Shown: piece by piece, positions 1 through 64,000 of the stretch | Numbering within the stretch: the stretch's first letter is position 1 | Layout: each line of letters starts with the position of its first letter | NCBI GenBank assembly: GCA_964567265.1 | Contig: CAZMLK010000001.1 | Span: forward strand, 459,723-523,722 | Reading direction: 5' to 3' | Origin: an uncultured Candidatus Saccharibacteria bacterium | GTDB lineage: Bacteria > Patescibacteriota > Minisyncoccia > Phycocordibacterales > UBA12088 | DNA length: 64,000 bases | Program-made: the position numbers and the translations under genes | Notes under the pieces: generated by a model | Database searches by the model: none | Told to the model about the DNA's origin: nothing | The model's input: only the letters and a program-made list of their open reading frames with translations

Positions 1-1
1 C

Positions 2-607
2 GTGGCATCATATGGAATGATCATTCCAGCCGACATCTTGGATCTTCCAAAGCACGGAGTCCTCAACGTGCACCCGTCACTCCTCCCGAAATACCGCGGC
101 ACCTCCCCTTTTGTTTCGCAGATTCTTGCCGACGATCCCGAGTGCGGGGTCTCGATCATGCTCCTCGACGAAAAGATGGATCACGGACCGATCCTTGCGC
201 AGGGCCGTATTCTCATTGAGCCGGAAGATTGGCCAATCGATGCTCACACCCTCGGAGAACTTCTCGCGCATGAAGGCGGCGCGCTCCTCGCGGAAACTAT
301 TTATAAATGGGTTGATGGCGAGATCACGCCCGAAGAACAGGACCATTCGAAGGCGACCTATACGAAGAAGGTATCAAAGGAGGACGGCCTTCTCGATCTC
401 AGTGGCGATCCCCGGCAGAATTACCTGAAGATCGCGGCGTATATCGGCTGGCCAGGCACGTATTTCTTCGCAGAAAAAAAGAATGGATCGAAGATCCGAG
501 TGAAAGTCGCCGATGCGGAATTCGAGCATGGCGAACTTAGAATCACCAAAGTGATCCCTGAGGGCAAGAAGGAGATGGCGTATGAGGATTTTATGCGAGG
601 ACTGTAG
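2..607 (+). CDS. fmt: Methionyl-tRNA formyltransferase, C-terminal portion (5' end lies outside the window)
   Basis: Formyltransferase motif 'HPSLLPKYRG' and C-terminal Fmt-like domain. The ORF runs to a stop at 607. Confidence 0.85.
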   Translation: MASYGMIIPADILDLPKHGVLNVHPSLLPKYRGTSPFVSQILADDPECGVSIMLLDEKMDHGPILAQGRILIEPEDWPIDAHTLGELLAHEGGALLAETIYKWVDGEITPEEQDHSKATYTKKVSKEDGLLDLSGDPRQNYLKIAAYIGWPGTYFFAEKKNGSKIRVKVADAEFEHGELRITKVIPEGKKEMAYEDFMRGL

Positions 608-625
608 AATTGGAGATTTAAATAC

Positions 626-663
626 AAAAGCCCCCGCGGCACGAAGTGCCGCGGGGGCTTTTG
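626..663. terminator. Rho-independent terminator between fmt and hpf (bidirectional)
   Basis: GC stem GCCCCCGCGGCAC / GTGCCGCGGGGGC with a GAA loop, flanked by an A-run and a T-run. Confidence 0.6.
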
Positions 664-679
664 TATTTCGTTTTTTATA

Positions 680-1048
680 TTATTTCCCGATTCCAAAGCC
701 GCGGAGGAAATTCTTCACCCGGGCGCCGCCCTGCCGCATGAGCGTGGTGTTCTTCCGCTTGTCGCGGCGCATTTCCTGAAGGAGATTTCCCTGCATCCCG
801 TCGATCGCGGCCTGGATGGTCTCCGCCTCCGCGGTCGCACGATACATCTTGCCATCCACCTCAAGATTGATCTCGGCGCGGAAGACATTTCCCTTCTCAT
901 GATGCTCGCTCGGACGCGCGAGCTCGACATCACAAACGACGCGGACGCCGTCGGGAATCAGCTTCTCTACTGCTTCAAGCCGCTTCTCAAGATAAGAGTC
1001 GAGGTCGGTTGATAGATTGAGGCCGGTTGCCTTCGAGTTTACCTGCAT
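680..1048 (-). CDS. hpf: Ribosome hibernation promoting factor / sigma-54 modulation protein family
   Basis: Start taken at 'MQVNSKATGLNLSTDLDSYLEKRLEAVEKL', matching the HPF N-terminus; 'RAEINLEVDGKMYRA' core. The track ORF extends to 1093. Confidence 0.8.
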   Translation of the reverse strand: MQVNSKATGLNLSTDLDSYLEKRLEAVEKLIPDGVRVVCDVELARPSEHHEKGNVFRAEINLEVDGKMYRATAEAETIQAAIDGMQGNLLQEMRRDKRKNTTLMRQGGARVKNFLRGFGIGK

Positions 1049-1310
1049 TCGGAGTGCCATTGTTGCTGAGCTTAGGGTTTTTAACGTACTCATCGTTTAG
1101 TACCAACAGCTTGCGCGGCGTCTTTCGCCCCCCAAAAAGCTTCAACGCTGAGTGCGGGACCTTCAGGTGTTTCGCCATCACCTCGATCACGCGGATATTA
1201 TCGTCGTTTCTAACTTCACGCGGACGGACCGCGACCACGTAGGTTCCCTTGCCGATTTCCTTGACGGATGTCTTGGCAGCCGGCACTTTCATCTGCACAC
1301 GTATATACAT
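987..1310 (-). CDS. DUF167 (YggU) family protein
   Basis: 'IRVQMKVPAAKTSVKEIGKGTYVVAVRPREVRNDDNIRVIEVMAKHLKVPHSALKLFGGRKTPRKLLVL' fits the YggU/DUF167 pattern. The 3' tail overlaps the hpf start, so the true stop is uncertain. Confidence 0.55.
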   Translation of the reverse strand: MYIRVQMKVPAAKTSVKEIGKGTYVVAVRPREVRNDDNIRVIEVMAKHLKVPHSALKLFGGRKTPRKLLVLNDEYVKNPKLSNNGTPNAGKLEGNRPQSINRPRLLS

Positions 1311-1319
1311 GCATCTATT

Positions 1320-1904
1320 CTACCGCTTCCGGTCATACCGGCCAACGAGTACAGTCTGCATACGCACATGTCCCTCCTGCGCCGCCAGCACCTCCGACTT
1401 CGTCGCTCCCTCAGGAAGATCGAGGAGCGTGTCCAGCGCGTAGAGGGTGAAGACGTACCGATGCTCGCGGTCGGGCGGGCAAGGTCCTGCATAGAAGCGC
1501 TTGCCGAGCGTGGTTCTTCCTGCCGTTCCTACGCGCCCTGCCCCTTCTTCGATAACCTGCGTCGTCTGAGGAATGTTAAACACCAGCCAGTGAGTCACGG
1601 TGTCGCTGCCGACCAGCGATTTTGCGGCTTCCGGAATATCCGGATCATCGACGATCAGCGTGAAGGAGGCAGTCCCTTCGGGCGGATCTGTAATTGCCAA
1701 AGGCGGACTGATATTGGGCCCGTCACAGGTATACGCGGGCGGCATGCTTCCGTTGTTCGGGAATGCGGCGCTGGTCAGTGCGAATGTACTCATGGTATCG
1801 GGGGTGCCAGCGCGCCGATCGCGGGAATTTTTCTCAAATCCGGCATACGCGCTTCCGAGAATAAGAAGTACGAGCAGGCCCCAGAGAATGTATGCTTCGC
1901 GCAT
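1320..1904 (-). CDS. PEBP (YbhB/YbcL, Raf-kinase-inhibitor-like) family protein, membrane-anchored or secreted
   Basis: N-terminal hydrophobic segment; 'TCDGPNISPPL', 'DPDIPEA' and 'THWLVFNIP' resemble PEBP motifs. Confidence 0.75.
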   Translation of the reverse strand: MREAYILWGLLVLLILGSAYAGFEKNSRDRRAGTPDTMSTFALTSAAFPNNGSMPPAYTCDGPNISPPLAITDPPEGTASFTLIVDDPDIPEAAKSLVGSDTVTHWLVFNIPQTTQVIEEGAGRVGTAGRTTLGKRFYAGPCPPDREHRYVFTLYALDTLLDLPEGATKSEVLAAQEGHVRMQTVLVGRYDRKR

Positions 1905-1970
1905 TGATGGCTCCCTTCTGAATAAATATGGCAGACCGTGAGTGAAGATTCGCGGAAGGAATCCTAAGCG

Positions 1971-2909
1971 TTAATCGAATAGCTTCACCAGATAGTCGTC
2001 GATATCGCGCTGATCCATGTCATAGAAATGCTTGCCGCTCTTGTGGAGCGCAGTCGCGAGCTCGATGCCGACATAGCGCCAGTGCCACGGCTCGAAAATG
2101 TAATACGCATTCTCCTTCGGGTAGGACATGATGAATCCATACTTGTATGCGTTCGCGAGCACCCACGGATAGACCGCGGTCTCATCGAAGCCGTCGAGGA
2201 CGCCGCCCTGCCCGGTCGAGATGAAGTCGATCGTCGTGCCAAGCTGGTGCTCGGAATACCCCTGGTCGGCAGAGAACTGGTTCGCCGTCCCAGCGCCATA
2301 GGTCACGGTATAGCTGTCCTTGATGTTGTTCTGCTCCTCGAACGAACGGAAGCCTGATTTGACGTAGAGCTTCTGCCCGGCTGCCTCAGCCGCATCAAGA
2401 AGCGCCTTCAGGTGCGGCCACACCGATTCATGGATCTTGATCGTCTGGCTTTCCGAATACAAGTACTTCTTGTCGATGAGGGCCAGCTTTGCCGGCTGGT
2501 AATGCTCATTCAGGAAGAAGACCTTTGAATATTTCTGGAGGAGCTCGGGATCGGTCTTGGAGAGCTTCTCGAGCGTATTCACGGACCCCGAGATCTTGGA
2601 TGCCTCGGCCTTCAGGCCGCCGACCTGGGATTCGATGGTCTTCGCGTATTCCTGGCTCTTGTTGAGATCCTCAGCGAGCGCGATCGCCTGCTTCTCGGCA
2701 GCGGTGAGGTTCTGCGACAGCACGCCGATCACGGCGTCGGTTTTCGCGGTCGTGGATGCGAAATCGAGCCTGAGCGTCAGGAGCTCGATCTGGAGGGCGC
2801 GGAGCTGCTTGGCTGAATGCCAATATTGGAAACCGAGCCCGCCCGCAAGGAGAACGATGGCGGCGATGATCGCCCAGAATATGATGGGAATGTGTGCGAC
2901 TTTCTTCAT
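1971..2909 (-). CDS. D-alanyl-D-alanine carboxypeptidase, VanY / peptidase M15B-like, membrane-anchored
   Basis: 'SGFRSFEEQ', 'SEHQLGTTIDF' and 'EPWHWRYVG' are M15B/VanY motifs; TM helix after 'MKKVAHIPIIFWAIIAAIVLLAGG'. Confidence 0.8.
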   Translation of the reverse strand: MKKVAHIPIIFWAIIAAIVLLAGGLGFQYWHSAKQLRALQIELLTLRLDFASTTAKTDAVIGVLSQNLTAAEKQAIALAEDLNKSQEYAKTIESQVGGLKAEASKISGSVNTLEKLSKTDPELLQKYSKVFFLNEHYQPAKLALIDKKYLYSESQTIKIHESVWPHLKALLDAAEAAGQKLYVKSGFRSFEEQNNIKDSYTVTYGAGTANQFSADQGYSEHQLGTTIDFISTGQGGVLDGFDETAVYPWVLANAYKYGFIMSYPKENAYYIFEPWHWRYVGIELATALHKSGKHFYDMDQRDIDDYLVKLFD

Positions 2910-3007
2910 AGCCTGCTCCTCCGAGTATATCATGACCGCGTTTTTGCAAACCGCGAGAAATGCACCCGTTCCGAAAACTGCTCGGCTTTTGTATACTGTC
3001 CCTTCAT

Positions 3008-3433
3008 ATGAACAAGAAACAATTCCTCGAGGCGCTCCGTGAAGTATATACCCGGCTCGGAGTTGGCGCGCACGGTGTCGGTGTCTTCGCGATTCGAGAC
3101 ATCCCGAAAGGCACCGACGTCTTCAAGAACTGCGATCCGCATGGAGACGTGCTCGAGATAACGGAGGAAGAACTGACTTCGTTCGACGCGCCGGATGCCG
3201 CGAAGCTCCTCGTCCGCGATTTCTGCGCGTTCCAGGACGGCGTCTACTTCGTTCCCGACTACGGCATCGATGCTCTGCCGAAGTCCTACTTCCTCAACCA
3301 CTCCGATACGCCGAACATCATGACGCCCGACAAGGGAGAGACGTTCCTTGCTGCGCGCGACATCACAGCCGGCGAAGAGCTATCGGCGAACTACGACGAC
3401 TATCACGAGGCGAGCCACTTCGAGCGGAAATAA
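3008..3433 (+). CDS. SET-domain protein (putative protein-lysine methyltransferase)
   Basis: 'FLNHSDTPN' (NHSxxPN SET motif), 'GVFAIRDIPKGTDV' and 'ELSANYDDY' post-SET-like region. ATG at 3008 (MNKKQ). Confidence 0.7.
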   Translation: MNKKQFLEALREVYTRLGVGAHGVGVFAIRDIPKGTDVFKNCDPHGDVLEITEEELTSFDAPDAAKLLVRDFCAFQDGVYFVPDYGIDALPKSYFLNHSDTPNIMTPDKGETFLAARDITAGEELSANYDDYHEASHFERK

Positions 3434-3507
3434 TCGAAAGGTAAAACAGAGTGAAAAGAAAAAGGCGCTCCCCTTGGGGAGCGCCTTGACGTCAATGAAC
3501 CTGATGG

Positions 3508-4929
3508 TCAGTTGTTGCCGTTTTTCGCCGGCGGCAGACTTGCGATCCACGCAAGGAGACTCGCTTTCATGGACTGCAGTCGGGCGGGCATCGAGGAATT
3601 CAAGAGAATCTTCGTTCCCCGATCATTTTGGAGGTTATAGAGATTGTAGGTCGTACCGTCCTGCAAGCGCTCCAGGAAGTACGGCCAGTCGAGCATGGCG
3701 GCGATGACCTTGTTTCGCCCCCAGGCGAAATACTTGCGTTTCGGGACGGCAAGAGACGGATTCCTGAGGTAGGGCAAGAGGCTGATGCCATTCAGCTTGT
3801 ACGACGCGGGCGCGGCATAGGTACCGCCCGATGCCGCATCCATGATGGTCGGAAACCAGTCGTACATGAATGCCGGCTGGTTGAAGGTCGTGCCGGCCCT
3901 GATATCGCCAGCCGGCCAATAGACGCTCGCGGGAACGAGTATGCCGCCCGGATCCGCATGACCCTTGTTCCCCATCTCGGGAAGATTGGAGCACTTTAGG
4001 TTCTCAGTCACGTGGAGAACCGGGTCGGACAGCCCGTTGCCGCAATCGCCACCGTTATCGCTCTCCGTAATGAAGAGAGTATTGTCGTGATCGATCTCGA
4101 GCGCCGCCGCGAGCACCATCCCGACGATGTGATCGAGGTCATAGTACATCGCGAGGATCATGCGGAGCTGCGGATCCGCGACGCTCGCGAATGCCGCCAG
4201 CGCTTCCGGCGTTGCTTGCGCGGGCGTATGGACCGAATTGACCGGCAGATAGAGAAACGTCTTCTCGTCCCGATGCGCACGCATCCACCGGATCGCGGTT
4301 TCGGCGAAGTAATAGCCGATATGCTTGTCGTCAGCGATGCTAACGACTTCTTCGCGGAGTCCGACGCCTCCATGGTAGATCTGGTTGTTGGTATCGTCGA
4401 CGTCGCAACCGATCTTGGTATAGCAGTGATGCCCGTCATAGAAGACCCAGGACTCGCGGAATCCGCGCTGCCAGGGCTGGCGCCCATTCTCCAGCGACTT
4501 GTCTGGAGCACCTCCCATGTGCCACTTGCCGACAACTGCCGTCAAGTATCCGAGATTCGTCAGCTGTTCAGCCAACGTGGGATATTGCGTCGGCACGCCG
4601 GTCACCGGCTTCGTGTCCGCGATATTGCCCCGAAGGCCAATGAGCGGCGAACTGCGGCCGGTTGCGAGCTCAGCCCGTGACGGCTGACAAAGATGCGGCG
4701 CGAAGGGAACGGTGAACCGTATCCCCTCAGCCGCGATCCAATCGAGATTCGGCGTCTTACTGCCGAACTTCTTCAGATTCGTACCGTTCGAGTAGCCTTC
4801 GTCATCTCGAAGGAGAAAGACGATGTGCTTCGGCGCAGGGGCCGCAGCCGCCCCTGCTGACTGCGCCACCACTGCTCCGAAGAACAGCAGTGAGGCTGTC
4901 AGCAGTGCCAATGATTTTCCGAGTCGCAT
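3508..4929 (-). CDS. Sulfatase (arylsulfatase family), secreted
   Basis: Signal peptide. 'PHLCQPSRAELATGR' carries the C-x-P-x-R formylglycine motif, and 'GKWHMG' is sulfatase signature II. Confidence 0.8.
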   Translation of the reverse strand: MRLGKSLALLTASLLFFGAVVAQSAGAAAAPAPKHIVFLLRDDEGYSNGTNLKKFGSKTPNLDWIAAEGIRFTVPFAPHLCQPSRAELATGRSSPLIGLRGNIADTKPVTGVPTQYPTLAEQLTNLGYLTAVVGKWHMGGAPDKSLENGRQPWQRGFRESWVFYDGHHCYTKIGCDVDDTNNQIYHGGVGLREEVVSIADDKHIGYYFAETAIRWMRAHRDEKTFLYLPVNSVHTPAQATPEALAAFASVADPQLRMILAMYYDLDHIVGMVLAAALEIDHDNTLFITESDNGGDCGNGLSDPVLHVTENLKCSNLPEMGNKGHADPGGILVPASVYWPAGDIRAGTTFNQPAFMYDWFPTIMDAASGGTYAAPASYKLNGISLLPYLRNPSLAVPKRKYFAWGRNKVIAAMLDWPYFLERLQDGTTYNLYNLQNDRGTKILLNSSMPARLQSMKASLLAWIASLPPAKNGNN

Positions 4930-5075
4930 AGCGATATTCCCTTACTATGCATGTCAACGTTCGAACGCTCCGCGTCAAGGATTTCTTGCCGCGTTCCGCA
5001 AAGGACTATGCCACAGAAATGCTTTTTTGTCATTTTCTTAGATCGACTCGCGTGTTCCCTGCTATCATAGTGAGC

Positions 5076-5708
5076 ATGCATATCCGTATCGGCGTTGCTG
5101 TCGGGGTCATCGCGCTCCTCGCGTTCGGCCTCTTGGTCGTTGCTGCCCGGGAGCCGAACGGAACGACGCTCGTTCCCCCGGCAGAAGGTGGAGGCGTGCC
5201 AGCTGAGCCGGCAGCGAAAAAGGCCGACTCGCCGAAAGTCGCCACCTCGACGACGAGCACGCCATGGAAGGAATTCAAGAAACCGAGCGAAGCCGATCTC
5301 CGAGCGGAGCTTTCGGCAATCTCGTTCGAAGTCACGCAGAAGGAAGGCACGGAGACGCCATTTAGTAATGCATACTGGCACAACGAAGAGGCTGGCATCT
5401 ACGTCGATGTGGTTTCCGGCGAGCCGCTGTTCTCATCGCTTGATAAATATGATTCCGGCACGGGTTGGCCATCATTCACGAAGCCGCTCGTTGCGGAAAA
5501 TATAATATTCAAGGAAGACTACCTCCTTGGGATGAGGCGTACGGAAGTGCGCTCCCAGCATGCAGACTCGCATCTGGGACATGTCTTCGACGACGGCCCC
5601 GCGCCGCTCGGCAAGCGCTACTGCATGAATTCCGCAGCGCTCCGTTTCATTCCAAAGGCAGACCTGGAAGCGGAAGGTTACGCCGAGTTCGCGCCGCTCT
5701 TCAACTAA
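5076..5708 (+). CDS. msrB: Peptide methionine sulfoxide reductase MsrB, membrane-anchored
   Basis: 'GTGWPSF', '[21 protein letters not shown]' and 'RYCMNSAAL' are SelR/MsrB motifs. N-terminal TM helix; ATG at 5076. Confidence 0.85.
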
Positions 5709-5850
5709 GCGCTCTCAGAAAATACCTGGCTACTCACCGGGTATTTTCTTTTGCATGGAATGTAATATTTTTTCGAAGAGCCTGTAGTAGTTGATGTCAC
5801 TGGTGCGGTTGGTCGGGCAGTGACCCATTACCAACTCACGAAATACCACT

Positions 5851-6264
5851 ATGAAATTCACGAACACACTGATGCTCGGCATCGGGACACTCGGCCTCCT
5901 CGCTGGAATCGGCGGAACGGCTGCACTCCAGACATTCGCTGCTGACTCCACGACAACGGGAGCGACTGCGACAAGCGGGAATGTCGTTACCCAGGCGGCA
6001 GCGAAGATCGATCAGTCACTTGGCGGACACATCGGAGCGAATGGTACGAAGGAAGAGCTGCTCACCAGCGATACCGCGGCCAAGGTCACGGCTGCTGCAC
6101 TCGCAGCTGAGCCCGGTGCGACCATTGAGCGCGTCGAGACCGACGCGGAAGGCGCTGCCTATGAGGCGCATATCACCAAGGCCGACGGGACGCGCGCGAC
6201 GCTCAAGTTCGACACGAACTTTACGGTCACCGCGACCGAGACCGGCGGACCAGGCGGACGCTAA
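5851..6264 (+). CDS. Secreted PepSY-like domain protein
   Basis: Signal peptide. 'AAKVTAAALAAEPGATIERVETDAEGAAYEAHITKADGTRATLKFD' follows the PepSY pattern. Confidence 0.5.
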   Translation: MKFTNTLMLGIGTLGLLAGIGGTAALQTFAADSTTTGATATSGNVVTQAAAKIDQSLGGHIGANGTKEELLTSDTAAKVTAAALAAEPGATIERVETDAEGAAYEAHITKADGTRATLKFDTNFTVTATETGGPGGR

Positions 6265-6352
6265 CCTGAAGCCAGGCATCATGAACCACAGCATGCTGTA
6301 TTGAAAATACTCCGGATGTACACCGGAGTATTTTCATATCAACGAGGTGCGC

Positions 6353-6694
6353 TTACCTGCGGATGATGAAGGACGTGACCCACGGCTTCCCATCCTCACC
6401 GACCGAGTAGGTGAAGTCAGCAACGAACGCATTGTGCCCGTCCTCGTATTCAACTGTTCCCCTGCCGCTATCGGTCTCGATCTTCGTCACGTAGAAGGTG
6501 CCGCCGAGGACCTCCTTTTCCGGCGAGAGGTCGCTGATCTGCTGCCGTACGTAGGATTCAATATCCATGTATCGCGGCGATTCGTGAGAGGGGGCATCAG
6601 CTTTTTCTGGAAGCATGACGAATAATTCGAACGCCGATAGTGCACCGATGGCAAGAAGCGCGATCCCGAGAAGTGTTTTTTTACTGGTCATCAT
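6353..6694 (-). CDS. Hypothetical membrane-anchored protein
   Basis: Single N-terminal TM segment; no recognisable motif. Confidence 0.45.
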   Translation of the reverse strand: MMTSKKTLLGIALLAIGALSAFELFVMLPEKADAPSHESPRYMDIESYVRQQISDLSPEKEVLGGTFYVTKIETDSGRGTVEYEDGHNAFVADFTYSVGEDGKPWVTSFIIRR

Positions 6695-6858
6695 GGTGGC
6701 TGGCCGGAGTACGGATCGAAGACCGGTTGGTATAATTGTAAGTCAGGGATGCATTAAGCCAAAAGGCCCTGTCCGCTTCCCTGGCCGGCCCCTAGCCACG
6801 AAACGGGAATTCTGTGCTAGAATAGGGCTTTATAATCCTTATTCAATTCATTCTTTCT

Positions 6859-7158
6859 ATGGCAACAGCGAAGAAGGCACCGGCAGCAAAGAAAGCAGCT
6901 GGACCAAAAAAGGCGAACTCAGCGTTTATGAAGCCGCTCGCAGTGAGCGATGAGCTCGCCGTCGTCGTCGGCAAGGGCCCGATGCCGCGCTCAGAAGTCG
7001 CATCGAAGATCTGGGTGTACATCAAGAAGCATGATCTCCAGGATCCGAAGAACAAGCGCGATATCATCGCGGATGAGGCCCTCATGGCCGTATTCGGAGG
7101 CAAGAAGGTGGTGAACATGTTCGAGATGACGAAGCTCGTCTCGAAGCACCTCTCATAG
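6859..7158 (+). CDS. SWIB/MDM2-domain protein with an N-terminal Lys/Ala-rich histone-H1-like tail
   Basis: 'MATAKKAPAAKKAAGPKKA' tail, then 'KIWVYIKKHDLQDPKNKRDIIADEALMAVFGGKKVVNMFEMTKLVSKHL' (SWIB fold pattern). Confidence 0.8.
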   Translation: MATAKKAPAAKKAAGPKKANSAFMKPLAVSDELAVVVGKGPMPRSEVASKIWVYIKKHDLQDPKNKRDIIADEALMAVFGGKKVVNMFEMTKLVSKHLS

Positions 7159-7177
7159 CCCAAAGAGTGAGGAATAG

Positions 7178-7213
7178 AAACCGGCCGGAGGCTTTCGCCT
7201 CCGGCCGGTTTTC
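7178..7213. terminator. Rho-independent terminator after the SWIB gene
   Basis: CCGGCCGGAGGC-TTTC-GCCTCCGGCCGG followed by TTTTC. Confidence 0.6.
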
Positions 7214-7227
7214 TGCAGGTACCCAGA

Positions 7228-7635
7228 TCAATTCATAAGGGTACGCGTGAGGGTGGGAGTGTACGGCATCTGTGCGGGCTCATCGAGCAACTTGGTGAAC
7301 GAGCGGCTCGCGAAGCGGAGAGATGCGAGCACGATCGCTCCCAGTACCGCATAGAGCGCGATCGCTCCGAGCGTCTGCCATTCGACCACGCTTCCCGCGA
7401 GCGAGATGCCCGCCTGGCCGCCGAGCGGATGAAGAAGCGTGTTCGTGATCGCATAGATGAGCGACGTTGCCGGCGCGACCGCGCTCGCCCCCAGGAGCTT
7501 GAGCACGAAGCGAAACGCGAGAAGAATGAGCGCGGCACGGAGTGCAAATGCTGCATATGCAGCCACGCGTTCGCCAATACCCACGAGCGTCGCACGCTCC
7601 TCGACATAGTCAGATGTGAGAATGTATCCGTTCAT
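7228..7635 (-). CDS. YggT-family membrane protein (paralog 1 of 3)
   Basis: 'LAFRFVLKLLGAS' and 'VEWQTLGAIALYAVLGAIVL' fit the YggT pattern. It shares the 'FRFVLKLLGA' core with the genes at 14652 and 15199. Confidence 0.6.
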   Translation of the reverse strand: MNGYILTSDYVEERATLVGIGERVAAYAAFALRAALILLAFRFVLKLLGASAVAPATSLIYAITNTLLHPLGGQAGISLAGSVVEWQTLGAIALYAVLGAIVLASLRFASRSFTKLLDEPAQMPYTPTLTRTLMN

Positions 7636-8159
7636 ATATGTTGTAGAGTTTCGGCTGCTAATCTTCAGGACGTCCCGACTCGATCGTCTGCTATCGCTTA
7701 CTGACGCAGAACGCTGGCAGGAATATTATTCAGTGCTCTTTGCAGCCTCATGATGGGCATCAGCGGCTTCCTCATGAGCGTCCGCTCGGGCCTGATCGGC
7801 TTCTTCCTCCTGCTCTTCTGCCTCAGCGACCTTCTCGTCTGCTGCTTTGGTGTTGTCTGCCATGCATGCACATTAATTTTCTAATAGCTCAAGTATGCAG
7901 GAGGTGCGGTGAAAGAAAGATGAACGGCTTTGCATGCATAGGCAGCATTTCTTACACTTGACCTCTTTCAGTTCTATACGTATTACATCCGATTCATGCT
8001 ATACTACAGGTGACGGTTTTCTGCGATCCGAATTGGGAGCACATGCTCCCTGCCACTTCACCATACGGGCGCAAGTAACCTCTTCCCTCCTTATGCACCA
8101 AACAGCGCAGGCGACGCTCTTTCTTTTACATTGGTCGTTATTCATGCCCAGACTCCACC

Positions 8160-9251
8160 ATGGCATCACTGACCAAAAAGAAGCTCCTCGAGGAGACCGC
8201 CTACAAAAATGACGGCCGGCTTCGCATGCTCTTCGATAACACGAACGAGCACGCCATTTGCATGCTTGATGATCGCGGACAGGTGATCAGCTGGAACATG
8301 AGTGCTGAGAACATGACTGGCTATTCCTCTTCCGACATGATCAGCAAGGACTATGCGGTCATGTTCTCAGCCGATGAACAGAAGCGCAAGGTGCCAGCAA
8401 AGACCCTCGCCCTCGCGGCCAAGAAATCGACGCTGACCGATGAAGGCATTCGCATCCGGAAGGATGGTTCGCACTTCTGGGCACGCTCATTTCTGACGCT
8501 GGTCAAGAAGAGCTCGCGAGGCGCGAATTTCTTCGTGCTCATCATGCAGGACATCACGCTCGGCAGGAAACGGGACCAGCTGCGGGAGAAATACATCGGC
8601 ATCGCCTCTCATGAGCTCAAGAATCCGATCACCACCCTCTCCCTGTATTCCGAACTCCTCGAGAAGCGCCTCGCGCTTGACGGAGACGAGCGGAATCTGC
8701 AGATGTTGCGCGATATCCAGGGACAGGTCACTCGCCTGGTATCACTCGTCGATGATCTTCTCATCGTGAGCAAGATCGGCGGCGACAGATTGCAACCACG
8801 GAAGGAGGACTTCAGCCCAGATACGCTCTTGAAAAAGATCATCCACGATTTCCAGTACAGCAACCCGACCCACAGGATCCATTACACGAGCGCCGGCGTC
8901 CGTCTGGTCCGCGCGGATAAGAATCTCATTACGCAGGTCCTCATCAACCTCCTCACGAATGCGCTCAAATATTCGCCGCAATCAAACAAAATATATGTCC
9001 GTATCATGCGAAAGAACGGCAAGTGCCTCATATCGGTGCAGGACTTTGGCATCGGCATCGCCAAGAAAGACCAGAAGGAGATATTCAGCCGGTTCTTCCG
9101 GACAGATACGACCAGTGCCGGCAACGTCGCGGGCTCGGGACTTGGCCTCTATATCTCCAAGGAAATCATGAAGAAGCACCGCGAACGCCTCTATGTTGAG
9201 AGCGTCGAAGGAAAAGGCAGCACCTTTTTCTTCACGCTTCCAACGGTTTGA
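8160..9251 (+). CDS. Cytoplasmic PAS-domain sensor histidine kinase
   Basis: PAS-like N-terminus; HisKA 'IASHELKNPITTL'; HATPase_c 'VQDFGIGIAKKDQKEIFSRFFRTD...GSGLGLYISKEIM'. Confidence 0.8.
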   Translation: MASLTKKKLLEETAYKNDGRLRMLFDNTNEHAICMLDDRGQVISWNMSAENMTGYSSSDMISKDYAVMFSADEQKRKVPAKTLALAAKKSTLTDEGIRIRKDGSHFWARSFLTLVKKSSRGANFFVLIMQDITLGRKRDQLREKYIGIASHELKNPITTLSLYSELLEKRLALDGDERNLQMLRDIQGQVTRLVSLVDDLLIVSKIGGDRLQPRKEDFSPDTLLKKIIHDFQYSNPTHRIHYTSAGVRLVRADKNLITQVLINLLTNALKYSPQSNKIYVRIMRKNGKCLISVQDFGIGIAKKDQKEIFSRFFRTDTTSAGNVAGSGLGLYISKEIMKKHRERLYVESVEGKGSTFFFTLPTV

Positions 9252-9279
9252 TCATGCGTTGAAAACAAACACTATCACT

Positions 9280-9832
9280 ATGAAAAAAACAAAGAAAAAA
9301 ATCCCTGAGGTGAAGCGTCGTGTAATACTCGGCACTGATGCAGATATGCTTTGGAAAGTCGCATGGACATACATCCAGACCGTCATCGACACGGCACGCG
9401 AGCCATTCCTCATATTGGATGAGGATCTCCGCGTGCTTTCCGCGAACAAGACCTTCTACAAGTTTTTCCGCGTGAAAAAAAAAAGACACCGAGGATATGC
9501 TCGTCTACAAGCTGGGAGACCGGCAGTGGGATATCCCCGCACTCCGCAAGCTCCTCGAAAAGATCCTTCCGAAAAGCACTCATTTCAGTGATTACGAGGT
9601 TGACCATGAGTTTCCCGTCATCGGACGCAAGATCATGCTCCTCAATGCACGGAGGATCTATCGGACGCAAAGCAATGTACCGATCATGCTGCTTGCTATG
9701 GAAGATATCACGAAGCGGAAGGAGCTTGAGGAGAATCTTCGCGACTATGCGCTCAAGCTGAACGAAGCGGTGTCGCTCCGTACAAAGGAACTCGAGATGC
9801 GTGTCCAGCAGCTCGAGGGGCTGAATAGATAA
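9280..9832 (+). pseudogene. PAS-domain protein interrupted by a +1 frameshift at an A10 homopolymer (9476-9485)
   Basis: The frame-1 ORF 'MKKTKKKIPEVKRRVILG...FFRVKKK' stops just after the A-run. The frame-2 ORF continues 'EDMLVYKLGDRQWDIPALRKLLEKILPKSTHFSDYEVDHEFPVIGRKIMLLNARRI', a PAS fold typical of CheR/CheB-associated PAS domains. Confidence 0.5.
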
Positions 9833-9854
9833 CTGTGATTCGTACAGCGCCACG

Positions 9855-9899
9855 CAGAAAACGCCTTCAGATGAACGCCTCATCAGAAGGCGTTTTCTG
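9855..9899. terminator. Strong hairpin (14-bp perfect stem, 17-nt loop) downstream of the PAS gene; terminator-like
   Basis: CAGAAAACGCCTTC ... GAAGGCGTTTTCTG followed by TGTGT. The U-tract is weak. Confidence 0.35.
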
Positions 9900-10112
9900 T
9901 GTACAGCCGAGTGCTTCAAAATCGCGAAATGAGTATGCCTGTAAGGAAATGCTGCGTGACGCTCGGACGATCGCAATCAAAACCTGCTTTAAATCGCAGC
10001 TTCATGAAAAGATTCATGATTCTTTCCATTTTTTATTGCATGCTTCGAAATTCTGCTTGCGTCAATAGATGAAGTCACGCATTCTTGATGGGGTTAGAAA
10101 CTAATTTCATCA

Positions 10113-10970
10113 TTGCTTCACAGTATGCAACTACGAAAAGCGACGATCGCGATCCTCTCCGTTACCATCCTCGGTGCAGCCGCATTCTCAGCTCCCCTTT
10201 TCTCGCAAGCATCTGCGACAGCATTGGTCGGTCCGATGTATCTCTATACATTCAACAGCCCCGGGAATATCAATGAGACCGGCTCGATGGGCGAAAGCGA
10301 CAGCCCGTACTGGTGGGTCAATTCCGGGGGTGGCGCGGTGATCGTGAATGGCGAGGGAAAGACCCTCCAAGGTGAGCTCCCTTCCCTCTCGAAGTGGCGC
10401 GTATTGTATGCCGCCGCGAACCCGCTCGATACAGACAACGGGTACCATCCGCAGAACATATTCCGTTTCGTATCGAGAAGCCAGTGGCAGGATTCACGCG
10501 AGGAAGCCTATTTCAAGATCGAGAAAGATAACCTGAGCGCGAGCCCGAACCGCAACTCCTCGAATGGGCTCCTGCTCTTCAACCGGTACCAGGACAGCGC
10601 GGATCTCTACTACCTCGGCATCCGTGTCGACGGGACGGCGGTCATCAAGAAGAAGACGGGCGGCACATACTATACCCTCGCGCAGAAGGCCGTATTTCCG
10701 GGGACGTATAATCACAGCAGCAATCCGAATCTCATTCCGAAAAATACATGGATCGGCATCCGAAGCGAAGTCGTGAATAACGCGGACGGGACGGTCAGCC
10801 TCAAGCTCTTCATGGATGCCGGGAAGACCGGAATCTGGACCCTTCTCCTCAGCACGACTGACGACGCGCGCTCCTTCGGCGGCGCGGCCATCACGAACAA
10901 GGGGTACGGGGGCATCCGCACCGATTTCATGGACGTGACCTTCGACAACTTCAGGGAGACGGCGCTGTAA
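10113..10970 (+). CDS. Secreted predicted beta-jelly-roll protein, paralog A of the gene at 51445-52356
   Basis: Signal peptide. Long conserved blocks are shared with the 51445 gene ('SPYWWVNSGG', 'GYHPQNIFRFVSRS', 'NLSASPNRNSSNGLLL', 'YYLGIRVDG', 'IKKK.GGTY.TLA', 'GIRTDFMDV.F'). Confidence 0.65.
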   Translation: MLHSMQLRKATIAILSVTILGAAAFSAPLFSQASATALVGPMYLYTFNSPGNINETGSMGESDSPYWWVNSGGGAVIVNGEGKTLQGELPSLSKWRVLYAAANPLDTDNGYHPQNIFRFVSRSQWQDSREEAYFKIEKDNLSASPNRNSSNGLLLFNRYQDSADLYYLGIRVDGTAVIKKKTGGTYYTLAQKAVFPGTYNHSSNPNLIPKNTWIGIRSEVVNNADGTVSLKLFMDAGKTGIWTLLLSTTDDARSFGGAAITNKGYGGIRTDFMDVTFDNFRETAL

Positions 10971-10982
10971 TCGCGCGCAGAC

Positions 10983-11014
10983 AAAACCCCGCGGCCTTCG
11001 GCCGCGGGGTTTTG
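10983..11014. terminator. Bidirectional rho-independent terminator between convergent genes
   Basis: AAAA-CCCCGCGGCC-TTC-GGCCGCGGGG-TTTT. Confidence 0.6.
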
Positions 11015-11023
11015 GTTTCCTTC

Positions 11024-12757
11024 CTACTGATTCATGAGCGCGACTCCCTGCCCCACCGTGATCGGAGTCATCTGCTTCGATTTCAGATAATCCACCACTT
11101 GCTGGAGGAACGCCGGCGTCACCGCATACTGGTTGCCGCTCGTGTTCACTTCATGGAAGAGAAGGATCACCCAGGTCTTGTTCGCGATCGCCGTATCGAT
11201 ATACGCTTTCGCTTCAGCGATCGTGGTCGCCGCCGCCATCGGCTGCCGCCGGAGCGCATAGCGATCAGTAGTCTTGTCATTGTATCCGCCATCGCTCGAC
11301 CGCCCGGCAAGGAATCCCGCATCCTTCACGATCTGCTGGACCGAAGCATTGTATGCGCCGAGCGGATACGCGAAGTAGCTGACTGGCGAAAGCCCGTTGC
11401 TGGTGAGGTATTGCCGCGAACCTGCGACTTCCTCGGTCGCAGCCGCGGTCGAGAGCATCGTCAGGTCGGGATGGGTCTTCGTATGCGCTCCGATCACATG
11501 GCCCTTGGCCTGCATGTCCTTCACCTGCGCCAAGCTCACATATGCAGGAAAATTGCCTGCGACGTAGTTGGTGACGATGAACTGGTCACTCTTGAATCCG
11601 GCCGCATCGAGGATCGGAATCGCGTTCTGATAGACAGAGAGCCAGCCGTCATCGAAGTTCAAGGAGACATAGCCCTTGTCGAACTTGTTCGGGTCTGACG
11701 CAAGCGGGACCAGGCTGTAATCATCGACCGTGAGCGTCCCGACTCCCTTGATCACATGGAACACGGTCATCGAAACGACACCTGCGGGTACACTGAATGC
11801 CTTCGTGAACTGCTGCCAGCCGCTGCTCGGCGGTACCGCCCCGAGATCGAGATACACGTACGACCCGTCGCTCTTCCTGAACTGCGCAGTCACGTAGGTG
11901 GTTGAAAGTGATTTCGAATAGTCCGTGAACCGGTAAGACCCGCCGGCTGCGACGGTGACATTGTTGAACACCCACTTCGCGTCGCCCGTGGCATAGGAAG
12001 TCATCTGCACCTCCGCGCCATCCGCCCCCGTCCGTCCTGGGACGGGATAGGTGAAGGTGGTTGTATTCGTTCCCCAGCGGCCGGTGGTCCAATTTTCGGG
12101 CAAACCACCTGCTCCGCTCATCTCGAACGAGGGATTCTTGATGAGATTCGAGGTCGCCGGCGGCGTGATGTCGGTAAGGCTCACATTATCGATCTCGAGC
12201 GTACCATTCTGCTTGATGAGATGGAACACCCGCGCGCTCGTGACGTTCGCGGGCACCGTGAACGAAACGCTCCGAGTCTGCCACGAGCTCGGACTTGCAG
12301 GAAGGACCGCGATATTCGGATACATGAAGCCGCCGCCCGAGAGCGTGTACTCGATCGTAAGGTAACTCGGCACGGTCGCGGCATAGGAATCCGCATACGT
12401 GTATGTGCGGCCTGGAGTCACGGCGACCGGCGCCGATGCCCATTTCGCATCACCGCTGCTGTACGCAGATAGCGTCACGCGGGCAGCCTTTGATCCGTCA
12501 CCTGAAGGCACGGGATACATGAAATTCGAGGTGTTGGTTCCCCAACGTCCGCGGATCCATCCGTCGGGGATGTTTGGGGCAGACGGTGAAGCCGACTCGA
12601 ATCCAGGGTTGTAAATGAGGTTGGTTGCAGCCTCCGTCGAGTGAGCATTTCCCGCAAAGAACAGAATCATCATGAAGCTGGCAATGGCGAAGACGCGAGT
12701 AAGGGAACGGACGCCTTCGGAGACGCCGAGAAACCGGGGAAATGTTTTTTCCATGTC
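11024..12757 (-). CDS. Secreted polysaccharide deacetylase (CE4/NodB homology domain) with two tandem N-terminal CBM-like (CBM4/9/22-type) modules
   Basis: Two ~150-aa repeats each start 'NLI(Y/K)NP(G/S)FE...W..GRWGTNT..F.YPVP'. The C-terminal 'YVSLNFDDGW' carries the CE4 DD motif, and 'AHTKTHPDL' the His motif. ATG at MEKTF. Confidence 0.8.
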   Translation of the reverse strand, partial: DMEKTFPRFLGVSEGVRSLTRVFAIASFMMILFFAGNAHSTEAATNLIYNPGFESASPSAPNIPDGWIRGRWGTNTSNFMYPVPSGDGSKAARVTLSAYSSGDAKWASAPVAVTPGRTYTYADSYAATVPSYLTIEYTLSGGGFMYPNIAVLPASPSSWQTRSVSFTVPANVTSARVFHLIKQNGTLEIDNVSLTDITPPATSNLIKNPSFEMSGAGGLPENWTTGRWGTNTTTFTYPVPGRTGADGAEVQMTSYATGDAKWVFNNVTVAAGGSYRFTDYSKSLSTTYVTAQFRKSDGSYVYLDLGAVPPSSGWQQFTKAFSVPAGVVSMTVFHVIKGVGTLTVDDYSLVPLASDPNKFDKGYVSLNFDDGWLSVYQNAIPILDAAGFKSDQFIVTNYVAGNFPAYVSLAQVKDMQAKGHVIGAHTKTHPDLTMLSTAAATEEVAGSRQYLTSNGLSPVSYFAYPLGAYNASVQQIVKDAGFLAGRSSDGGYNDKTTDRYALRRQPMAAATTIAEAKAYIDTAIANKTWVILLFHEVNTSGNQYAVTPAFLQQVVDYLKSKQMTPITVGQGVALMNQ

Positions 12758-12850
12758 CGCATTAAACACGAGTACGGGTGATGGAATGATGAAGACATGG
12801 CGCGCTCTCGTACTTTTCAAATAACATATGCGTGATATCCTATGAGTCAT

Positions 12851-13318
12851 ATGAATACGAAAACAACATCAATACTCATCGGCATCGTCCTTATTCTCGG
12901 AGTCGGCGGCCTCGTCTATTCGATGAAGAATGCGGACTCGGAACCTGCAGTGGTCCCTACCGACACGACGACGAATAGTACCGATACCAGTACCACAGGT
13001 ACCCCTGCAAATGCAGGGACCACAGGCACCGGTACGACGGGGACAACGGCAGCGGACACCACCACCGGGACCGCTGGAGCGGGTGGCTACACGACTGCAG
13101 ACGTGGCGGCACATAATTCAAAGTCGAGCTGCTGGTCAATCATCAACGGCAACGTATACGATCTCACGAGCTGGATCCCCAAGCATCCAGGCGGAGAGAA
13201 TGCGATCCTCCAGCTCTGTGGCACTGATGGCTCCGCGAAATTCAACGGCCAGCATGGCGGCGCAGCGAAGCAGGCGGGCATCCTTGCAGGCTTCAAGATC
13301 GGAGTAGCAGCGAAATAA
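12851..13318 (+). CDS. Membrane-anchored cytochrome b5-like heme-binding domain protein with a Thr/Gly-rich linker
   Basis: TM helix, a T/G-rich low-complexity linker, then 'SSCWSIINGNVYDLTSWIPKHPGGENAILQLCGTDGSAKF' (HPGG cyt-b5 motif). Confidence 0.7.
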   Translation: MNTKTTSILIGIVLILGVGGLVYSMKNADSEPAVVPTDTTTNSTDTSTTGTPANAGTTGTGTTGTTAADTTTGTAGAGGYTTADVAAHNSKSSCWSIINGNVYDLTSWIPKHPGGENAILQLCGTDGSAKFNGQHGGAAKQAGILAGFKIGVAAK

Positions 13319-13319
13319 T

Positions 13320-13706
13320 ATGTCACGCGCAAACCTCGGACTCCTGACGTTGCGGCTCGGACTTGCTGCTCTTTTCCTGTGGTTCGGATTCTCTCAGCTT
13401 CTTGATGGCATCAACTGGGTAAGCTGGGTTCCGGAATGGGCGGTGAATACGCTCCACCTGCCCCCTGCAATGATCGTGCTCGCCAATGGCCTCCTTGAAG
13501 TCGTGTGCGGTGCGCTCCTTGCGCTGGGCATCCTCGTCCGACCGGTCGCGATACTGCTTGCACTCCATCTTGCGATCATCACGATCGAGATCGGCATCAC
13601 TCCGATCGGCGTGCGAGATTTCGGGCTCACCATGGCAACGATCGCGCTGGCGCTTCTCGGAAAAAACATACTGCCGACAAACGGTCAGATCGACACTCCA
13701 CGATAA
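13320..13706 (+). CDS. DoxX-family membrane protein
   Basis: Four predicted TM helices. 'LRLGLAALFLWFGFSQL' is DoxX-like. The gene starts 2 bp after the cyt-b5-like gene. Confidence 0.65.
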   Translation: MSRANLGLLTLRLGLAALFLWFGFSQLLDGINWVSWVPEWAVNTLHLPPAMIVLANGLLEVVCGALLALGILVRPVAILLALHLAIITIEIGITPIGVRDFGLTMATIALALLGKNILPTNGQIDTPR

Positions 13707-13727
13707 CCGTCGTCGCATCGTATACAG

Positions 13728-13757
13728 AAAGCAGCGCACGTGGTGCGCTGCTTTTTT
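13728..13757. terminator. Rho-independent terminator
   Basis: GCAGCGCAC-GTGG-TGCGCTGC followed by TTTTTT. Confidence 0.6.
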
Positions 13758-13818
13758 CATGAGGATTTCACGCAAAGTATGCGTAAGAGCGTATCCATGC
13801 AGGCGTCATGAATAGAGT

Positions 13819-14472
13819 ATGTACAAAACACACACAATCGCGCTTTCATTGATAGCATTGTCAGTATTTGCGATCACCAGCCCAGCCCTCGCCGCAAACA
13901 AGTATAAAAATCAACGTGCAGATAGCCCGACCCGAACCATGCCACGCCAGACGAAACCCGCAACCACCACTCCGCCCGTAGCGACGCCGGCCCCGACTGC
14001 ACCAGTCGGATCCCAGTGTTCTACGGGCTGGTACATTACTGGATACTTCACCCCTGTCGAAAGCGATTACACGGGCGCTACGCGCACCGTCACGGTCGCG
14101 GGTGCATCCTACGCCTTCAATTCCGCGTTTCTGACTGAAGTCGAAACTGAAGGGTGGGGCAGGACGCGTCTCGGCAACTACATCGGGAATTATGACAACG
14201 CCTGGCATTTCTCTGCGACTCCGCTTGATGCCTACGACCACGCGCTCCAGATGGACGCGGTCGCGGTCGATACCACAGTCGTGAAAGCCGGTTCCAAGCT
14301 TACTATTCCGACACTCCCTGCCCCCTTCACGAGCAAGGTATTCACGGCGACCGACATCGGTAATGGGGTCACCGGCAAGCATATCGACGTATATATGGGC
14401 GAGGGCAAGGCTGCAGAAGCCCTGACCTACACCATCACCGGCAATAACAAGACCGTCTGCATCACGAAGTAG
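13819..14472 (+). CDS. Secreted 3D-domain protein (MltA/YuiC-like lytic-transglycosylase-related fold)
   Basis: Signal peptide and Pro/Thr-rich linker. 'LQMDAVAVDTTVVKAGSKLTIP' and 'GVTGKHIDVYMGEG' resemble the 3D-domain Asp motifs. Confidence 0.6.
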   Translation: MYKTHTIALSLIALSVFAITSPALAANKYKNQRADSPTRTMPRQTKPATTTPPVATPAPTAPVGSQCSTGWYITGYFTPVESDYTGATRTVTVAGASYAFNSAFLTEVETEGWGRTRLGNYIGNYDNAWHFSATPLDAYDHALQMDAVAVDTTVVKAGSKLTIPTLPAPFTSKVFTATDIGNGVTGKHIDVYMGEGKAAEALTYTITGNNKTVCITK

Positions 14473-14481
14473 TAGTGACCT

Positions 14482-14525
14482 CCATGCACATAAAAAGCCC
14501 CGTTTGGGGCTTTTTATGTGCATGG
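14482..14525. terminator. Perfect 20-bp-arm palindromic terminator
   Basis: CCATGCACATAAAAAGCCCC-GTTT-GGGGCTTTTTATGTGCATGG. Confidence 0.65.
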
Positions 14526-14651
14526 TGTCACCAGTGGCGAGGAATGCGAGTCTCATGATTCCTTCATGAGAGGTTTCGTAGTATGAGGCCATGTGAGTGG
14601 GGATTCACTCTGGTCTCCGTTCGGAGATTGTTAGCATCTAAATCTATCCAA

Positions 14652-15017
14652 ATGGACTCATCCTATACGTCGCCGAGCACCAAACCGTTGTATCGCGGGA
14701 CGCAGATCGTCTGGTACATTCTCGGCCTGATTGAGATATTGCTTGCCTTCCGTTTCGTACTGAAGCTCCTTGGCGCCAATCCAGCCGCCGGATTCTCGAG
14801 CTTCATCTACAACGTCACCTACGTCTTCGCGGCGCCCTTCCTCAGCGTCTTCCGCATAACGCATGTCGCGGGCAGCACCATCGAATGGACCACGGTCCTC
14901 GCGATGTTCGTGTACTGGGTCCTCGCATTCGGCCTCATCAAGCTGTTCCTGATGGGAAGGACGGTCTCTACTCCCGAAGCAGCGGTGAAGCTGAACCAGC
15001 AAGATAGCAACGCGTAG
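14652..15017 (+). CDS. YggT-family membrane protein (paralog 2 of 3)
   Basis: 'GTQIVWYILGLIEILLAFRFVLKLLGANPAAGFSSFIYNVTYVFAAPFLSVFR...IEWTTVLAMFVYWVLAFGLI'. ATG at MDSSY. Confidence 0.6.
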   Translation: MDSSYTSPSTKPLYRGTQIVWYILGLIEILLAFRFVLKLLGANPAAGFSSFIYNVTYVFAAPFLSVFRITHVAGSTIEWTTVLAMFVYWVLAFGLIKLFLMGRTVSTPEAAVKLNQQDSNA

Positions 15018-15198
15018 CGCCAGACATCGAAACAAACACAGAGCGCTCTCGCGGGCGCTCTGTGTTTTTCATCATCACGTATTCACTGTTATTCGTATAC
15101 AATGCACGCAACAAGAGCCACTCACGTCTTGTATGCATCGCCTGGTCGATCGTGCATGCCTTGATAACAACAGAACTTAGCAATCTAATAGAAATCAT

Positions 15199-15540
15199 AT
15201 GGATTCGTATACAAATATGGAGGTGGAGCCGATAGCCAGCGGCACGCAGGCAGTCTGGTACGTGCTGGGATTCTTTGAAATCCTACTGGCGCTCCGGCTA
15301 CTCTTGAAGTTGCTCGGCATAGGCGCGAGCAACATCATATACAGCGTCACATCACCGCTCGTCGCGCCCTTCAACAGCATGTTCCATGTCGCGCCAGTAT
15401 CGGGAGCAGTCCTCGAGTGGACGACGCTGCTCGCGATGCTTGTTTTGGCGGCAATCGGGTACGGCATCATTGGACTAATGCTGATGACACGCACCGTTGG
15501 CGGCGCCCGGAATGGCTCAGCGCGGCTTAGTGATTTCTGA
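15199..15540 (+). CDS. YggT-family membrane protein (paralog 3 of 3)
   Basis: 'GTQAVWYVLGFFEILLALRLLLKLLGIGASNIIYSVTSPLVAPFNSMFH...LEWTTLLAMLVLAAIGYGII', a close paralog of the 14652 gene. Confidence 0.6.
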   Translation: MDSYTNMEVEPIASGTQAVWYVLGFFEILLALRLLLKLLGIGASNIIYSVTSPLVAPFNSMFHVAPVSGAVLEWTTLLAMLVLAAIGYGIIGLMLMTRTVGGARNGSARLSDF

Positions 15541-15544
15541 AGAA

Positions 15545-15595
15545 CCGGCAGAATGTAAAAACCCGCCCTTGAGGCGGGTTTTTACATTCTGCCGG
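15545..15595. terminator. Perfect 23-bp-arm palindromic bidirectional terminator
   Basis: CCGGCAGAATGTAAAAACCCGCC-CTTGA-GGCGGGTTTTTACATTCTGCCGG. Confidence 0.65.
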
Positions 15596-15610
15596 TTCGG
15601 TTCCGCGTGC

Positions 15611-15949
15611 TTACTTTGACTCCATCTCGGTCACCGACATGAGCTCGATCCAGCCGCCCGGAATCTTGTTGTTCGGATGGCTCGCGAAGATCTTCGCTGC
15701 CTCGTCATGCGATTCTGCCTGCACGATCGAGTACCCCGTGATATCGTTCTTGAAATCCGAGACGCCTTCCGACGTAATCTTTTTCGTCTTGCCGAGCATC
15801 GAACCCGCATCAACGAACGAGGCCTTGTTATCCTCCATCCACTTCCCCCACTCTGCGATGCTCGCATCACGCTGTTCAGGGGTCGTATCCTTCATCCACT
15901 GCTCGATAACTGCTCCAGGGATCATATACAGTGCGAAAAATTTTTTCAT
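15611..15949 (-). CDS. Hypothetical small protein (possibly YciI/Dabb-like alpha+beta barrel)
   Basis: 'GYSIVQAESHDEAAKIFASHP' gives only a weak resemblance; no firm motif. Confidence 0.4.
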   Translation of the reverse strand: MKKFFALYMIPGAVIEQWMKDTTPEQRDASIAEWGKWMEDNKASFVDAGSMLGKTKKITSEGVSDFKNDITGYSIVQAESHDEAAKIFASHPNNKIPGGWIELMSVTEMESK

Positions 15950-15999
15950 ATGGGTGCGTTAACGCTGATAGTAATTACTGCACGATTCAAAGCATCCTC

Positions 16000-16485
16000 C
16001 TATTCTCCCGCATAGGCGCGCTCGAGCGCGGGGACATCGATCTTCTTCATCTGGAGCATCGCCATCATGACGCGCCCCGCCTTTTCCTTGTCCGGGTCGC
16101 TCATCAGCGCTCCGAGCTGCTTCGGCACGATCTGCCACGACATCCCGTACTTATCCTTGAGCCATCCGCACTGGCTTTCCGTGCCGCCGTCTGCGGTGAG
16201 TGCGTTCCAGTAATAATCGACCTCTTCCTGGCCATCGCAATCGACGACGAACGAGATGGCTTCAGTGAATTTGAACTGCGGCCCGCCATTGAGGACCATG
16301 AATTCCTGCCCCTCGAGCGTGAAGGTCCCCGTGAGGAGCGTTCCGGCGGGAACGGGCATCCCTTCGCCGTACCGGCTTATCTTCCCCGCGGACGCATTCT
16401 TGAAGATGGAGACATAGAAATTGAGGGCTTCTTCGCCGTTATTGTCGAACCACAGGCAAGGGGTGATTTTTTGCATCGAGTACAT
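16000..16485 (-). CDS. VOC-superfamily protein, PhnB / 3-demethylubiquinone-9 3-methyltransferase-like glyoxalase fold
   Basis: 'ITPCLWFDNNGEEALNFY' and 'CGWLKDKYGMSWQIVP' are PhnB-like blocks. Confidence 0.7.
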   Translation of the reverse strand: MYSMQKITPCLWFDNNGEEALNFYVSIFKNASAGKISRYGEGMPVPAGTLLTGTFTLEGQEFMVLNGGPQFKFTEAISFVVDCDGQEEVDYYWNALTADGGTESQCGWLKDKYGMSWQIVPKQLGALMSDPDKEKAGRVMMAMLQMKKIDVPALERAYAGE

Positions 16486-16558
16486 CGTTAATTGATCAAA
16501 AGCGATAGAGGAAGCCTATCAGATATCAGACGCAGAGCAAATTGCGGAACCGCCAATA

Positions 16559-16873
16559 CTAATCCGCATCCTCCTCAGCTTTTTCTCCCAGCTTGACGAT
16601 ATCACCCTCGGTGAAAAGCACTCCCCTCGCGATCTCCCGCCACTCTTCATTCTGCCGAAGGAGGAATTCCAGATCCATCGAGAAATGCTTCATCTCCTCC
16701 TTCTGCGCGTTCGCCATGATCGCCCTCGCGACCTTGTCCTTCTCGAGAGACATCCGCTGCTCATACCAGCCGATCGCTTCCGCTTCCTCTGTAAGTCCCG
16801 CGATCATCCGCGCGAAGGTACGCGTCTTTTCTGATAATTCATTCGCGGGCTCGTGGTATTGCTCGAATGCCAT
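16559..16873 (-). CDS. Ferritin-like protein of the encapsulated-ferritin (EncFtn/Flp) type; no shell gene adjacent
   Basis: 'LTEEAEAIGWYEQR' and 'KEEMKHFSMDLEFLLRQNEEW' carry the EncFtn di-iron E...EExxH arrangement. Confidence 0.6.
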   Translation of the reverse strand: MAFEQYHEPANELSEKTRTFARMIAGLTEEAEAIGWYEQRMSLEKDKVARAIMANAQKEEMKHFSMDLEFLLRQNEEWREIARGVLFTEGDIVKLGEKAEEDAD

Positions 16874-17020
16874 GTGATGTTTGGGTCAAATGATAAAGCT
16901 ATGCACTCAGTATAAATGTAAACCCGTTCCAGTGAAGCGCTCATGAATAGCCTATTCCTGAATGTCTACAGAAAAGCACCCCTCCGTACTAGACGGAAGG
17001 GTGCGGGCCCGAAGGCGGGC

Positions 17021-17139
17021 TAGGTCAACATGCGGTAGGCGACTCCCGCGATTATGAGGATGACCCCAGCAAGAGCGTGGGAGAAATTCATCGCGCGCTG
17101 CCCGTCGGTATCTCCGAAAAAAACGTAGATCTTCTGCAT
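17021..17139 (-). CDS. Small hydrophobic protein (38 aa) with a strong Shine-Dalgarno sequence
   Basis: AGGAGG lies 8 nt upstream of the ATG. The peptide is MQKIYVFFGDTDGQRAMNFSHALAGVILIIAGVAYRMLT. It is not in the ORF track because it is under 60 aa. Confidence 0.3.
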
Positions 17140-17254
17140 CGCAAAGTCCTCCTGATTCACGAATCACTGACCAACAATACTATACAAGGAAAGACGACGA
17201 TTGTCTACCCTCGTCTTCATTCTATATTTAGATATTTCCTGCGATGATGAGGTC

Positions 17255-18064
17255 ATGGCGGACTGGAGCAAAATCGGCAGCCGGGGATCCGTAGAAGACC
17301 GGCGTGCGTTCGGTCCTGCTTCGATTGGCGGACTTGGCCTTGGCGGCGTGGTGCTCGTGCTCCTTTTCAATTACCTCAGCACCGGCCAGGTGGATATACC
17401 GGAAGCACTGAACCAGATTGAACAGATCCAGGTGCAGGCGGACCAATCCCACAATGCGACCGATTTCGAAGGAGCCGACTCCTATGAGGTATTCGCCTCG
17501 ACGGTCCTCGGTTCCACCAACGACATGTGGCGCAAGGTTTTTGCTGCACGGAATGCGACCTATCAGGAACCCAAGCTGGTACTCTTCCGCGCGGCGACGC
17601 CTTCCGCATGCGGCGGTGCAGACAGCCGCATCGGCCCCCATTACTGCCCAACTGATCAGACAATCTACCTTGATGAAACCTTTTTTGATGAGCTTGCAAA
17701 ACTCGGCGGCACAGGCGACGTCGCCGAGGCATATGTCATCGCCCACGAAGTCGGCCACAACGTACAGAACCAGCTCGGCATCCTGGACGCGGAGCGGACA
17801 AATGCTGATTCAGTGAGAGTCGAGCTGCAAGCCGACTGCTTCGCAGGGCTCTGGGCATATTCGATCAAGGATCTCGGGGTCATCGCGCCCGGAGAAATAA
17901 ACGAGGCCATGGATGCGGCGGCGGCCGTCGGAGACGACCGCATCCAGCAGACTTACGAGGGACGCGTGACGCCAGAAACCTGGACCCATGGCTCCGCAGC
18001 GGAGCGCTTCCAGGCATTCAATAATGGATTTTCTTCCGGCTCCCTTTCGGCATGCATGCAGTGA
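17255..18064 (+). CDS. YpfJ-family putative neutral zinc metallopeptidase, membrane-anchored
   Basis: 'GPHYCPTDQTIYLDETFFDEL' and 'AYVIAHEVGHNVQNQLG' (HExxH) are YpfJ blocks. ATG at MADWSK. Confidence 0.75.
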   Translation: MADWSKIGSRGSVEDRRAFGPASIGGLGLGGVVLVLLFNYLSTGQVDIPEALNQIEQIQVQADQSHNATDFEGADSYEVFASTVLGSTNDMWRKVFAARNATYQEPKLVLFRAATPSACGGADSRIGPHYCPTDQTIYLDETFFDELAKLGGTGDVAEAYVIAHEVGHNVQNQLGILDAERTNADSVRVELQADCFAGLWAYSIKDLGVIAPGEINEAMDAAAAVGDDRIQQTYEGRVTPETWTHGSAAERFQAFNNGFSSGSLSACMQ

Positions 18065-18158
18065 CCTCGCGCGGGGTTCGTATGAAAACAAAAGCCGCTC
18101 CTGGGTGGAGCGGCCTGGCAATGAGGTCTTGTCTCAAACTATGCAAGGCGGCGCCTCA

Positions 18159-18743
18159 TCACAGTTCGGATGGCGGACTCGGAACATACCGCCTCATATC
18201 CCGTGACCACAGTCGTGCGAAGCGGTTATCGTCTTTGGGACGCACTACCGAAAGACGATACCAGCACATCCTGGCATACAGTTGGATGAATGGATCCACT
18301 GCTCCAGTCGGCAGCTCCGCTTCAGCAGTCATTATGAGTTCCGAAGTAGCACGTGCGCCCTCTCGAACAACCGAGGAAACACCAGATGGGAGTACGTGCT
18401 CCTTCAAAAACCGAAATGGCGTGGGGGTGCACCGGAAAATGATCGCGACCTCATTCCGCCAGATATGCACGGTGGGGTCATTCCTATTCTGATCCATCTG
18501 CTCGAGGATCTTGACCACGGTATCTCGTGTTTCGTCTGAATATATGAGGTCGATGAGCGGAAATGTCTCTATCCCGCTTCCCCCGATGCCCACGGTCATC
18601 GTCTGGACCACTGCCCCGTAGAATAGTCTCCCCGGCCCCTTGCCCGGCACGTACATGATTTCCATGGCATCCCACTCCTCATGATGTGATGGTACCGCAC
18701 TGTCTACTTCGGAGAGTAAACAGTGCGTGCGCACATGTGTCAA
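18159..18743 (-). CDS. Hypothetical protein (weak call)
   Basis: Long ORF with no recognisable motif; the true start may be the internal 'MEIMYVPGKG'. Confidence 0.3.
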   Translation of the reverse strand: MTHVRTHCLLSEVDSAVPSHHEEWDAMEIMYVPGKGPGRLFYGAVVQTMTVGIGGSGIETFPLIDLIYSDETRDTVVKILEQMDQNRNDPTVHIWRNEVAIIFRCTPTPFRFLKEHVLPSGVSSVVREGARATSELIMTAEAELPTGAVDPFIQLYARMCWYRLSVVRPKDDNRFARLWSRDMRRYVPSPPSEL

Positions 18744-18761
18744 TGGCCCTTCAGAGGAGTG

Positions 18762-19115
18762 CTATACCGCAGACGATTCTGCGATCGCCCCGTCTTCTAT
18801 TTTCTCGATGGTTGCGGGCGTCGGAGGCACCGTCTTCGCGAAGACGGTGAGTTCCTTCTGCTTGCGGAGCTCCTCTTCCAACCGGAGATTCTCCTTGAGC
18901 AGCTTCTTGTATTTGAAATAGTTCCGGATGCTCTCTGGAAGCAGGAAGATGAGCGTGATCAAAACTCCCATCACGAGCGTGAGGAGAAGGATGATCGCGA
19001 GCGACCCCTCAAGCTGCCACGAGAAGAACTTGACCTGGATGACCGCGATATTCTGAAGCGCGAATACGACTGAAAGACCTCCGAGAATCGTGCCAAGAAT
19101 GAGTGAAAGTATCAT
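18762..19115 (-). CDS. LapA/DUF1049-like small inner-membrane protein
   Basis: 'MILSLILGTILGGLSVVFALQNIAVIQVKFFSWQLEGSLAIILLLTLVMGVLI' shows the two-TM LapA-domain pattern, followed by a coiled-coil tail. Confidence 0.55.
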   Translation of the reverse strand: MILSLILGTILGGLSVVFALQNIAVIQVKFFSWQLEGSLAIILLLTLVMGVLITLIFLLPESIRNYFKYKKLLKENLRLEEELRKQKELTVFAKTVPPTPATIEKIEDGAIAESSAV

Positions 19116-19220
19116 AAAAAGGAGTGATTAATATCCCTAGTATACCCTTTCGCCAACGCTTTCCCTATCACATGAGCGCTTTCGACACACTCTGTTAAAA
19201 AAAGAAAAGCCTACTCGCGA

Positions 19221-19715
19221 TTACTCGCTTTCAGCTTTCTTGACGGCGAATCGCCAGAATGGAGCCCAACCTGCATCAATCATGCGAAGACGGATGCCAC
19301 GTCCGGCTCCCGCATGTATACACGGAACAAAACGATATCCGCGTCCATCGTCCCAAACATCTTTTGGCGCGGCTATAGGGGGTGCGAGTTCGAGCAATGG
19401 ATCCATCGCTCGAAGGGAAAGCAATTCTGCAGTATTCACTGCCTGGTATCCATTGTCCGATAGGATTGTGGCAGTGTCTTCTCGAGCACTAATCCACCAA
19501 GGGAACGATACGAGTTCGATGGTTGATGATGTGCAACCATCACCTTTCTGCGGAAAATGCAAGTCAGTGAGTCGATGATCCACAAAATCAGTGGGTCGTG
19601 ATCCTTCTCGTATCCGAGCGAGTAGGTGCCGAATCGTTCCCTGGCCACAGTAGGTCACCTGAACCACGTACCGCGCTTGGATTTTCACTTTCCGGCCTCC
19701 CTTTCTGTCTGCCAC
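19221..19715 (-). CDS. Hypothetical protein (weak call)
   Basis: ORF only; no motif recognised. Confidence 0.3.
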   Translation of the reverse strand: MADRKGGRKVKIQARYVVQVTYCGQGTIRHLLARIREGSRPTDFVDHRLTDLHFPQKGDGCTSSTIELVSFPWWISAREDTATILSDNGYQAVNTAELLSLRAMDPLLELAPPIAAPKDVWDDGRGYRFVPCIHAGAGRGIRLRMIDAGWAPFWRFAVKKAESE

Positions 19716-19762
19716 GAGTTATACCACGATTGCGACACTTGTCTATGCGAATGGCCAATCGG

Positions 19763-20809
19763 TTACTCAGCGAAGAGCACCTTCGCCTTGTCCCAGATTT
19801 CCGGCTGATCGTGCTTCACTTTCATCCAATACCACCACTCGACGCCCCAGAAATAGAATCCCTTGAGGCCGGTCGCTTTCGCGAAGGCGACGTTCTCGTC
19901 GAACATTGCCCCGTTCATGGACTTCGCCTGCTCGGAGAGGCTCGCCTCAGCGAGCGGCTTCGATGCCCACGGCTCGGCCTGGAGCTCGATGCAGATGACC
20001 GGCTTCCCATACAGCTTCCCGATGAGCGCGGCTTTATTCGCATAGATCTCAGGACTGAGGAATGCGTACGGATTGATGCCGAAGGTGTCGAAGCCCGGCT
20101 TCCAGCTGTCGCGATACATGGTGATGCCGACGACGTCGGCGATCTTCGCGACATCCGTCCACGTCGAAAGCTCTCCTGAATCAGAGATGATGATCTGACG
20201 CGATGAATCAAGCGATTTCACCGCATCATATTCCGCCTTGAGGAGTCCCTGGCTGTCCGCGTAGTACCACTTCGGGCACTTTCCGAACCGGATGACCGGC
20301 TCGTTCTCGATCTGCCAGTAGCTGATCGCATCCGAATCCTTATAACGGGCGACCACGGTTCGGACATACGCAAGGATCTCTTCCTGCTGCTGATCCGCGG
20401 GGACATTCTGGAGCCAGCCGGGCTCATGGCATTCCGGCCAGCGTCCGGTCTTCATGCCGACGACGAGGATGAGCTTCACATTGTTCCGCTCCGCCTCCTT
20501 CACCTGCCAGTCGAGCTCATCGAAGGTATACGCGCCCTTCAAGCCTTCGATCGATTCCCAATTGATATGGATCTTGATGTTCTTGGCGCCGAGGTCGTGG
20601 ACGATCGCCGAATAGGTTTCCCGGGAGTCGAGACCGAGGTACTCCGCCTGGCTCTCCGAGAAGTCGACGCCCCATTGGATCTCCTCTGAGACCGCTGCAT
20701 TTTCATCTCCCTTTTCAGCCTTCGAGGTATTCAGCCACACAAAAAAAGACCCTACGAGGAGGAGACAGATGGCGACGCCAGACAGTATGAATTTTATGAA
20801 TATACGCAT
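19763..20809 (-). CDS. Membrane-anchored TIM-barrel glycoside hydrolase (GH5-like)
   Basis: 'ISYWQIENEP' (NEP acid/base motif), 'NIKIHINWESIE' and 'VICIELQAEPW'. N-terminal TM; ATG at MRIFIKF. Confidence 0.65.
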   Translation of the reverse strand: MRIFIKFILSGVAICLLLVGSFFVWLNTSKAEKGDENAAVSEEIQWGVDFSESQAEYLGLDSRETYSAIVHDLGAKNIKIHINWESIEGLKGAYTFDELDWQVKEAERNNVKLILVVGMKTGRWPECHEPGWLQNVPADQQQEEILAYVRTVVARYKDSDAISYWQIENEPVIRFGKCPKWYYADSQGLLKAEYDAVKSLDSSRQIIISDSGELSTWTDVAKIADVVGITMYRDSWKPGFDTFGINPYAFLSPEIYANKAALIGKLYGKPVICIELQAEPWASKPLAEASLSEQAKSMNGAMFDENVAFAKATGLKGFYFWGVEWWYWMKVKHDQPEIWDKAKVLFAE

Positions 20810-20936
20810 AATTTGCGCTCTTTTGAGCAGCCCGCACCATAACACGAGGAGCGGTATAAATCAAGATGCCTACTCTATCAGTGACGTATGCCGCAAGGGT
20901 TTCTTTCACGGCTTCCGAGCAAGCGGGCGGCGATAG

Positions 20937-20968
20937 AAAACCCCCTCGTCGCTCTTGCGACGAGGGGG
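20937..20968. terminator. Rho-independent terminator for the minus-strand gene 20989-21789
   Basis: CCCCCTCGTCGC-TCTT-GCGACGAGGGGG with an A-run on the plus strand (a U-tract on the minus strand). Confidence 0.55.
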
Positions 20969-20988
20969 TTGGAATCAACCAAAATTCG

Positions 20989-21789
20989 TTAGGTGGGACG
21001 TAGTGCTTTGGCAAGATTAACCAACGTTCGTTCCAGCGTTGATGTGGTTGTCGATCGGAGATCTGCAGGATTGAACATCCTGAGGTGCCTGATCGAAGGA
21101 TTCCGAGTTGACGCAAATGTGTCATCGATGCAGACAACAAGCGGAGGATTCCCCGTGCGACGGCAGTTGCTGATCGCTGCGTTCACGATTATGTCAAACC
21201 ACGGGCACTTCTGTGCTTCTTCGCCGATTACGATGACATATCGATCCCCTGACTCGGCAATTGCTGCCGCATCCGTGAACGTGCCACCGGTTGGAAGCGC
21301 TTCGAGGAAGAGTGTGGTAGGCACACCTGCGATACCAAGCCCCTCGGCAATCAGCTTTGCGATCGCAGTATTTGCCTCGGGTGCATAGACAATAGTTCTT
21401 GGAAAACGCACCCTGACTGCCCACGCAAGCTGCCCTTGCAATCTGGGTCTATCAAACGCAAGCACCGGTTCTGGCTCCGCCGCTTTTTGCTGAGTCGGGG
21501 CAAGCAGCTTCGAGACGAAGGTCAGGCTGCAACCGTCACGGCTGTAGAATACATCGACGTGCCAGTCGGAATACCGTCTCCTGATCTCGGCCAATTGTGG
21601 AGGAGTAACATGCGCTCCTCGCAGGAACGTTGCCATACCGTTGAGGGTAATGTACGTGGTACCCTCGACATACCCGTGGAGTTCCCCGTCGATGTACCCT
21701 TCGAGCAAATCAACCCGTTGGAGGTCATCTCCAGATGGAGCCAGTGCTTCAGATACCTTGATTGCCATGACAAACTCCTTCATCGCCAA
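20989..21789 (-). CDS. Hypothetical protein
   Basis: 266-aa ORF; no confident motif. Confidence 0.4.
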   Translation of the reverse strand: MAMKEFVMAIKVSEALAPSGDDLQRVDLLEGYIDGELHGYVEGTTYITLNGMATFLRGAHVTPPQLAEIRRRYSDWHVDVFYSRDGCSLTFVSKLLAPTQQKAAEPEPVLAFDRPRLQGQLAWAVRVRFPRTIVYAPEANTAIAKLIAEGLGIAGVPTTLFLEALPTGGTFTDAAAIAESGDRYVIVIGEEAQKCPWFDIIVNAAISNCRRTGNPPLVVCIDDTFASTRNPSIRHLRMFNPADLRSTTTSTLERTLVNLAKALRPT

Positions 21790-21858
21790 TGTTGTTCTCT
21801 CACGAGACTAAACAATAATGATGTATTTTGTCAAGTATCAGTCGCTTTGTCGGCTTAC

Positions 21859-21893
21859 AAAAAGCCGCCCCGGCATGCCGGGGCGGCTTTTTG
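21859..21893. terminator. Palindromic rho-independent terminator
   Basis: AAAAAGCCGCCCCGGCATGCCGGGGCGGCTTTTT. Confidence 0.6.
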
Positions 21894-21900
21894 ATTCCTT

Positions 21901-22314
21901 CTATTTCTTCCCCGCGATATTGACCAGCCAGTGGATGCCGAACTTGTCGGTAAGCATGCCGAAGGTGTCTCCCCAAGGGGCGGTGGCGATCGGCATAGTG
22001 ATCGTCGCGCCCTCTGCAAGCTTGTCCCAGTATCCTTTGAGCTCCGCTTCGTCATCGCCGCTCAGCGAGATCGAGACATTCGCACCGGGATTGTACGGCA
22101 TGCCCGGAGGAGTGTCCGAGGCCATCAAGGTCATGCCATTGCCGGCGACGACCATGCCGTGCATGATCTTGTCCGCATCTGCGGGCTCAACGGGCATGCC
22201 GCCTTCCTTGAAGGTGCTCATGGTCAGCGTCCCGCCGAAGACATTCTTGTAAAACTCGAGCGCGTCCCTCGCGTCATCCTTGAAGCTGATGTAGGGGTTG
22301 AGCTTGCTTTGCAT
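21901..22314 (-). CDS. VOC-superfamily protein (PhnB-like glyoxalase fold)
   Basis: 'MHGMVVAGNGMTLMASD' and 'PWGDTFGMLTDKFGIHWLVN'. Confidence 0.7.
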   Translation of the reverse strand: MQSKLNPYISFKDDARDALEFYKNVFGGTLTMSTFKEGGMPVEPADADKIMHGMVVAGNGMTLMASDTPPGMPYNPGANVSISLSGDDEAELKGYWDKLAEGATITMPIATAPWGDTFGMLTDKFGIHWLVNIAGKK

Positions 22315-22383
22315 ATCTTTCTAATTTAATGAATAGGTTCCATCACTGTAATTCTACTAACCGGCTTCTGCAAATCGAATCCG

Positions 22384-22815
22384 TCAAGGATGCCGCTTCC
22401 CTGCCACGAGCATCACGCACGCTTTCGCGATCCGGACTCCACGCGCTTCCGTTCCTTTGACCTCATCGATCCAGCTGACGAAATCACGGCGCTCATCGGG
22501 GCTGAGATCCTTCCATGTATCCTTCGCTTTCGGGATTTCTCCGAGCGCTTTGTATAGGTTCATCGGCACGATCGCATAGCAGCACGGGCGGCGCTTTCCG
22601 GATGCAAGTCTCGACGGCACGCTTTCCACTCTCCGTGTCCGCGTCTCCGCTTGTTTTGCGGATTCTATCCAACTCACGAAATCCCTCCGTGCGATCGGCG
22701 TGAGATCCTTCCACTTCGCCGTTGCAGCCTGAGAAGCCGCGAGCACCTTGCGGAGATCGGCCGGAAGTGTGACCTCTCGTACTTTTGGAGCGGGCTTTTG
22801 GCTCATCTTGTTCAT
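22384..22815 (-). CDS. YdeI/OmpD-associated family protein (tandem duplicated domain)
   Basis: Two repeats: 'KWKDLTPIARRDFVSWIESAKQAETRTRRVE' and 'TWKDLSPDERRDFVSWIDEVKGTEARGVRIAKA'. Confidence 0.6.
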   Translation of the reverse strand: MNKMSQKPAPKVREVTLPADLRKVLAASQAATAKWKDLTPIARRDFVSWIESAKQAETRTRRVESVPSRLASGKRRPCCYAIVPMNLYKALGEIPKAKDTWKDLSPDERRDFVSWIDEVKGTEARGVRIAKACVMLVAGKRHP

Positions 22816-22876
22816 GGACCCATTCTAGCAAATTTCACTTACTGGCGGAGCAGGACACATCTTGTAGAATAGATGC

Positions 22877-23311
22877 ATGGCAGAACTCAAAACAAAACTA
22901 ACGAACGCGAGCGTCACGGACTTTTTGAAAGCGGTACCGGACGAGCAGAAGCGGAAGGACGGCACCGTGCTCCTCAAGATCTTCAAAGAGATAACGGGCG
23001 AAAAGCCGAAGATGTGGGGCACGAGCATCATCGGCTTCGGCACTTACCACTACAAATCCGAAAAGAGCCGGCAGGAAGGTGACTGGATGCTGACCGGCTT
23101 CTCTCCCCGCAAGCAGAATCTCACGCTCTACCTCATGATGCTCGGGCTTGCCGAGTCGCAGGTGCTTCTGAAGAAATTGGGCAAGTATAAGACCAGCGGC
23201 GGAGATATGGGCGGCTGCCTCTACATCAACAAGCTCGCAGATGTGGACCAGGCCGTCCTCAAGCAGATCATCAAGAAGTCCTACGTCGCGATGAAGAAGA
23301 AGTATACGTAG
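22877..23311 (+). CDS. DUF1801 (YdhG-like) domain protein
   Basis: 'VTDFLKAVPDEQKRKDGTVLLKIFKEITGEKPKMWGTSIIGFGTYHYK' is a DUF1801 block. Confidence 0.6.
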   Translation: MAELKTKLTNASVTDFLKAVPDEQKRKDGTVLLKIFKEITGEKPKMWGTSIIGFGTYHYKSEKSRQEGDWMLTGFSPRKQNLTLYLMMLGLAESQVLLKKLGKYKTSGGDMGGCLYINKLADVDQAVLKQIIKKSYVAMKKKYT

Positions 23312-23393
23312 CGAGCGCTGTGGAAGTACGCCACATCAGGCTGACTTAAATTAGACGCGTCTCATGTTCCCGTTCCCCGACTCCAGATGCGTA

Positions 23394-23915
23394 CTACAAG
23401 AGTATCTGAGTCGTCGAAGGCAGGCGGTCTCGGATGATCCGCAAGTCCTCGTCGGAGATGTCATTGCCCGAAAGATCAAGCACCTCGAGTTTCTGCAGGC
23501 TTCCGAGTTCGTGCGGAATGCCGGTCAGCTGATTATTCGATGCCTTTAGGATGCGTAGTTTTGAAAGTTGACCGAGCTCAGCAGGAAGGCCGGTCATCTT
23601 GTTATTGCTGATGTCGAGAATTTGCAGGTTCTGCAGTCTTCGAATCTCGGCCGGAAGCGCTCCGGTGAGTTGGTTGTTCGAGAGATTCAAATCCTGCAGA
23701 TTAGTCATCGCGAGGATGTCATCAGGCATCTTTGAGAGATTCTGCCCACTTCGATTCAGGCTTGCAAGCGCAGGCACACCGCCGGGGGCATTCGTAGTGA
23801 CTTCCGTCTGCGATGATTGCTGCGCGGGCGGAGATTTAGCCACGTAATCGTTGTAATAAGAATAGACACCTATGGCAAGGAGGAAAGCGATGGTGGTGGA
23901 AATAAGGATGGTCAT
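23394..23915 (-). CDS. Membrane-anchored leucine-rich-repeat (LRR) protein
   Basis: N-terminal TM, then about six LRR units of the form 'LxxLxxLDLSNNQLTGLPAEL'. Confidence 0.7.
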   Translation of the reverse strand: MTILISTTIAFLLAIGVYSYYNDYVAKSPPAQQSSQTEVTTNAPGGVPALASLNRSGQNLSKMPDDILAMTNLQDLNLSNNQLTGALPAEIRRLQNLQILDISNNKMTGLPAELGQLSKLRILKASNNQLTGIPHELGSLQKLEVLDLSGNDISDEDLRIIRDRLPSTTQILL

Positions 23916-23989
23916 AAAGTGAGAATACGCCTTCTAGCAAGCATCCGCAATCAAAGGAAGCGATGAGCAGCAAGGGCGAGCGCGCAAGA

Positions 23990-24571
23990 CTACTTCAGTT
24001 TCTGCCTCTCCACGGTATGCGCTCGCACGGTGCTGAGTCCCCCTGTCTCCGTTCCCACTCCATAGTTGATGCCGTTTACCAGGAAAGTTCCGCTGGTATC
24101 TGATGCACGGGCGGCAATGACATCGGAATCCCGGATGATGATTCCGTTATTCTTCGTACGGACCTTGCTCCGATTCTTTTCAACCTCCCCCACCCCCTTC
24201 CAATCTAGGAGAATGGCGAGATCGAATCCTCCTATGTTCGTCGTTAGGTTCAATGATGCCTTCTTGAGCCCATTCTGACTGAACTGGCCATCTGTCAGCG
24301 GAACCACGCTGGCGAAACTGTAACTCGAACCGATATCGCAGATATTGTTGAACGTCCCGAACACAAATGCTTGTGTCGGCGGAAGCGGACCTTTGGGGAG
24401 TATGCGCTCTGTCTCGACAACTGAAACGCCGACGACCACATCTTCACAGCCTTGCACGGATGAAAAATAGGCTTCCGCCTGTTCTTCCGAATAGCCGGTA
24501 GTGGTCGCCGCTGCCATAGCCGAAAAAGGCAAGGCAACCAGCATAAGCACTGAGAAAATACTCGCTTTCAT
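23990..24571 (-). CDS. Secreted hypothetical protein
   Basis: Signal peptide 'MKASIFSVLMLVALPFSAMA'; no known motif. The track ORF extends upstream to 24688. Confidence 0.45.
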   Translation of the reverse strand: MKASIFSVLMLVALPFSAMAAATTTGYSEEQAEAYFSSVQGCEDVVVGVSVVETERILPKGPLPPTQAFVFGTFNNICDIGSSYSFASVVPLTDGQFSQNGLKKASLNLTTNIGGFDLAILLDWKGVGEVEKNRSKVRTKNNGIIIRDSDVIAARASDTSGTFLVNGINYGVGTETGGLSTVRAHTVERQKLK

Positions 24572-24723
24572 AACTTCATCGTACGAAATGGACGATGAAG
24601 AGGGGGTGTGGTTGAGCGAGAGTATAGGCAGCAAATACACCACATCATTTTGGCTTAAAATTGGACGTGTCCCCTTCCCCTTCCCCAAAGAAAGCAGATA
24701 CTTTCACATTCCGAACTTCTCAT

Positions 24724-24776
24724 AAATAAAGAAACCGCCCGACCGAGGAGCCAAGCGGTTCCTTCGTGTCGGGCGG
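24724..24776. terminator. Rho-independent terminator for minus-strand gene 24781-25275
   Basis: 9-bp stem CCGCCCGAC/GTCGGGCGG with a structured loop, followed on the minus strand by TTTCTTTATTT. Confidence 0.5.
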
Positions 24777-24780
24777 GATG

Positions 24781-25275
24781 TCAGCCAATGGCTCTCTGGA
24801 GAAGAGCTTTCAGCTCCTGGGCAGCGGGCTGCTTCATCGTCTCCTCCAAGCGAGCGAGCGCTGCGGGGGAACAATAACTGGCGCCACCACCCTGGATTTC
24901 CAGACGAGCACTCACGGTGTGGACTCCTTCAAGGCCCATCGCCGCGAGTTTTTCAGCGAGGATGCTGATGTAGCGGTTGTAGGCGTAGAACTTGTCAGCC
25001 TTGAGGTGATAGGTTGGACGGATTTCAACCGTATAGTTCCTATCAATCCAAGGAGCCGCGTCTTGCATCTTGGCTTCGCTCATCCAGTTGATGCTCGGTG
25101 CGAGGCTTCCGCCTTCCCAGTAGGATACCCACGGGTTAGCTTTGTCTACTTCCTTGATAAGCTCACAAAGATGAGCTCCATCAAGATGTGCTTCATTCAT
25201 CACACTGAAGTTGATGAAAGCTTGTACACCGAAACACTGCTCATTCCACGACTTGTTGTGCTGATTGGCCTCCAT
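24781..25275 (-). CDS. Hypothetical protein
   Basis: ATG at 25275, with an AAGGAGG Shine-Dalgarno sequence and a consensus promoter upstream. No family recognised. Confidence 0.5.
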   Translation of the reverse strand: MEANQHNKSWNEQCFGVQAFINFSVMNEAHLDGAHLCELIKEVDKANPWVSYWEGGSLAPSINWMSEAKMQDAAPWIDRNYTVEIRPTYHLKADKFYAYNRYISILAEKLAAMGLEGVHTVSARLEIQGGGASYCSPAALARLEETMKQPAAQELKALLQRAIG

Positions 25276-25319
25276 TGGAGAACCTCCTTAATTTCAAAAG
25301 GGCGATTTTACCCTCTATA

Positions 25320-25348
25320 ATTATATACTAAAATGGTAATATTGTCAA
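25320..25348 (-). promoter_or_regulatory. Consensus sigma70-type promoter (TTGACA-N17-TATAAT) reading leftward into gene 24781-25275
   Basis: Minus-strand TTGACA at 25348-25343, a 17-nt spacer, TATAAT at 25325-25320, and AAGGAGG at 25287-25283. Confidence 0.5.
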
Positions 25349-25510
25349 ATAGGTTCGGGCGTCCGACTACTGTCCAAAAAATAAATAGCTCAAACAAAAA
25401 AGATTTTTACTGGCTCCCACGATGGAACGAGTTCCGAACCATACATTGGGCCGAATTATTCGAATTTCCTGAAGTTTCAATGGTTCAAATACAACAATTA
25501 ACTTCCGATG

Positions 25511-25909
25511 TTAAACAAAGTTAATTAGGAAATTGTACATACCCATACCGCACACTCCTTGTAGTGGTTGACCGATTTTAGGAGTGCCGACATCAATAGT
25601 GTCTTCTCCGGTTTGGGGCAATATTTTCTGATAGCCAAGCGATCTAATTACTAAGGACGCCGAGCAGTCATAAGTACCGTTTGTTTTCACGACGAGCTTC
25701 GTCGGAATGCCACCCTTTGCTGTGGAGCTTTTCGGAGAATAGCCAGCTTTTGCATCGATAGTGATGTATTGCACGCCGTCTCGTATCTCGACATTCTGAG
25801 CTGCTCCCGTCGAAGCTGTCGGAGCGTTGCCCTTCGACCCACCGAGAAAGATAATGCCGAGGCCGACAACGAGGGCGAGCGTGAGGATGATCGAAGCAGT
25901 TTTGTTCAT
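25511..25909 (-). CDS. Secreted small cupredoxin-like / metal-binding protein (tentative)
   Basis: Signal/TM, then 'VVKTNGTYDCSASLVIRSLGYQKIL' and 'GVCGMGMYNF', with Cys/Met/His ligand candidates. It lies in the metal operon. The family call is weak. Confidence 0.4.
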   Translation of the reverse strand: MNKTASIILTLALVVGLGIIFLGGSKGNAPTASTGAAQNVEIRDGVQYITIDAKAGYSPKSSTAKGGIPTKLVVKTNGTYDCSASLVIRSLGYQKILPQTGEDTIDVGTPKIGQPLQGVCGMGMYNFLINFV

Positions 25910-25927
25910 AAGATAATTATATCAAAA

Positions 25928-26941
25928 TTAAATATTAAATAAGGGACGGATGATCCCCAATCCTGCGAGACCAGCAAGGAGTGCAAAGATGCCGAGGCCG
26001 ATCACCACGATCCCTGCTGACTTGAAGAAAAGCGGAGCATGTTTTGAATGTGCAAACGACACCGAACCGAAGGAAAGGAGCGCGAGCATCGGCAGGGTTC
26101 CAAGCGCGAACGAGAGCATGATCAGAAGTCCCGAGATGAATGATCCGCTTGAAAGCGCGGCGACCTGCATCGCTTGCGTGAATCCACAGGGCAGGAAGAA
26201 TGTACCGATACCGATAAGTATTGGAGCGAAAGTCGAGTGCTCAATTTTTCTGAAATAAGCAAAGATGCCGGTTGGCAAAGCCACTTTGCTTTTCTTAATG
26301 ACACCTATGAGATTGAGTCCAAGGAGTATCATCACACTTGATGCGATGAGACCGAGAATCGCCGAAAAGGTAAAGCTGATACCGATTGCCTTGCCGACCA
26401 GCCCCAACACTCCTCCAAGGACTGCAAATCCGAAGAGTCTACCGCCATGAAAAAGCACAAACTGTTTTTTGCTCGTTTTAGTGCTTTCATCTTGTGCGAC
26501 TTTCGCAGAAAGGGAGAGAATTAAGCCACCTACAATCGCCAGACAGCTTGAGACAGACGCAATGAGACCGATGATAAAGCTCGTTGTCGGTGTTGTCGTT
26601 CCACCAATTCCGAGGTTTAAAATGCCTGATTTTTGTAATATGAAAAACAGGATTAAGAACGCGAGACCAATGGGTATCGCTTTCCAAATAATATCGTCAG
26701 ACTTCTTTTCTTGAATAATCTTCTCGACTGAAAGGGTGTAGCCGTTTGGTTTTATTTTGGCTGTGAGAAGTTGCGCAATCTCCTCGAGGTTTTGATTACT
26801 ATCGGTCTCAATGGTGACCGTTTCTTTTTTCAAGTCAACCTGCGATTTTTGAATGAATGGCTGTTCGTTCAAAACATCTTCAATAAGGATTTTGCATGAT
26901 GCACAGTGAGTGCCAGAAACATGGAATGTAAGTGTTTTCAT
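25928..26941 (-). CDS. Heavy-metal-associated (HMA) domain fused to a CcdA/DsbD-like thiol-disulfide transporter membrane domain
   Basis: N-terminal 'GTHCASCK' (MxCxxC-type HMA motif). The TM domain has 'VSSCLAIVGG' and 'FFLPCGFTQAM', the two CcdA cysteines. Confidence 0.7.
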   Translation of the reverse strand: MKTLTFHVSGTHCASCKILIEDVLNEQPFIQKSQVDLKKETVTIETDSNQNLEEIAQLLTAKIKPNGYTLSVEKIIQEKKSDDIIWKAIPIGLAFLILFFILQKSGILNLGIGGTTTPTTSFIIGLIASVSSCLAIVGGLILSLSAKVAQDESTKTSKKQFVLFHGGRLFGFAVLGGVLGLVGKAIGISFTFSAILGLIASSVMILLGLNLIGVIKKSKVALPTGIFAYFRKIEHSTFAPILIGIGTFFLPCGFTQAMQVAALSSGSFISGLLIMLSFALGTLPMLALLSFGSVSFAHSKHAPLFFKSAGIVVIGLGIFALLAGLAGLGIIRPLFNI

Positions 26942-26950
26942 AAGTTTGTT

Positions 26951-27853
26951 TTATATAACTGCATCAGGCTCCAATTTGCAGAAACGGCCTGTCCTATCTT
27001 TTTCGACCTGCAGGGTTGCGTGACCTATATGGAATCGCTCTCGTAATTTCTCTACCGCATCCTGTAAGACAGAGTCATCGACAACCGCCTCTGCTCTTAT
27101 AAGATGTGCGGTTAAACCTGTTTCTTTGGTGCTTATGCTCCAAATATGCAAGTCGTGAACTGCAACAACACCAGCAAGACCCTTGAGATATTTTTCAACA
27201 TCATCCCTATCAACAGATTCGGGAACCGCATCAAGTGATAGATTAAGAGATTCGCGCATGAGAGACCACGTGGTGAAAATGATCACAGCGGCAATGACAA
27301 TACTGATTACGGGATCAATCCATGCGAATCCTGTTAGCGTAATGAGTAAACCTGCAATGACTACTCCAAAAGAAACACCTGCATCAGCAGCCATGTGAAC
27401 AAATGCACCTCGAATATTGATGTCATTCTTTCGGCCTCTAAGAAACAGCAATGCGGTTACTCCATTGATAACGATACCAACGACCGCTACCCACATGACA
27501 GTACTACCCATAACATTCGCAGGAGCATTAAATCTATGCAAAGCTTCTACAAAAATTCCTCCAGCCGCTACAAAAATAAGAATTGCATTGAAAAGCGACG
27601 TGAGAATAGAACCTCGCCCAAATCCATACGTATGTTTTTTACTTGGTGTCCGAGTAGCAAACCAAATTCCCGCCCATGAAATGAGAAGTCCGAAAACATC
27701 AGTTGCGTTATGGATCGCGTCTGAAGTAAGAGCAAGCGAATGAGAGGCATACCCAAACCACAATTCGGTAATAACAAACAATATATTCAGAGCAAGCCCG
27801 ATAATAAAGGCCAGATTATAATTTTGAGTTTTATGAGAATGATCGTGCGCCAT
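26951..27853 (-). CDS. Cation diffusion facilitator (CzcD/ZitB-like) metal efflux transporter
   Basis: 'HSLALTSDAIHNATD' and 'HMAADAGVSFGV' are CDF signature helices, followed by a C-terminal cytoplasmic domain. Confidence 0.8.
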   Translation of the reverse strand: MAHDHSHKTQNYNLAFIIGLALNILFVITELWFGYASHSLALTSDAIHNATDVFGLLISWAGIWFATRTPSKKHTYGFGRGSILTSLFNAILIFVAAGGIFVEALHRFNAPANVMGSTVMWVAVVGIVINGVTALLFLRGRKNDINIRGAFVHMAADAGVSFGVVIAGLLITLTGFAWIDPVISIVIAAVIIFTTWSLMRESLNLSLDAVPESVDRDDVEKYLKGLAGVVAVHDLHIWSISTKETGLTAHLIRAEAVVDDSVLQDAVEKLRERFHIGHATLQVEKDRTGRFCKLEPDAVI

Positions 27854-27857
27854 AATA

Positions 27858-30167
27858 TTAGAGCTTTGTATTTTTAAGACGCAGCGAATTGGTTACGACC
27901 GTTACACTCTCGAATGCCATAATCGCTCCGGCAATAGCAGGACTTAGAGTCCAGCCAAAAAATGGAAAGAGAATACCGGCTGCGACAGGAATACCGACAG
28001 AGTTGTAGCCGAAAGACCAGATAAGATTTTGCCATATTGTTCGATTGGTCTTTTTTGCAAGATTCACGGCTTCGGCGACTTTGCCGATATCGCCTTTGAG
28101 AAGCACAATATCAGAGCTTTCAATTGCTATATCCGATCCGTCGCTCATTGAGATCGCAACATCTGCTTGTGTAAGAGCTGGCGAATCGTTCACTCCATCG
28201 CCAATCATTGCAACCTTGAAACCCTTCTTTTGAAGATCAGATACGATGTTTAACTTATCCTCTGGCTTCACATCGGCAAATACCTCGTCGATACCAAGCT
28301 CCCGCCCTACCGCATCAGCGGTTTTCCTGTGGTCGCCTGTAGCCATAATAACTTTGAGACCGAGAGATTTGAGTTTAGCGATTTCTGTTTTTGCTTCCGC
28401 CTTGATAGTGTCGTGAATTTTTACGAGCGAGAGCACTTCTTTGTCGTTTGCAAGATAGAGTTCGCGTCCGCTTTCAAATCGACCGTCGTGGAAATCTTTT
28501 CTAATCTGTTCCTCCGACTGCTTGATTACACCGCTCACATAAGCGATCGAGCCGAGGTAGTAGGACATATCTTGGTAGGAGGAAGTAAGGCCCTTTCCCG
28601 GTACTTCTTCAATATCAGAAATGTCAACACTTTTCGCTTTTGCGTCCTTGAGCCAATTTGCAATGCTTGCTGATATAGGATGCTTCGATGATTTCGTCAT
28701 CGAGTAGATGAGCGACTGCTTAAAGCTGGTATCCTCGATATCACAGACATGATTCTCGTCCTTACAAAATATTCCCTCGATGGACAGCTTGTTTTCTGTA
28801 AGCGTACCAGTCTTATCGAATACAATCGCACTTACCTTTGAAAGCTTCTCAAGACTCTCTGCGTTCTTGATGAGAATGCCACGACGCGCACCAGTACCGA
28901 CGCCGGTAATGATTGCAGTCGGAGTTGCGAGACCAAGCGAGCAGGGACAAGCAATCACCAAGACCGCCATAGTGGTAGAGATTGCTAGGGCGAACGCTTT
29001 TGTCATTCCAAATGTTCCCGGCGCAAATATCATCCATGAAGCAAATGTAATGACTGCAAGCACGAGCACAATGTATACGAAATAACCAGAAATCTTGTCG
29101 GCAATCTTTTCTATAGGTGCCTTTGAATTCTGGGCATTATCGACAATGCTAATGATGTGCGCGAGAGCGGTATTCTTAACATCTTTTTCAACCTGCACTT
29201 TCAATAGCCCCTGAAAATTCTGGGTCCCTGCAAATACCACGGCTCCTGATAACTTATCCACAGGCACTGACTCTCCGGTAAGATTAGACTCGTCAACGCT
29301 CGACGAGCCATAGATGACCTTACCGTCAACAGGGATCTGCTCGTTTGGCTTCACAATAACCACGTCGCCAACCTCAACTTTCTCAATAGGTATTTCGATC
29401 TCTTTTCCGTCTCGTTCGATCACAGCAAACTTACTGGTAAGTTGTGCGAGCTTTTGGAGAGCCTCGTTTGTCTTTTTCTTTGCTCGCGCTTCGAGGAACT
29501 GACCGAGGGCAATGAGACCTATCACTATAATAACGACATCATAAAAATTTGAACTAACATCCAGATATTTTGAAAGCGGTGCCTCGAAAGCTGTTACTGC
29601 AAGAGAGTATATAAATGCGACGATAGTCGAGATTCCAACAAGCACATCCATGTTGGCGATACCAGTACGCAAGAAAATCCAGGTAGCTTTGATATATCGC
29701 CGACCGATTCCAAAAAGCACAAAGCTCGCAAAGATCGGCATCAGATGATGGAAGAATTCGTAGATCGTTTCAGGCATTTTCGGGATGATGCCGTTATTGG
29801 ACAGAACATCCCAGAACATCATTACGAAAGAGAAAATAACCATTGGTATGACGAATTTCATTTCGAGGGCCATGTTCCTCACTCCGCTTCCCCTAGAGTG
29901 ATCCATGCGAGCATGATCCTCCGCAGACATATTCATTTCAGCAGCAGTTGTGGCTGTATCTTCAAACTCATAACCGAGGGGGGAAATCACGCTATTGAGA
30001 TTTTCTAACGGAAGCGGTGACGCAGAGAAAACCACCTTTGCTTTTTCATTACCCAAGCCAACCGATACCGACTCAACCCCCGGCACTTTGGCTATTTTGT
30101 TTTGAATAAGAGAGACACAGCTCGCACAGTGCATCCCTTTTACCTTGTATGTGTTTGCTGTAGTCAT
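27858..30167 (-). CDS. copA: Copper-translocating P1B-type ATPase
   Basis: N-terminal HMA 'GMHCASC'; 'CPC' in TM6 ('IACPCSLGLATP'); 'DKTGTLT'; 'GDGVNDSPAL'. Confidence 0.9.
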   Translation of the reverse strand: MTTANTYKVKGMHCASCVSLIQNKIAKVPGVESVSVGLGNEKAKVVFSASPLPLENLNSVISPLGYEFEDTATTAAEMNMSAEDHARMDHSRGSGVRNMALEMKFVIPMVIFSFVMMFWDVLSNNGIIPKMPETIYEFFHHLMPIFASFVLFGIGRRYIKATWIFLRTGIANMDVLVGISTIVAFIYSLAVTAFEAPLSKYLDVSSNFYDVVIIVIGLIALGQFLEARAKKKTNEALQKLAQLTSKFAVIERDGKEIEIPIEKVEVGDVVIVKPNEQIPVDGKVIYGSSSVDESNLTGESVPVDKLSGAVVFAGTQNFQGLLKVQVEKDVKNTALAHIISIVDNAQNSKAPIEKIADKISGYFVYIVLVLAVITFASWMIFAPGTFGMTKAFALAISTTMAVLVIACPCSLGLATPTAIITGVGTGARRGILIKNAESLEKLSKVSAIVFDKTGTLTENKLSIEGIFCKDENHVCDIEDTSFKQSLIYSMTKSSKHPISASIANWLKDAKAKSVDISDIEEVPGKGLTSSYQDMSYYLGSIAYVSGVIKQSEEQIRKDFHDGRFESGRELYLANDKEVLSLVKIHDTIKAEAKTEIAKLKSLGLKVIMATGDHRKTADAVGRELGIDEVFADVKPEDKLNIVSDLQKKGFKVAMIGDGVNDSPALTQADVAISMSDGSDIAIESSDIVLLKGDIGKVAEAVNLAKKTNRTIWQNLIWSFGYNSVGIPVAAGILFPFFGWTLSPAIAGAIMAFESVTVVTNSLRLKNTKL

Positions 30168-30172
30168 ATAGG

Positions 30173-30448
30173 TTATTTTCGCTTAAGTTTATAAACCTTA
30201 AGCACTTCATCTTTTGCCTTATTCGACTGACCCGTGGACATTTGATGATGAACGCAATGATCAAGGTGATTTTCTAATAAAATATCCTCCACATTTGAAA
30301 GTCCTTGTTTGACTGCCGATGTTTGAGTGATCACATTGATGCAGTACGTATCGCTCTCAACCATTTTTTGTAGTCCGCGCACCTGACCTTCAATCAGCTT
30401 GAGTCGGCGAATGACTTTCGCCTTACTTTTTTCGTCCATGTATTTCAT
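30173..30448 (-). CDS. csoR: CsoR/RcnR-family metal-sensing transcriptional repressor
   Basis: 'RRLKLIEGQVRGLQKMVESDTYCINVITQTSAVKQGL' and 'HLDHCV' give the Cys/His/Cys Cu(I) ligand pattern. Confidence 0.8.
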   Translation of the reverse strand: MKYMDEKSKAKVIRRLKLIEGQVRGLQKMVESDTYCINVITQTSAVKQGLSNVEDILLENHLDHCVHHQMSTGQSNKAKDEVLKVYKLKRK

Positions 30449-30457
30449 ATAACAATA

Positions 30458-30475
30458 ATACCCCCTAGGGGGTAT
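30458..30475. promoter_or_regulatory. Perfect 18-bp GC-rich palindrome ATACCCCCTAGGGGGTAT, 10 bp upstream of the csoR start; candidate CsoR operator
   Basis: It resembles known CsoR operators (TACCC..GGGTA-type dyads) and sits at the head of the csoR-copA operon. Confidence 0.5.
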
Positions 30476-30524
30476 ATGTCAAATGAAAATAGTAAAGTCT
30501 GAAGTGGAAGAGTATGATTAGCTC

Positions 30525-33326
30525 ATGGCTAAGTACAGTCGCGCTAAAAGAATCGAAAAACAGGAAGTGGGAATACTGGAGACTCTCCTGAACGCCCATC
30601 CTCTGCTCACGCAACTCACTAAAGGAGACGATGATTTCCCGCTTATCGATGGATACGTCCATTTACTCAAAGAGCAAGACGAGGTGGATGGGAATATGCT
30701 CAAAGTGCAGGTAAAACCCCTCAAGATCAACAAGGATGGCACACTCTCCGCGACATGTAGCACCGACCTTTTGAGTCACGCGCACGGCTCCTCTATACCC
30801 GTCCTTTTGGTCGCGGTGAATCCGGACGAGCAGATCGCGTACTGGATGTATCTCGCGCCTGAGGCCGTGAAGACCCAGTACGAAGCGCAGATCGCGGCCG
30901 GTAAGAAGACGATCACCTTTCGACTGAATAAAAGTAATGTCATCAAAAAAGGTACCGATAAATATATCGCGGAGTGGAAGCGCATTTGCGGTCATCATCG
31001 GAACACTTCGAACGATCGCCTTGCCGGTAGATACAAAAAACGCATCAAGAAAAATCTCATAACAGCGAATGAGGACACTTTACTCGAACGGATTCGGACT
31101 CTACACGACCTCGTATACTACCGAACGAATAAAGGCGAGTTCCCACTAGTGGAGATCGTGCTCGAGATGGCGCGTACGATCGGTGGCACTTCTGCGTCCG
31201 TGAAGATCGCGTATATCGAGTTGCTTGAGCAACTCATTCACGACAAGACGTCCGAAGCTCTGGAGGTAATCACAAAACTCGCGTCCGATGAGAGCGAGCA
31301 AGTTCGAAGGAAAGCAGCGGAAACATTGAAGAACGCCGCGAAATACAACTACCATTGGCTCAATGCTATCGGTTACGGTCCGTACCGCACCATGCTCAAC
31401 TTTCTCGAGAGCCATGATGTTCCGTCAGAGATCGCGCACGAGATGTTCCGTAACCTCCTTACCCCCGATTTCGACGGCACTTCGCAGACAGACATGTACA
31501 CGCTTACTTTTCACCGCGGTGCGCTGGACGCAACAAAGTTCCTCAAAGATCTTCGTCATGATGCAATAAATCTCCTAACTAAGCGATATGAGACGACAGA
31601 TACGATTCGCGAGAAAAGTAAAATCGTGGATACGCTTGGCTATGCAACCCACAAGACCGACTGGCCGACCGGTGATCCCGACTTCATCCAAAGGTCTGTA
31701 GATATGGTCGAGGCCGACACTCAGCTTGTTGTTGCAGCATATAAAAAGATCCTTTTCCCAAAAGGCAAAATGATCTCTGACTATCCGGTAATCTACGAGA
31801 TCGAGACACAGGTATCGATCTTGAACACGAGAGAGCGCAAGATCGCAGGCGTTGACGAGCTGCTTCAACAGATCCGCGAGGACAAGGGCGACTATCGATT
31901 GTTTAGCTTACTCGCCGGAGACGAGATGCGTTTGCGCCGCGACGTTGAGTGGCAAGAGGGGCGAAAGCAAAAAGAAGAGGAGATCAAGGAGATCCTCGAT
32001 TCGATCACGGAAGAAAATGCTGACGACTGGTACAAGCGCATAGACACCATCGCCAACTTTCGAGAGTGTATCGAAGACTGGCTCTATCAGACACTACGAG
32101 ACTTTCTCGCACAAATCGCAGAAAAGAAACCGGCAGTAGCTGCCATATTTGCAAAGCTCGCGCTCAAAAATAAGACAGGCCTGTATTTCTTTTTTCGTGG
32201 CATACTCTGGGGTCTTCGGAAAGGTTCACTCGAGCAGTGGGATGACCATGTTGAATACATTGCGAAGCATCGCCTCACAGATCAAATAGACGGGATCCTC
32301 ATGTCGTATTTCTCGATAGGAGGAACCGAACTATCCGCCGCCAAACTTCGCAAAGAAGATATAGCGCTTACCATTGAGATTGCGAAGAAAGAGGGGCGCT
32401 TTGCTTTCCTAAAGGGTTCAGAGATGAACCGCGCGCTCGAGTATCATTCGATCCGATCGCTCACATTTCTCTCAACGTTGGATAAAGCCGTTCGAAAAGC
32501 GCTGATCGAAAAAATAAAAGAGTACCCCGAACTAGACACCATGTACTCTAACGAACTCGGTTTTGCCCTGCATTGCAAATGGATCAAGTTGGATGAATGG
32601 GATCGACCAGATCTCGAAGCGCTTGCGGAGATGCTCGTAAACATAAAACGTCTCGATCACTACGAGATGCAAGTTCTTCACGAGCTGGGTATCTTTGACT
32701 TTGATCTAATGATGTCTGTGTTTGAGCGCCGTATAAAACATCCCTACGATAGTGGCTACGACGCAATCCCGTATCACATAGAGGCCGGTGTCGCGGCATT
32801 CATACGCGACGATCCTCGCACCAAAGACGTTGTCCGACGCTGGCTCGAAGAACGCAATCCCGATCAAGACGGGATGATCGGCTATCACTTAGGCGAGTTT
32901 GTGAATCGCATAGGAGGCACGGTGCTACGCGAAGCTCTCTCGGAGTTGATCGCTACTGGCAAGAAAGAAAACATCCTCAAGGTAATGGAAATGTTGCCTA
33001 TTTCTGATCCGGCAGACCCCTCCCTGTGTCTTGAGATCGTGGCCGCAACGGATGACAAGCAAATCTTGGCTAGAGTCGACGCACGGATGCGACAGACCAG
33101 TGGTGGCACCGGCTCCGTCGGCGAAAATATCTTCGCGCGGGAGATGCGCAAAAACCAAGCTCGTATCGAGGAAATAAAGTCGAGAGCGACGAATCCCAAG
33201 ATCGTAAAGTTCTGTGAGAAAGTACTTGCCAACCTTACACAGGACATCGCGAGATCCGATCGCGAGCATGAGCGAGAAATGCGGGAAGAACGAAAAGAAT
33301 ACGACGAGGAACACGACCTCGAATAA
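30525..33326 (+). CDS. Large (933 aa) protein: N-terminal DUF4365-like PD-(D/E)xK nuclease-fold domain, then a long HEAT/ARM-like alpha-helical region
   Basis: The N-terminus 'DDFPLIDGYVHLLKEQDEVDGNMLKVQVKP' fits the DUF4365 'D.ID.....(Q/E)VK' pattern. Later 'SEQVRRKAAETLKNAAKYN' and repeated helical hairpins follow. No P-loop. Confidence 0.65.
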   Translation: MAKYSRAKRIEKQEVGILETLLNAHPLLTQLTKGDDDFPLIDGYVHLLKEQDEVDGNMLKVQVKPLKINKDGTLSATCSTDLLSHAHGSSIPVLLVAVNPDEQIAYWMYLAPEAVKTQYEAQIAAGKKTITFRLNKSNVIKKGTDKYIAEWKRICGHHRNTSNDRLAGRYKKRIKKNLITANEDTLLERIRTLHDLVYYRTNKGEFPLVEIVLEMARTIGGTSASVKIAYIELLEQLIHDKTSEALEVITKLASDESEQVRRKAAETLKNAAKYNYHWLNAIGYGPYRTMLNFLESHDVPSEIAHEMFRNLLTPDFDGTSQTDMYTLTFHRGALDATKFLKDLRHDAINLLTKRYETTDTIREKSKIVDTLGYATHKTDWPTGDPDFIQRSVDMVEADTQLVVAAYKKILFPKGKMISDYPVIYEIETQVSILNTRERKIAGVDELLQQIREDKGDYRLFSLLAGDEMRLRRDVEWQEGRKQKEEEIKEILDSITEENADDWYKRIDTIANFRECIEDWLYQTLRDFLAQIAEKKPAVAAIFAKLALKNKTGLYFFFRGILWGLRKGSLEQWDDHVEYIAKHRLTDQIDGILMSYFSIGGTELSAAKLRKEDIALTIEIAKKEGRFAFLKGSEMNRALEYHSIRSLTFLSTLDKAVRKALIEKIKEYPELDTMYSNELGFALHCKWIKLDEWDRPDLEALAEMLVNIKRLDHYEMQVLHELGIFDFDLMMSVFERRIKHPYDSGYDAIPYHIEAGVAAFIRDDPRTKDVVRRWLEERNPDQDGMIGYHLGEFVNRIGGTVLREALSELIATGKKENILKVMEMLPISDPADPSLCLEIVAATDDKQILARVDARMRQTSGGTGSVGENIFAREMRKNQARIEEIKSRATNPKIVKFCEKVLANLTQDIARSDREHEREMREERKEYDEEHDLE

Positions 33327-33342
33327 AATAAGTTTCTAGGTA

Positions 33343-34080
33343 GTGCCGTTAAAAATGAAAATGCAAATTAAGCCAATTTACGATGCAAAGTACTATAGAG
33401 TACAGGAGATCTCCGCCCACCCTGGCTTTTTGAATGACGTAAAAAATTTACTTAATTCATTCTCCACTTTTGGATGCCCAGTGCCCAAAAAAGGTTTTAG
33501 AAAATACTCGGAGTTTGATGCCTGGCAAAAGAAGTTATGGAAGAAGTACGATTATTATGTACGTAAAACCGGAGTTCAGGAAGACTTCCCAATAGTCGTA
33601 TATGGCCAAACAATAGATAAAATTCTGATGAGACACGGCCTTGATCCAAAAAATAAAGATGATAAATATTGGATTGAGCAATTCGTTTTCTTTAAGAAAA
33701 AAGAATTCGAAAAACCACTTGCTTTCATCAGGTACATACCGCCAATCGCAAATAAAGATCCTGAACTTTGGATAAGGTATTTTGGACACACCAAACCATC
33801 AGACATCAAGGTAGAAAAAATATTGGAATATCAAAAATTACTCCCGGACTATAGAGGCAAAAATAAACCCAAGGATAAAAAGATACTTAAAAGAAATAAG
33901 ATTGTCGTCGAGTTATATCTTAAAGAGAGAGAAAAAAGTCGTGGAGATATTTATGCACGTGAACGTAGCATCAAGGGGCAATCAATATCCCAATTTGTCG
34001 CTAATAAACTACATAAAAAGTACCCTGAATTAAACAAAGTTTTGGTAGAGCAGATTGTAAAAATGCAGCCTGAAAAATAA
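33343..34080 (+). CDS. Lys-rich hypothetical protein (245 aa), 17 bp downstream of the DUF4365/HEAT gene
   Basis: Very AT-rich ORF with no recognisable motif. A terminator hairpin follows. Confidence 0.5.
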   Translation: MPLKMKMQIKPIYDAKYYRVQEISAHPGFLNDVKNLLNSFSTFGCPVPKKGFRKYSEFDAWQKKLWKKYDYYVRKTGVQEDFPIVVYGQTIDKILMRHGLDPKNKDDKYWIEQFVFFKKKEFEKPLAFIRYIPPIANKDPELWIRYFGHTKPSDIKVEKILEYQKLLPDYRGKNKPKDKKILKRNKIVVELYLKEREKSRGDIYARERSIKGQSISQFVANKLHKKYPELNKVLVEQIVKMQPEK

Positions 34081-34119
34081 ACTCAAGGATAAAAATAAGC
34101 TTAACTGCATCCCATTCCT

Positions 34120-34151
34120 AAAACGACTAGCATAAACATGCTGGTCGTTTT
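34120..34151. terminator. Rho-independent terminator
   Basis: AAAACGACTAGCAT-AAAC-ATGCTGGTCGTTTT (one mismatch). Confidence 0.55.
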
Positions 34152-34155
34152 GATT

Positions 34156-34410
34156 ATGGAAATGAAAATTAAAAAAACAAATAAGACATATCAAACCGCA
34201 GACATGGCATGTGCTGCGGCTCTTTCGCTTTTCTTTCCAATAGAAGCAATAGACCGCACATCGGAGCGAAGGGTTTTCTTCATTTTTGAGAGCACAGAAA
34301 AATTGGATCAATTCGTGCAGATGTTTTGGCGTGGAGAGGTTCAGCTCGAACCAAGGGCATTTTTCGACAGCATAAAGGCGATCAAAACTCGGCTGTACGA
34401 CCAAATTTGA
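34156..34410 (+). CDS. DUF5659-like small protein (phage/CPR-associated family)
   Basis: 'YQTADMACAAALSLFFPIEAIDRTSERRVFFIFESTEKL...FFDSIKAIKTRLY' fits the DUF5659 pattern. Confidence 0.45.
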   Translation: MEMKIKKTNKTYQTADMACAAALSLFFPIEAIDRTSERRVFFIFESTEKLDQFVQMFWRGEVQLEPRAFFDSIKAIKTRLYDQI

Positions 34411-34412
34411 CC

Positions 34413-34628
34413 ATGTTAGCGAAGGAAACCATCGATGAGCTATCTGTGATCCTCCGAGAGGAATTCGGGGCCGATTTAACGGATGTAGAGGCGTATGAGG
34501 TAGGCACTTCTCTGGTGGGCCTTTTTGATCAATTAAGTGAGTTGGATCGGAAGGATAAACAACTAAAGGAGGTGAAGGACGCAAAAAAGAATGAACATGA
34601 AAAAACTGAGCTACATAAAACTATATAG
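34413..34628 (+). CDS. Small hypothetical protein (71 aa)
   Basis: ATG 3 bp after the previous stop; no motif. It overlaps the next ORF by about 38 nt. Confidence 0.3.
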   Translation: MLAKETIDELSVILREEFGADLTDVEAYEVGTSLVGLFDQLSELDRKDKQLKEVKDAKKNEHEKTELHKTI

Positions 34629-35064
34629 ACCGGAACTAGCTCGGCTCACAAAGAGCCTAAGCGAACGAGAAATTACACTTTTCTTAACCCTTGTATCGCA
34701 CGCCGGTTGGGATCCCAGACACAAAGACCATTATTCAAAAATAAATAAAACCCTTCGCGAAATTCAACAGGAATACCTTCCGGAATGGTCATTAGGAAAG
34801 GTGCATGACGTAATAACCGCCTTAAAAGATAAGGGGTTTATCGAAGTAGCTAGTAAAAGAACTTTTCTAATTAATTATCTGTGGCTCTACACTGCAACTC
34901 AAAAAACAATACAGGCAATTCTTTCTAATCCTGAACATTCTGCTCACTTACCTAAACAAATATTTCAGAATTCCGAACAGTCTGTTCGAACCGGTGAACA
35001 GCTAAACTTTCGAAATAAACTCAAAGATCTTGCGGAAAGCAAGCGTTTGCCTCGCGGCCCGTAA
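34591..35064 (+). CDS. Hypothetical protein
   Basis: AT-rich ORF; no motif. Confidence 0.4.
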   Translation: MNMKKLSYIKLYRPELARLTKSLSEREITLFLTLVSHAGWDPRHKDHYSKINKTLREIQQEYLPEWSLGKVHDVITALKDKGFIEVASKRTFLINYLWLYTATQKTIQAILSNPEHSAHLPKQIFQNSEQSVRTGEQLNFRNKLKDLAESKRLPRGP

Positions 35065-35276
35065 TTTCTTGTTCATTTTCTCGAACAAATTGCTCACGTA
35101 AAGAAATTAAAAAAACTAAATAAAAATAAACATGAAAATAAACCAACGACGCGCAAAAAAGATTGTTAAAGCTTTCACGGCATTTCTCGATTCTCAATAC
35201 AGAGAAACCTTGAGTCAAAGCATTAAAAGAGGGATCGCACGAAAGCGATCAGCGACGCTTAGACACAATAAATAAT

Positions 35277-35762
35277 ATGAAAATAGATAAAAATCCCCTC
35301 TACACAATCACTAAAAAGGAAATCCAAGAAATAGCCTCGGAAAGGATCGAACGATACCTAACTGAAGACGAGATTGAAGAGGTTATATACAAAATCAACG
35401 TGGAAGTAGTGAGGGTAATGCCGGAGGCTATCGAGGAAATAAACGAGTTTAGTGAATTGTGCTCTAGAGATATTGGGAAGATTAAAGCAACTCCAAGATA
35501 CGAGATTTACTGGAAAAACGACAACGCCTTCCAAAACACCCTCGTATTTACGTATACGTTTACAGACGAGGAAGATGCTAGAGCATATGTAGATCACGAG
35601 TACTGGGACGCAGGCGCTGAATACAAAATAGAAAAGGTCGATAACGAAAATCGAGAACTGATCGTTCATCACAAAAACCCACTAAACGGAGGGGATGGTT
35701 TCCATATGGACGTCCATAATGAGCCAAAAGACACCCAAAACGCCAAGGCTCTGAATTTCTAA
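35277..35762 (+). CDS. Hypothetical protein
   Basis: AT-rich ORF, acidic; no motif. Confidence 0.4.
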   Translation: MKIDKNPLYTITKKEIQEIASERIERYLTEDEIEEVIYKINVEVVRVMPEAIEEINEFSELCSRDIGKIKATPRYEIYWKNDNAFQNTLVFTYTFTDEEDARAYVDHEYWDAGAEYKIEKVDNENRELIVHHKNPLNGGDGFHMDVHNEPKDTQNAKALNF

Positions 35763-35763
35763 T

Positions 35764-36087
35764 ATGAAGTACTCGCGATATCAACGCTCTCTCCATATCG
35801 AAAAAGTTGCAACGATTCTACGAAGCGATCTGACGTTAAGTGCTAGAGCTGTGTTCAGGATTCTGAACGAGCAAGGACAGCATTTGAGTCGATCGTATGT
35901 GAATCAAGTAGTTGCTTACGCTCTTTCAAGAATCGGGGATGAGGAACGTAGAAAACGAATTGGTGCACAAGAACACGCCGAGTGGATCCAAAAAGTAATG
36001 GTCGTAAGTGAAGAGTTAGAGATCTTAAAGAAGAAACTTGACTCCCTGATTTGGTCTTATCCAGAGGATTTTGAGCCTAGGTATTGA
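35764..36087 (+). CDS. Hypothetical protein (possible small DNA-binding protein)
   Basis: It starts 2 bp after the previous gene; no firm motif. Confidence 0.35.
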   Translation: MKYSRYQRSLHIEKVATILRSDLTLSARAVFRILNEQGQHLSRSYVNQVVAYALSRIGDEERRKRIGAQEHAEWIQKVMVVSEELEILKKKLDSLIWSYPEDFEPRY

Positions 36088-36283
36088 ATTCCAATTATTT
36101 ATGAAAAGCGCTATACTTAATTTGCGACCTACGGTTTTGAATATCTGCACAGGGTATTTGCCTTTTTGTGGCTCCAATTGCGGGCTGAAAGGGGCAGCTA
36201 TCCTCCACAATTGGTTGCCTTGTGCAATTCAAGACTGTGGGTCGCAGGCTCTGGCTGTCCCTTTTTGTATTTCAGCCTGCGAC

Positions 36284-36829
36284 ATGGATAAGTTTAAAAA
36301 AGAACTAAAAAATGCATTTAAACTGCTCTCGATCTTTGTTATCGGGATACCAGTCTTTCTCGCTGCTCTTTATGGTTTCGCATCGCTCATGGCCAATAAT
36401 TCCAATGCTCCGGATGTAAATAAGGGGGTCATATCATTCATCTGTTCAAAACAAGAAGGCGCGAAAAACATTTCTTACTACCTCGTTAATACAGTCAGCG
36501 CAGTAGATCAAACAATTCAATTTTCAAATCCGTTACGCGACGTCGCAGTTCAGATGTCACGCATTTCTAATAAGGGAGGTTGGGATACTCAATCGCTCTG
36601 CACTCCAAATGTTATGGATTTACCGGAGGCGGAGTGGCAGACGCTTTCGATAGGATCAGACTGTGGCGTAGGGGCATCTATTTCCGCATGTGATGCAGAG
36701 ACAATTACAACCTCTAACGGCGTACAGATAATACGGTTGTTTCCTCTTGTGAACGGACTATATTCTGGAACCGCTGGATCTATAAAGAAAGGGGCGCTGA
36801 TCAAAATCACGGGTGTCTCCAAGAACTAA
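36284..36829 (+). CDS. Membrane-anchored hypothetical protein
   Basis: Internal ATG (MDKFKK) followed by a TM helix. Its stop sits 2 bp before the recombinase ATG. Confidence 0.4.
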   Translation: MDKFKKELKNAFKLLSIFVIGIPVFLAALYGFASLMANNSNAPDVNKGVISFICSKQEGAKNISYYLVNTVSAVDQTIQFSNPLRDVAVQMSRISNKGGWDTQSLCTPNVMDLPEAEWQTLSIGSDCGVGASISACDAETITTSNGVQIIRLFPLVNGLYSGTAGSIKKGALIKITGVSKN

Positions 36830-36830
36830 T

Positions 36831-38408
36831 ATGAAAGCAGTACTTTACGCACGAGTATCATCAAAGGATCAAGAGGAGCACGGCTACTCTCTTTCATCGC
36901 AACAAATGTTCCTTAAAGAATATGCGCAAAGAAAAGATCTTGAAGTGAATAGCAAGTGCATTTTTTCCGTATCAGAATCAGCAAGTTCGCGTAAGCAACG
37001 CGGAGTTTTTGCAGAAATGATGGCATACGCAATTAAGCATGACATAAAAGATCTTATCTGTGAGAAAGCCGATCGAATCACTCGTAATTTTAGAGACATG
37101 GTCGCTATCGATGACTGGCTAGAGGAGGATGATCAGAGACGCGTACACCTAGTCAAAGATAGTTTAGTAATGCATAGAAACTCGAGATCACAGGAAAAAT
37201 TAAACTGGGCAATTCGAGTAGTTTTTGCAAAAAATTACACAGACAATCTCTCGGAAGAAGTTAAAAAAGGACTCGCTGAAAAGTTGAGACAAGGATGGCT
37301 TCCAACAAAGCCTCCGGTTGGATACAAAACAATAGGAGAAAAAGGACGCAAGATTCACGTTATAGATGAGGACAAGGCTCCGCTAGTCAGAAAAATGTTT
37401 GAGCTGTATTCAACCGGCAATTACGGCACAGATACACTTGCAGAAATGATGTTCAAAGAAGGTCTCCGAAATGCGGGAGGCAAAAGAATATATAAGTCTC
37501 GCGTCGCAGTGCTTCTAACGGATCCGTTTTACATTGGCAAAATTAGGTACAACGACGCAATCCACAGAGGTGCACACGAGCGTCTAATCGGCGACGAATT
37601 ATTCGAGATAGTCCAAGGAAATCTAAAAGGAAATGGTGCTCCTCGATATCGACGCCACTCTCCGACATTCAAGTCGCTCATAAAGTGTGAGGAATGTGGC
37701 GGGTCGGTGACGTGGGAGATTCAGAAAGGACATTGGTATGGGCATTGCAATCGCTACAGAGAGTGCACTCAAAAGAAGTTTGTTAGACAGGAAAGGATTG
37801 AAGAGCAACTCCTGCCTTACTTGGATGAAATAACAATCAAAAATCCTCGTGTTCTCGAGTGGGTAAAGAAAGCCATGAAGGAAAGCCATGCTGATGAGAT
37901 AGCTTATAGCTCCTCCGCTCGGGATGAACTCAACAAACGATTTGAGTCTGTTCAGCGCCGCCTTGAGGCGCTCTACGACGATAAGCTGGATGGAAAGATT
38001 CCAGAAGACTTCTACCAAAGAAAATTTAAACAGTTCACTGAGGAGAAAGATCAGATCATTTCGGCGCTAAAAAGACACGACGGAGCAAATACGAAATACT
38101 ACGAACTCGGATCTAACGTGCTAGAACTTGCTCAAAGGGCAAAGGAGATCTATCTGAATGAAAATAGAACCGCCGACGAGAAAAGAATTCTCTTACGTTT
38201 AGTTTTTTCGAACCTCGTAATAAATGTAGATAAACTAACGGTTTCCTATAACAAAGCCTTCCAGATCCTTAGTACCTACTCGGGTATGTGGAATAAGAAA
38301 TTCGAACCGGAGGATAATGGCTCTGATAAAAGACAAAAAGGCACTTCCGTGCCTTCTCGTCCTATTTTGCTCCGGCGCCTGGATTCGAACCAGGGACCAA
38401 CGCGTTAA
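36831..38408 (+). CDS. Large serine recombinase (integrase)
   Basis: 'AVLYARVSSKDQ' resolvase-type catalytic Ser motif, a recombinase domain, a zinc ribbon 'CEECGG...C..C', and a coiled-coil C-terminus. The last codons ('LLRRLDSNQGPTR') translate the tRNA 3' end. Confidence 0.85.
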   Translation: MKAVLYARVSSKDQEEHGYSLSSQQMFLKEYAQRKDLEVNSKCIFSVSESASSRKQRGVFAEMMAYAIKHDIKDLICEKADRITRNFRDMVAIDDWLEEDDQRRVHLVKDSLVMHRNSRSQEKLNWAIRVVFAKNYTDNLSEEVKKGLAEKLRQGWLPTKPPVGYKTIGEKGRKIHVIDEDKAPLVRKMFELYSTGNYGTDTLAEMMFKEGLRNAGGKRIYKSRVAVLLTDPFYIGKIRYNDAIHRGAHERLIGDELFEIVQGNLKGNGAPRYRRHSPTFKSLIKCEECGGSVTWEIQKGHWYGHCNRYRECTQKKFVRQERIEEQLLPYLDEITIKNPRVLEWVKKAMKESHADEIAYSSSARDELNKRFESVQRRLEALYDDKLDGKIPEDFYQRKFKQFTEEKDQIISALKRHDGANTKYYELGSNVLELAQRAKEIYLNENRTADEKRILLRLVFSNLVINVDKLTVSYNKAFQILSTYSGMWNKKFEPEDNGSDKRQKGTSVPSRPILLRRLDSNQGPTR

Positions 38409-38442
38409 CAGCGCGCTGCTCTACCGCTGAGCTACACCGGAA
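38371..38442 (-). tRNA. tRNA-Asn (anticodon GTT)
   Basis: Hand-folded cloverleaf on the minus strand. Acceptor TCCGGTG/CGCCGGA; D-arm GCTC-AGCGGTA-GAGC; anticodon stem GCGCG/CGCGT with loop CTGTTAA; T-arm CCTGG-TTCGAAT-CCAGG; discriminator G; CCA not encoded. Confidence 0.8.
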
Positions 38443-38540
38443 TACGGGCATTCTAGCCAATATGCCCCCAGATTGCAATGTGACTTTCCGGGGCCGGACA
38501 AAAGAAAACAGGCTCCCGTAGGAGCCTGTAAGTGTGGCCT

Positions 38541-38665
38541 CGCTTTTGCGAGTGTTTGTGTCCCGCGCAAGCGCTGGGAAGATTTCCCGGTCACTTAGTG
38601 ACTCGAGAAGAATGTACGTGTCTGCTTTTGCAGATCTTTGTGCCCGCGCAAGCGCTGGGAGTGCA
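38541..38665. repeat. Two imperfect ~49-bp direct repeats, each with a 5-bp hairpin plus a 'TTTGTG(T)CCCGCGCAAGCGCTGGGA' box, upstream of tRNA-Asn
   Basis: Copy 1 at 38541-38589 and copy 2 at 38617-38665. The hairpin CTCGC-TTTT-GCGAG (copy 1) versus TCTGC-TTTT-GCAGA (copy 2) shows three compensatory pair changes. Confidence 0.4.
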
Positions 38666-38682
38666 ACTGAAGGGATGTGGAG

Positions 38683-39183
38683 TTAGTGACGCTCGCCATA
38701 CGGTTTGCCGCGCACATGCGCAGCCGTTGAACCGCCAGGCTGCCGGTGCTTTGCTCCGCCGCGTTCGGCACGGATTCGGCGACCAGAACCGTTTACTGGA
38801 TCGACTGGTCCCGTTTGACCCGTCGTCGCTAACCGCGCGAAAACATTTTCGCCGGGGTCGGGCGGAGGAGGCGTGTCGAGATCGACATCTTCCCGCTCGA
38901 GGTATGCGGGGATGATCGTTTCGCGGGCAACTTCGCCCTCGACTCCTTCGGCTACGAGTACCGCGTCAGCTGTCTCTTCGGCAGGCGTGAAACGGGTCTC
39001 GACGCCGATCGGATACTTGGCCCGATGTCTCCACCTGACGATCAGGCGGATTCCAACACCGACGATTGCGGCGACCAGTGCCACGCCGACACATACCTGC
39101 CACGAGAGCTTCAGATACATGCCAATCACAAGCGCAATCAGAAGTGCCGTGACGAGCACGACATTAAGTGCAGCTGTTGCCAT
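38683..39183 (-). CDS. Hypothetical small membrane protein (3' extent uncertain)
   Basis: Two N-terminal TM helices; the remainder is low-complexity. Confidence 0.3.
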   Translation of the reverse strand: MATAALNVVLVTALLIALVIGMYLKLSWQVCVGVALVAAIVGVGIRLIVRWRHRAKYPIGVETRFTPAEETADAVLVAEGVEGEVARETIIPAYLEREDVDLDTPPPPDPGENVFARLATTGQTGPVDPVNGSGRRIRAERGGAKHRQPGGSTAAHVRGKPYGERH

Positions 39184-39197
39184 TTACTCCCCCTTTC

Positions 39198-40376
39198 TCA
39201 GGAAGTGGCGTTGGCAGCTGACGGCCGGAAACGCCGGAAGCCAGCAATCATCGCATCGGTAGACCGGTAGGCAAGCATGCCGACCAGAAGTGCGACCAGA
39301 AACAGTACGATGCCGCCCGGATGCGCATTTGCGAAATCAATCGCGGATGCCATCCAGTTGTTCAGCTTGATGGCCGTGTACGCACCCCAATTGTCGAGGC
39401 TCGCAACGGTCGTGTTGAGGCTATTGATAGTGGCCTCCTGCGTTCCGAGCATATGGTTCAGCGAGCTGATAGTGCCATCGCGTTCGGCGGTCACTGCTTT
39501 TGCGGCAGCTAAGTCGAGCGATGCCTGCTTCATGGCTGCATTGAAGTTACGTTCCGCCTCCGCGAAACGTACCTGTGCTGCGTCGATGTCTGCTTGAGCC
39601 TGGTTCCGAGTGGCAGTAATGGTCGCGGTCGCGTTCTCCTGTACGCGTGCGACTTCGAGTCTGCTTACCTCTGCCCGCTTGGCGAGCGCGACCTGTACGG
39701 CTGCGTCGATTGCGGCCTGCGGGTCTACGAGCCGGGCATTCAGATCCCGGACTTGCCGTTCGAGTTCGCCGATCTGCACATCCTTGTTCAGGATCTGGAT
39801 CTCGAGCCCGGCTTCGCGTCCAAGGTTGGACGAGGCTGATGCGGACACGCGAGCGGGAGTGCTCGCGAGCTGTTCTTTCAGGTCTGTGATTTCTGCCCGG
39901 GCAGCGTCGAGTCTCTGCTTCAGCATGCTGTTTTCGACGACGAGCGCGGAGTTGTTGCCGGATGCGACATCCAGATTCACGCCGCCATTCGAGGCGACGA
40001 CGAAGTCCTGGAACTTCCCGCGGTCGAGTGGAAAGAGGTATACCTCGTTCGCCTTGTAACCGACGCGTGAGAACTCGGCATATTCGTCCCAGCCCATGTA
40101 CGGAAACTGTCCGTGCCAATGGGATCGCAAGCACGATTGTGCGGTCTCGCCTTGTGCCAGGAAATCCTGGCGCGCGGCAAGCTCACAGAAACGAGTAGGA
40201 TTGGTCTTCAGGTTTCCGAATTCCACCGGCACGAATGCGCGGAGGACATCTTCGGAAGGCCTCCCGGGACCGCTAAGGCCCTCGGGAGCCACTTGGAGCG
40301 CGTTCGCAGGATTCCCTGCGACGCCCGCAAGCAACAGGGCGACGAGCCCGGCGAGAAACGCCTGTGTACCCTTCAT
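39198..40376 (-). CDS. Secreted coiled-coil protein with a C-terminal TM anchor
   Basis: Signal peptide, a long Ala/Gln-rich heptad region, and a C-terminal TM helix. Confidence 0.5.
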   Translation of the reverse strand: MKGTQAFLAGLVALLLAGVAGNPANALQVAPEGLSGPGRPSEDVLRAFVPVEFGNLKTNPTRFCELAARQDFLAQGETAQSCLRSHWHGQFPYMGWDEYAEFSRVGYKANEVYLFPLDRGKFQDFVVASNGGVNLDVASGNNSALVVENSMLKQRLDAARAEITDLKEQLASTPARVSASASSNLGREAGLEIQILNKDVQIGELERQVRDLNARLVDPQAAIDAAVQVALAKRAEVSRLEVARVQENATATITATRNQAQADIDAAQVRFAEAERNFNAAMKQASLDLAAAKAVTAERDGTISSLNHMLGTQEATINSLNTTVASLDNWGAYTAIKLNNWMASAIDFANAHPGGIVLFLVALLVGMLAYRSTDAMIAGFRRFRPSAANATS

Positions 40377-40543
40377 CTAAGCCATCCTTTTCAGTTGTCA
40401 GATAACACTGACACGTGCGGGTGCACGTGCTCTGCCCCCAGTCATACTACATTTTTCGGCATGAAGCAAGGGTGAGTGTCGCGTTCGGTTTCTCCCCGTT
40501 TCCCTTTTCTCTCAAGAGTGCACATCGTTCATACTATGGATAT

Positions 40544-41170
40544 ATGTTCGGACTTGATCGGGAGGAAATGAAGGTCATGCGGTCGCTTTCGACGCCTTCA
40601 AAAATCCACGATTTCCTCGATACCCTTCCGGTGAATTGGGAAAAGAACGGAGACACCATCATGTCGCCGCGAAGAGTGCTTCGGGAACGGAAAGCGCACT
40701 GCCTCGAAGCCGCACTCTTCGCGGCGACCGCGCTCTGGATCCACGGCGAGGAGCCGCTCATCGTCGATCTCTCCCCGCTCCCCATCGACGACGGGCACGT
40801 GATCGCGATCTACAAGCGGCGCGGCCACTGGGGCGCGTTCAGCAAGACCAACCACGGCACCATCCGCTCGCGCGATCCGGTGTACCGGACCGTGCGCGAG
40901 CTCGCCGTTTCGTATTTCCATGAGTATTTCATCAACGAGACCGGGCAGAAGACGCTCCGTACGTACACCAAGCCCTTCAACTTGAAGCGTCTCGACACGG
41001 AATGGATTACATCGGAAGAGAATCTCGACCACATCAGCCTCGCGCTCGACGAGCTCACGCACTATCCCTTCATCCCGCGCGGCAACGAGCGACTCATACG
41101 GAAAGCGCACAAGACCGAGCGCGAAGCTGGAAGCGTCATCGAATGGGAGCGGAGCGACCCTCGTACGTGA
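40544..41170 (+). CDS. Predicted papain-like / transglutaminase-like cysteine-peptidase-fold protein
   Basis: Candidate Cys-His-Asp triad: 'AHCLEAALFAATALW' ... 'DDGHVIAIYKRRGHWGAFSKTNHG'. Confidence 0.4.
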   Translation: MFGLDREEMKVMRSLSTPSKIHDFLDTLPVNWEKNGDTIMSPRRVLRERKAHCLEAALFAATALWIHGEEPLIVDLSPLPIDDGHVIAIYKRRGHWGAFSKTNHGTIRSRDPVYRTVRELAVSYFHEYFINETGQKTLRTYTKPFNLKRLDTEWITSEENLDHISLALDELTHYPFIPRGNERLIRKAHKTEREAGSVIEWERSDPRT

Positions 41171-41183
41171 TATTCAAGGATCG

Positions 41184-42440
41184 CTAGATCGGACCCTGTT
41201 CGGAGGGCAGGCGGCTTTCGGCGATCATCGATTCGATGCGCATCCTGCGCGCGCCCGCGCGAAGCAGCTCGGTGAGTGTCGTCACTTCGATCGGCTTCGT
41301 CAGATGGTAGTCGAATCCCGAATCCCTGCTCGCAGTGCGATCGACTTCCTGCCCCCAGCCCGTCGTCGCCGCAAGCAGGATGTCGCCGCCCCACGGATGG
41401 CGGCGGATATGGTTCGCGACTTCGTAGCCGTTCATGCCGCGCATGCCGATGTCGAGAAGGACCACGTTCGGCCGGAAGAATTCCACCGTCTCGAGTGCTT
41501 CCTGCCCGTCATAGACGGTGCGCACATCGTGCCCCAGCCGGCCGACGATCTTCCCCATGCCCTGGGCCGCATCCTCGTTGTCATCAACCACGAGCACGCG
41601 GAGCGGCGTGTGTGCGTCCTGCTCGTACGCTTCCTCGCTGTCATTCCCTATCGGCGGCTTCTGGTGGATCGGGAGCCGTATCGTGAAGGTGCTTCCCTTT
41701 CCAAGGCCCGGACTTTCGGCCATGATGCTGCCTCCATGGAGTCGGATGATCCGTTCCGCGCGATGCAGGGAGATTCCAAGTCCCTCGACGCGGCTGTCGA
41801 GAACATTGCCGACGTCTGCATGCATCCGGAAAATGCCGTGGAGTTTTTCCGGGCTCATGCCCTCTCCGCTATCACGGATGATGATGGTCGCCTCGGTAGT
41901 GGTATATGAGATCGAAAGCCAAATGCGTCCACCGCGCTCAGTGAAGCAGCTCGCATTCCGGAGCAAGTCCCCGATGACCTGCCCGATGCGCTCGGAGTCA
42001 CCCTCTATATATGCGGCTTCGGCGGGCATGTCTACGAACAGCGTCTGCTCAAGCGCTTCTATCTCCGCGCGCGCAGTCGCGATCCCGAGATCGACTGCTG
42101 ATCGAATCGAGACTGATGCGGCCCGGTGGAGCGCGAAGGTGTTATCGGAAATCTGGGAGATATCGATAAGGTCATCCACGATCCTGCCGAGGTGGTTCGT
42201 CTGGCGGTCGATCATCGTGATCGCCGAGCGGAGCGGCGGCTCAAGAGTGCGGAGATGGAGGAGATCGACTGCGCTCCGTATCGGAGCGAGCGAATTGCGG
42301 AGCTCATGCGCCAGGCGAACCAGGAATTCCTCGGTCACGACCGCACGCGCTAGCTCAGGCCGTACGAGATCAACACCTCCATCCGGAGGCACGACAGCCG
42401 AGAGATGATCCGTCTTGCTCTTTTTTTCTAGCTTTTTCAT
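41184..42440 (-). CDS. Hybrid sensor histidine kinase / response regulator
   Basis: HisKA 'LAHELRNSLAPIRSAVDLL'; HATPase_c 'IIIRDSGEGM...GLGISL'; C-terminal REC 'LRVLVVDDNEDAAQGM...VLLDIGMRGMNGYEVA'. Confidence 0.8.
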   Translation of the reverse strand: MKKLEKKSKTDHLSAVVPPDGGVDLVRPELARAVVTEEFLVRLAHELRNSLAPIRSAVDLLHLRTLEPPLRSAITMIDRQTNHLGRIVDDLIDISQISDNTFALHRAASVSIRSAVDLGIATARAEIEALEQTLFVDMPAEAAYIEGDSERIGQVIGDLLRNASCFTERGGRIWLSISYTTTEATIIIRDSGEGMSPEKLHGIFRMHADVGNVLDSRVEGLGISLHRAERIIRLHGGSIMAESPGLGKGSTFTIRLPIHQKPPIGNDSEEAYEQDAHTPLRVLVVDDNEDAAQGMGKIVGRLGHDVRTVYDGQEALETVEFFRPNVVLLDIGMRGMNGYEVANHIRRHPWGGDILLAATTGWGQEVDRTASRDSGFDYHLTKPIEVTTLTELLRAGARRMRIESMIAESRLPSEQGPI

Positions 42441-42670
42441 AAGAGTATGGTATTCCCCGTTACTATCTCTCCAGCGTCGCACGGGCCAGATGAAGGAATA
42501 GTGAGCGAACATGAAGCTCCCGCGACCTCGCTGCTCCGTTCATATTCCATTCATCGGCACTTCGATATACTGGACCTTGAGAAATCGCTGCTGCTACCGA
42601 ATGGAAGCCATTAATGAGCACGCAGCGGTTTTTCATTTGGATATTTTCAGTTACCTTTCAAGGATTTGTG

Positions 42671-42874
42671 ATGTTCATTGAATATAAGCTAACGCGTACC
42701 CGAGGCATGCACACCATCCAATGCGTATATTGTGACGATACCCTCACCGGGCGGACACAGGCAGCTGCGATGGGCGCGTTCGGGAGGCATGTCCGCTCGG
42801 AACATTCGGACGCACTTGAATCCCTCCGGAGCGGCAAGCCTGGGAATCCTCCAGAGCTCGACGTGGCAAAATAG
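42671..42874 (+). CDS. Small protein with a C-x2-C...H-x4-H zinc-finger-like spacing (weak call)
   Basis: 'IQCVYCDDTLTGRTQAAAMGAFGRHVRSEH'. Confidence 0.25.
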   Translation: MFIEYKLTRTRGMHTIQCVYCDDTLTGRTQAAAMGAFGRHVRSEHSDALESLRSGKPGNPPELDVAK

Positions 42875-43072
42875 TGACAGATTGAAACGTTTTATGTTGA
42901 AATGTGATTATGAAGAATGTCTTCATGAAGCGTTCACGAGGCCTGTGGGACTATGAATGCATGGTTGCACTGCCTCGCATCCAAAACCTATACTAGAAAC
43001 CTATACTAGATTCAATCGGTTTGGATCTTGTCGCTTATTAGGCTAATGGGGCAGCGCTGCTATCATATACTT

Positions 43073-43744
43073 ATGAGAATTCTACTTGTCGAAGACGAGC
43101 AGGGTCTCGCAGACGCAATGGTCCGCGGCCTCTCACAAAAGGGCTATGCCGTTGATGTCCTCGGACAGGGTGATGAGGCGTTCACGCGCATCTCGCTCCA
43201 CCACGAGGATTACGATTTGATTATCTTGGACCTGATGCTCCCCGGCATGGATGGCGCTACCATCTGCAAAGGGGTCCGCGAGAAGAACATCACGACGCCG
43301 ATACTCATCCTTACCGCGCGCGATGAGGTCGAGAACAAGGTCGAGATGCTCCTCTCAGGAGCAGACGACTATATGGTGAAGCCGTTCTCATTCGACGAGC
43401 TCACGGCGCGCATGCAAGCACTCCTCCGCCGCCCGAGCCCGATGGTGCCCGTACTGCTCAATGTCGGCGATATCGAGCTCAATAGCGCGGAGCGTACCGT
43501 CCGCATCGCCGGACAGGATGTCCCGCTCACGCTCAAGGAATTCGTGCTCCTCGAATACTTCATGCGCCACCCAAATGAGGCGATCAACCGCGAGGATTTG
43601 CTCAGCCATTTGTGGGATTTCAATTATTCCTCGTTTAGCAACGTGGTAGACGTGCATGTTAAAAACCTTCGCAAAAAACTTAGCCGGGATGGGGAGAACC
43701 TTATTGAAACGGTTCGCGGCGTGGGCTACCGACTTAAAGGCTAG
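43073..43744 (+). CDS. OmpR-family response regulator
   Basis: REC 'MRILLVEDEQGLADAM...LIILDLMLPGMDG'; winged-helix 'trans_reg_C' ending 'RGVGYRLK'. Confidence 0.85.
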   Translation: MRILLVEDEQGLADAMVRGLSQKGYAVDVLGQGDEAFTRISLHHEDYDLIILDLMLPGMDGATICKGVREKNITTPILILTARDEVENKVEMLLSGADDYMVKPFSFDELTARMQALLRRPSPMVPVLLNVGDIELNSAERTVRIAGQDVPLTLKEFVLLEYFMRHPNEAINREDLLSHLWDFNYSSFSNVVDVHVKNLRKKLSRDGENLIETVRGVGYRLKG

Positions 43745-44810
43745 ATACGGATACGATCCGTTCTTCCGGACCCAGTGCAACGTCATCCTCTTGCAGGCAA
43801 TGCTGGGCGTCGCGATGCTCCTCTTCTTCGTCCTCGCGTTCAACTACATCTACCAGGGAATGGAGACAACGCTGCTCCATGGTATTCGAAGCACGAGCGC
43901 GATCGGGAGGGAGATCATCGGCACGGCTGACAGCGTGAAGACGAAGAGCTTCTTCGTCATCTTCAGCCTGTCATTCTGCATGACGGTCGTGTTCAGCTAC
44001 TTCATCACCCGCGTCGCGCTCACTCCTGCGCGCGATGCGCTCGCATCCCAGAAGCGCTTCATCAGCGACATCGCGCACGAGCTCCGCACTCCCCTGTCGG
44101 TCATCAAGACCAACAGCGAGGTGGCGATGTTCGATGCCACGATGAGCCCCGGGATCAGGCAAGCATTCGAAAGCACCATCACTGAGCTCGACCGCACGTC
44201 CGATATCATCAACAACCTGCTCAGCTTCAGCAATTGGACCAGCCCGGAGCGCGTGACGTTCAAGAACGTCGACGTGGGGCCGATCGTCGACAGCGCGATC
44301 AGGAAGCTGCAGACGCTGGCAACCAGCAAGAATCTCTCGATCACGACCGCGAAGAAGCCCCCGCATACGGTCTGGGGCAACGAGACCGCGCTCGAGCAGA
44401 TCGTGATCAACCTCGTGAAGAACGCGATCAACTACACGCCGCCCGGCGGCAAGATCACGGTGACTGTCGAACCGGACTACCAGGGCGGCGTCCTCCTCTT
44501 GGTCTCAGACACTGGGATCGGCATCGCGCAGAAGGATCTCTTCCATATCTTCGAGCCGTTCTATCGCGCCGAGCGCTCGCGCAACCGCCAGACGGGCTCG
44601 AGCGGGCTCGGCCTCACGATAGTGAGCGAGCTCGTGAAGCTGCATCGCGGCAAGATCACCGTGAAGAGCACACCGAATCGCGGCACGACAGTGATCGTGC
44701 GCCTTCACTATAACCAGGATGCCGTGCAGGCGGCATCCGAAGATGATACTGATGATTCAGGCGATGCGGTATCCCTCGACTTCCTTCGCGCGGCAGTAAA
44801 GAGCAAATAA
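43656..44810 (+). CDS. Membrane sensor histidine kinase. Its start is uncertain, since the track ORF overlaps the regulator by 89 nt; internal starts exist at 43689 and 43800.
   Basis: Two TM helices; HisKA 'ISDIAHELRTPLSVIKT'; HATPase_c 'VSDTGIGIAQKDLFHIFEPFYRAE...GSSGLGLTIV'. Confidence 0.75.
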   Translation: MLKTFAKNLAGMGRTLLKRFAAWATDLKARYGYDPFFRTQCNVILLQAMLGVAMLLFFVLAFNYIYQGMETTLLHGIRSTSAIGREIIGTADSVKTKSFFVIFSLSFCMTVVFSYFITRVALTPARDALASQKRFISDIAHELRTPLSVIKTNSEVAMFDATMSPGIRQAFESTITELDRTSDIINNLLSFSNWTSPERVTFKNVDVGPIVDSAIRKLQTLATSKNLSITTAKKPPHTVWGNETALEQIVINLVKNAINYTPPGGKITVTVEPDYQGGVLLLVSDTGIGIAQKDLFHIFEPFYRAERSRNRQTGSSGLGLTIVSELVKLHRGKITVKSTPNRGTTVIVRLHYNQDAVQAASEDDTDDSGDAVSLDFLRAAVKSK

Positions 44811-44831
44811 AAGAGCTGCATGAAAGGGTGC

Positions 44832-45212
44832 TTAGGCGCTTTTCGTGTATTTGGCAGCAACCTTCCAAAGATTGGCGAGTTCGAAGGGTTTCGGCAAATA
44901 ATCGTCTGCTCCGGCCTCTTCGGCGAGCGCATCCGCATGCGGATGCGCTGTCAGGATGACGATCGGGATATGCGCCGTCCGCGGGTCCCCCTTCAGCGTC
45001 TGCGCCACCTCCCGTCCGTCGGCCCCGAGGAGGGAGATATCCAGAAAAATAAGATGAGGTGCTTCGGCCTCGACGACATCCGCCCCGAGGAAGGTGTCCG
45101 AAGTGACGACGGCATAGTCCTTCATCTCGAGCGCCTGCTGCATCACGAAGAGGATGCCGGCGCTGTCATCGATGATCATTATTTTCTTCTTTGCTGTTTC
45201 TCGACTTTCCAT
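44832..45212 (-). CDS. Stand-alone CheY-like response regulator receiver
   Basis: 'KKIMIIDDSAGILFVM...LIFLDISLLGADG...KPF'. Confidence 0.8.
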   Translation of the reverse strand: MESRETAKKKIMIIDDSAGILFVMQQALEMKDYAVVTSDTFLGADVVEAEAPHLIFLDISLLGADGREVAQTLKGDPRTAHIPIVILTAHPHADALAEEAGADDYLPKPFELANLWKVAAKYTKSA

Positions 45213-45217
45213 CGTGC

Positions 45218-46567
45218 TTAGTGTTTCGTTTTCGTGCGCGCGCCGATTCGCGTACTTCGTTTTCGTAATCGCGCTCGTGGCGGTCTTTGTATTGACGGAA
45301 CCTTCACTGCCGGGAGGGTCAGGAGGAAGGTCGAGCCCTTTCCTTTGCGACTCTTCACGTTTATGTGGCCCTTATGCTGCTCTGCGATCGCCATCGAGAT
45401 ATAAAGGCCGATGCCAAGTCCTGAGAAATTCTGCCCCTCCTTGCTGGTGACCTGGAAGAAGCGCTTGAAGATCTTGTCGCGATGCTGCTTCTCGATCCCG
45501 ATGCCGAAATCCTGGACGCTCACCGTCGCGGTGCGCGTAGTGCGCGCCAACGTCACAATCACCTTGTTCGCATTCGGCGAATACTTGATTGCATTGACGA
45601 TGAGATTGATGAGCACGCGCCCGATTGAGGTCCGGTCCCCCTTGATCTTCGCATGGGTCCGCCCCTTAAAGATAATCGCATGCTGCGGCGAGAGCAACCT
45701 GCAGTTCCGGATGATCTCTTCGACCAACGGGTCGAGTGCGAACACTTTCTTCGGCAATTCGAACTTCCCCGCCTTGATCTTCGAGACATCAAGGAGATCG
45801 GTGACGAGCTTCGTGAGCTGGTCGATCTGCCCATCCATCCGGATGAGGTAATCCACGAGCATGTTATCGTCGCTTTCCTCGAAGCGCTTCTGGAGGATCT
45901 GCACCAGCGTCTTCAGCGTGGTCACCGGCGTCTTCAGCTCATGACTGGCCATCGACATGAACACGTCGGTACGCTGCTGGAAGAATTTCCGCTCGCTGAT
46001 ATCCTCCATGGCGAGCACCGTGAGCGCATCAGCTTTCGGGAGTCCATGGACCCTGAGCGCGGAAAAGAGCAGGCATCGGTGCCCGAGTCCCGGAATCACG
46101 CACTCGAATTCGAGCGTGTTCAGAGCGGGCTTCCCCGCACGGGTAGTGTCTAGGAATTCCTCGAGCGTCGGCAGATCCCACGCGTCATCCTGAAGCCCGA
46201 ATACGGACATGCCCCTGACCTGGTCCCGGCTCATGCGGAAAAGCTCGCAGAAAGAGCGGCTCGCATCCTGGATATTTTTATCAGCATCCAGAATCAAAAG
46301 CGGCTCCCGTATCGCGTCCAAGATCCCTTGAACGAATGCGTGAGCCTCTTTCTCCTTCCGTCGTGCTGCTTCTATGTCGTTGCCCAAGAATCCAGAGATG
46401 GGAGACTGCCTGAATCCGAGACCAACCGCCGTGGGGGATGCCTGGGGCGGTCCCGCTACGTTTTTCAGGCGCAGCCGGGGCCTGCCTCCCGCACGGTGCG
46501 AGGACTTTTTTGTACGGGGAGTGGGCGGAGATGTGGTTGTAGGCCTTTTTTTCAGCATACCTATCAT
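45218..46567 (-). CDS. PAS-domain sensor histidine kinase
   Basis: PAS 'ILDAIREPLLILDADKNIQDASRSFCELFRMSRDQVRG'; HisKA 'MASHELKTPVTTL'; HATPase_c 'VQDFGIGIEKQHRDKIFKRFFQV...GLGIGLYI'. Confidence 0.75.
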   Translation of the reverse strand: MIGMLKKRPTTTSPPTPRTKKSSHRAGGRPRLRLKNVAGPPQASPTAVGLGFRQSPISGFLGNDIEAARRKEKEAHAFVQGILDAIREPLLILDADKNIQDASRSFCELFRMSRDQVRGMSVFGLQDDAWDLPTLEEFLDTTRAGKPALNTLEFECVIPGLGHRCLLFSALRVHGLPKADALTVLAMEDISERKFFQQRTDVFMSMASHELKTPVTTLKTLVQILQKRFEESDDNMLVDYLIRMDGQIDQLTKLVTDLLDVSKIKAGKFELPKKVFALDPLVEEIIRNCRLLSPQHAIIFKGRTHAKIKGDRTSIGRVLINLIVNAIKYSPNANKVIVTLARTTRTATVSVQDFGIGIEKQHRDKIFKRFFQVTSKEGQNFSGLGIGLYISMAIAEQHKGHINVKSRKGKGSTFLLTLPAVKVPSIQRPPRARLRKRSTRIGARTKTKH

Positions 46568-46890
46568 TGGCCAGGCAGCAACCGAAACGTGTCCCCGATC
46601 GGACGCCCATAATTCTACCACTCATTCCATGGGCCCTTAATGAAGGTTTTGCACATGCGTATTGCATGAATAATATTCGTATTTTCGATTCACCTTCCCT
46701 TCACTGCCGCCTTGGTACTGTTTCATGTAGGCGCGGCCTTTCACGCACGCCCTGCGACTGATTTCATCCGCAGGAAGCGGCTGCCGCGCGCACCAGTACG
46801 CCACTTGTTACCAGCAGTTCATTCTCCATTCGCATGATCGAACCCACTTCATGGGCGCCGCGTGCGGACGAACCATGTATGAAGATGTGA

Positions 46891-46930
46891 GCCGGAGAGG
46901 CCGACGACGACTGGTCTCGGCCTCTCCGGC
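46891..46930. other. Perfect 14-bp inverted repeat (12-nt loop) in a ~465-bp gene-poor region upstream of the polysaccharide operon
   Basis: GCCGGAGAGGCCGA-cgacgactggtc-TCGGCCTCTCCGGC, with no flanking U-tract. Confidence 0.35.
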
Positions 46931-47086
46931 GCGCACTATGAGAATAGGATGAGCAAAAAAGTGTGAACTTCATTTCATATTGAAACGAAGCACACTCCGT
47001 TTCGTCATCACTGCAGGTGCCCTTCCACGCAAATGAAAGATACGCGTGATCGCGAAGAGTGTTTTGTAAGACTAATCGACACTCCC

Positions 47087-48448
47087 ATGCAACACGACAT
47101 CCTCGAACGACAGGCACACACGACCGTGCGCCTCCCGCTCGCAAAGCGCGCCGAAACCGACCAGAAGCAGATCGTCACCGTGATCGGACTCGGTTACGTC
47201 GGACTCCCCTTGGCGCTCATGGCTGAGACGGAAGGCTACCGCGTATTCGGAATCGATACTGACATCGAAAAAGTCGAGGCATTGAAACGCAAATCAGCAC
47301 CCCATCTCTCAGAACAAGAAAAGAAGCTATTCCAGAAAAGCAAATTCCATATTCGCACGGACGGCAGTCCGCTCGCCGATTCTGACATCGTACTCGTGTG
47401 CGTCCCGACGCCAGTCTATGCGGATCATGCGCCGAATCTCGAGCCCTTGATCGGCGCAACTGAGCTCGTCGCCGCAAACCTTAGCGAGGGACAGCTCGTC
47501 ATCATCGAATCGACCGTGAACCCGGGCGTCTGTGAGGAAGTCCTCATACCTATCCTTGAACGCGTCTCAGGGCTTGCAGCCGGGAAGGATTTCTTCTTCG
47601 CGCACTGCCCGGAGCGCATCAACCCCGGTGATGACCGCTGGACGCTCGCGACCATCAACCGCGTGATCGGCGCTAATGACGCGACCAGCCTCGCGCGTGC
47701 GAGCATATTCTACGAATCCATATTGGATGCGGATGTCTATCCGATGCAATCCCTCAAGGAAGCGGAGGCAGTGAAGATCGTCGAGAACTCATTCCGCGAC
47801 ATCAATATCGCGTTCGTGAACGAGCTCGCGATGTCCTTCGACAAGCTCGGCATCGACGTCACCAACGTCATCAAGGGCGCCTCCACGAAGCCGTTCTCGT
47901 TCATGGCGCACTTTCCCGGATGCGGCGTCGGCGGCCATTGCATTCCGGTGGATCCGTATTACCTGATCTCGTACGCAGCTGAGAATGGCTTCACGCATCG
48001 ATTCCTGTCGGCAGCACGGGAGATCAACAACGGCATGCCGCACTATACCGTCAATCTGATGGCCGGCATCCTCGCCGACGCATACACCGAATCGAAAGCA
48101 TCCCTCGACGGCAAGCAGATCGCCCTCCTCGGACTCTCCTACAAGCGTGATGTGCCGGATCTCCGCGAAAGCCCCGCGCTCGAGATCAAGGAGGAATTGG
48201 AGCGCCAAGGAGCGACCGTCCGCGTGTTCGATCCCTTCCTCCCGACCCAGTCGACCGCGAAAACGCTCGAGGAGGCCATTACCGGAGCTGACGGCATCAT
48301 ACTCGCGACCGACCACTCCGCATTCACGGCACTCACCCCGGCGCTGTGCCGCAAGGCGGGAGTCTCCGCGATCGTCGACGGCCGCAACTTCCTGCCGAAG
48401 GATCGCTTCGTCGCGGCAGGAATCAGCTATAAAGGAATCGGGCGATGA
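47087..48448 (+). CDS. Nucleotide-sugar 6-dehydrogenase (UDP-glucose / UDP-GlcNAc / UDP-ManNAc dehydrogenase family)
   Basis: N-terminal Rossmann 'VIGLGYVGLPLAL', catalytic 'GGHCIPVDP', and a C-terminal UDP-binding domain. Confidence 0.85.
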   Translation: MQHDILERQAHTTVRLPLAKRAETDQKQIVTVIGLGYVGLPLALMAETEGYRVFGIDTDIEKVEALKRKSAPHLSEQEKKLFQKSKFHIRTDGSPLADSDIVLVCVPTPVYADHAPNLEPLIGATELVAANLSEGQLVIIESTVNPGVCEEVLIPILERVSGLAAGKDFFFAHCPERINPGDDRWTLATINRVIGANDATSLARASIFYESILDADVYPMQSLKEAEAVKIVENSFRDINIAFVNELAMSFDKLGIDVTNVIKGASTKPFSFMAHFPGCGVGGHCIPVDPYYLISYAAENGFTHRFLSAAREINNGMPHYTVNLMAGILADAYTESKASLDGKQIALLGLSYKRDVPDLRESPALEIKEELERQGATVRVFDPFLPTQSTAKTLEEAITGADGIILATDHSAFTALTPALCRKAGVSAIVDGRNFLPKDRFVAAGISYKGIGR

Positions 48449-49758
48449 AAAAAAGAAAACTCACAACCTGGAAGCGGTCACTCCGTATCCTCCAGTATCT
48501 CGGACGGAAGACGTATGACGCGGGATTGTGGTTCATATTCTTCTTCATCATCTACATCGTCCTCCTCGTGAAGGTCGCGACCGGATTCTCCGTCCATACC
48601 GATCTCTTCTTCGGATTCTATTCCCTCGCGATCACCCTCTACATCTTCTCGCGCTTCTTCCTGTCGTACTTCCATCGCTCGTTCGAGTACGATCTCGAGT
48701 ACACGCCGACGGTCTCATTCGTGGTGCCCGCGAAGAACGAAGGCGACAATATCGCCCAGACGCTGGAGCGCTTCGCTGAAGTGGACTACCCGCTCGACAA
48801 GATCGAAGTCATCGCCATCAACGACGGTTCTGATGACAACACGCTCGAGGCCATGCAAAAGGCCGCGGCCGCGCTCCGCGACGTGATCGGTCGCGTCGAG
48901 GTCGTGGACTGGAAAGTGAACCGCGGCAAGCGCCAGGGCATGGCCGAAGGCGTGATGCGCTCGAGAGCCGACATCATCATCTTCGTCGACAGCGACAGCT
49001 TCATCGCGCCCGATTGCGTGCGCCATCTCGTGAAGTACTTCGTCAATCCGAAGGTGGGCGCGGTCTCCGGCCACACCGACGTCTATAACCGCGACACCAA
49101 CCTCCTCACCCAGATGCAGGCCGTCCGCTACTACATCGCGTTCAAAGTCTACAAGGCGGCAGAATCCGTGTTCGGGAACGTCACCTGCTGCCCGGGCTGC
49201 TGCTCCGCGTACCGGAGGGAGTATCTCGTCGAATTCCTCGACGCGTGGCTCCACCAAACCTTCCTCGGGAAGGAATGCACCTTCGGCGACGACCGCAGCC
49301 TCACCAATTACATGATCCGCAAGTACGAGGCCGTGTACTCGCCGGAAGCGAAGGCAGAGACCGTCGTGCCGGACAACTTCGGCAAGTACATGCGCCAGCA
49401 GCAGCGATGGAAGAAGTCATGGGTGCGCGAGACATTCATCGCCTCGTCGTTCATCTGGCGCAAGAACCCGATCGCCGCACTCTTCTTCTACATCTACGTG
49501 TTCCTCGCATTCGCCTCCCCAGTGGTCTTCTTCCGCGCGCTCATCTGGTATCCGTACATCCATCACCAGTGGCCGATCGTGTACCTCATGGGCCTCTTCC
49601 TCATGCTCGTCCTCCATGGGCTCTACTACCGCATCAAGGTCGGGCCGCGCGCATGGTTCCTCGCCATTATCAGCTTCTGGTTCAACACGGTGATCCTCAT
49701 GTGGCAGCTGCCCTGGGCAGTGGTCACCATCGCGGACACCCGCTGGGGCACGCGATGA
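48445..49758 (+). CDS. Processive family-2 glycosyltransferase, class-I hyaluronan synthase / NodC-like
   Basis: 'IAINDGSDDNT', 'IIFVDSDSFIAPDC', 'CCPGCCSAYRREYL', 'GDDRSLTNYMI' and 'QQQRWKKSWVRE' (QxxRW), plus multiple TM helices. The ATGA overlaps the dehydrogenase stop. Confidence 0.8.
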   Translation: MKKRKLTTWKRSLRILQYLGRKTYDAGLWFIFFFIIYIVLLVKVATGFSVHTDLFFGFYSLAITLYIFSRFFLSYFHRSFEYDLEYTPTVSFVVPAKNEGDNIAQTLERFAEVDYPLDKIEVIAINDGSDDNTLEAMQKAAAALRDVIGRVEVVDWKVNRGKRQGMAEGVMRSRADIIIFVDSDSFIAPDCVRHLVKYFVNPKVGAVSGHTDVYNRDTNLLTQMQAVRYYIAFKVYKAAESVFGNVTCCPGCCSAYRREYLVEFLDAWLHQTFLGKECTFGDDRSLTNYMIRKYEAVYSPEAKAETVVPDNFGKYMRQQQRWKKSWVRETFIASSFIWRKNPIAALFFYIYVFLAFASPVVFFRALIWYPYIHHQWPIVYLMGLFLMLVLHGLYYRIKVGPRAWFLAIISFWFNTVILMWQLPWAVVTIADTRWGTR

Positions 49759-49783
49759 TCGGACGCGCTAACACGAAACCCGT

Positions 49784-51448
49784 ATGTATTTCGACTTCTC
49801 AACAGAAAAAGTCTCACGGCTCCTGGCGGTCATCGGCATCATGTTCGTGTCCGTGTACGCGATCGTCTCAGCCTATCCGAACTTCAGCGTCACCTACATC
49901 AACGACTGGACCGGCAGCTACGCGAACCGCTCCAAGGCGACGCTCGCCTACTGGTGGTCATACAAGCTCCCGACCGAAGGAAATGCCTACGGCGTGAATC
50001 CGGTCCAAGCGATCGCGAGCCCGCTCGGCTCGTTCTTCGCCGGAATCCGCGAGCGCCTCGGAGGTGCGCCCGTGCACGATTCGACGGCATACGCCGCAGC
50101 TGCGAACGGCGCGGGCGTCGCGCGCTCGATTCCCGTGCTCCTCTACCATGGAGAAAGCGCCGAAAGCCAGAACATACCCCTGGAGCGATTCGTGACGCAG
50201 ATGCGCGCAATCAAGGAGGCAGGGTGGCACACCATCACGATGGAGCAGTTCTACGCCTTCGTGAAGAGCGGCACGCCGCTTCCTGACAAATCCTTCCTCC
50301 TTACCTTCGATGATGGCCGCAAGGACAGCTACTATCCGACCGACCCAGTGCTCCAGGATCTCGGGTTCAACGCCGTCATGTTCGTGGTGACCGGCTATTC
50401 GATGCCGTCAGATACGAGCAAGAAATCGACATTCTATCTCTCGAAGACCGAGCTCCATGAGATGCAGAATACCGGCCGTTGGGAGCTTGAGTCGCACGGG
50501 AAGGAAGACCACGTGTTCTACTACGTCGACGGGAAAGGGACCGAAGGCCACTTCCTCAGCAACAAGCTCTGGCTTCCCGACACAAAGACGCTGGAGAGCG
50601 AGGCTGTATTCAAGCAGCGGATCACGAGCGATCTCGCGGCAGCGAAATCCTCACTCGAGAAGGAATTCGGAAAGCCGGTCATCGCGTTCGCCTATCCCTT
50701 CAGCGACTACGGCCAGGATTCCATCAATTTCAAGGGCTCGAAGCCGATCGTGAACGACGTCGTCGGCTCGCTCTACCAGCTCGCGTTCTACCAGGCGACC
50801 TTCGCGGATGGCGACAGCTTCAACTACCCCGCATCCAAAAACTACATGGTGAAGCGCATCGAGCCGCGCTCGAACTGGGACGGTGCCGCGGTCGTCGCTG
50901 CGCTCGAGAGCGGCCGCGCCAAGGAGCTTCCTTACACCAGCGAATCCTTCGGCCAGGAGTGGCTCCAGACCTGGGGCACCGTGACGAAGAACGGGGGCAT
51001 GCTCTCGCTCGCTGCGAATCCAGACACGACCGGCGCAGCGACCTTCCTCAATGGTTCCGGCTGGTGGAAGAATTACAGCCTGTCCATCACCGTCGCGCGC
51101 CGCACCGGAAGCGACATCATGCTCATGGCACGCCACCAAGATAGCAATAACTACGTCCTCTGCGCGTTCTCCGGCAGCCGTGTCGCACTCCGCGAGAACC
51201 TGGGCGGCGTCCCTCGCATCCTTGGATCGGAGAAGCACACCTTCGCCACGAAGACCGGCAGCGCGGTGCTCGGCATGAACGTCACCGATGACAGCGCGGA
51301 ATGCCTCGTCGACGGAAAGGTGGTGACGCATGGAGAGATGATCAGCCCTGCGCTCCGCCAAGGCGGCGTCGGCGTCCAGGTATGGGATGAGAGGAAGGAC
51401 ACTGCGAGCGCGCGGATCGAGAGCATCTCCATCCTTCCACTCGAATGA
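49784..51448 (+). CDS. Membrane-anchored polysaccharide deacetylase (CE4) with a C-terminal jelly-roll-like domain
   Basis: 'FLLTFDDGRKDSYY' carries the CE4 DD motif, then a His motif; the C-terminal ~170 aa look beta-rich and lectin-like. Confidence 0.8.
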   Translation: MYFDFSTEKVSRLLAVIGIMFVSVYAIVSAYPNFSVTYINDWTGSYANRSKATLAYWWSYKLPTEGNAYGVNPVQAIASPLGSFFAGIRERLGGAPVHDSTAYAAAANGAGVARSIPVLLYHGESAESQNIPLERFVTQMRAIKEAGWHTITMEQFYAFVKSGTPLPDKSFLLTFDDGRKDSYYPTDPVLQDLGFNAVMFVVTGYSMPSDTSKKSTFYLSKTELHEMQNTGRWELESHGKEDHVFYYVDGKGTEGHFLSNKLWLPDTKTLESEAVFKQRITSDLAAAKSSLEKEFGKPVIAFAYPFSDYGQDSINFKGSKPIVNDVVGSLYQLAFYQATFADGDSFNYPASKNYMVKRIEPRSNWDGAAVVAALESGRAKELPYTSESFGQEWLQTWGTVTKNGGMLSLAANPDTTGAATFLNGSGWWKNYSLSITVARRTGSDIMLMARHQDSNNYVLCAFSGSRVALRENLGGVPRILGSEKHTFATKTGSAVLGMNVTDDSAECLVDGKVVTHGEMISPALRQGGVGVQVWDERKDTASARIESISILPLE

Positions 51449-52356
51449 TGGCGCGCGCACGAAACATGAACCCGTTCGTTCGGAAAAACCTGCTCAGGCT
51501 CTTCATTGCGATCAGCATCCTTGAAGCGATCATCATCCTCTGGAGGGATATCCCCCTCACCCGCGTGCTACCCGATGATCGGAATACGTCATCGCATGTC
51601 GAAGCCGCAGAGCTCCACGCGCCCACAACATTCAACTTCGATGGAACGCGAGCAGTCACGGAAGCCGGTGAGATGGAGGAGAGTGGCGATTCCTACTGGT
51701 GGCTGAACTCCGGAGCATTCCTGTACATCGATAACGGAGCAGCACGGACCGTCTCCGGCGAGCTGCCCTTCCTCTCGTACTGGCGCATCCTCTACGCGAA
51801 GACCAGCGGCGTCGACACCGATCGCGGCTACCATCCGCAGAATCTCTTCCGCCTCGTGAGTCGCAGCGACTGGGAGGACGTCAGCATGACCGCGTACTTC
51901 CGCATCGACCGGGACAATCTGAGCGCGAGCCCGAATCGGAATGCGTCGAACGGCCTTCTTCTCATGACGCGCTACCATGACGGCGACAACCTCTACTATG
52001 CAGGCATCCGCGTCGACGGGAATGCGATCATCAAGAAGAAGATCGGCGGCACGTATTTCACCCTCGCGGAAAAGAAGATCTTCGCAGGCACCTATGACCA
52101 CGATAAGAATCCGAGCCTCTTGCCGATCCATGAGTGGGTGGGGCTCCGGAGCATCACAAAAAATAACCCCGACGGGACCGTGACCGTCACCCTCCTCATG
52201 GACCTCAAAAGCACGGGCGAATGGAAGGAAATCGCGAGCGCAGTAGACAGTGGGAAGGAACTCGGCGGAGCGCCGCACCTTGCTGCCGGCCATATAGGCA
52301 TCCGCACCGACTTCATGGACGTGAGTTTCCGCGAAGTGAGTGTCGCTGCGCCCTAG
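51445..52356 (+). CDS. Secreted predicted beta-jelly-roll protein, paralog B of the gene at 10113-10970
   Basis: It shares long identical blocks with the 10113 gene, and its ATGA overlaps the CE4 stop. Confidence 0.7.
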   Translation: MMARARNMNPFVRKNLLRLFIAISILEAIIILWRDIPLTRVLPDDRNTSSHVEAAELHAPTTFNFDGTRAVTEAGEMEESGDSYWWLNSGAFLYIDNGAARTVSGELPFLSYWRILYAKTSGVDTDRGYHPQNLFRLVSRSDWEDVSMTAYFRIDRDNLSASPNRNASNGLLLMTRYHDGDNLYYAGIRVDGNAIIKKKIGGTYFTLAEKKIFAGTYDHDKNPSLLPIHEWVGLRSITKNNPDGTVTVTLLMDLKSTGEWKEIASAVDSGKELGGAPHLAAGHIGIRTDFMDVSFREVSVAAP

Positions 52357-52429
52357 ATGATTCCTTCTTCATGAAATGCTCATCGCCATTCCTGATATAC
52401 TGGCGGCATTATTCATTCATGCACTCACT

Positions 52430-52807
52430 ATGATTGATCATGTATCTTTCTCCGTCGCCGATTTCTCCAGGAGCAAGGCATTCTATGCTGCCGCGCTTGC
52501 TCCTCTCGGGTACAAGCTCCTCAGCGAATTCACCGAATGGTCCGTTGCCGGCTTCGGCGCGGGCGGCAAATCGGATATGTGGATCAAGCAAGGTGATGCT
52601 GCTCAGCCTTCACATCTTGCCTTCAATGCAGCAACCAAAGACGAAGTGGACAAGTTCTATGCTGCAGGACTGAATGCAGGCGGCAAGGACAATGGCGCCC
52701 CGGGGTACCGCAAGGATTATTCGCCTGGCTATTATGCAGCCTTCTTGACCGATCCCGACGGACACAATATCGAGGCGGTATTCCACGACCCGAACCCGAT
52801 TTCCTAA
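52430..52807 (+). CDS. VOC/glyoxalase-family protein
   Basis: 'MIDHVSFSVADFSRSKAFYAAALAPLGY' and 'DPDGHNIEAVFH'. Confidence 0.6.
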   Translation: MIDHVSFSVADFSRSKAFYAAALAPLGYKLLSEFTEWSVAGFGAGGKSDMWIKQGDAAQPSHLAFNAATKDEVDKFYAAGLNAGGKDNGAPGYRKDYSPGYYAAFLTDPDGHNIEAVFHDPNPIS

Positions 52808-52875
52808 GCATCGATCACGCACAATCCCAGAACGGGAGACCACGCTCAACTGGGTGGTACTATGAATACACTTCC

Positions 52876-53448
52876 ATGGAGACCACGTTGGCACTTCTTG
52901 AGACCTATAAGTACGTGGTGCTTCTTCCGCTTGCGATAGTCGAGGGACCGATCATCACCATCCTTGCAGGCTTCCTGGTCTCGCTCGGGCATATGAATCC
53001 GTACATCGTATACCCCATCGTGGTCGTCGGAGACGTCATCGGGGATTCATGCCATTACGCGCTCGGGCGATGGGGCGGAAAATCGCTTTTACGGAAAATA
53101 GGTCCGTGGCTCGGCGTGACTGACGATTCACTGAAAGCAGCGAGGGAATATTTCGGCAATCACCACTATCGCGCGCTGACCTTTTCGAAGATCATCCACG
53201 GCATCGGCTTCACAGGCCTCATCACAGCGGGAACGCTCGGCATGCCCTTCGGACGATTCCTCACAACCTGCGCCGCGGTCGCCATCGTACAGTCTGCCGT
53301 ATACCTCCTCATAGGAATCTTCTGCGGCCATGCATACGCTCTCCTTGGGACGGCCCTCGATTATTTCAGCGCCGCGGCCATCATCGGCGCCGCACTGGTC
53401 GCACTCTTTCTTGTCCTGAGGCGATACGGGCTCGGCAAACGCATATGA
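52876..53448 (+). CDS. DedA-family (VTT/SNARE-associated) membrane protein
   Basis: 'LPLAIVEGPIITILAGFL' and 'GRWGGKSLL' are DedA blocks. Confidence 0.75.
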   Translation: METTLALLETYKYVVLLPLAIVEGPIITILAGFLVSLGHMNPYIVYPIVVVGDVIGDSCHYALGRWGGKSLLRKIGPWLGVTDDSLKAAREYFGNHHYRALTFSKIIHGIGFTGLITAGTLGMPFGRFLTTCAAVAIVQSAVYLLIGIFCGHAYALLGTALDYFSAAAIIGAALVALFLVLRRYGLGKRI

Positions 53449-54614
53449 AAATCTTGATCGCTGCTGACACATATCATCCGCATATTAATGGCGCGTCCTA
53501 TTTCGGGCAGCGGCTGGCTGCTGGCCTCAAGGAGCGCGGCCACGAGATCGCAGTACTCTCCCCTGCTGAATCGTTCAACAATGATTCCAGGGTGGACGAG
53601 CACGGCATTCAGCGTTTTGGCGTACGCTCCATCTCGCTCATGTTCCACCACGCGTTCCGCTTCACGCTTCCCGCGCCATTCATCAAGAGCCGAGTCCGTG
53701 AAGTCATCGTGAGCTGGCAGCCCGACCTCATCCATTCGCAAGGCCATTTCTCGATCGGCCGCTCCGCGATTGCCGTTGCCAAGGAACGCGGCATCAAAGT
53801 GGTGGCCACGAACCACTTCATGCCTGAGAACCTGACGCCCTATCTCCATCTTCCGGAACGGATGAATCACCGCATCAAAGAAATCATGTGGCGGGATTTC
53901 GTCAGCGTATTCAAGCATGCCGCGCGCGTGACGACGCCGACCGAGACCGCAGCGAAGCTCATCCGCGGACGCCTGCCGCAGTCGATCGATGTCATTTCCT
54001 GCGGCGTCGATCTCACGCGGTTCACGCCAGAAAACAGGTCGGGTTCCATCCGAGCGCGCTATCATCTCCCTGAAAACGTGCGTCTCCTCCTTTTTGTCGG
54101 CCGCCTCGACCCCGAGAAGAATGTGGACCTGCTCATGCATGCCGCGAAGATTGCGACCGCGAAGGCAGACTTCCATGTGGTGATCGCGGGCGCGGGCGTC
54201 GAGGAGCGGCGTCTTTCCGATCTCGTGAAGGAATTGGGCCTCGAATCGAAGGTAACGCTCACGGGATTCGTCGCGAACGAAGACCTGCCGGCCTTGTATG
54301 CATCTGCGGACGGCTTCCTGCTCGCCTGCGCGGCCGAGCTCCAGAGCATCGCTACGCTTGAAGCCATGGCGTCGGGGCTTCCCGTCATCGTGGTGAATGC
54401 GCTCGCGCTTCCCGAGCTCGGCCGCGAAGGCGAGAATGGATTCCTCTTCAAGGACCTTGATGCCGCTGACTGCGCGGAAAAGATGGCCGCGCTCTTTTCA
54501 GATGAACCAAGACGGAAGGCGATGGGCGTACGAAGCCGTGAAATCGCGGAGACACATGATATTCGAAAGACTATTTCCGCGTTCGAGTCGCTCTACACGG
54601 AGACGCTCGGTTGA
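53445..54614 (+). CDS. Family-4 (GT-B) glycosyltransferase
   Basis: 'MKILIAADTYHPHINGASYF' and the EX7E-type 'ATLEAMASGLPVIVVN'. The ATGA overlaps the DedA stop. Confidence 0.8.
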   Translation: MKILIAADTYHPHINGASYFGQRLAAGLKERGHEIAVLSPAESFNNDSRVDEHGIQRFGVRSISLMFHHAFRFTLPAPFIKSRVREVIVSWQPDLIHSQGHFSIGRSAIAVAKERGIKVVATNHFMPENLTPYLHLPERMNHRIKEIMWRDFVSVFKHAARVTTPTETAAKLIRGRLPQSIDVISCGVDLTRFTPENRSGSIRARYHLPENVRLLLFVGRLDPEKNVDLLMHAAKIATAKADFHVVIAGAGVEERRLSDLVKELGLESKVTLTGFVANEDLPALYASADGFLLACAAELQSIATLEAMASGLPVIVVNALALPELGREGENGFLFKDLDAADCAEKMAALFSDEPRRKAMGVRSREIAETHDIRKTISAFESLYTETLG

Positions 54615-54624
54615 GTTTCGTCCG

Positions 54625-55296
54625 CTACCAATCGATGGGTGACTGGCCGTGCTCCTCGAGATACGCATTCGCCTTGCTGAAATGTTTGTTGCCGAAGAAT
54701 CCGCTGTACGCAGAAAACGGCGACGGGTGCGCCGACGTCAGCACCAGATGTTTTTCAAAATCGATCACGCCTCCCTTCTCTTTCGCATAATTGCCCCAGA
54801 GCATGAATACCAGGTGCTCGCGTTCTTCTGAAAGCGATTTGATCGCGGCGTCGGTAAACGCTTCCCATCCCTTCTTCTGATGCGATCCCGGGGTCTTCGC
54901 CGCGACGGTCAGGGTGGCGTTAAGAAGCAGCACTCCCTGCGTTGCCCATCGTGACAAATCAGCGCCGCCAGCAGTCGGCCGGCCGAGATCGCTCTCGATT
55001 TCCTTGAAGATATTCTGGAGGGAGGGGGGGACGGGTACGCCCTCATGGACCGCGAAACAGAGGCCGTTCGCCTGCCCCGGTCCGTGGTAGGGATCCTGGC
55101 CGAGGATGACGACCTTCACCTGATCGAAGGGGCAGAGATCGAACGCGCGGAAGATGTCTTTCGGTGGCGGATATACTTTCCTCGCTTGGTATTCCCTTTT
55201 GACGAATTCAGTGAGCTCTCCGAAATACGGCTTCTCGAATTCGGGGGCAAGCCGCGCTTTCCATGACTCTTCGAGCTTCACGTTCATAGTGGACAT
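54625..55296 (-). CDS. ung: Uracil-DNA glycosylase, family 1
   Basis: 'KVVILGQDPYHGPGQANGLCFAV', 'GVLLLN' and 'HPSPFSA' are Ung catalytic motifs. Confidence 0.85.
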   Translation of the reverse strand: MSTMNVKLEESWKARLAPEFEKPYFGELTEFVKREYQARKVYPPPKDIFRAFDLCPFDQVKVVILGQDPYHGPGQANGLCFAVHEGVPVPPSLQNIFKEIESDLGRPTAGGADLSRWATQGVLLLNATLTVAAKTPGSHQKKGWEAFTDAAIKSLSEEREHLVFMLWGNYAKEKGGVIDFEKHLVLTSAHPSPFSAYSGFFGNKHFSKANAYLEEHGQSPIDW

Positions 55297-55362
55297 AGTA
55301 GCAAATGAACGCCTGGGTACAATATGCCTTGAAACAAGCCGGATTTCGGGCACTATAGGAGC

Positions 55363-55875
55363 ATGAAGAAAGAGCAAAAGATTGTCGCGATGGGGTCAGC
55401 AAGCGGCGTGCTCACGATGATTTTCCTGGTGTGGTTCTTTTGCCTCGTCCTTCCGGATACCAGCGTCGGCGCATTCGCGGTCGATCGCATCGTCTTCGCG
55501 CTCCGTGCGAACGCGTTCGCACTGCTTCCACTCTTCATAGGGATCATCGCGGTCGGCAATGGCCGCTTCCTCTCTGATGCGATCAACCCCTTGGCACACG
55601 CAGAGAGCACCGCGATGGAAATCAACGGCCGTGTCGTTGATAACACGTTCCAGCAGACATTCATCTTCTTCGTGGGTACGCTCGCGCTCTCGACGATGCT
55701 CACGACTTCGAGCCTCAAGGTCATCGCAGCCCTGACGATCGTGTTCGTGCTCGCCCGGATTGCCTTCTGGGTAGGCTACCGCATCAATCCCTTGTACCGG
55801 GCATTCGGCATGGGTGCGACGGCGTATTTGAATCTCGGCATCCTCGTGACGGTGCTGTATCACCTCGTGTTCTAA
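55363..55875 (+). CDS. Four-TM membrane protein, possibly MAPEG family
   Basis: The hydropathy pattern and 'RINPLYRAFG' are weakly MAPEG-like. Confidence 0.4.
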   Translation: MKKEQKIVAMGSASGVLTMIFLVWFFCLVLPDTSVGAFAVDRIVFALRANAFALLPLFIGIIAVGNGRFLSDAINPLAHAESTAMEINGRVVDNTFQQTFIFFVGTLALSTMLTTSSLKVIAALTIVFVLARIAFWVGYRINPLYRAFGMGATAYLNLGILVTVLYHLVF

Positions 55876-55886
55876 GGCCCTCTTCG

Positions 55887-55928
55887 AAGCCCCCGTCTCG
55901 CGCCCCAAGGGCGCGAGACGGGGGCTTT
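55887..55928. terminator. Rho-independent terminator (17-bp GC stem)
   Basis: GCCCCCGTCTCGCGCCC-CAA-GGGCGCGAGACGGGGGC followed by TTTCGCTTCTTCC. Confidence 0.6.
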
Positions 55929-55963
55929 CGCTTCTTCCCGAGAAAACCTATACTGGTGGGTAC

Positions 55964-56506
55964 ATGGACAGCGGATACCCCGTCGAAAGCATCAACCACC
56001 TTCTCGGCATCGGCACGATCGGCCTCCAGGTCGCGACGCTGGTTCTCTTGTATCTCTTCTTCTTCCGCAGGCATTCCCGCCTCAATGCGGTCATCGGCCG
56101 GCACTCCCTGCTCGTCGGGTTCCTCCTCTCATTTGCATCGCTTTTTCTCAGCCTCTTCTATTCCGAAGTCCTTGGATTCGCCCCCTGCGGCCTCTGCTGG
56201 CTCCAGCGCATCTGCATCTATCCGCAGGTCATCATCCTCGGCATCGCATACCTCAAGAACGAGCTCCGCATCGCGGACTACTCGATCGGACTTTCAGTCA
56301 TAGGATTCGTGATCGCGATCTATCATCACTGGATCCAGGTCGGTGGGAATGAATTCATACCCTGCGCGCAGAGCCTTCTTGCCGCCGACTGCGCGGAAAA
56401 GACGCTCTTCGAATTCGGCTACATCACCTTCCCGCTCATGTCCGCAAGCCTGCTCGTACTCCTCATCGTCCTGATGGCATTTGCGAAGCGTGCCAGCAGA
56501 AACTAG
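55964..56506 (+). CDS. DsbB/BdbC-like disulfide-bond-formation membrane protein
   Basis: 'APCGLCWLQR' (CxxC in the first outside loop) and 'IPCAQSLLAADCAEK' (second Cys pair). Confidence 0.7.
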   Translation: MDSGYPVESINHLLGIGTIGLQVATLVLLYLFFFRRHSRLNAVIGRHSLLVGFLLSFASLFLSLFYSEVLGFAPCGLCWLQRICIYPQVIILGIAYLKNELRIADYSIGLSVIGFVIAIYHHWIQVGGNEFIPCAQSLLAADCAEKTLFEFGYITFPLMSASLLVLLIVLMAFAKRASRN

Positions 56507-56522
56507 CCGGGCAACTCATTCT

Positions 56523-57515
56523 ATGCGCTCGCTCTCAGCATTTCGCTCGACTACGGGCATCGCACTCCTCAGCATCGCCTTCGCAGCCGGCGGGATATTT
56601 TTTTATGGAGTTGATCATGTATTCGTCTCGCATGATGACATTTCCGACATGCATGTACTTCGCGACACCAGCGGCGACTACACCTTCATCAGCCCTCTGA
56701 TTGCGTGCGAGTTTTCCGAGGACACGAGCTTCGACTCCCTCGAACCGCTCCAGCAAAGAGTTGAGAACGACATCTCATCGGCGTACAGGACTGAGGACGC
56801 TTCGATCGTCTCCGTGTATTATCGCGACCTCAGTGCCGGAAGCTGGATGGGGGTGAATGAGAATCGTGGGTACGATCCGGCAAGCCTCCTCAAGGTCCCG
56901 CTCATGATGGCGTATTTTCGCGAGGCACGCGGCAAGCCTGAAGTGCTGACCGAGATGCTCACGTACACTGGGCAGGATTTCAATGTCGGGGAGAACATCG
57001 CGCCGCCCGCGGTCATCACCATCGGAAAGGAATACAGCGTGAACGAGCTTCTCGAAGCAATGATCAGAAATTCTGACAACAACGCTTTCCTGGCGCTCTA
57101 CAAACACATAGACAAAGAAACGCTTGCCACCGTGTACACAGACCTCGGCCTCACTGTTTCCGAAGGAAACCAAGTATCCATCATCTCGCCGAAGCAGTAT
57201 TCGCTGTTCTTTAGGCTGCTCTATAATTCCTCATATCTTGGACGCGCCAATTCCGAGCGCGCGCTGAAGCTGCTTTCTGAAGTTGCATATACCGACGGCA
57301 TCGCGAAGGGGGCGCCCGCCGGAACGCTCGTAGCGCACAAGTTCGGCGAGCGCGGAAGCGTGGATGGCAATCAGGAGCTCCATGACTGCGGCATCGTCTA
57401 TGCTGCCGGCCATCCGTATATGCTCTGTGTCATGACTCGAGGCAGCGATATCCAAAAGCTCCAAGGAGTCATCCAGGAAATCTCAAAGACCGTATACGAA
57501 TACGTAGAAAAATAA
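56523..57515 (+). CDS. Membrane-anchored class-A beta-lactamase-fold serine hydrolase
   Basis: 'PASLLK' (SxxK), 'SDNNAF' (SDN) and 'HKFGERG' (KTG-like). Confidence 0.55.
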   Translation: MRSLSAFRSTTGIALLSIAFAAGGIFFYGVDHVFVSHDDISDMHVLRDTSGDYTFISPLIACEFSEDTSFDSLEPLQQRVENDISSAYRTEDASIVSVYYRDLSAGSWMGVNENRGYDPASLLKVPLMMAYFREARGKPEVLTEMLTYTGQDFNVGENIAPPAVITIGKEYSVNELLEAMIRNSDNNAFLALYKHIDKETLATVYTDLGLTVSEGNQVSIISPKQYSLFFRLLYNSSYLGRANSERALKLLSEVAYTDGIAKGAPAGTLVAHKFGERGSVDGNQELHDCGIVYAAGHPYMLCVMTRGSDIQKLQGVIQEISKTVYEYVEK

Positions 57516-57691
57516 CCCCATATGGAAACAAAAACCTGGGTATGGATAGGCATGTTCGCAGGCTCGACGATTGGAAGTTACATTCCCGCACTGTGGGGCG
57601 ACTCCTTCCTCTCGTTCTCGTCCGTACTCCTAAGTGGCATCGGTGCGCTTATCGGCGTCTGGCTCGGATTCAAAATCGGGCAATCGATGAA

Positions 57692-58309
57692 CTAGCGCGC
57701 GGCCGTTTCTGAAACTGGCTTTTCTGTGACTCCCTTTTTCCTGAAATGCAAGAGCGCAGGAAGAAATGAGACGAGAATGATTCCGAGGATGATCGGATAT
57801 AAATATTCTTCCGCATTCGGCACCTGCTGGCCGAGCACGAAGCCCATGGTCACGATACCCGCGACCCAAGCGATTCCTCCGAGGATGTTATAGAAGATGA
57901 AATCGCGGTATGGCATCGCGGCGGCGCCCGCGACGATCGGCACGAACGTGCGGACGATCGGAAGGAATCGCGCGAGGAAGATCGCCTTCCGGCCATGGAG
58001 GACGAAAAATGTATGCGACTCGACGAGATACTTCGGTTTGAAGAAGCGGGACTCCTTCCGCGCGAAGAGTTTTGGGCCGAGGTAGCGCCCGAACGAATAG
58101 CCGACGCTGTCGCCGAGAATCGCGGCGACGATGAGGAGCGGGATCAGGATCGCGATGTTGAGAATCCCCTGGGAAGCAAGGAACCCGGCGGTGAACAGGA
58201 GGCTGTCGCCCGGAAGGAAGAATCCGAAGAACAGGCCGGACTCCGCGAAGACGATGCCGAAGAGTCCGGCATATCCCGCGGTCGTGATGATCATCTGGAG
58301 ATCAAACAT
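57692..58309 (-). CDS. DedA-family membrane protein (second copy)
   Basis: 'GLFGIVFAESGLFFGFFLPGDSLLFTAGFLA' and 'GRYLGPKLF'. Confidence 0.75.
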   Translation of the reverse strand: MFDLQMIITTAGYAGLFGIVFAESGLFFGFFLPGDSLLFTAGFLASQGILNIAILIPLLIVAAILGDSVGYSFGRYLGPKLFARKESRFFKPKYLVESHTFFVLHGRKAIFLARFLPIVRTFVPIVAGAAAMPYRDFIFYNILGGIAWVAGIVTMGFVLGQQVPNAEEYLYPIILGIILVSFLPALLHFRKKGVTEKPVSETAAR

Positions 58310-58421
58310 GGCTAGAGTGTAGCATGAAAAAGCCCCCTGATTTTCCTACGGAAAATCAGGGGGAAAAGAAAAGACCGCCAGCAAGCTGGCGGTCTGATGG
58401 TGCGCCGAAGCGCTGTCTCGC

Positions 58422-58709
58422 CTAGAAGGCGCATCCGGAGAACACTCTTCCGGTACTGATCGTCACAACTTGGTCAGAAGTGACTTCTTCGCCAGTTTCG
58501 GGCAGAAACCATGTCCGCCATTTGCCGGCGACCGGCTCAATGAAGAATGAGTCCTCGCCCTTACCGCGAATTATCGCTTCGGGTCTACGATTCTGGTGCC
58601 TGTGCTGATAGACAAGCTTCCGATGGTGGAAGAAGGCCCAGAGTCCTGTTGCTTTCAGGAAAATGAAAGCAACGAGCAGGGCCAGAACCATGTAGAGAAT
58701 ACCAGACAT
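58422..58709 (-). CDS. Small membrane protein downstream of the GT2 gene
   Basis: ATG at MSGILYMVLALLVAFIFL, followed by a TM helix. Confidence 0.35.
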   Translation of the reverse strand: MSGILYMVLALLVAFIFLKATGLWAFFHHRKLVYQHRHQNRRPEAIIRGKGEDSFFIEPVAGKWRTWFLPETGEEVTSDQVVTISTGRVFSGCAF

Positions 58710-58778
58710 TTTGCCCAGCCCTCCTTGGCTGCATTGACGTTTGGTCTGCCACATATAGTGGCATTTTTTACAACAATG

Positions 58779-60113
58779 TCAAGCACTTGCTGGGCAGTCT
58801 TCATGGACTATCCATACACTGTCGTCTGGCGTATTCGTCGCATCACCTCCGGAGCGTGCTCCTCCCCAGGTGCTTATCTTGTGCTGGGTCAAGAGCGCGT
58901 ATACTCGGATGAATTGAGCGTACGTGACAACGAGGACGAAGACCGGAAGAATCCACCAACTCCTCGGATATTTCCAGAGATGCGGGAACTGGCGGATGAT
59001 CATCGTCAGGAGCATGCCGATAATGGCCATGGCAAAGCTCTGCAAGAACGGGAGCGTCGACGTTCCATATATGAACGTGAGCGGCCAATGCACGGCGACG
59101 ATGTACACCGTCGCGAGTGAAATGAAGATATCCGACCAGCATATGAAAAATGCTAGCGGAAACTTGATCAGCCAAGGCGATCGGATCGTGTATCCTTGGC
59201 TCGACCTCCCCCACCTAGTCCACATGCGCTGTGTGGCGCCAAATGTTTCGGGAGCACTCGTTGTAACGAGTGCATCTGGAACAAGAATCGAACGTTTCCC
59301 GGCCTGGAGAACAAAGCTCGTGATCACGCGATCGTCGCCCGCAATACAAGGGCGTCGCATGAATCCGAAGTAGCTGAACGAGTCGTTCACGAGTTCATCC
59401 ATCCGACCCTCAATGAGGTCTGTTCTGACTGCGGTCATCCTACCAGGCGCACAGGGCACCTGACGCACAAGGCTAGCTGCAGCCAGCGAAGAATTAAGGC
59501 GCGCATCCTCTTGCCAGAAACAAATTTTCTGGATCCACCGTTTCGCATTGTGGATGAGCTGCGCAGTAGTCACAATACCGACTCGCGGGTCACAGAAAGG
59601 GGCAAGGAGTCGAAGCACCACATCGCTTGTTGTCGGAACAGTATCCGAGTCATGCAAGATGGTGATCTCGTACAACCTGCCTCGACGTCTTGCTTCTCGA
59701 AGCATCGCGCGCAGATTCTTGCGCTTGTTGCGCGCACTCGTCATCAAAACGACATGGGCATACTTTCTTGCGATTTCTGCCTGTTGCTCTGCCCAGACCT
59801 GGTCTTTCTTATACCCATCGACGATTGCGATGAAAAAAAACTCGATCGTCCCTGATTCCAGGGACTCTCTCGTCTTTCGCATCGCAAGCTCCAGGGTCTC
59901 AAGGTTCTCCTCGTAAATCGTGAGGAGGGTCGTCGCTCTATGCTTCTGCAAGGGATAATTCTGAATCCATCCCCCGTTTCGGAGGAAGTAGAACACTCCA
60001 GCAAGAACCATTCGTGGGAGCATGCAAGCCCACACGAACATGACATAGATCTCGAAGACGAACCACTGGCCCGTCGCCCACGTCTCCTGTAGGAGACTGA
60101 TTAAGTGGAGCAC
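58779..60113 (-). CDS. Second processive family-2 glycosyltransferase (QxxRW)
   Basis: 'ILHDSDTVP', 'CAPGRMTAVRTDLI', 'AGDDRVITSFVL' and 'QRMWTRWGRSS', with TM helices at both ends. Confidence 0.75.
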   Translation of the reverse strand: MLHLISLLQETWATGQWFVFEIYVMFVWACMLPRMVLAGVFYFLRNGGWIQNYPLQKHRATTLLTIYEENLETLELAMRKTRESLESGTIEFFFIAIVDGYKKDQVWAEQQAEIARKYAHVVLMTSARNKRKNLRAMLREARRRGRLYEITILHDSDTVPTTSDVVLRLLAPFCDPRVGIVTTAQLIHNAKRWIQKICFWQEDARLNSSLAAASLVRQVPCAPGRMTAVRTDLIEGRMDELVNDSFSYFGFMRRPCIAGDDRVITSFVLQAGKRSILVPDALVTTSAPETFGATQRMWTRWGRSSQGYTIRSPWLIKFPLAFFICWSDIFISLATVYIVAVHWPLTFIYGTSTLPFLQSFAMAIIGMLLTMIIRQFPHLWKYPRSWWILPVFVLVVTYAQFIRVYALLTQHKISTWGGARSGGDATNTPDDSVWIVHEDCPASA

Positions 60114-60184
60114 GCGTACCTATCTCCTTTCGAGTGACAGGTTTGGCAGGCCGGAGGATTCCGGCCTGCCGTTTCGATCCGAGC

Positions 60185-61693
60185 TTAGTGGCTCCAATCA
60201 CCGCCAAACGTGGTGGTGATGCTGACGGTCCCGATCAAGTCTCTTCCGCCGCTATATCGCTCAGGGTAGTCGACAATATACTGCGATTCCCGGATGCCGA
60301 GCGTGAAGCAGGTATTGCCCCACGCCGCGAATCCAGGCCTTCCTGGCTTGCCAAGACAGTACGGAACTTCAAGGCCGACACCGACCACATTATCCCAGTA
60401 GCGATTTGGATTCGATGAGATGCCCCCGAACATGGATGCGCGGAGCTCGATCGTGTCGCTATCGGTGAGAAGATCCAGACTATACTGGATACCTTGGGAC
60501 GCTCTGAGGAAGATCGTGCCTTCTTTTTGTCCGTATTCTTCGCCGGTGACGCCGCTAATCTCATCGTTCGGTTCGTCACCCGCCGTGTAGGTCATCGATC
60601 CGAGCACGGTCCATGGATAGGTGACCGTGCCGCGAGGCGCGCCGCTTGCTCCAACAATGTTCTGAGCTTCGGCAGGCGGCGGGGTGGGAAGATGCAGGTC
60701 AGCACGGAATTGATCGGTCTTGGCACGGAATTGCTTCCATACCTCGATCGTATCAGCGAGGCCCCAAATCAGGGGCTTGTCGCTCGAACCGGGCGCAGGC
60801 GCCACGGTGCCGAAGAAGAAGGTAACGTTGGTGACACCGACGAATTCGGTCTCGAGCGCTTCATAGAAGTCGTGGAACCAGGCGATCTTGTCGACACCGC
60901 AGAAGTCAGTCGTCGAGATCTCCGCGATCCAGATTGGCTTCTGTGTCATCGCGGCGACGGCTCGATACGCAGGACGGAGTTCTTCCGCCGCGCTCTTCGG
61001 AGTGGTATGCGACGCGTCTGCGCCGCAGCGGTTGTACGTGGAAATGGAAACCGAATCCACGTAGTCGTCGCCGGGATACAAGATCGCGAAATCCTTCGTC
61101 CCCCGGCCATCCGCGCTTGAGCGGTTGTAATTGAGGTCGAAGGCGGCGATGTATCCGCCCGATGCATCCCGAAGGATGTCGACCATATGACGCCATGCGG
61201 GCGCGAAGTCCTCGGGCTTGTTGCCCTTGGCGTACGCAGCGCATGAATACCAGCTGCCATTGAATTCGTTACAGAGTCGGAGGGTGATCTTTCGACCGGC
61301 GCCCTTGACCCGTGCCCCGAACTCACGGAGCTGATCATCGTACTCGCCGCCAATGATTTTCCCGAAAAGTCCATCGATATCCTTCGGGAATTTCAGCACG
61401 GAGATAATATCCGTCGGCGGGTCTTCACTAAACTTGAGATAGGGCAAAGGTCCTTCGGATCCGAGCGTGTAGTAGACGACGGCATGGTCATTGATGCCAA
61501 GCGGCACCGCCATGCCGTAGTAGTACGCCGCGCCCTTATCCGCAGCCAGTCCGAGAGAGACGCGGCGCTCCGGAGGTTGAGTCACTGATACCGGCGTTAC
61601 CGTATCGGCAGGCGGCCCGCTGGCACAGCCAGCGATGCCGAAGACAATCAGGAAACTGAGAGTCAGTACGCGTATGTGGTTGTGAAAGATCAT
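60185..61693 (-). CDS. Lipoprotein-like GH26-family glycoside hydrolase (paralog 1) with an extra C-terminal beta-rich domain
   Basis: 'ITLRLCNEFNGSWYSCAAY' (GH26 R..HE.NG-type block) and 'IWIAEISTTDFCG'. ATG at 61693, with AAAGGAG 4 nt upstream. Confidence 0.7.
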   Translation of the reverse strand: MIFHNHIRVLTLSFLIVFGIAGCASGPPADTVTPVSVTQPPERRVSLGLAADKGAAYYYGMAVPLGINDHAVVYYTLGSEGPLPYLKFSEDPPTDIISVLKFPKDIDGLFGKIIGGEYDDQLREFGARVKGAGRKITLRLCNEFNGSWYSCAAYAKGNKPEDFAPAWRHMVDILRDASGGYIAAFDLNYNRSSADGRGTKDFAILYPGDDYVDSVSISTYNRCGADASHTTPKSAAEELRPAYRAVAAMTQKPIWIAEISTTDFCGVDKIAWFHDFYEALETEFVGVTNVTFFFGTVAPAPGSSDKPLIWGLADTIEVWKQFRAKTDQFRADLHLPTPPPAEAQNIVGASGAPRGTVTYPWTVLGSMTYTAGDEPNDEISGVTGEEYGQKEGTIFLRASQGIQYSLDLLTDSDTIELRASMFGGISSNPNRYWDNVVGVGLEVPYCLGKPGRPGFAAWGNTCFTLGIRESQYIVDYPERYSGGRDLIGTVSITTTFGGDWSH

Positions 61694-61768
61694 GATACTC
61701 CTTTCGTGGCTCAGTTGAGCCATTCGAGAGTCCTAAAGCTCCGGGATCGAAGCTTTTTTGCCTTATGG

Positions 61769-61797
61769 AATATCCCTTAAATAATTGATTTTGTCAA
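61769..61797 (-). promoter_or_regulatory. Sigma70-type promoter TTGACA-N17-GATATT for GH26 paralog 1
   Basis: Minus-strand TTGACA at 61797-61792 and GATATT at 61774-61769. The motif is duplicated upstream of paralog 2. Confidence 0.45.
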
Positions 61798-61907
61798 TAT
61801 ATGCGGAGGATCTATTCCGTGTCCAAATCTGAGAACCCAGGCCGCTGTATAAAAGAAAAGACGGACCGCATGCGGTCCGTCGAAGCATCAATCAGGACTG
61901 TAGGTAT

Positions 61908-63038
61908 TCAGAGACATTCTGATGGTACGAGAACTGCAGACAGGTCACGGTAAGTGGCATTGAGCTCATGGCGAAATGCATTCGCTGCCATACAGAATGC
62001 ACGGACCTGTGCCGGGTCGGGTATCCCCCAGTCCATTGCGACGGCATTCGAAGCCGCGCCCTTCTTCACTCGCTCCAAGAATAGAATGATCTCATCGACG
62101 CGAGTGAATTCATCCTCGACCGCCTCGAAGAGCTTGGCGTACCAGTCGATGCGATCGATAAGGCACGCCCCTACTGGAGGATCGGTGATCGGGCTGGTGC
62201 CGGTTTCGCCGATGCCGATCGGAATACTCGTGTCACCAATGACTGCGAGTACCGCTTGATATGGAGGACGAAATTCCTCAGCAAAGCTCTTCCACTTCGG
62301 ATAGTTCGGCGACGAGCCGCAACGATTATAGCTATCGATGCTGACGCGATCGACGTAGTCGTTGCCGGGATACAGATCTCGGAAGTCAGTCGCGAGCGGC
62401 TTCCCTCGACTCGTCCGATTCACATTGAATTCGAACGCGACCAGATTCCCTGCCGACGTGCGCAGCACATCGGCAACATGCCGCCACGCAGGAACGAAAT
62501 CGCTCGCGCGATTGGCAGGATAATACGCCTGCCAGGAATATTTCTCCCCATTACCCTCGTAGAGATGCCGGATAGTGACGCCACGCCCGTCTTTGACGAT
62601 ACGCTTCCCGATCTCGTCGAGATCGGGATCGAATCTGCCTTTGAGAATCTCCTCGAGGACGCCCGGGCATTCTTTCGAAGATTTCGGAGGAATGCCATCC
62701 GGACCCGCGCCGCAACCGGGCTTTGGGAAGAATTTGAGCGCGAGGATGATCCGCGTCTCCGGCTGGTAATCCGGGAAGGCGAGCGTTTCCGGCTTCCCCA
62801 CTGTCGGATAGATGAGGGCGACCTCAGCGGCTCCGAGCGGGATCGCGCGTGCGTAGAAATGTGCCGCATCGCGCGGCGCTGACGTGCCGATCATGATCGG
62901 TCGCGGTACAGTCCCGTTTGCATCCTTCGGATGGAGCGCGGGAAGCGTAAGCAGTCCCTGTGGAACCGTCTCCGCCTGCACTCCTCCTGTCAGAAGGATT
63001 GCGAGCACGAACAGCAGTCTTCGTATGTGAATGATCAT
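61908..63038 (-). CDS. Secreted GH26-family glycoside hydrolase (paralog 2)
   Basis: 'VTIRHLYEGNGEKYSWQAY' and 'IPIGIGETGTSP'. ATG at 63038, with AAGGAG upstream. Confidence 0.7.
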   Translation of the reverse strand: MIIHIRRLLFVLAILLTGGVQAETVPQGLLTLPALHPKDANGTVPRPIMIGTSAPRDAAHFYARAIPLGAAEVALIYPTVGKPETLAFPDYQPETRIILALKFFPKPGCGAGPDGIPPKSSKECPGVLEEILKGRFDPDLDEIGKRIVKDGRGVTIRHLYEGNGEKYSWQAYYPANRASDFVPAWRHVADVLRTSAGNLVAFEFNVNRTSRGKPLATDFRDLYPGNDYVDRVSIDSYNRCGSSPNYPKWKSFAEEFRPPYQAVLAVIGDTSIPIGIGETGTSPITDPPVGACLIDRIDWYAKLFEAVEDEFTRVDEIILFLERVKKGAASNAVAMDWGIPDPAQVRAFCMAANAFRHELNATYRDLSAVLVPSECL

Positions 63039-63107
63039 TCCACTCCTTCGGGCAGATGCGCCCAGGAAGAGAGTAAAGCTCCACAAGCGGAGCTTTTTGC
63101 TTGTTGG

Positions 63108-63136
63108 AATATGCCTTTATTTATGCATTTTGTCAA
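63108..63136 (-). promoter_or_regulatory. Sigma70-type promoter TTGACA-N17-CATATT for GH26 paralog 2
   Basis: Minus-strand TTGACA at 63136-63131 and CATATT at 63113-63108. A leader hairpin AAAGCTCC/GGAGCTTT lies between it and the Shine-Dalgarno sequence. Confidence 0.45.
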
Positions 63137-63193
63137 TGGCAGGAAAATGAAAAGACGGGCCGTTCGCGGCCCGTCTGAATGCTGTCCCCGGTC

Positions 63194-64000
63194 TTATGGA
63201 TGCCCGCGAAGCAGCACCCGCATCTGATCAACCTGCATGCGGAAGGCAGTACGCTCTTCCGCGATCTTGAAGCCCCAGTTGATCCGGCGATCGTTCGATG
63301 CTGCCCCAGGCGGCACTTCCCCTAGAAAGTACGTGACCATCTCGACGCGCGGAAAGAAGTTGCGGATATCGTCGAGCTGCTCACGATACCACGGCAGCTG
63401 CGGGCCGCAGAAGACCGAGGTCCCGGTTTCCGCGATATTGATCGGAAGATCGGTAAGTGCGGCGAGCTGTTCGTAGAACGGCCTGAATTCGAGTCCAAAG
63501 CTGCGCGGATCCTGGTACATACCCTTCGCGGTACCAGCCCGGCAATACGATGAGCCTGAAAGCAGAGCGACGTACTCAGGACCCGGGTAATAACGATTGA
63601 AATCCCCGAGGACGTTCTGATTCGCGTCGCGCCGATTGAGGTTGAGCTCGAATATCGCAGGCGTGTGCTCCGCGCGGATGATATCGACGACATGGATCCA
63701 GGCGTCTTTGAAAAGCTCGGGTGAATTGCCTGCGACGTACATGCCCCATGGATTCCAGTCGCCATCCGCCTCGTGCATGAGACGGATGATGATCGGAACT
63801 CCGGTCTTCCGTATCTCACGGGCGAGTATACGGAGCTGCTCGTCGTAGTAGCCGCCGAGGATCTGCGAGAGATTGCCGGGATCCTTCCGCGCATGCGATT
63901 CGCTGCGGTATACCGTATCCTGGCTGCTCTCCTTGAGCATCAGGACGAGGACGAGCTGATTCGGTTTGCCGTATCCCTTCTTCAGATACCCCTCGCGCAC
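63194..64000 (-). CDS. GH26-family glycoside hydrolase (paralog 3), N-terminus beyond the window end
   Basis: 'IIIRLMHEADGDWNPWGMY' and 'LPINIAETGTSVFCG'. Confidence 0.65.
   Translation of the reverse strand: MREGYLKKGYGKPNQLVLVLMLKESSQDTVYRSESHARKDPGNLSQILGGYYDEQLRILAREIRKTGVPIIIRLMHEADGDWNPWGMYVAGNSPELFKDAWIHVVDIIRAEHTPAIFELNLNRRDANQNVLGDFNRYYPGPEYVALLSGSSYCRAGTAKGMYQDPRSFGLEFRPFYEQLAALTDLPINIAETGTSVFCGPQLPWYREQLDDIRNFFPRVEMVTYFLGEVPPGAASNDRRINWGFKIAEERTAFRMQVDQMRVLLRGHP

Follow-up and report, generated by a model that had tools for sequence, protein, structure and literature searches.

Proteins with SET and SWIB domains have been known in bacteria since the first chlamydial genome. In the 64,000-nucleotide stretch of DNA analysed here (the window), which derives from a Paceibacterota (Parcubacteria) type genome of the Patescibacteria, a groundwater-type ultra-small bacterium, a small SET-domain gene and a small SWIB-domain gene are found with their coding sequences 3.4 kb apart, inside the 4 kb noted by a first-pass annotation. 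That annotation took the proximity to suggest a nucleoid-protein methylation or remodelling system, and the locus therefore raises the question of whether the two genes act together. The evidence assembled in this work favours two real and complete genes, each transcribed separately, that probably lie near one another by chance and form no dedicated two-gene system.

The gene layout (Table 1) was considered first at the level of transcription. Four unrelated genes on both strands occupy 3508..6694 between SET and SWIB, and the sulfatase, MsrB, PepSY-like and 113-aa genes belong to no SET/SWIB unit. The plus-strand SET gene is flanked by VanY and sulfatase genes, both on the minus strand, and the plus-strand SWIB gene is bracketed by two minus-strand ORFs. 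Because each is flanked by opposite-strand genes, SET and SWIB are each transcribed alone. The hairpin occupies the gap that separates the SET stop codon at 3433 from the sulfatase stop codon at 3508; it has a minus-strand T-run and is a likely terminator at which the SET transcription unit ends.

Table 1. Positions of the SET and SWIB genes, their parts and the genes between them, counted from the first nucleotide of the window.
Feature	Position	Strand	Basis
SET-domain protein lysine methyltransferase (predicted), 141 aa	3008..3433	+	ORF open from 2960; Pfam, homologue starts
GC-rich hairpin, 11-bp stem	3462..3487	.	between convergent SET and sulfatase genes; terminator scan
Sulfatase	3508-4929	-	Pfam/NCBIfam matches
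Membrane-anchored MsrB	about 5076-5708	+	ORF open from 4947; Pfam/NCBIfam matches
PepSY-like	5851-6264	+	Pfam/NCBIfam matches
Hypothetical protein, 113 aa	6353-6694	-	ORF call
SWIB protein, full CDS, 99 aa	6859-7158	+	Pfam SWIB
Lys/Ala/Pro-rich N-terminal tail of SWIB protein, residues 1-20	6859..6918	+	composition; homologous tails
SWIB/MDM2 domain, residues 25-98 of 99-aa protein	6931..7152	+	Pfam SWIB 1-74/74

The SET domain proposed by the first-pass annotation was recovered by profile search, with ORF 2960-3433(+) matching Pfam SET (PF00856) over profile positions 1-104 of 105 (E=2.1e-10, 41.4 bits, gathering score 22.4) and its NHSDTPN sequence fitting the NHSxxPN core. The ORF itself is real but its start had probably been placed too far upstream. 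Among the 1,304 homologue clusters, those listed are mostly 140-150 aa and typically 141, beginning MNKKQFL, and the sister contig L001 agrees with the window at about 90% of nucleotides within the CDS but at 77% in 2900-2999. The length and start of the homologues, together with this 5' drop in identity, place the true start most likely at the ATG at 3008, giving a protein of 141 aa. In this numbering all cofactor and catalytic motifs are found, with GxG present as G23-V-G25, N97-H98-S99-D-T-P-N103 lying within YFLNHSDTPN, and G122-E-E-L125...Y129 within GEELSANY129. An alignment of 26 homologues contains 45 invariant columns that include NHS, N103, GEEL, Y129 and Y132, and in the HMMER alignment to SETD8 the NHS falls over NHS and Y129 over the last Tyr of ELLYDY. 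Codon differences to L001 comprise 34 synonymous and 10 non-synonymous changes, and the gene is under purifying selection. The concern that the protein might be a fragment of a larger unrelated enzyme can be set aside, as it is intact, complete and stand-alone, with homologues of the same length.

An AF2 model of the SET protein (pLDDT 81.4, pTM 0.72) gave 290 Foldseek matches at E<=0.001. The SET fold is a beta-clip with a C-terminal pseudoknot, and the comparison was one of overall structure: all 50 of the PDB matches listed were SET domains at a probability of 1.00, but with TM scores of only 0.34-0.50. In the PDB, human SETD8 ranked first whether sequence or fold was compared, at a sequence identity of only about 22-26%, and vSET and S. 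pombe Set7 were also among the fold matches. The window protein resembles Go1-SET, PBCV-1 vSET and the SETD8 catalytic domain in being a stand-alone SET domain of ~120-160 aa that lacks pre-SET and post-SET zinc clusters and carries the GxG, NHSxxPN and ELxxxY motifs. It differs from these archaeal, viral and eukaryotic enzymes in an invariant insert of its own family, VRDFCA.Q.G..(V)P...DA..K. By sequence, this is a Paceibacterota family of about 1,300 clusters, very uniform at 141 aa among those listed, on which no publication was found in the literature search.

The 141-aa protein would be a minimal SAM-dependent protein-lysine methyltransferase. The absence of pre- and post-SET zinc clusters and of a signal peptide makes cytoplasmic action on an endogenous substrate most likely. 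Since the enzyme keeps an identity of 53-74% across orders, this substrate is probably a conserved and abundant one. Precedent points to basic nucleic-acid-binding proteins as possible leading candidates; Go1-SET of Methanosarcina mazei methylates the prokaryotic chromatin protein MC1-alpha (PMC3980110). Nucleoid-associated proteins can be named as a tentative substrate class, ribosomal, translation or chaperone proteins are a possible but doubtful one, and host proteins would be an improbable one.

The eukaryotic SET-domain enzymes Rkm1-4 and Efm1 methylate translation components. An alternative is that the window enzyme likewise modifies a part of the translation or chaperone machinery (a ribosomal protein, elongation factor or DnaK, for instance), with SWIB unrelated to it. 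The very high conservation of SET, seen in its identity across orders and its invariant columns, argues for just such a universal, conserved substrate. The genomic contexts offer further points, in that 2.5-3.8 kb separate SET from L20/L35 in one subclade, where it is also near SmpB (9/41 loci), and one gene of a second small SET family stands immediately after grpE and ahead of dnaK. However, the ribosomal genes are near SET in that one subclade only and are never adjacent to it, so the proximity looks like inherited synteny, and the literature examined yielded no case of a bacterial SET enzyme acting on a ribosomal substrate. This alternative is therefore considered unlikely as a full account of the locus.

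The episymbiotic lifestyle of Patescibacteria introduces a different alternative, in which SET, and possibly SWIB, would be effectors against host chromatin proteins, for instance archaeal histones, in the manner of chlamydial NUE or Legionella RomA. Most of the bacterial SET proteins characterised so far are nucleomodulins aimed at the host (PMC3980110). For Patescibacteria SWIB proteins it has been asked whether the DNA concerned is self or host (PMC12455944), and some Patescibacteria are reported to parasitise methanogenic archaea. NUE is secreted by a type III system and acts on host histones (PMC6426960, PMC2904774), whereas no signal peptide or obvious secretion signal was seen at the N-terminus of the window SET protein and no secretion or pilus genes are linked to SET. 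Effectors also usually evolve fast, whereas this family is strongly conserved. A role against the host is accordingly judged very unlikely indeed, and an endogenous substrate is the preferred reading for SET.

The second ORF encodes the 99-aa SWIB protein anticipated by the first-pass annotation and covers the whole of Pfam SWIB PF02201 (E=2.6e-28, profile positions 1-74 of 74). PDB sequence matches were to UAF30 (7z0o_G, E=6e-15), to BAF60/SMARCD SWIB domains (8.1e-05 to 8.7e-04) and to two unnamed RAFL proteins (about 1e-04). The CDS has no non-synonymous differences in four sister contigs, and the protein is intact, full length and under purifying selection. Its family comprises at least 8,000 homologue clusters from several phyla, with 75-96% identity among the best 120. 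The protein starts MATAKKAPAAKKAAGPKKAN (residues 1-20), a stretch that is 30% K and 85% K/A/P/G and that agrees with the Lys/Ala-rich tail first described. Tail length ranges from 0 to 38 residues, in AKKA/VAKK repeats, across the 120 closest clusters, and in 39 of these the tail reaches 12 residues or more and consists of the same (A/V)AKK(A/V) units. On these sequences the Lys-rich tail is no chance feature.

The comparison of this tail with histone H1 held for composition but not for profile matching. The Hc2 profile (PF07382) gave no match to the window SWIB protein even at E<=10, and the longer-tailed homologues P0135 and P0202 reached 25-26 bits against Hc2, below the cut-off of 40. The resemblance to H1/Hc2, as read from sequence, is in composition only. 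Residues 3-99, tail included, align to the extreme C-termini of topoisomerase I/III SWIB fusion models (NCBIfam PRK06319 and PRK14724, E=2e-19 to 3e-22), but the window protein is free-standing and, because the topoisomerase body is absent, scores far under the equivalog cut-offs of these models. The tail and SWIB module also aligns to the C-terminus of the PADLOC orphan DNA methyltransferase model, and in three related contexts SWIB adjoins Ogt-like and AlkD-like DNA-repair genes. It is reasonable, from these alignments and by analogy, to regard the SWIB protein as nucleoid or DNA-associated, with the tail presumed to be an electrostatic DNA-binding one.

Characterised proteins of similar build are consistent with this assignment. 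The small SWIB protein Wcw_0377 of Waddlia binds heparin, and ChIP-seq placed 1,920 peaks for it across the whole genome (PMC6426960); it and Chlamydia CT460 share the size class and single SWIB domain of the window protein, which differs in its AKKA-repeat tail and for which targeting to a eukaryotic host nucleus does not apply. Arabidopsis SWIB-4, which has an H1 motif beside its SWIB domain, is described as a DNA-binding core protein of the chloroplast nucleoid (Melonek 2012, via PMC4758235). The window protein is alike in placing an H1-like basic stretch beside the SWIB domain. SWIB-4, however, is a plant nuclear-encoded organelle protein with a defined H1 motif, whereas low-complexity AKKA repeats of varying length make up the tail here.

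Co-localisation of the two genes was then assessed across genomes. SWIB was present within 10 kb of SET in two of the 87 SET loci of other genomes (928 kb of flank searched), against a chance expectation of 0.8-1.5 (Poisson P(>=2)=0.18-0.46), and in one of the 41 species genomes. None of the four intervening window genes was found near SET in the 87 other loci, and the other neighbours in the window likewise have no conserved position beside SET. No recurrent immediate neighbour of SET and no HU gene next to it was found, nor a Lys/Ala-rich small ORF beside it, except for one 40-aa Lys-rich ORF (duplicate contigs L010/L048). When contexts were centred on SWIB, four of five independent lineages had no SET within 6-10 kb, the exception being one Pacebacteria lineage, in which a different, non-orthologous SET family lies 4.3-8 kb from SWIB. 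Neither of two distant members of the second SET family has SWIB nearby, their contexts being DoxX/Cyt-b5 or grpE-dnaK. The SWIB family is also far wider than the SET family, and SWIB therefore does not depend on this SET family. Overall, the co-localisation of SET and SWIB is consistent with chance.

Closer pairs do occur. In locus L040, where SET and SWIB stand in tandem on the same strand, about 95-124 bp separate them, and in L074 they are 2.5 kb apart. Together with the window and the Pacebacteria lineage, proximity within 10 kb is thus seen in three separate lineages, which, with the L040 tandem, leaves room for a weak real association. Such pairs speak for a reading in which lysines of the SWIB AKKA tail, or of another histone-like protein, are methylated by SET to tune DNA binding, as an analogue of histone-tail methylation. 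The two window genes are complete and show purifying selection, the Lys-rich tail recurs across the SWIB family, and there are precedents in the action of Go1-SET on MC1-alpha (PMC3980110) and in the reported action of chlamydial SET on Hc1/Hc2, for which the Hc1 and Hc2 results are discordant (noted for Hc1 in PMC6426960). Chlamydiae have already been recognised as carrying SWIB and SET together (PMC6426960), and the window shares with the chlamydial set (cpnSET, NUE/CT737, SWIB and TopA-SWIB) the same "eukaryote-like" domain pair in one bacterial genome, with histone-like proteins as proposed targets. It departs from that set in that no Hc1/Hc2 homologue was found here and no topoisomerase fusion is present within the window.

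Against such a system stand the absence of co-transcription in the window, the 85/87 SET loci with no SWIB in reach, which is the chance level, the much greater breadth of the SWIB family, and the distant second-family SET members that occur without SWIB. Moreover, the SWIB proteins of L040 and L074 have no Lys-rich tail (MVRKANPALLKPMEL... and MVRTANPALLRPMEL...). The methylation or remodelling system put forward in the first-pass annotation is consequently not upheld by the gene neighbourhoods, and methylation of the SWIB tail by SET is rated improbable. As the two are separate genes of common families that are seldom neighbours, a dedicated "bacterial chromatin" system is without genomic evidence. 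Missing synteny is compatible with a trans-acting enzyme-substrate pair. A broader version, in which the lineage-wide minimal SET of Paceibacterota writes marks on the expandable AKKA tails of SWIB-type or other basic nucleoid proteins encoded at unlinked loci, altering compaction or partner recruitment, is deemed very improbable.

Two independent genes remain the preferred explanation. Alongside the predicted methyltransferase, the 99-aa SWIB protein would serve as a nucleoid-associated adaptor, its variable AKKA-repeat tail binding DNA non-specifically by charge and its SWIB domain, a protein-protein interaction fold, docking a partner enzyme or regulator onto the DNA. As things stand, these are two ordinary members of known families in proximity. 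What the locus adds is a very uniform 141-aa SET family in Patescibacteria, AKKA-repeat tails that expand and contract on small SWIB proteins of Patescibacteria and other phyla, and the presence of SET and SWIB without genetic coupling. If the SET substrate were a nucleoid protein, these tiny genomes would offer a tractable minimal model for lysine-methyl control of bacterial chromatin.

The interval from 2960 to 7158 holds six supported ORFs, consisting of the SET-domain candidate, a sulfatase, a membrane-anchored MsrB, a PepSY-like protein, a hypothetical protein and the SWIB-domain candidate (Table). The start of MsrB is probably at 5076, since a sister contig calls a protein of 210 aa. Upstream of the interval lie genes for VanY, a PEBP protein, a DUF167-like protein, a ribosome hibernation factor and the end of fmt, with a 135-aa membrane protein (minus strand) and a PAS histidine kinase downstream. 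The remaining genes encode cell-envelope enzymes, two-component systems and glycosyltransferases, and no further chromatin-like protein is encoded in the rest of the window. SET and SWIB are separated by four unrelated genes, each of the two is a plus-strand gene flanked on both sides by minus-strand genes, and a strong hairpin follows SET. An operon or co-transcription of SET and SWIB is ruled out by this gene order, the strands and the hairpin.

Features of the window and of related contigs
Feature	Sequence	Coordinates	Strand
VanY, upstream of the interval	window	1971-2933	-
SET candidate (ORF)	window	2960-3433	+
TATACT box	window	2992-2997	
Strong hairpin	window	3462-3487	
Sulfatase	window	3508-4929	-
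Membrane-anchored MsrB (ORF)	window	4947-5708	+
PepSY-like protein	window	5851-6264	+
Hypothetical protein, 113 aa	window	6353-6694	-
TGcTAGAAT box	window	6815-6823	
TATAAT box	window	6831-6836	
Antisense ORF, 106 aa	window	6843-7163	-
SWIB candidate, 99 aa	window	6859-7158	+
Low-GC island	window	24000-38441	
Large serine recombinase (ORF)	window	36813-38408	+
tRNA-Asn(gtt)	window	38369-38441	-
SWIB CDS	L001	6248-6547	
SWIB CDS	L003	3860-4159	
SET and SWIB in tandem	L040	10001-10777	
SWIB and SET	L074	1492-4696	
Divergent SET-like region	L005	6755-7159	
Divergent SET-like region	L047	4865-5269	
Second SET family	L093 (CP064973.1)	1227-1733	
Second SET family	L102	1472-1978	
SWIB with Ogt-like and AlkD-like genes	L096	6001-7468	
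SWIB with Ogt-like and AlkD-like genes	L106	2164-3560	
SWIB with Ogt-like and AlkD-like genes	L111	10001-12600	

The SET domain proposed in the first-pass annotation was confirmed by a Pfam SET match (E=2.1e-10) spanning nearly the whole profile, with the core motif present as NHSDTPN. A total of 1,304 relatives were found at E<=0.001, and the best 120 of these 1,304 are 134-184 aa long, mostly 140-150 and typically 141 aa. All listed homologs are short, stand-alone proteins, which rules out the protein being a piece of a larger enzyme. The homologs start with MNKKQFL, nucleotide identity to the sister contig L001 is ~90% within the SET CDS and 77% in 2900-2999, and a TG-TATACT box, read by eye and uncalled by the consensus scan, ends 10 nt before the ATG at 3008. 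From the homolog lengths and their common start, the drop in identity and the position of the box, the SET coding region is therefore most likely 3008-3433, encoding 141 aa. We infer the TATACT sequence to be a candidate promoter. The SWIB ATG is likewise preceded by TGcTAGAAT and TATAAT boxes seen by eye and uncalled by the consensus scan, and no Shine-Dalgarno sequence could be read by eye at either start (2990-3010 and 6814-6861). The missing Shine-Dalgarno sequences and the boxes near the starts suggest leaderless or short-leader mRNAs for both genes.

An alignment of 26 SET family members, which share 63-74% identity with the window protein, has 45 invariant columns, including G23-V-G25 of the GxG motif, N97-H98-S99 and N103 of the NHSxxPN motif, G122-E-E-L125, Y129 and Y132. 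HMMER alignment to human SETD8 placed NHS on NHS and Y129 on the last Tyr of ELLYDY. An AlphaFold model built from the alignment (pLDDT 81.4) returned SET domains throughout the 50 PDB matches listed, among them SETD8, S. pombe Set7, MLL1/3/4, vSET, EZH1/2, SETD2 and G9a, with a probability of 1.00 but TM scores of only 0.34-0.50. The window protein lacks a signal peptide and any Cys-rich pre-SET or post-SET cluster, and 34 synonymous and 10 non-synonymous codon differences separate it from its L001 counterpart. Given these motifs, the model, the missing clusters and signal peptide and the codon differences, the window protein appears to be an active enzyme under selection, a minimal SET-domain lysine methyltransferase. 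A PADLOC defence-system search gave no match for it. The named SET homologs and all 41 genome loci belong to Paceibacterota/Parcubacteria-type Patescibacteria (Lloydbacteria, Adlerbacteria, Kaiserbacteria, Minisyncoccia and MAGs labelled Paceibacterota or 'Saccharibacteria'), and several related metagenome contigs originate from groundwater projects. Databases already label these Patescibacteria proteins 'SET domain-containing protein', and no literature was located on SET proteins in Patescibacteria or CPR.

The SWIB assignment was equally borne out, with a Pfam SWIB match (E=2.6e-28) covering all 74 profile positions and the Lys/Ala-rich N-terminal tail, AKKAPAAKKAAGPKKA, present in the 99-aa ORF as first described. 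The family has at least 7,998 significant relatives; the few with a source name include Omnitrophota and Nitrospira besides Patescibacteria, and identity to the query over the domain is 75-96% in the best 120. Among the best 120 clusters the tail ranges from 0 to 38 residues (median 8) and reaches at least 12 residues in 39. Those 39 tails average 31% K+R, 74% K/A/P/G and ~1% acidic residues, and consist of repeat units such as AAKKAVAKKAVAKK. The tail is thus a real, recurrent and length-variable feature. [quoted passage not shown]

Residues 3-99 of SWIB, a stretch that takes in the tail, align to the extreme C-termini of the SWIB fusion models for topoisomerases III and I, and residues 27-98 match the C-terminal 80 positions of the PADLOC orphan methyltransferase model PDLC03723 (E=9e-7). 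Membership of a defence system was rejected, the PADLOC match being limited to the C-terminal SWIB part of that model; the match therefore indicates that some DNA methyltransferases carry a C-terminal SWIB domain. At three Lloydbacteria-like loci (L096, L106 and L111) the genes downstream of SWIB, in the same orientation, are Ogt-like (PF01035, DNA_binding_1) and AlkD-like (PF08713, DNA_alkylation). GIY-YIG genes also occur near SWIB in Lloydbacteria-like contexts, one of which (L107/L108) has LexA-like and DinB genes upstream. These neighbourhoods may represent a DNA-repair association of SWIB. Three observations, namely the fusions, the methyltransferase model and the repair-gene neighbours, tie the tail and SWIB module to DNA. 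The literature agrees with this: Wcw_0377, a small SWIB protein of Waddlia, binds heparin and gives ChIP-seq peaks along the whole genome (PMC6426960), and Arabidopsis SWIB-4, with an H1 motif beside its SWIB domain, is described as binding DNA in chloroplast nucleoids (Melonek 2012, as cited in PMC4758235).

The SWIB CDS is 99-100% nucleotide-identical to its counterparts in the sister contigs L001 and L003, the flanking genes are 82-92% identical, and the high-identity tract stops at the CDS borders. Synonymous differences affect 3 of 100 SWIB codons, where the pooled rate is 22% (P=4e-8). A general nucleotide-level constraint on the CDS, such as RNA structure or dual coding, is excluded by distant homologs, in which synonymous sites are saturated (median identical-codon fraction 0.42 for SWIB, the same as for SET). 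A gene-sized replacement or transfer of the SWIB allele in the recent past fits better, in agreement with the SWIB exchange reported among Patescibacteria (PMC12455944). An antisense ORF covers the whole SWIB CDS, with a similar one in L040, and probably reflects the conserved Lys/Ala-rich codons of the sense strand rather than a gene.

Elsewhere in the window, a low-GC island at ~24.0-38.4 kb (GC 0.40-0.49, against 0.54-0.60 elsewhere) ends at a tRNA-Asn(gtt) gene, which a large serine recombinase ORF abuts. Its cargo includes an HMA-DsbD_2 protein, a CDF cation-efflux protein, a heavy-metal P-type ATPase and a 933-aa DUF4365+HEAT protein. The island resembles an integrative element of a Patescibacteria genome, with metal-resistance genes as its cargo.

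Linkage was assessed around SET at 87 loci (from 41 species genomes plus 46 metagenome contigs), each taken with as much as 10 kb on either side, using tblastn of 13 window proteins against the 41 and then all 87 loci and clustering of all flanking ORFs. SWIB was found near SET in two of the 87, which are the only other loci where SWIB is close to a member of the window SET family. L040, a Minisyncoccia MAG, has SWIB in tandem downstream of SET on the same strand, ~95-124 bp away, and in L074 SWIB lies 2.5 kb upstream of SET. With 928 kb of flank searched and one SWIB gene assumed per 0.6-1.2 Mb genome, 0.8-1.5 matches are expected by chance against the two observed (P(>=2)=0.18-0.46). The two loci are probably one lineage, because their SWIB N-termini are closely alike (MVRKANPALLKPMEL in L040, MVRTANPALLRPMEL in L074) and their SET proteins are both ~61% identical to the window protein. 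Neither SWIB protein has a Lys-rich tail.

No window neighbour other than SWIB was conserved near SET when the 13 proteins were compared with the 87 loci, and flanking-ORF clustering gave no recurrent immediate neighbour; the best cluster (13/41 loci) reflects subclade synteny with SmpB and a large protein. These searches led us to reject conserved synteny between SET and SWIB, or between SET and any of its other neighbours in the window. A basic substrate gene beside SET was also rejected, as no HU gene adjoins SET at the 87 loci and the sole Lys/Ala-rich small ORF within 2 kb is a Lys-rich one of 40 aa in the duplicate contigs L010/L048. In the near-identical contigs L005 and L047 a second, divergent SET-like region lies ~620 bp downstream of the main SET and is 25% identical to a 168-aa SET family.

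This second family emerged around SWIB, where five independent lineages were compared. No SET was present within 6-10 kb of SWIB in the Giovannonibacteria, P0207, pilus-adjacent P0223/P0167 or Lloydbacteria-like contexts. In a Pacebacteria lineage that includes the complete 705-kb genome CP064973.1, a SET gene lies 4.3 kb upstream of SWIB, a distance that grows to 8 kb in a relative with inserted genes. The protein belongs to the 168-aa family, a small one with 23 database matches, which has NHSCTPN and a post-SET Cys cluster (CNCGSDKCRK) and, beyond the motif, does not resemble the window SET significantly. Two distant members lie in DoxX-SET-Cyt-b5 (L113) and grpE-SET-(PaaX_M, minus strand)-dnaK (L115) contexts; in the latter SET stands directly after grpE and ahead of dnaK, its start and stop codons abutting the upstream gene. 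Neither has SWIB within 10 kb, so a reciprocal link through this family was rejected and the Pacebacteria proximity is read as lineage-specific. Both tests therefore show SET-SWIB proximity to be sporadic and not conserved; it occurs in three lineages, one of them that of the ascertained window. Genes for DoxX, Cyt-b5, DUF167-like proteins and DnaJ turn up repeatedly near these loci, which suggests leftover regional synteny in Paceibacterota rather than a functional operon.

Bacterial and archaeal SET proteins, small bacterial SWIB proteins, SWIB-topoisomerase fusions and H1-motif SWIB proteins have all been described. For Chlamydiae, the joint presence of SET and SWIB has already been pointed out (PMC6426960), and SWIB genes in Patescibacteria were mentioned within a horizontally transferred gene pool, their role being left open there (PMC12455944). 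The first-pass observation of SET and SWIB was correct. Its reading of the pair as a nucleoid-protein methylation or remodelling system went too far, the genes being not co-transcribed and found together in 2/87 loci, at chance level.

The interval is best read as two independent genes, and direct methylation of the SWIB tail by the window SET protein is improbable. Domain identity, conserved motifs, selection, gene limits and the lack of conserved linkage are established here, and the functional steps for both proteins are all ones that we infer. SET would act as a cytoplasmic SAM-dependent lysine methyltransferase, and the degree to which it is conserved across orders speaks for an endogenous substrate that is itself conserved and abundant; a role aimed at a host is less probable. 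By precedent, nucleoid-associated proteins would be the first substrate candidates, as Go1-SET acts on MC1-alpha (PMC3980110), with ribosomal, translation and chaperone proteins a close second. SWIB would most plausibly be a nucleoid-associated adaptor, its basic tail providing non-specific DNA affinity and its fold docking a partner protein, and in other bacteria the same module is covalently joined to topoisomerases and a DNA methyltransferase.

Follow-up and report, generated by a model that had tools for sequence, protein, structure and literature searches.

The CBM66/DUF1080 group (PF06439, '3-keto-disaccharide hydrolase') includes both the levan-binding module of B. subtilis SacC (4azz, 4b1m) and the 3-keto-glycoside hydratases/eliminases 8v31, 8tda and 8rr2. 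CBM66 is appended to GH32 and binds the terminal fructosyl residues of levan. In jelly-roll lyases and hydrolases, the residues of the active site are carried by the concave sheet of the sandwich, the lyases using a set of Arg, Gln and Asn plus Tyr and Lys residues. Several synthase-dependent operons encode a hydrolase or lyase; AlgL, BcsZ, PslG, PelA and the C-terminal domain of PgaB, for example, trim or release the polymer in such systems. The ultra-small CPR bacteria and DPANN archaea account for much of microbial diversity and have a mode of life in attachment to other cells; very little has been described of their surface chemistry.

The window, a 64-kb stretch of DNA, contains only two copies of a gene encoding a jelly-roll (JR) protein, each beside a CE4 deacetylase gene (Table 1). 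Both JR open reading frames in the original prediction were recovered, and their paralogy is evident from a BLASTP alignment of 247 aa at 54% identity (E 1e-99). The long blocks said to be near-identical do include identical stretches (DNLSASPNRN, GIRVDG..IKKK and GIRTDFMDV), although 'near-identical' is too strong a term for proteins 54% alike. The gene arrangement was also as described: pair A is convergent, while in pair B the JR start overlaps the CE4B stop by 4 nt (ATGA at 51445-51448), making the two translationally coupled. However, the view that a two-gene module had been duplicated did not hold, because CE4A and CE4B are divergent (27% identity over 143 aa, E 2e-7) and differently built; the duplication is limited to the JR gene alone. 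Copy A probably starts at the ATG at 10125, giving a product of 281 aa, a start preferred because it is the equivalent position from which a 97% identical homologue (P0001) is called. Each copy has one N-terminal hydrophobic segment followed by a beta-sandwich; in copy A this segment resembles a signal peptide, ending ...SQASA/T, and in copy B it forms a single transmembrane (TM) anchor.

Table 1. Positions of the JR genes and associated features in the window
Feature	Coordinates	Strand	Details
JR copy A, exported ConA-like (CBM66/DUF1080-like) protein	10113..10970	+	285 aa from TTG
Bidirectional intrinsic terminator	10982..11014	.	Between convergent JR-A and CE4A; GC-rich hairpin, 15-bp stem, A-run and T-run flanks
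CE4A	11024..12850	-	PF01522; N-terminal hydrophobic anchor, two CBM4_9-like repeats, CE4 domain (HfsH/PdaB-like)
Nucleotide-sugar 6-dehydrogenase	47033..48448	+	TIGR03026; operon gene 1; stop overlaps GT2 start (ATGA)
Multi-TM processive GT2 synthase, hyaluronan-synthase/NodC/chitin-synthase class	48445..49758	+	Motifs DSD, CCPGC..SAYRR, GDDR, QQQRW
CE4B	49784..51448	+	PF01522; N-terminal TM helix, PgaB/BpsB/IcaB-like de-N-acetylase domain, CBM66-like C-terminal domain
JR copy B, membrane-anchored ConA-like protein	51445..52356	+	303 aa; gene 4 of operon

Both neighbouring proteins were confirmed as CE4 deacetylases, defined as having a PF01522 match above the Pfam cutoff, an Asp-Asp (xFDDG) motif and a His-x(3,4)-His metal motif. 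CE4A, the start of which is probably at 12757 to give 577 aa, scores 88.8 bits (E 3.5e-25) and has NFDDG at residue 398 and HTKTH; the corresponding values for CE4B are 48.9 bits (E 8e-13), TFDDG at 174 and HGKEDH at 238. The catalytic domain of CE4B is closest to the structures of PgaB, BpsB and IcaB (Foldseek E 1e-17 to 1e-14), in agreement with sequence matches, and falls below the NCBIfam equivalog cutoffs for PgaB/IcaB (95 bits against 321.9 for TIGR03938, and 51 bits against 248 for TIGR03933). Its C-terminal domain (residues ~393-552) has a ConA fold, the best PDB neighbour of which is CBM66 (Foldseek E 3e-10). Homologues of CE4B of ~780 aa were expected to be CE4B-JR fusions, but none carries a JR domain; they probably have a second C-terminal domain instead, since some loci show two C-terminal matches.

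An AF2 model of JR (pLDDT 91.7, pTM 0.83) is a concanavalin-A-like sandwich which, together with the N-terminal hydrophobic segment, agrees with the exported jelly-roll originally proposed. The five highest-ranked Foldseek matches are CBM66 entries (4b1m, 4azz and 4b1l; E 1e-7, rmsd 2.6-3.6 A), and the fold is common to both by TM-scores of 0.71-0.82 normalised on the target, although that on the query is only 0.47; JR carries a further conserved N-terminal subdomain of ~80 residues beyond the CBM66 core. Lectins (VIP36, galectins, LNS domains, neurotoxin Hc) recur often among the remaining matches, alongside enzymes that share the fold, including PL14, PL28, PL7 and GH16 (E 1e-6 to 1e-4).

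The original prediction could not place the jelly-roll family, and JR indeed belongs to no curated family searched in Pfam or NCBIfam; its own family is large, with over 1,600 clusters at 90% identity. Searches with single sequences and with 37 aligned members against Pfam (to E=10), NCBIfam and the PDB (by sequence and by profile) returned no family match except one, sub-threshold, to DUF1080 (PF06439, cutoff 26.8 bits): copy B scored 16.1 bits (E 0.012), copy A gave no match, and one of the 37 members matched at E<=10. The remark that JR was not obviously PL7 or GH16 by motif was likewise well founded, as the full signatures occur in none of 173 JR domains drawn from clusters at 50% identity. 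The GH16 motif E-[ILV]-D-[IVAF]-[VILMF](0,1)-E is found in 0/173, and there is no match to GH16 in Pfam; the PL7 motifs R(S/T)E(L/V)R, Q(I/V)H and YFKAGxYxQ occur in 4, 2 and 0 of these domains, respectively, and in neither window copy, and JR has no match to Pfam Alginate_lyase2.

The conserved partner of JR, missed by the original prediction, is not the deacetylase alone but a whole four-gene operon (47033-52356) in the order dehydrogenase, GT2 synthase, CE4B and JR-B. The dehydrogenase belongs to the TIGR03026 subfamily (394.5 bits, cutoff 189.8) and has as its nearest structures the UDP-ManNAcA dehydrogenase 4r16 (6e-72) and Cap5O, UDP-glucose dehydrogenases reaching only 1e-35; its predicted substrate class is of the UDP-N-acetylhexosamine type, closest to that of the UDP-ManNAc/GalNAc(A) dehydrogenases. 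The synthase is of the HAS/NodC class, taken as a Chitin_synth_2/GT2 Pfam match above cutoff (PF03142, 94 bits, cutoff 27) with Q(Q/R)xRW (here QQQRW at 318) and multiple TM helices (at least three hydrophobic segments); it also has GDDR at 281, and its best PDB matches are the hyaluronan synthases of Chlorella virus and Xenopus (E ~1e-32). It is not NodC itself, scoring 185 against an equivalog cutoff of 550, and is also below the NCBIfam equivalog cutoff for PgaC. A tally of gene families at JR loci found no other hydrolase or lyase gene in the operon.

The original prediction set itself the test of whether JR and CE4 are paired in related genomes, and the pairing is indeed kept. Among 93 JR copies from 79 genome loci, 53 have a CE4 domain within 1.5 kb and 36 have CE4B immediately upstream on the same strand; CE4 genes are found in 61 of the loci and GT2 genes in 60, the next commonest family being histidine kinases, in 20, with none other near the frequencies of CE4 and GT2. 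Reciprocally, starting from GT2, CE4B followed by JR was found in seven of eight informative metagenome loci, the sole operon lacking JR (L088) having a PMT_2-type glycosyltransferase as its following gene, which is uninformative on functional replacement. Natural CE4-JR fusion proteins also exist. A neighbour-joining tree of JR is star-like, and separate subfamilies associated with CE4A and CE4B were rejected on this basis. The proximity of JR to GT2, its conservation to the same degree as the synthase (see below), the single TM anchor that JR-B has in common with CE4B and the CE4B-JR gene fusions could all be explained if JR served the synthase or deacetylase as a structural co-subunit, guiding the nascent chain as BcsB does, with its conservation reflecting contacts between proteins more than with glycan. 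This is improbable, as copy A and many homologues have the look of cleavable, secreted proteins and lie far from any synthase gene (39 kb in the window), and JR is also found in GH6/GH5 or PG-binding proteins that need no synthase.

Many genome bins labelled as CPR contain the operon, and bins labelled as DPANN have a rearranged form of it. The JR family is concentrated in the same two groups, with further members in Acidobacteriota bins with megabase contigs; a viral_contigs search found no phage copies, and BFVD yielded only generic ConA-like tail proteins. Neither the operon nor the family was found described in the literature, which offered only general remarks on the many ConA-like lectins that Patescibacteria are reported to encode, presumed to serve in attachment (PMC12911398). 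Such reports, the predominance of episymbionts in both CPR and DPANN and the fusion of JR to the surface-display domains PKD, BACON, FG-GAP and PG_binding_1 would suit an adhesin for glycans of the host, a partner cell or the environment, co-expressed with a capsule operon for episymbiotic attachment. We nevertheless consider it a remote prospect: JR is 50-60% identical among CPR and DPANN whose hosts vary widely, where diversification would be expected of an adhesin directed at the host, a self-made polymer is suggested by the tight translational coupling of JR to the deacetylase and by the fusion of their genes, and JR is present in the Acidobacteriota bins too.

Median identity to the window proteins is 55% for JR, 57% for GT2 and 56% for the dehydrogenase, compared with 43% for the CE4 catalytic domain and 31% for the CBM66-like domain at the C-terminus of CE4B. 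Eighteen JR residues (13 polar or aromatic and five glycines) are at least 94% conserved across the 173 domains, with R171-x-D173-G, K179-x-K181, D250, D271, D274, Q114-N115, Y167 and Y186 near-invariant; judging from the hairpin register of the model, the R/K/Y/D residues of strands 152-193 appear to alternate onto one face of the sheet. The single conserved histidine (H112) is substituted in 29% of domains and there is no invariant Glu pair. The global charge of JR (pI 5.6-6.2) lends no support to a role as a simple binder of polyanions.

Such conservation speaks for the main rival explanation, itself less likely than not, that JR represents a new beta-jelly-roll lyase or glycoside hydrolase family that trims or releases the HexNAc/uronic-acid polymer of the operon. 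In its favour, JR is as constrained as the synthase and dehydrogenase, retains its Arg/Asp/Lys/Gln/Asn/Tyr set across divergent domains and has a conserved N-terminal elaboration exceeding the CBM66 core; enzymes appear among its structural matches, the dehydrogenase implies a uronic-acid substrate, and the operon otherwise encodes no hydrolase or lyase while CE4B has a CBM-like domain of its own. The lack of GH16 and PL7 motifs and of a Glu pair, the variable histidine and the non-catalytic nature of the closest structural neighbour all argue to the contrary, as does the modularity of the family. Two or three JR-matching stretches, mostly full tandem copies and a few partial, are present in 22 of 150 family representatives, and JR also occurs in fusions, on the N- or C-terminal side, with GH5, GH6 (with PG_binding_1), heparinase II/III-like plus CE4, CE4, PKD, BACON and FG-GAP domains, or with PG_binding_1 on its own; GH32 is absent as a partner among the fusions seen. 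Arrays and fusions to carbohydrate-active domains of this kind are habitual for CBMs and rare for catalytic domains, and some of these proteins already join JR to a lyase domain, that of the heparinase II/III-like type.

The explanation that we tentatively favour, while giving it slightly less than an even chance, is that JR is exported to recognise the polymer of a synthase-dependent surface-polysaccharide system, as a binding partner of the lectin or CBM-like kind. A CBM-like reading is preferred because tandem copies and fusions to varied domains are typical of CBMs, CBM66 and lectins figure so prominently among the structural neighbours, the CE4B/GT2 context recurs, the GH16 and PL7 motifs are missing and H112 is variable. 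In the proposed scheme, the dehydrogenase would supply UDP-N-acetylhexosaminuronic acid, and the HAS/NodC-like GT2 would polymerise and export a HexNAc-based, probably acidic, chain, to be partly de-N-acetylated outside the membrane by the anchored, PgaB-like CE4B. JR would then grip the chain through a conserved patch (Q114, N115, R118, R147, R158, Y167, R171, D173, K179, K181, Y186, D250, R269, D271 and D274) that seems to extend over one side of the sandwich; we infer that it does so without catalysis, holding the polymer at the cell surface or presenting it to deacetylases. Copy B may act from the membrane, and copy A, with its cleavable-looking signal peptide, may work with the CBM4_9-CE4A enzyme. 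Against a binder, the sequence conservation of JR, being like that of the core enzymes, is enzyme-like rather than CBM-like, and a second pure binder looks redundant beside the CBM66-like domain of CE4B; the otherwise unfilled place of a hydrolase or lyase in the operon also counts against it.

The compact operon of a dehydrogenase, a HAS-like synthase, a PgaB-like deacetylase and JR leads us to predict that the surfaces of CPR and DPANN bear a HexNAc polymer that is partly deacetylated and probably acidic. JR, as a large family without curated assignment that is as constrained as the synthase, is an expressible target; it could bring CAZy either a new CBM or a new family of lyases or hydrolases, and could offer a way into the question of how an adhesive envelope is made by these organisms. 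We regard as doubtful the more extended proposal that JR founds a new jelly-roll lyase, hydrolase or transglycosylase family for a glycosaminoglycan-like HexNAc/HexNAc-uronic polymer, with the operon building an adhesive, partly de-N-acetylated capsule for host attachment that is common to CPR and DPANN through ancient inter-domain transfer. The advance is an incremental one, with no change of paradigm, because every component is of a known kind.

Relative to described systems, the operon resembles pgaABCD/icaADBC PNAG systems in combining a processive GT2 and an extracytoplasmic CE4 de-N-acetylase, but lacks PgaA, PgaD, IcaC and IcaD, has a synthase nearer HAS/NodC than PgaC and couples a nucleotide-sugar dehydrogenase to it; where PgaB has a GH153 domain, CE4B has the CBM66-like one, and JR comes next as a protein of its own. 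Adjacent, coupled dehydrogenase and synthase genes are likewise found in class I hyaluronan synthase (has) operons (hasA and hasB), and the GT2 carries the GDDR..LTN and QQxRW motifs, whereas the dehydrogenase here is nearest to UDP-ManNAc/GalNAc(A) rather than UDP-glucose dehydrogenases; the partnership of GT2 with a NodB-type CE4 recalls NodC/NodB. We know of no JR-like partner in has or nod systems. JR itself is similar to CBM66 in its ConA-like beta-sandwich and, in the manner of a CBM, is appended to varied catalytic domains; its C-terminal G-I-R..F..V.F strand pattern is similar to that of DUF1080, G.IGLQ....V.FRNI. It differs from CBM66/DUF1080 in its identity of 11-14%, with no significant sequence match, in its N-terminal subdomain, in being far more conserved than typical CBMs and in its context, a synthase operon instead of GH32 or 3-keto-sugar catabolism. 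With PL7, PL14, PL28 and GH16 it has in common the fold class, and its conserved residues also seem to lie on the concave sheet; unlike PL7 and GH16 it is without their signature motifs, and unlike jelly-roll lyases and hydrolases, to which it is 8-13% identical, it acts as a repeated or appended module.

Two genes in the window, copies JR-A and JR-B, encode members of one jelly-roll protein family (JR); their products align over 247 residues at 54% identity (E = 1e-99), long blocks being the same in both, and tblastn found no third copy in the window. As the original prediction had it, each of the two genes lies beside a deacetylase gene, CE4A and CE4B respectively, and both deacetylases score above the Pfam threshold for CE4 (PF01522, E = 3.5e-25 and 8e-13). 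The first pair is indeed convergent, separated by a hairpin whose sequence looks able to end transcripts from both sides, and the second coupled, through a four-base overlap (ATGA). The description of the pairs as a duplicated two-gene module, however, has to be given up: the deacetylases are just 27% identical along 143 aa (E = 2e-7) and differ in architecture, CE4A having an HfsH/PdaB-like catalytic domain together with a pair of CBM4_9-like repeats and CE4B being PgaB/IcaB-like with a C-terminal beta domain. As they are not duplicates of one another, the duplication appears to have taken in the JR gene alone. For JR-A the ATG at 10125 is a likelier start codon than the TTG at 10113, since P0001, a homologue with 97% identity, is annotated with 281 aa. 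Each copy has one N-terminal hydrophobic segment, that of JR-A terminating in a signal-peptidase-like SQASA/T and that of JR-B resembling a membrane anchor. After CE4A come three genes, encoding a secreted protein that resembles cytochrome b5, a membrane protein of the DoxX type and an RlpA/MltA-like protein with a 3D domain. This whole neighbourhood, JR-A and CE4A included, is kept in a close relative, where the three genes lie at 7719-9346 of L110.

Features of the window discussed in the text
Feature	Position	Strand	Remarks
PAS histidine kinases	8160-9251; 41184-42512; 43656-44810; 45218-46621		flank both JR loci
JR-A	10113-10970	+	285-aa ORF
Hairpin	10982-11014		15-bp stem, between convergent JR-A and CE4A
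CE4A	11024-12850	-	deacetylase beside JR-A
Cytochrome-b5-like, DoxX, 3D-domain genes	12842-14472		after CE4A
Putative integrated element	25928-38441		DsbD_2+HMA, CDF transporter, P-type ATPase with HMA (heavy-metal genes); 933-aa DUF4365 protein
Large serine recombinase	36813-38408		in candidate element
tRNA gene	38370-38441	-	sole one in window
DH, nucleotide-sugar dehydrogenase	47033-48448	+	TIGR03026 passed, 394 bits vs 190
GT2, multi-TM synthase	48445-49758	+	DSD, CCPGC..SAYRR, GDDR, QQQRW motifs; Pfam Chitin_synth_2 passed
CE4B	49784-51448	+	operon third gene
JR-B	51445-52356	+	303-aa ORF; operon fourth gene
Glyoxalase/VOC-fold, DedA/VTT-domain membrane protein, GT4 glycosyltransferase genes	52376-54614		directly 3' of operon
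Second synthase-type cluster	58779-63086	-	GT2, GH26-like protein, unannotated 392-aa ORF

JR-B is the final gene of a tight four-gene operon, in which the dehydrogenase (DH) and synthase (GT2) genes also overlap by ATGA and a gap of ~25 nt separates GT2 from CE4B. The nearest relatives of DH are UDP-ManNAcA and GalNAcA dehydrogenases and Cap5O (E = 6e-72 to 3e-61), UDP-glucose dehydrogenases being much weaker matches (1e-35). The top NCBIfam match of GT2 is NodC, under its cutoff. Among solved structures, GT2 comes closest to hyaluronan synthases from Chlorella virus and Xenopus (E ~1e-32), and the matches listed at E <= 1e-5 include nothing annotated as a synthase of chitin or cellulose. The AF2 model of CE4B (pLDDT 87.7, pTM 0.86) has two parts, a catalytic domain whose nearest Foldseek neighbours are PgaB, BpsB and IcaB, enzymes that de-N-acetylate PNAG (E = 1e-17 to 1e-14), and a C-terminal domain (~393-552) nearest to CBM66 (E = 3e-10, TM 0.78). 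For the three genes directly 3' of the operon, ORF clustering of related loci found no conservation beside JR elsewhere.

Elsewhere in the window, the region between the JR loci looks like an integrated element, with the 3' end of its recombinase gene abutting or overlapping the tRNA gene. A second cluster pairs a synthase with a hydrolase in this genome; its processive-looking GT2 (444 aa, PF13641/PF13632) is 23% identical to that of the operon, and its 512-aa GH26-like protein matches PF02156 at 27 bits.

When one genome was scanned for each species, 264 JR loci emerged, the best 79 of which were examined. Searches with the window proteins (tblastn) found the order DH, GT2, CE4B with its C-terminal domain, then JR to be recurrent. 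A CE4 domain lies within 1.5 kb of 53 of the 93 JR copies, and CE4B is directly 5' on the same strand in 36. Unbiased clustering returned only four widely shared ORF families, namely JR (79 loci), CE4 (61), GT2 (60) and DH (at least 31, a lower bound set by flank length), followed by histidine kinases (20/79). The CBM4_9-CE4A type adjoins 14 JR copies in variable orientation, and some genomes have all the genes in a single cluster; in L018, for instance, a GT2 fragment precedes CE4B, JR, CBM-CE4A and JR-JR. When metagenome contigs were searched reciprocally with GT2, CE4B and then JR followed in seven of the eight loci with a close orthologue and sufficient downstream DNA. Natural fusions also join CE4 to JR (P0132, P0259, P0260) or a heparinase-II/III-like domain to both (P0150, P0170). 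Given this recurrence across loci, reciprocal search and fusions, the outcome named in the original prediction as refuting it, a pairing absent from related genomes, is not what was observed. As histidine kinases both flank the two JR loci and occur in related ones, the polysaccharide genes may be under two-component control.

Tandem JR-JR proteins (P0121-P0139; loci L018, L065, L067, L071, L076), one of which has three JR and eight PKD domains, typically come after a CBM4_9-CE4A gene; in several the N-terminal repeat is more degenerate, yet retains the R-D-G-I-K-K-K core. Some CE4B homologues (L008, L025, L072; P0287, P0295, P0319, P0327 and others) lack a JR domain and are ~230 aa longer (~750-810 aa); at their loci the CBM66-like C-terminal domain is matched twice, suggesting that it has been duplicated in tandem.

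The family comprises 1,668 matches at 90% clustering and 765 representatives at 50%, 364 of them at E below 1e-30. All named homologues are 'hypothetical protein' in NCBI and JGI, the sole other label being the automatic UniRef name 'Beta-xylosidase C-terminal Concanavalin A-like domain-containing protein'. The majority of loci are labelled Patescibacteria (Paceibacteria/Parcubacteria lineages). Ten are in bins labelled DPANN (Woese-, Pace- and Nanoarchaeota; L010, L011, L026, L041, L048, L051, L052, L056, L068, L069), several of them with DH-GT2 genes; their JR copies, 50-57% identical to bacterial ones, form a single clade in a neighbour-joining tree. L010 has DH-GT2 and, in place of CE4B, a DUF2334/CE4-type deacetylase transcribed divergently from JR, and it also encodes GlmS and a Laminin_G_3 protein close by; ORFs of this deacetylase-like family occur in five further loci. 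A separate clade comes from five Acidobacteriota/Vicinamibacteria bins (L027, L033, L040, L045, L062; contigs up to 1.25 Mb), with no HAS-like GT2 nearby and, in some, a CE4B-like gene on the opposite strand.

Neither copy, nor 37 aligned members, nor the family profile had a significant match in Pfam, NCBIfam or PDB sequences; the lone signal was 16 bits from copy B to PF06439/DUF1080. In the confident AF2 model (pLDDT 91.7, pTM 0.83) a beta-sandwich comes after an N-terminal helix, in agreement, together with the hydrophobic segments, with the exported jelly-roll originally proposed. Structural comparison by Foldseek assigns the model to the concanavalin-A-like lectin/glucanase fold. Its top five matches are CBM66 (E = 1e-7, TM 0.8 on target, just 0.47 on query), later ones being DUF1080 3-keto-glycoside hydratases, VIP36, GH16 lichenases and PL14, PL28 and PL7 lyases, at 8-16% sequence identity. 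On these results, JR is modelled as a CBM66-like core with a conserved N-terminal subdomain of ~80 residues. CBM66 is also the nearest structural neighbour that JR has in common with the C-terminal domain of CE4B, and profile-profile comparison of the two (hhalign E = 1.8e-4, probability 49%) is weak but suggestive of relatedness.

Whether JR binds or cuts glycan is a question on which the evidence points both ways. Its closest structural neighbours are CBMs and lectins, and 22 of 150 representatives have two or three JR-matching stretches, mostly full tandem copies with a few partial. JR is appended to GH5, GH6 (with PG_binding_1), a heparinase-II/III-like lyase with CE4, and CE4, as well as to PKD, BACON and FG-GAP domains and PG_binding_1 alone, a promiscuity typical of CBMs. 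In 29% of domains another residue stands at its single conserved His position, and the motif search was negative for GH16 and PL7, as predicted. Set against this is a degree of constraint equal to that of the synthase and dehydrogenase: in 22 complete-operon loci, median identities are 55% for JR, 57% for GT2 and 56% for DH, compared to 43% for the CE4 catalytic domain and 31% for the CBM66-like domain. Eighteen residues are >=94% conserved in 173 domains from clusters at <=50% identity (G72, G110, Q114, N115, R118, R147, Y167, G169, R171, D173, G174, K179, K181, Y186, D250, G267, D271, D274), and the hairpin register would put L154, R158, Y167, G169, R171, K179, K181, Y186 and T188 together on the same face of a meander of four strands. 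Moreover, CE4B already has a CBM-like domain, and several synthase-dependent operons (pga, pel, psl, bcs, alg) encode a hydrolase or lyase, of which this operon has none. JR has a pI of 5.6-6.2 and is not globally basic. With modular promiscuity and tandem repetition weighted slightly over conservation, a glycan-binding partner (CBM or lectin) is tentatively put first, ahead of a new lyase or hydrolase, which seems rather unlikely; an adhesin for host glycan and a co-subunit of the synthase or deacetylase are both improbable.

In the proposed mechanism, DH, by its family, would oxidise a UDP-N-acetylhexosamine, and the HAS/NodC-like GT2 would make and translocate a HexNAc-based, probably uronic-acid-containing chain. 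CE4B, held by one TM anchor and with the motifs and fold of a deacetylase, would strip some N-acetyl groups outside the membrane, putatively using its CBM66-like domain. As a membrane-bound (copy B) or secreted (copy A) protein, JR would bind the chain along its conserved face and retain or present the polymer, or, on the rival reading, cut it. Because all the genes are contiguous in some genomes, CE4A and JR-A, 39 kb off, probably belong to this system as an outlying part of it.

No description of the operon or the JR family was found in literature searches. Patescibacteria are, as a general remark, noted to encode ConA-like lectins thought to help attachment (PMC12911398). The operon analysed here probably shapes the cell surface in both CPR and DPANN. 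By analogy it would work as a synthase-dependent exopolysaccharide system assembled from familiar parts, resembling has operons in its dehydrogenase and class-I-like synthase and pga/ica operons in its CE4 de-N-acetylase. Its proteins score below every NodC, PgaC, PgaB and IcaB equivalog cutoff, and it lacks the accessory proteins of those systems, adding JR. JR has the fold of CBM66/DUF1080 but fails that family's sequence test; it is a large, uncharacterised and unusually constrained family within a compact operon.

Follow-up and report, generated by a model that had tools for sequence, protein, structure and literature searches.

A mosaic island at the 3' end of tRNA-Asn in a Patescibacteria genome, bounded by a large serine recombinase whose gene appears to span attP

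The low-GC island at positions 25413-38368 (12,956 bp) of the window, that is, of the whole 64,000-nucleotide stretch analysed here (source sample of the contig, SRR16481186), is read, with a probability of about 0.85, as an integrative element of a host from the Patescibacteria (candidate phyla radiation, CPR), inserted at the extreme 3' end of tRNA-Asn(GTT) by its own large serine recombinase (LSR), with attP inside the recombinase gene. An earlier note on this DNA had described a foreign mosaic island at tRNA-Asn with an LSR bounding one side, and this description was borne out. For comparison, 80 related GTDB loci, mostly from Patescibacteria, were used.

The GC content is 44.2% in the island versus 56.1% in the rest of the window. 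In 3-kb windows it ranges from 0.405 to 0.479 inside the island and from 0.531 to 0.602 outside, without overlap, and the tetranucleotide profile departs from that of the host by an L1 distance of 0.363 or more inside and 0.243 or less outside; the low-GC block pointed out earlier is thus confirmed by both measures. The sub-blocks have GC contents of 0.427 (recombinase), 0.400 (small genes), 0.494 (DUF4365 gene) and 0.446 (detached recombinase tail and metal module). As for the edges, the interval proposed earlier (25350-38442) located the island correctly, but its left edge lay 63 bp too far to the left and its right edge took in the host tRNA.

Recombinase and attachment sites

The recombinase ORF may start at GTG 36813 or ATG 36831 and stops at 38408 (plus strand). 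The likely start is ATG 36831, as called on the Logan contig, giving an integrated form of 525 aa (36831-38408); the LSR reported earlier at the right edge therefore stands, its length of 531 aa being corrected. Pfam matches to Resolvase (PF00239, 1.5e-18; the catalytic domain with the nucleophilic serine), Recombinase (PF07508, 2.8e-13) and Zn_ribbon_recom (PF13408, 24.8 bits, slightly below the cutoff of 25.3) were found, together with a match to the PHROG integrase phrog_95 (PHROG integrase 5.9e-68). The YARVSS motif is present, with R8, V9, S10 and S11 invariant among 25 homologues; of the zinc-ribbon cysteines, C286, C289 and C312 are invariant in the homologue alignment and C306 is conserved in at least 90%. 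Long helices at 329-451 in the AF2 model agree with a zinc ribbon carrying an inserted coiled coil. No PDB sequence match was obtained at E<=1e-3; in Foldseek, a homologue model best matched the integrases of SPbeta, Bxb1, LI and phiC31 (E down to 3e-17). A Pfam scan of 18 predicted proteins from the island and its flanks gave no Phage_integrase match, the sole recombinase found being of the serine family, and this LSR is very probably the island's own integrase.

The tRNA-Asn(GTT) was located on the minus strand at 38369-38441 by ARAGORN and at 38370-38441 by Rfam RF00005 (69.5 bits), in agreement with the earlier call. A promoter-like site upstream of it (38450-38478, minus strand) is a consensus match only. 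The last 13 recombinase codons and the stop (38369-38408, 40 nt) are antisense to the 3' half of the tRNA, so the earlier observation that the tRNA 3' end encodes the end of the recombinase was correct. The sole sequence common to the left and right junctions is GCTC(C), 4-5 bp long: the attL core GCTCC lies at 25413-25417 and the attR core, corresponding to tRNA positions 74-70, at 38369-38373. Hence the last 12-13 recombinase codons are host DNA outside the island; the ORF continues 12 codons beyond the GCTCC core, and all codons past 38373 are host tRNA antisense. The reconstructed attP junction reads CCTATTTTGCTCCCACGATGGAACGAG and the reconstructed attB junction TTTTTACTGGCTCCGGCGCC. The crossover dinucleotide lies within GCTC (tRNA positions 71-74). 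The whole mature tRNA is host DNA and its sequence is intact after insertion, the encoded end changing from ...G-CCA in the reconstructed attB to ...G-CAA.

Host DNA at 25350-25412 forms the B arm, which matches a sister-strain contig (L138) at 99% identity as far as GGCTCC, the identity being lost beyond. It also constitutes the upstream region of the host gene 24781-25275 (minus strand), bears no relation to the corresponding arm of the sibling element L140, and was the 3' trailer of tRNA-Asn before insertion. The tRNA-Asn gene itself (38369-38441) is the B' arm of attB, its T-loop sequence TTCGAACC being the likely zinc-ribbon-domain motif of this half-site. The P' arm of attP (25418-25445, plus strand) contains a T-loop mimic, TTCCGAACC (25432-25440), with GAAC 23 nt from the core start versus 18 nt in the tRNA arm. 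Across the right half-sites, GAAC is found at +18 in 14/14 B' arms and at +23 in 8/14 P' arms; this 5-bp displacement, with the attB motif closer to the core than its attP counterpart, is the one expected for the zinc-ribbon-domain motif of LSRs, whose distance from the centre is 5 bp shorter in attB half-sites (PMC3783163). The left half-sites (B and P) have no clear motif in common.

The P arm (38326-38368, minus strand) lies within the recombinase coding sequence, where the encoded stretch is a disordered basic linker. Read on the tRNA strand, the arm forms a hairpin, GGCAC-GGAA-GTGCC (38340-38353), followed by a U-tract, TTTTTGTCTTTT (38339-38328), with an RNAfold energy of -22.6 kcal/mol (z -5.9). 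The hairpin is kept across 31 loci with compensatory changes in 9/9 pairs; 81% of its cells are paired versus 60% in shuffles (0/500), the covariation score is 0.66 versus 0.28, and about 49 of the cells are G.U when read on the tRNA strand, where the opposite strand would have A.C mismatches. It was not flagged by a consensus terminator scan. Such a structure would give the tRNA a new terminator or trailer. Moreover, attR, with its retained tRNA half-site and terminator-like P arm, could serve again as a target, which would explain tandem arrays.

Detached tail of the recombinase gene and related loci

Joining the right and left junctions across the core yields an in-frame ORF of 549 aa (36831-38373 plus the left-end tail). 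The detached 3' end of the gene, 35 codons and a stop, occupies 25418-25524 (plus strand) and encodes PRWNEFRTIHWAELFEFPEVSMVQIQQLTSDVKQS. It was recognised by this join and by a tail HMM (E 5.5e-18), is free of internal stop codons and keeps the conserved residues; the 37-residue C-terminal stretch of the reconstructed protein, LLPRWNEFRTIHWAELFEFPEVSMVQIQQL..., matches long-tailed homologues. Between the window and L140, pS is 0.52 and pN 0.165 in the distal tail codons (pN/pS about 0.3). The same reconstruction succeeded in 13/13 core-bearing pairs (the window and 12 related loci), with element sizes of 6.6-13 kb and the core codon in frame each time, and the tail HMM locates detached tails 5-9 kb upstream of tRNA-abutting recombinases.

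Judging from these sequences, attP lies within the recombinase gene, 35 codons ahead of its stop, which is why the recombinase ORF runs into the tRNA. In the excised, attP-type configuration the gene encodes 549 aa, ending in a conserved tail of two helices. Recombination at GCTC cuts the gene, moving its last 35 codons 13 kb away to the left end, and insertion thereby replaces the last ~35 residues of the enzyme by tRNA-antisense residues. The element would alternate between a circle with a full-length integrase and an integrated form with a tail-less one. The tail probably has a function in the enzyme, so that its loss would alter integrase activity or directionality, by analogy with the IntP-to-IntX change of Mx8. 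A tentative extension, rather unlikely as it stands, is that the tail swap acts as a self-contained directionality switch, the 549-aa form being integration-proficient or locked against excision and the tail-less form altered, e.g. capable of RDF-independent excision. Were this true, each state of the DNA would specify the isoform fitted for the exit from it, and the family would also offer hundreds of LSRs whose attB is the universal tRNA T-arm and acceptor sequence.

The recombinase 3' end lies on a tRNA in 62 of the 80 related loci (35 Asn, 9 Gln, 12 with a group I intron, and others). Among 120 homologues, a tRNA-antisense peptide forms the C-terminus of 50, the sequence terminates at the core in 33 and a long tail is present in 19, and the family has at least 572 matches among GTDB species representatives. 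In 13 of 14 attL/attR pairs the junctions share 4-6 bp, and in the tRNA-Asp pair 11 bp; GCTC is present at both junctions in 12 of the 13 other related pairs, the exception being GCGC in the tRNA-Asp element (L058). The tRNA-abutting, integrase-splitting arrangement is common in CPR bacteria. Some tRNA-less long-tail cases (L028, L046, L070) are accounted for by tandem arrays. This is not demonstrable for L003, L007 and L143, whose long-tail genes lie on long contigs of chromosomal DNA and have neither a tRNA nor a detached tail within 10 kb; no long-tail contig was demonstrably circular.

A sibling comparison is offered by L140, whose recombinase is 87% identical and which occupies a tRNA-Asn in another genomic context, with the GCTCC core at both junctions and the same P arm. 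It differs in exactly two blocks, ThsB_TIR/8xMP replacing the DUF4365-HEAT gene and DUF305/DUF4142 replacing the CDF transporter, which points to cassette exchange. The earlier suggestion of nested or serial acquisitions survives in this form; nesting itself is not upheld, since the window contains one recombinase and one detached tail.

Gene content of the element

The cargo has three parts: a module for copper/metal efflux, a defence-type slot whose content can be swapped, and a core of small genes, one of which may encode a replication initiator. According to Pfam, the metal module (25511-30448, minus strand) comprises a cupredoxin-like protein (25511-25909), HMA-DsbD_2 (25928-26941), a CDF transporter (26951-27853), a P1B-type ATPase (27858-30167) and a CsoR-type repressor (30173-30448); it is also found, except for the CDF gene, in L140 in its different host context. 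The variable slot (30525-33326, plus strand) codes for a 933-aa protein with DUF4365 (nuclease-like; Pfam 3.5e-9) and HEAT, a candidate defence gene with a weak PADLOC match to Aga_REase (3.6e-8). The core small-gene module (33343-36829, plus strand; Pfam) is collinear in L140. It includes a 245-aa ORF, DUF5659 (34138-34410; Pfam), a 71-aa ORF (34413-34628), a 157-aa DnaD/replication-initiator-like ORF (34591-35064; PHROG matches 3e-4) and ORFs of 161 aa (35277-35762), 107 aa (35764-36087) and 242 aa (36101-36829), all on the plus strand. DUF5659, upstream of the recombinase in 29/80 related loci, and the other small ORFs are no more than candidates for the RDF (recombination directionality factor); the 71-aa ORF is upstream of the recombinase in 10/80.

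Virion structural, packaging and lysis genes were not detected in the element with Pfam and PHROGs, nor were relaxase, coupling protein or T4SS genes with Pfam. One relative (L135) carries a DUF87/TrwB-like ATPase. Relatives were also seen to carry R-M and other defence-type genes along with Rep-like genes. Across the family, the small elements bear R-M, TIR, KAP, PIN and metal-resistance cargo, and they may be a main route by which defence and resistance genes spread among CPR bacteria, the mobilome of which is poorly known.

Alternative readings and known systems

The 40-nt overlap between the recombinase ORF and the tRNA 3' half is the usual signature of tyrosine-integrase islands (PMC4383910), in which case attP would carry a copy of the tRNA 3' end, the tail codons would belong to the island and a displaced fragment would be expected at the other end. 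This is scarcely credible here: no displaced tRNA 3' fragment occurs elsewhere in the window, even with up to 3 mismatches or by local alignment, the junctions have just 5 bp in common, and the left end encodes the conserved protein tail of the family in frame. The earlier remark that the arrangement is typical of elements restoring the tRNA 3' end was consequently abandoned, the element having no tRNA copy. A prophage or phage satellite, as opposed to an element of plasmid-like or cargo type, is also highly improbable. Integrases of the LSR type are typical of phages and this one matches phrog_95, but the element, merely 13 kb long, lacks capsid, tail, terminase and lysis genes in the Pfam and PHROG searches, only one close relative was found among 2.9 million IMG/VR contigs, and its relatives have the defence-type and Rep-like genes mentioned above.

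The island might, on the other hand, have entered as described and since become fixed, excision being lost and the tail-less recombinase an inactive leftover. The excised circle and empty site that the earlier note proposed to look for were not found: junction searches of JGI metagenomes for the circle and the empty attB gave 0 matches, and for each right-flank host gene that was looked up, the three contigs with it all contain the island. In addition, the same site is occupied in a sister strain by a related element with an extra rearrangement. Nevertheless, such a relic is unlikely given the intact recombinase ORF, detached tail and both arms, the purifying selection on the tail relative to L140 and the different host context of that sibling. 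Possible, although not the reading we favour, is a tail without protein function, where the ORF overlaps attP through compactness and the apparent conservation stems from constraint on the P' arm as DNA. The P' half-site and T-loop mimic do coincide with the first ~9 tail codons, one third of the homologues end at the core without obvious harm, and AF2 confidence in the tail is merely 58-81. However, conserved W, P, Q and LL reach ~90 bp from the core, past the ~25-bp LSR half-site, pN is well below pS in the distal codons, and the frame is open in 13/13 reconstructions.

An integrative element whose LSR gene contains attP departs from known systems in several respects. The characterised LSRs phiC31, Bxb1, A118/LI and SPbeta SprA are known to insert into protein-coding genes or between genes, are not known to have attP within the int ORF, and need a separate RDF. 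The island LSR resembles them in domain architecture, fold, short att sites, tiny core and 5-bp motif shift, but would target a tRNA with attP inside its own ORF. The phiRSM recombinase is said to target a tRNA as well, though we know of no report that its gene spans attP, and Mx8 reportedly integrates beside a tRNA gene. Like the island enzyme, that of phiRSM is a serine-family recombinase integrating at a tRNA gene; it is, however, a small resolvase-like enzyme of a filamentous phage and not an LSR (Askora et al. 2011).

The closest precedents for an integrase gene spanning attP are Mx8 IntP and SSV1, both tyrosine integrases. In Mx8, as summarised in PMC4383910, the integrase gene contains attP towards its 3' end, and integration gives the enzyme a different C-terminus (Tojo et al. 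1996). In both Mx8 and the island, then, the attP core is inside the int ORF and the integrated and excised C-termini differ, but Mx8 has a tyrosine recombinase with arm-type sites, whereas the island has an LSR with a 4-5 bp core and exchanges only a ~35-aa tail outside the known domains. SSV1-type archaeal integrase genes likewise span attP and are split on tRNA-gene integration, according to the accounts in PMC8371274 and PMC4383910; there, however, a tyrosine recombinase gene is left as two non-functional parts and a tRNA-identical segment is carried. Islander-type islands share tRNA-gene insertion, an integrase at the tRNA-proximal end and cargo or defence genes, but possess a tyrosine integrase and a duplicated tDNA fragment (PMC4383910), neither of which is present here.

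No description of an LSR gene straddling its own attP at a tRNA was found in the literature, and the family would provide a serine-recombinase counterpart to the Mx8/SSV arrangement. According to published surveys, tRNA genes are not among the known targets of serine integrases (PMC4383910, 2015; PMC7192596, 2020), a generalisation contradicted by this large, mostly patescibacterial LSR family. LSR directionality is an active question, and a C-terminus rewritten by recombination is testable with two proteins and four short DNA sites. Furthermore, the att sites can be read from genomes (core, tRNA B' arm, P' arm with T-loop mimic), yielding many candidate LSR/att pairs for engineering.

The low-GC island, its tRNA gene and the recombinase

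The GC content of the 12,956-bp block at 25413-38368 is 44.2%, versus 56.1% in the remainder of the window. In 3-kb windows the two ranges do not overlap (0.405-0.479 in the island, 0.531-0.602 outside), and tetranucleotide distance to the host likewise separates them (≥0.363 in the island, ≤0.243 outside). Both profiles are discontinuous at the island, and the low-GC block proposed in the earlier note is thus real. The tRNA-Asn(GTT) that had been placed at its right edge was called by both ARAGORN and Rfam (38369/70-38441, minus strand); within the island, Rfam at a permissive threshold returned this tRNA only.

The recombinase ORF (36813/36831-38408) lies on the plus strand, opposite the tRNA, and has Resolvase, Recombinase and Zn-ribbon matches. 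Its start is likely the ATG at 36831, predicting a protein of 525 aa, because the homologues begin with MKAV... and the gene is called in this way on the source Logan contig; the exact sequence of the GTG-start form has no record in the contig index. The final 13 codons and the stop overlap the 3' half of the tRNA. A PDB sequence search with the recombinase gave no match. P0027, a long-form homologue, was modelled with AF2 (mean pLDDT 81), and in a fold search the entire model matched the integrases SPbeta, Bxb1, LI and phiC31.

Position of attP and its recurrence in related loci

The homologues of the recombinase differ at their C-termini. About 50 of 120 end in translations of the T-arm antisense strand of a tRNA, e.g. 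...LLRGQDSNLEPTP or ...LLRRLDSNQGPSP, about 33 end directly past ...LLRG/RR, and in 19 the tail is longer and conserved, ...LLPGWDEFRT(I/L)xW....PE....Q...LL. At the island's left edge, the C-terminus of a small ORF (25333-25524), ...LPRWNEFRTIHWAELFEFPEVSMVQIQQLTSDVKQS followed by the stop, corresponds to this long-form tail. The only sequence common to both junctions is GCTCC (25413-25417 and 38369-38373), and joining 36831-38373 to 25418-25524 produces a continuous ORF of 549 aa, the tail of which aligns with the long-form homologues; attP therefore lies within the recombinase gene. Upon integration the gene loses its final 35 codons, which come to lie at the element's opposite end, and the ORF runs into the tRNA instead. 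The predicted junctions are CGTCCTATTTTGCTCCCACGATGGAACGAGTTCC for attP and GATTTTTACTGGCTCCGGCGCCTGGATTC for attB. The reconstructed attB, ...GATTTTTACTG|GCTCC|GGCGCCTGGATTCGAACC..., corresponds to a tRNA ending in ...GGAG-CCA, as compared with ...GGAG-CAA at the gene end after insertion. Since the core occupies tRNA positions 70/71-74, the mature tRNA is wholly host DNA.

The earlier note had called the arrangement typical of elements that restore the tRNA 3' end upon integration. Such an element must leave the displaced tRNA fragment at its far end, but neither repeat finding, nor patterns with up to 3 mismatches, nor local alignment detected any tRNA copy there, so that this claim is not supported. 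The architecture with attP inside the gene is well supported at the sequence level, with a probability of about 0.85.

The boundaries were compared with two relatives. One is a sister strain (L138), of which a 2.7-kb contig matches the left host flank at 99% identity; the identity ends directly past GGCTCC. A sibling element (L140, NCBI GCA_964578505.1), the recombinase of which is 87% identical, also resides at a tRNA-Asn, in another gene neighbourhood; its core is the same, its P arm is near-identical and its B arm is unrelated. When empty sites were sought, every contig found via the right-flank host proteins carried the island, and among the left-flank matches listed, the sister strain had an occupied, rearranged site. 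Pattern scans of JGI metagenomes gave 0 matches each for the attP and attB junctions, and the long-tail contigs L135-137, L142 and L145 showed no terminal overlap indicative of circularity.

At least 572 relatives of the recombinase were found among the GTDB species representatives. The best 80 of these are mostly from Patescibacteria/CPR, with a few archaeal and other labels, and in 49 of the 80 the 3' end of the recombinase gene extends into a tRNA on the minus strand (35 Asn, 9 Gln, one each Arg, Asp, Val and Leu, and one odd call). A group I intron, i.e. an intron-containing tRNA, adjoins the recombinase in 12 more, and in 1 further locus the tRNA was seen by Rfam only, bringing the tRNA-abutting loci to 62 of these best 80; the other 18 comprise 5 long-tail forms, 6 contig ends and 7 unresolved cases. 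The introns (RF00028, 55-100 bits) lie just 3' of the recombinase in L006, L009, L010, L013, L031, L040, L049, L061, L065, L067, L074 and L076; because they interrupt the tRNAs, these are missed by ARAGORN. The recombinase tails at the intron loci continue into the intron antisense strand (...GYTYS..QKAWTIS).

A tail HMM located detached tail-coding segments 5-9 kb upstream of the recombinase on the same strand. In the window and 12 further loci, the junction pairs share GCTC (GCGC in the tRNA-Asp element) with the CTC codon in frame, and joining restores ORFs of 541-578 aa with the conserved tail; the elements measure 6.6-13.0 kb. The junction pair of L140 is the same as that of the window.

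The geometry of the arms was compared with that of characterised large serine recombinases (LSRs), whose attB half-sites have the zinc-ribbon-domain motif 5 bp nearer the centre than their attP half-sites do (PMC3783163). Counted from the start of the core, the GAAC of the T-loop TTCGAAC(C) stands at +18 in all 14 B' arms; a mimic, TT(T/C)CGAAC, has its GAAC at +23 in 8 of 14 P' arms, the remaining P' arms having degenerate versions at the same position. If the crossover is CT or TC within GCTC, these positions are those reported for LI integrase. The left half-sites showed no clear common motif.

Serine integrases were not known to target tRNA genes according to Islander (2015, PMC4383910) and TIGER (2020, PMC7192596), and a large LSR survey of isolate genomes makes no mention of tRNA. 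A literature search of incomplete coverage gave no prior description of serine recombinases at tRNA genes in CPR or of an LSR with attP inside its own gene; integrase genes spanning attP, as here, are documented for Mx8 and SSV, both of which, unlike the LSR, are tyrosine recombinases.

The conserved tail and the P-arm hairpin

The conserved tail residues W, P, Q and LL reach about 90 bp from the core, i.e. beyond a normal half-site, and in the AF2 model the tail forms two helices past a disordered linker. For the distal 20 tail codons, pS is 0.52 and pN 0.165 between the window and L140, this close pair alone being informative because the family-wide ratio is saturated (pS ∼0.8). These values support selection on the tail at the protein level, and selection on detached copies would imply recurrent passage through the joined state. 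Since C-terminal fusions are reported to have flipped the directionality of LSRs experimentally (PMC5737554), a regulatory role for the tail is plausible by analogy. A word-index search with the tail only gave no match, and phmmer against 1.84 billion representatives retrieved 7 short, uninformative ORFs. Besides the WDEFRT class there is another conserved type of tail, ...(V/Y)xD(V/I)RT(Y/F)F....(F/Y)(I/L)P..., which is carried by the homologues P0007 and P0065, the tail of L046 and L138. At 1-920 of L138, the host B arm and GGCTCC are followed by a tail of this type (VVDDVRTYF...), a 94-aa ORF, a second ∼100-bp B-arm/promoter-like copy with GGCTCC, an L140-type tail and the end of a cupredoxin gene.

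Long tails on chromosomal contigs are explained by tandem arrays in L028 (recombinases at 3414-4994 and 10001-11602), L046 (170-1819 and 7066-8691) and L070 (339-1973 and 10001-11482), where the tRNA-distal recombinase keeps its long tail because it adjoins the left end of the next element; L051 (2210-3142) is a further array locus. The arrays also suggest that attR is re-usable as a target. Long-tail recombinases also occur in long chromosomal contigs, L003 (433 kb), L007 (147 kb, archaeal) and L143/L144 (27.9 kb), where the 10 kb around the recombinase contain neither a tRNA nor a detached tail. These may be arrays extending beyond the 10-kb flank covered, or a subclade that targets another site; L003 and L143 belong to a 563-aa Bacteroidota-like subclade. 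Directly downstream of the L143 recombinase lies a Gabija-like OLD/UvrD pair.

The P arm, which encodes the basic linker that is disordered in the AF2 model, contains on the tRNA strand a hairpin, GGCAC-GGAA-GTGCC, followed by a T-run (TTTTTGTCTTTT; -22.6 kcal/mol, z -5.9, RNAfold). Across 31 loci the stem sequence varies while pairing is kept, with double changes in 9/9 pairs; 81% of the cells are paired versus 60% after shuffling (0/500 shuffles), and the covariation score is 0.66 versus 0.28 for shuffled and 0.14-0.35 for slid controls. The tRNA strand has many G.U pairs that would be A.C mismatches on the other, which argues that the constraint acts on the tRNA-sense RNA. Although detected by RNAfold and covariation, the hairpin was not flagged by a consensus terminator scan. 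It is a putative replacement terminator/trailer supplied by the element to the tRNA, which would keep tRNA read-through out of the integrase gene. A promoter-like site (38450-38478, minus strand) and a terminator-like hairpin (38508-38529, minus strand) lie close by on the upstream side of the tRNA, suggesting that the tRNA forms its own transcription unit between a host terminator and the element-supplied hairpin.

Cargo and type of the element

The element encodes a metal-efflux module (cupredoxin-like, HMA-DsbD_2, CDF, P1B-ATPase and CsoR), a DUF4365-HEAT protein that weakly matches a defence nuclease, and a small-gene core with DUF5659 (present in 29 of the best 80 of at least 572 loci) and a weakly DnaD/Rep-like ORF. 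In L140 the metal module and the core are kept, and ThsB_TIR/8xMP and DUF305/DUF4142 occupy two slots. Between the CsoR gene and the core, the window has DUF4365-HEAT (30525-33326) and L140 has ThsB_TIR plus 8xMP (5306-6198); this slot has the appearance of a hotspot of defence-gene exchange inside the element. Other family members carry R-M systems and KAP NTPase, PIN, Schlafen, kinase and protease genes, while the long-tail forms on ∼10-kb contigs encode HTH_36/Phage_rep_O and XRE/ImmA and, in one case, a DUF87/TrwB-like ATPase. No virion or conjugation genes were found in the element. An IMG/VR scan returned a single close relative, and a phage origin was therefore rejected; the element is best described as a small plasmid-like integrative cargo element. 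Its host genome belongs to Patescibacteria and is Paceibacteria/Parcubacteria-like.

In L002 (Harrisonbacteria), the closest GTDB relative, a homologous ATPase/HMA-DsbD_2/cupredoxin module (14714-18427) sits outside the element, across the tRNA from it, which implies that the metal module moves independently. The LOOT RNA motif (RF03000, 68-79 bits), for which even a permissive threshold gave no match in the window element, recurs near the recombinase on the opposite strand in L008 (7640-7750), L009 (8226-8336), L031 (6896-7006), L063 (1872-1997) and L078 (4795-4913). It lies 8 kb upstream of the recombinase in L063 and at most 5.2 kb upstream in the four nearer loci, where it is probably inside the element.
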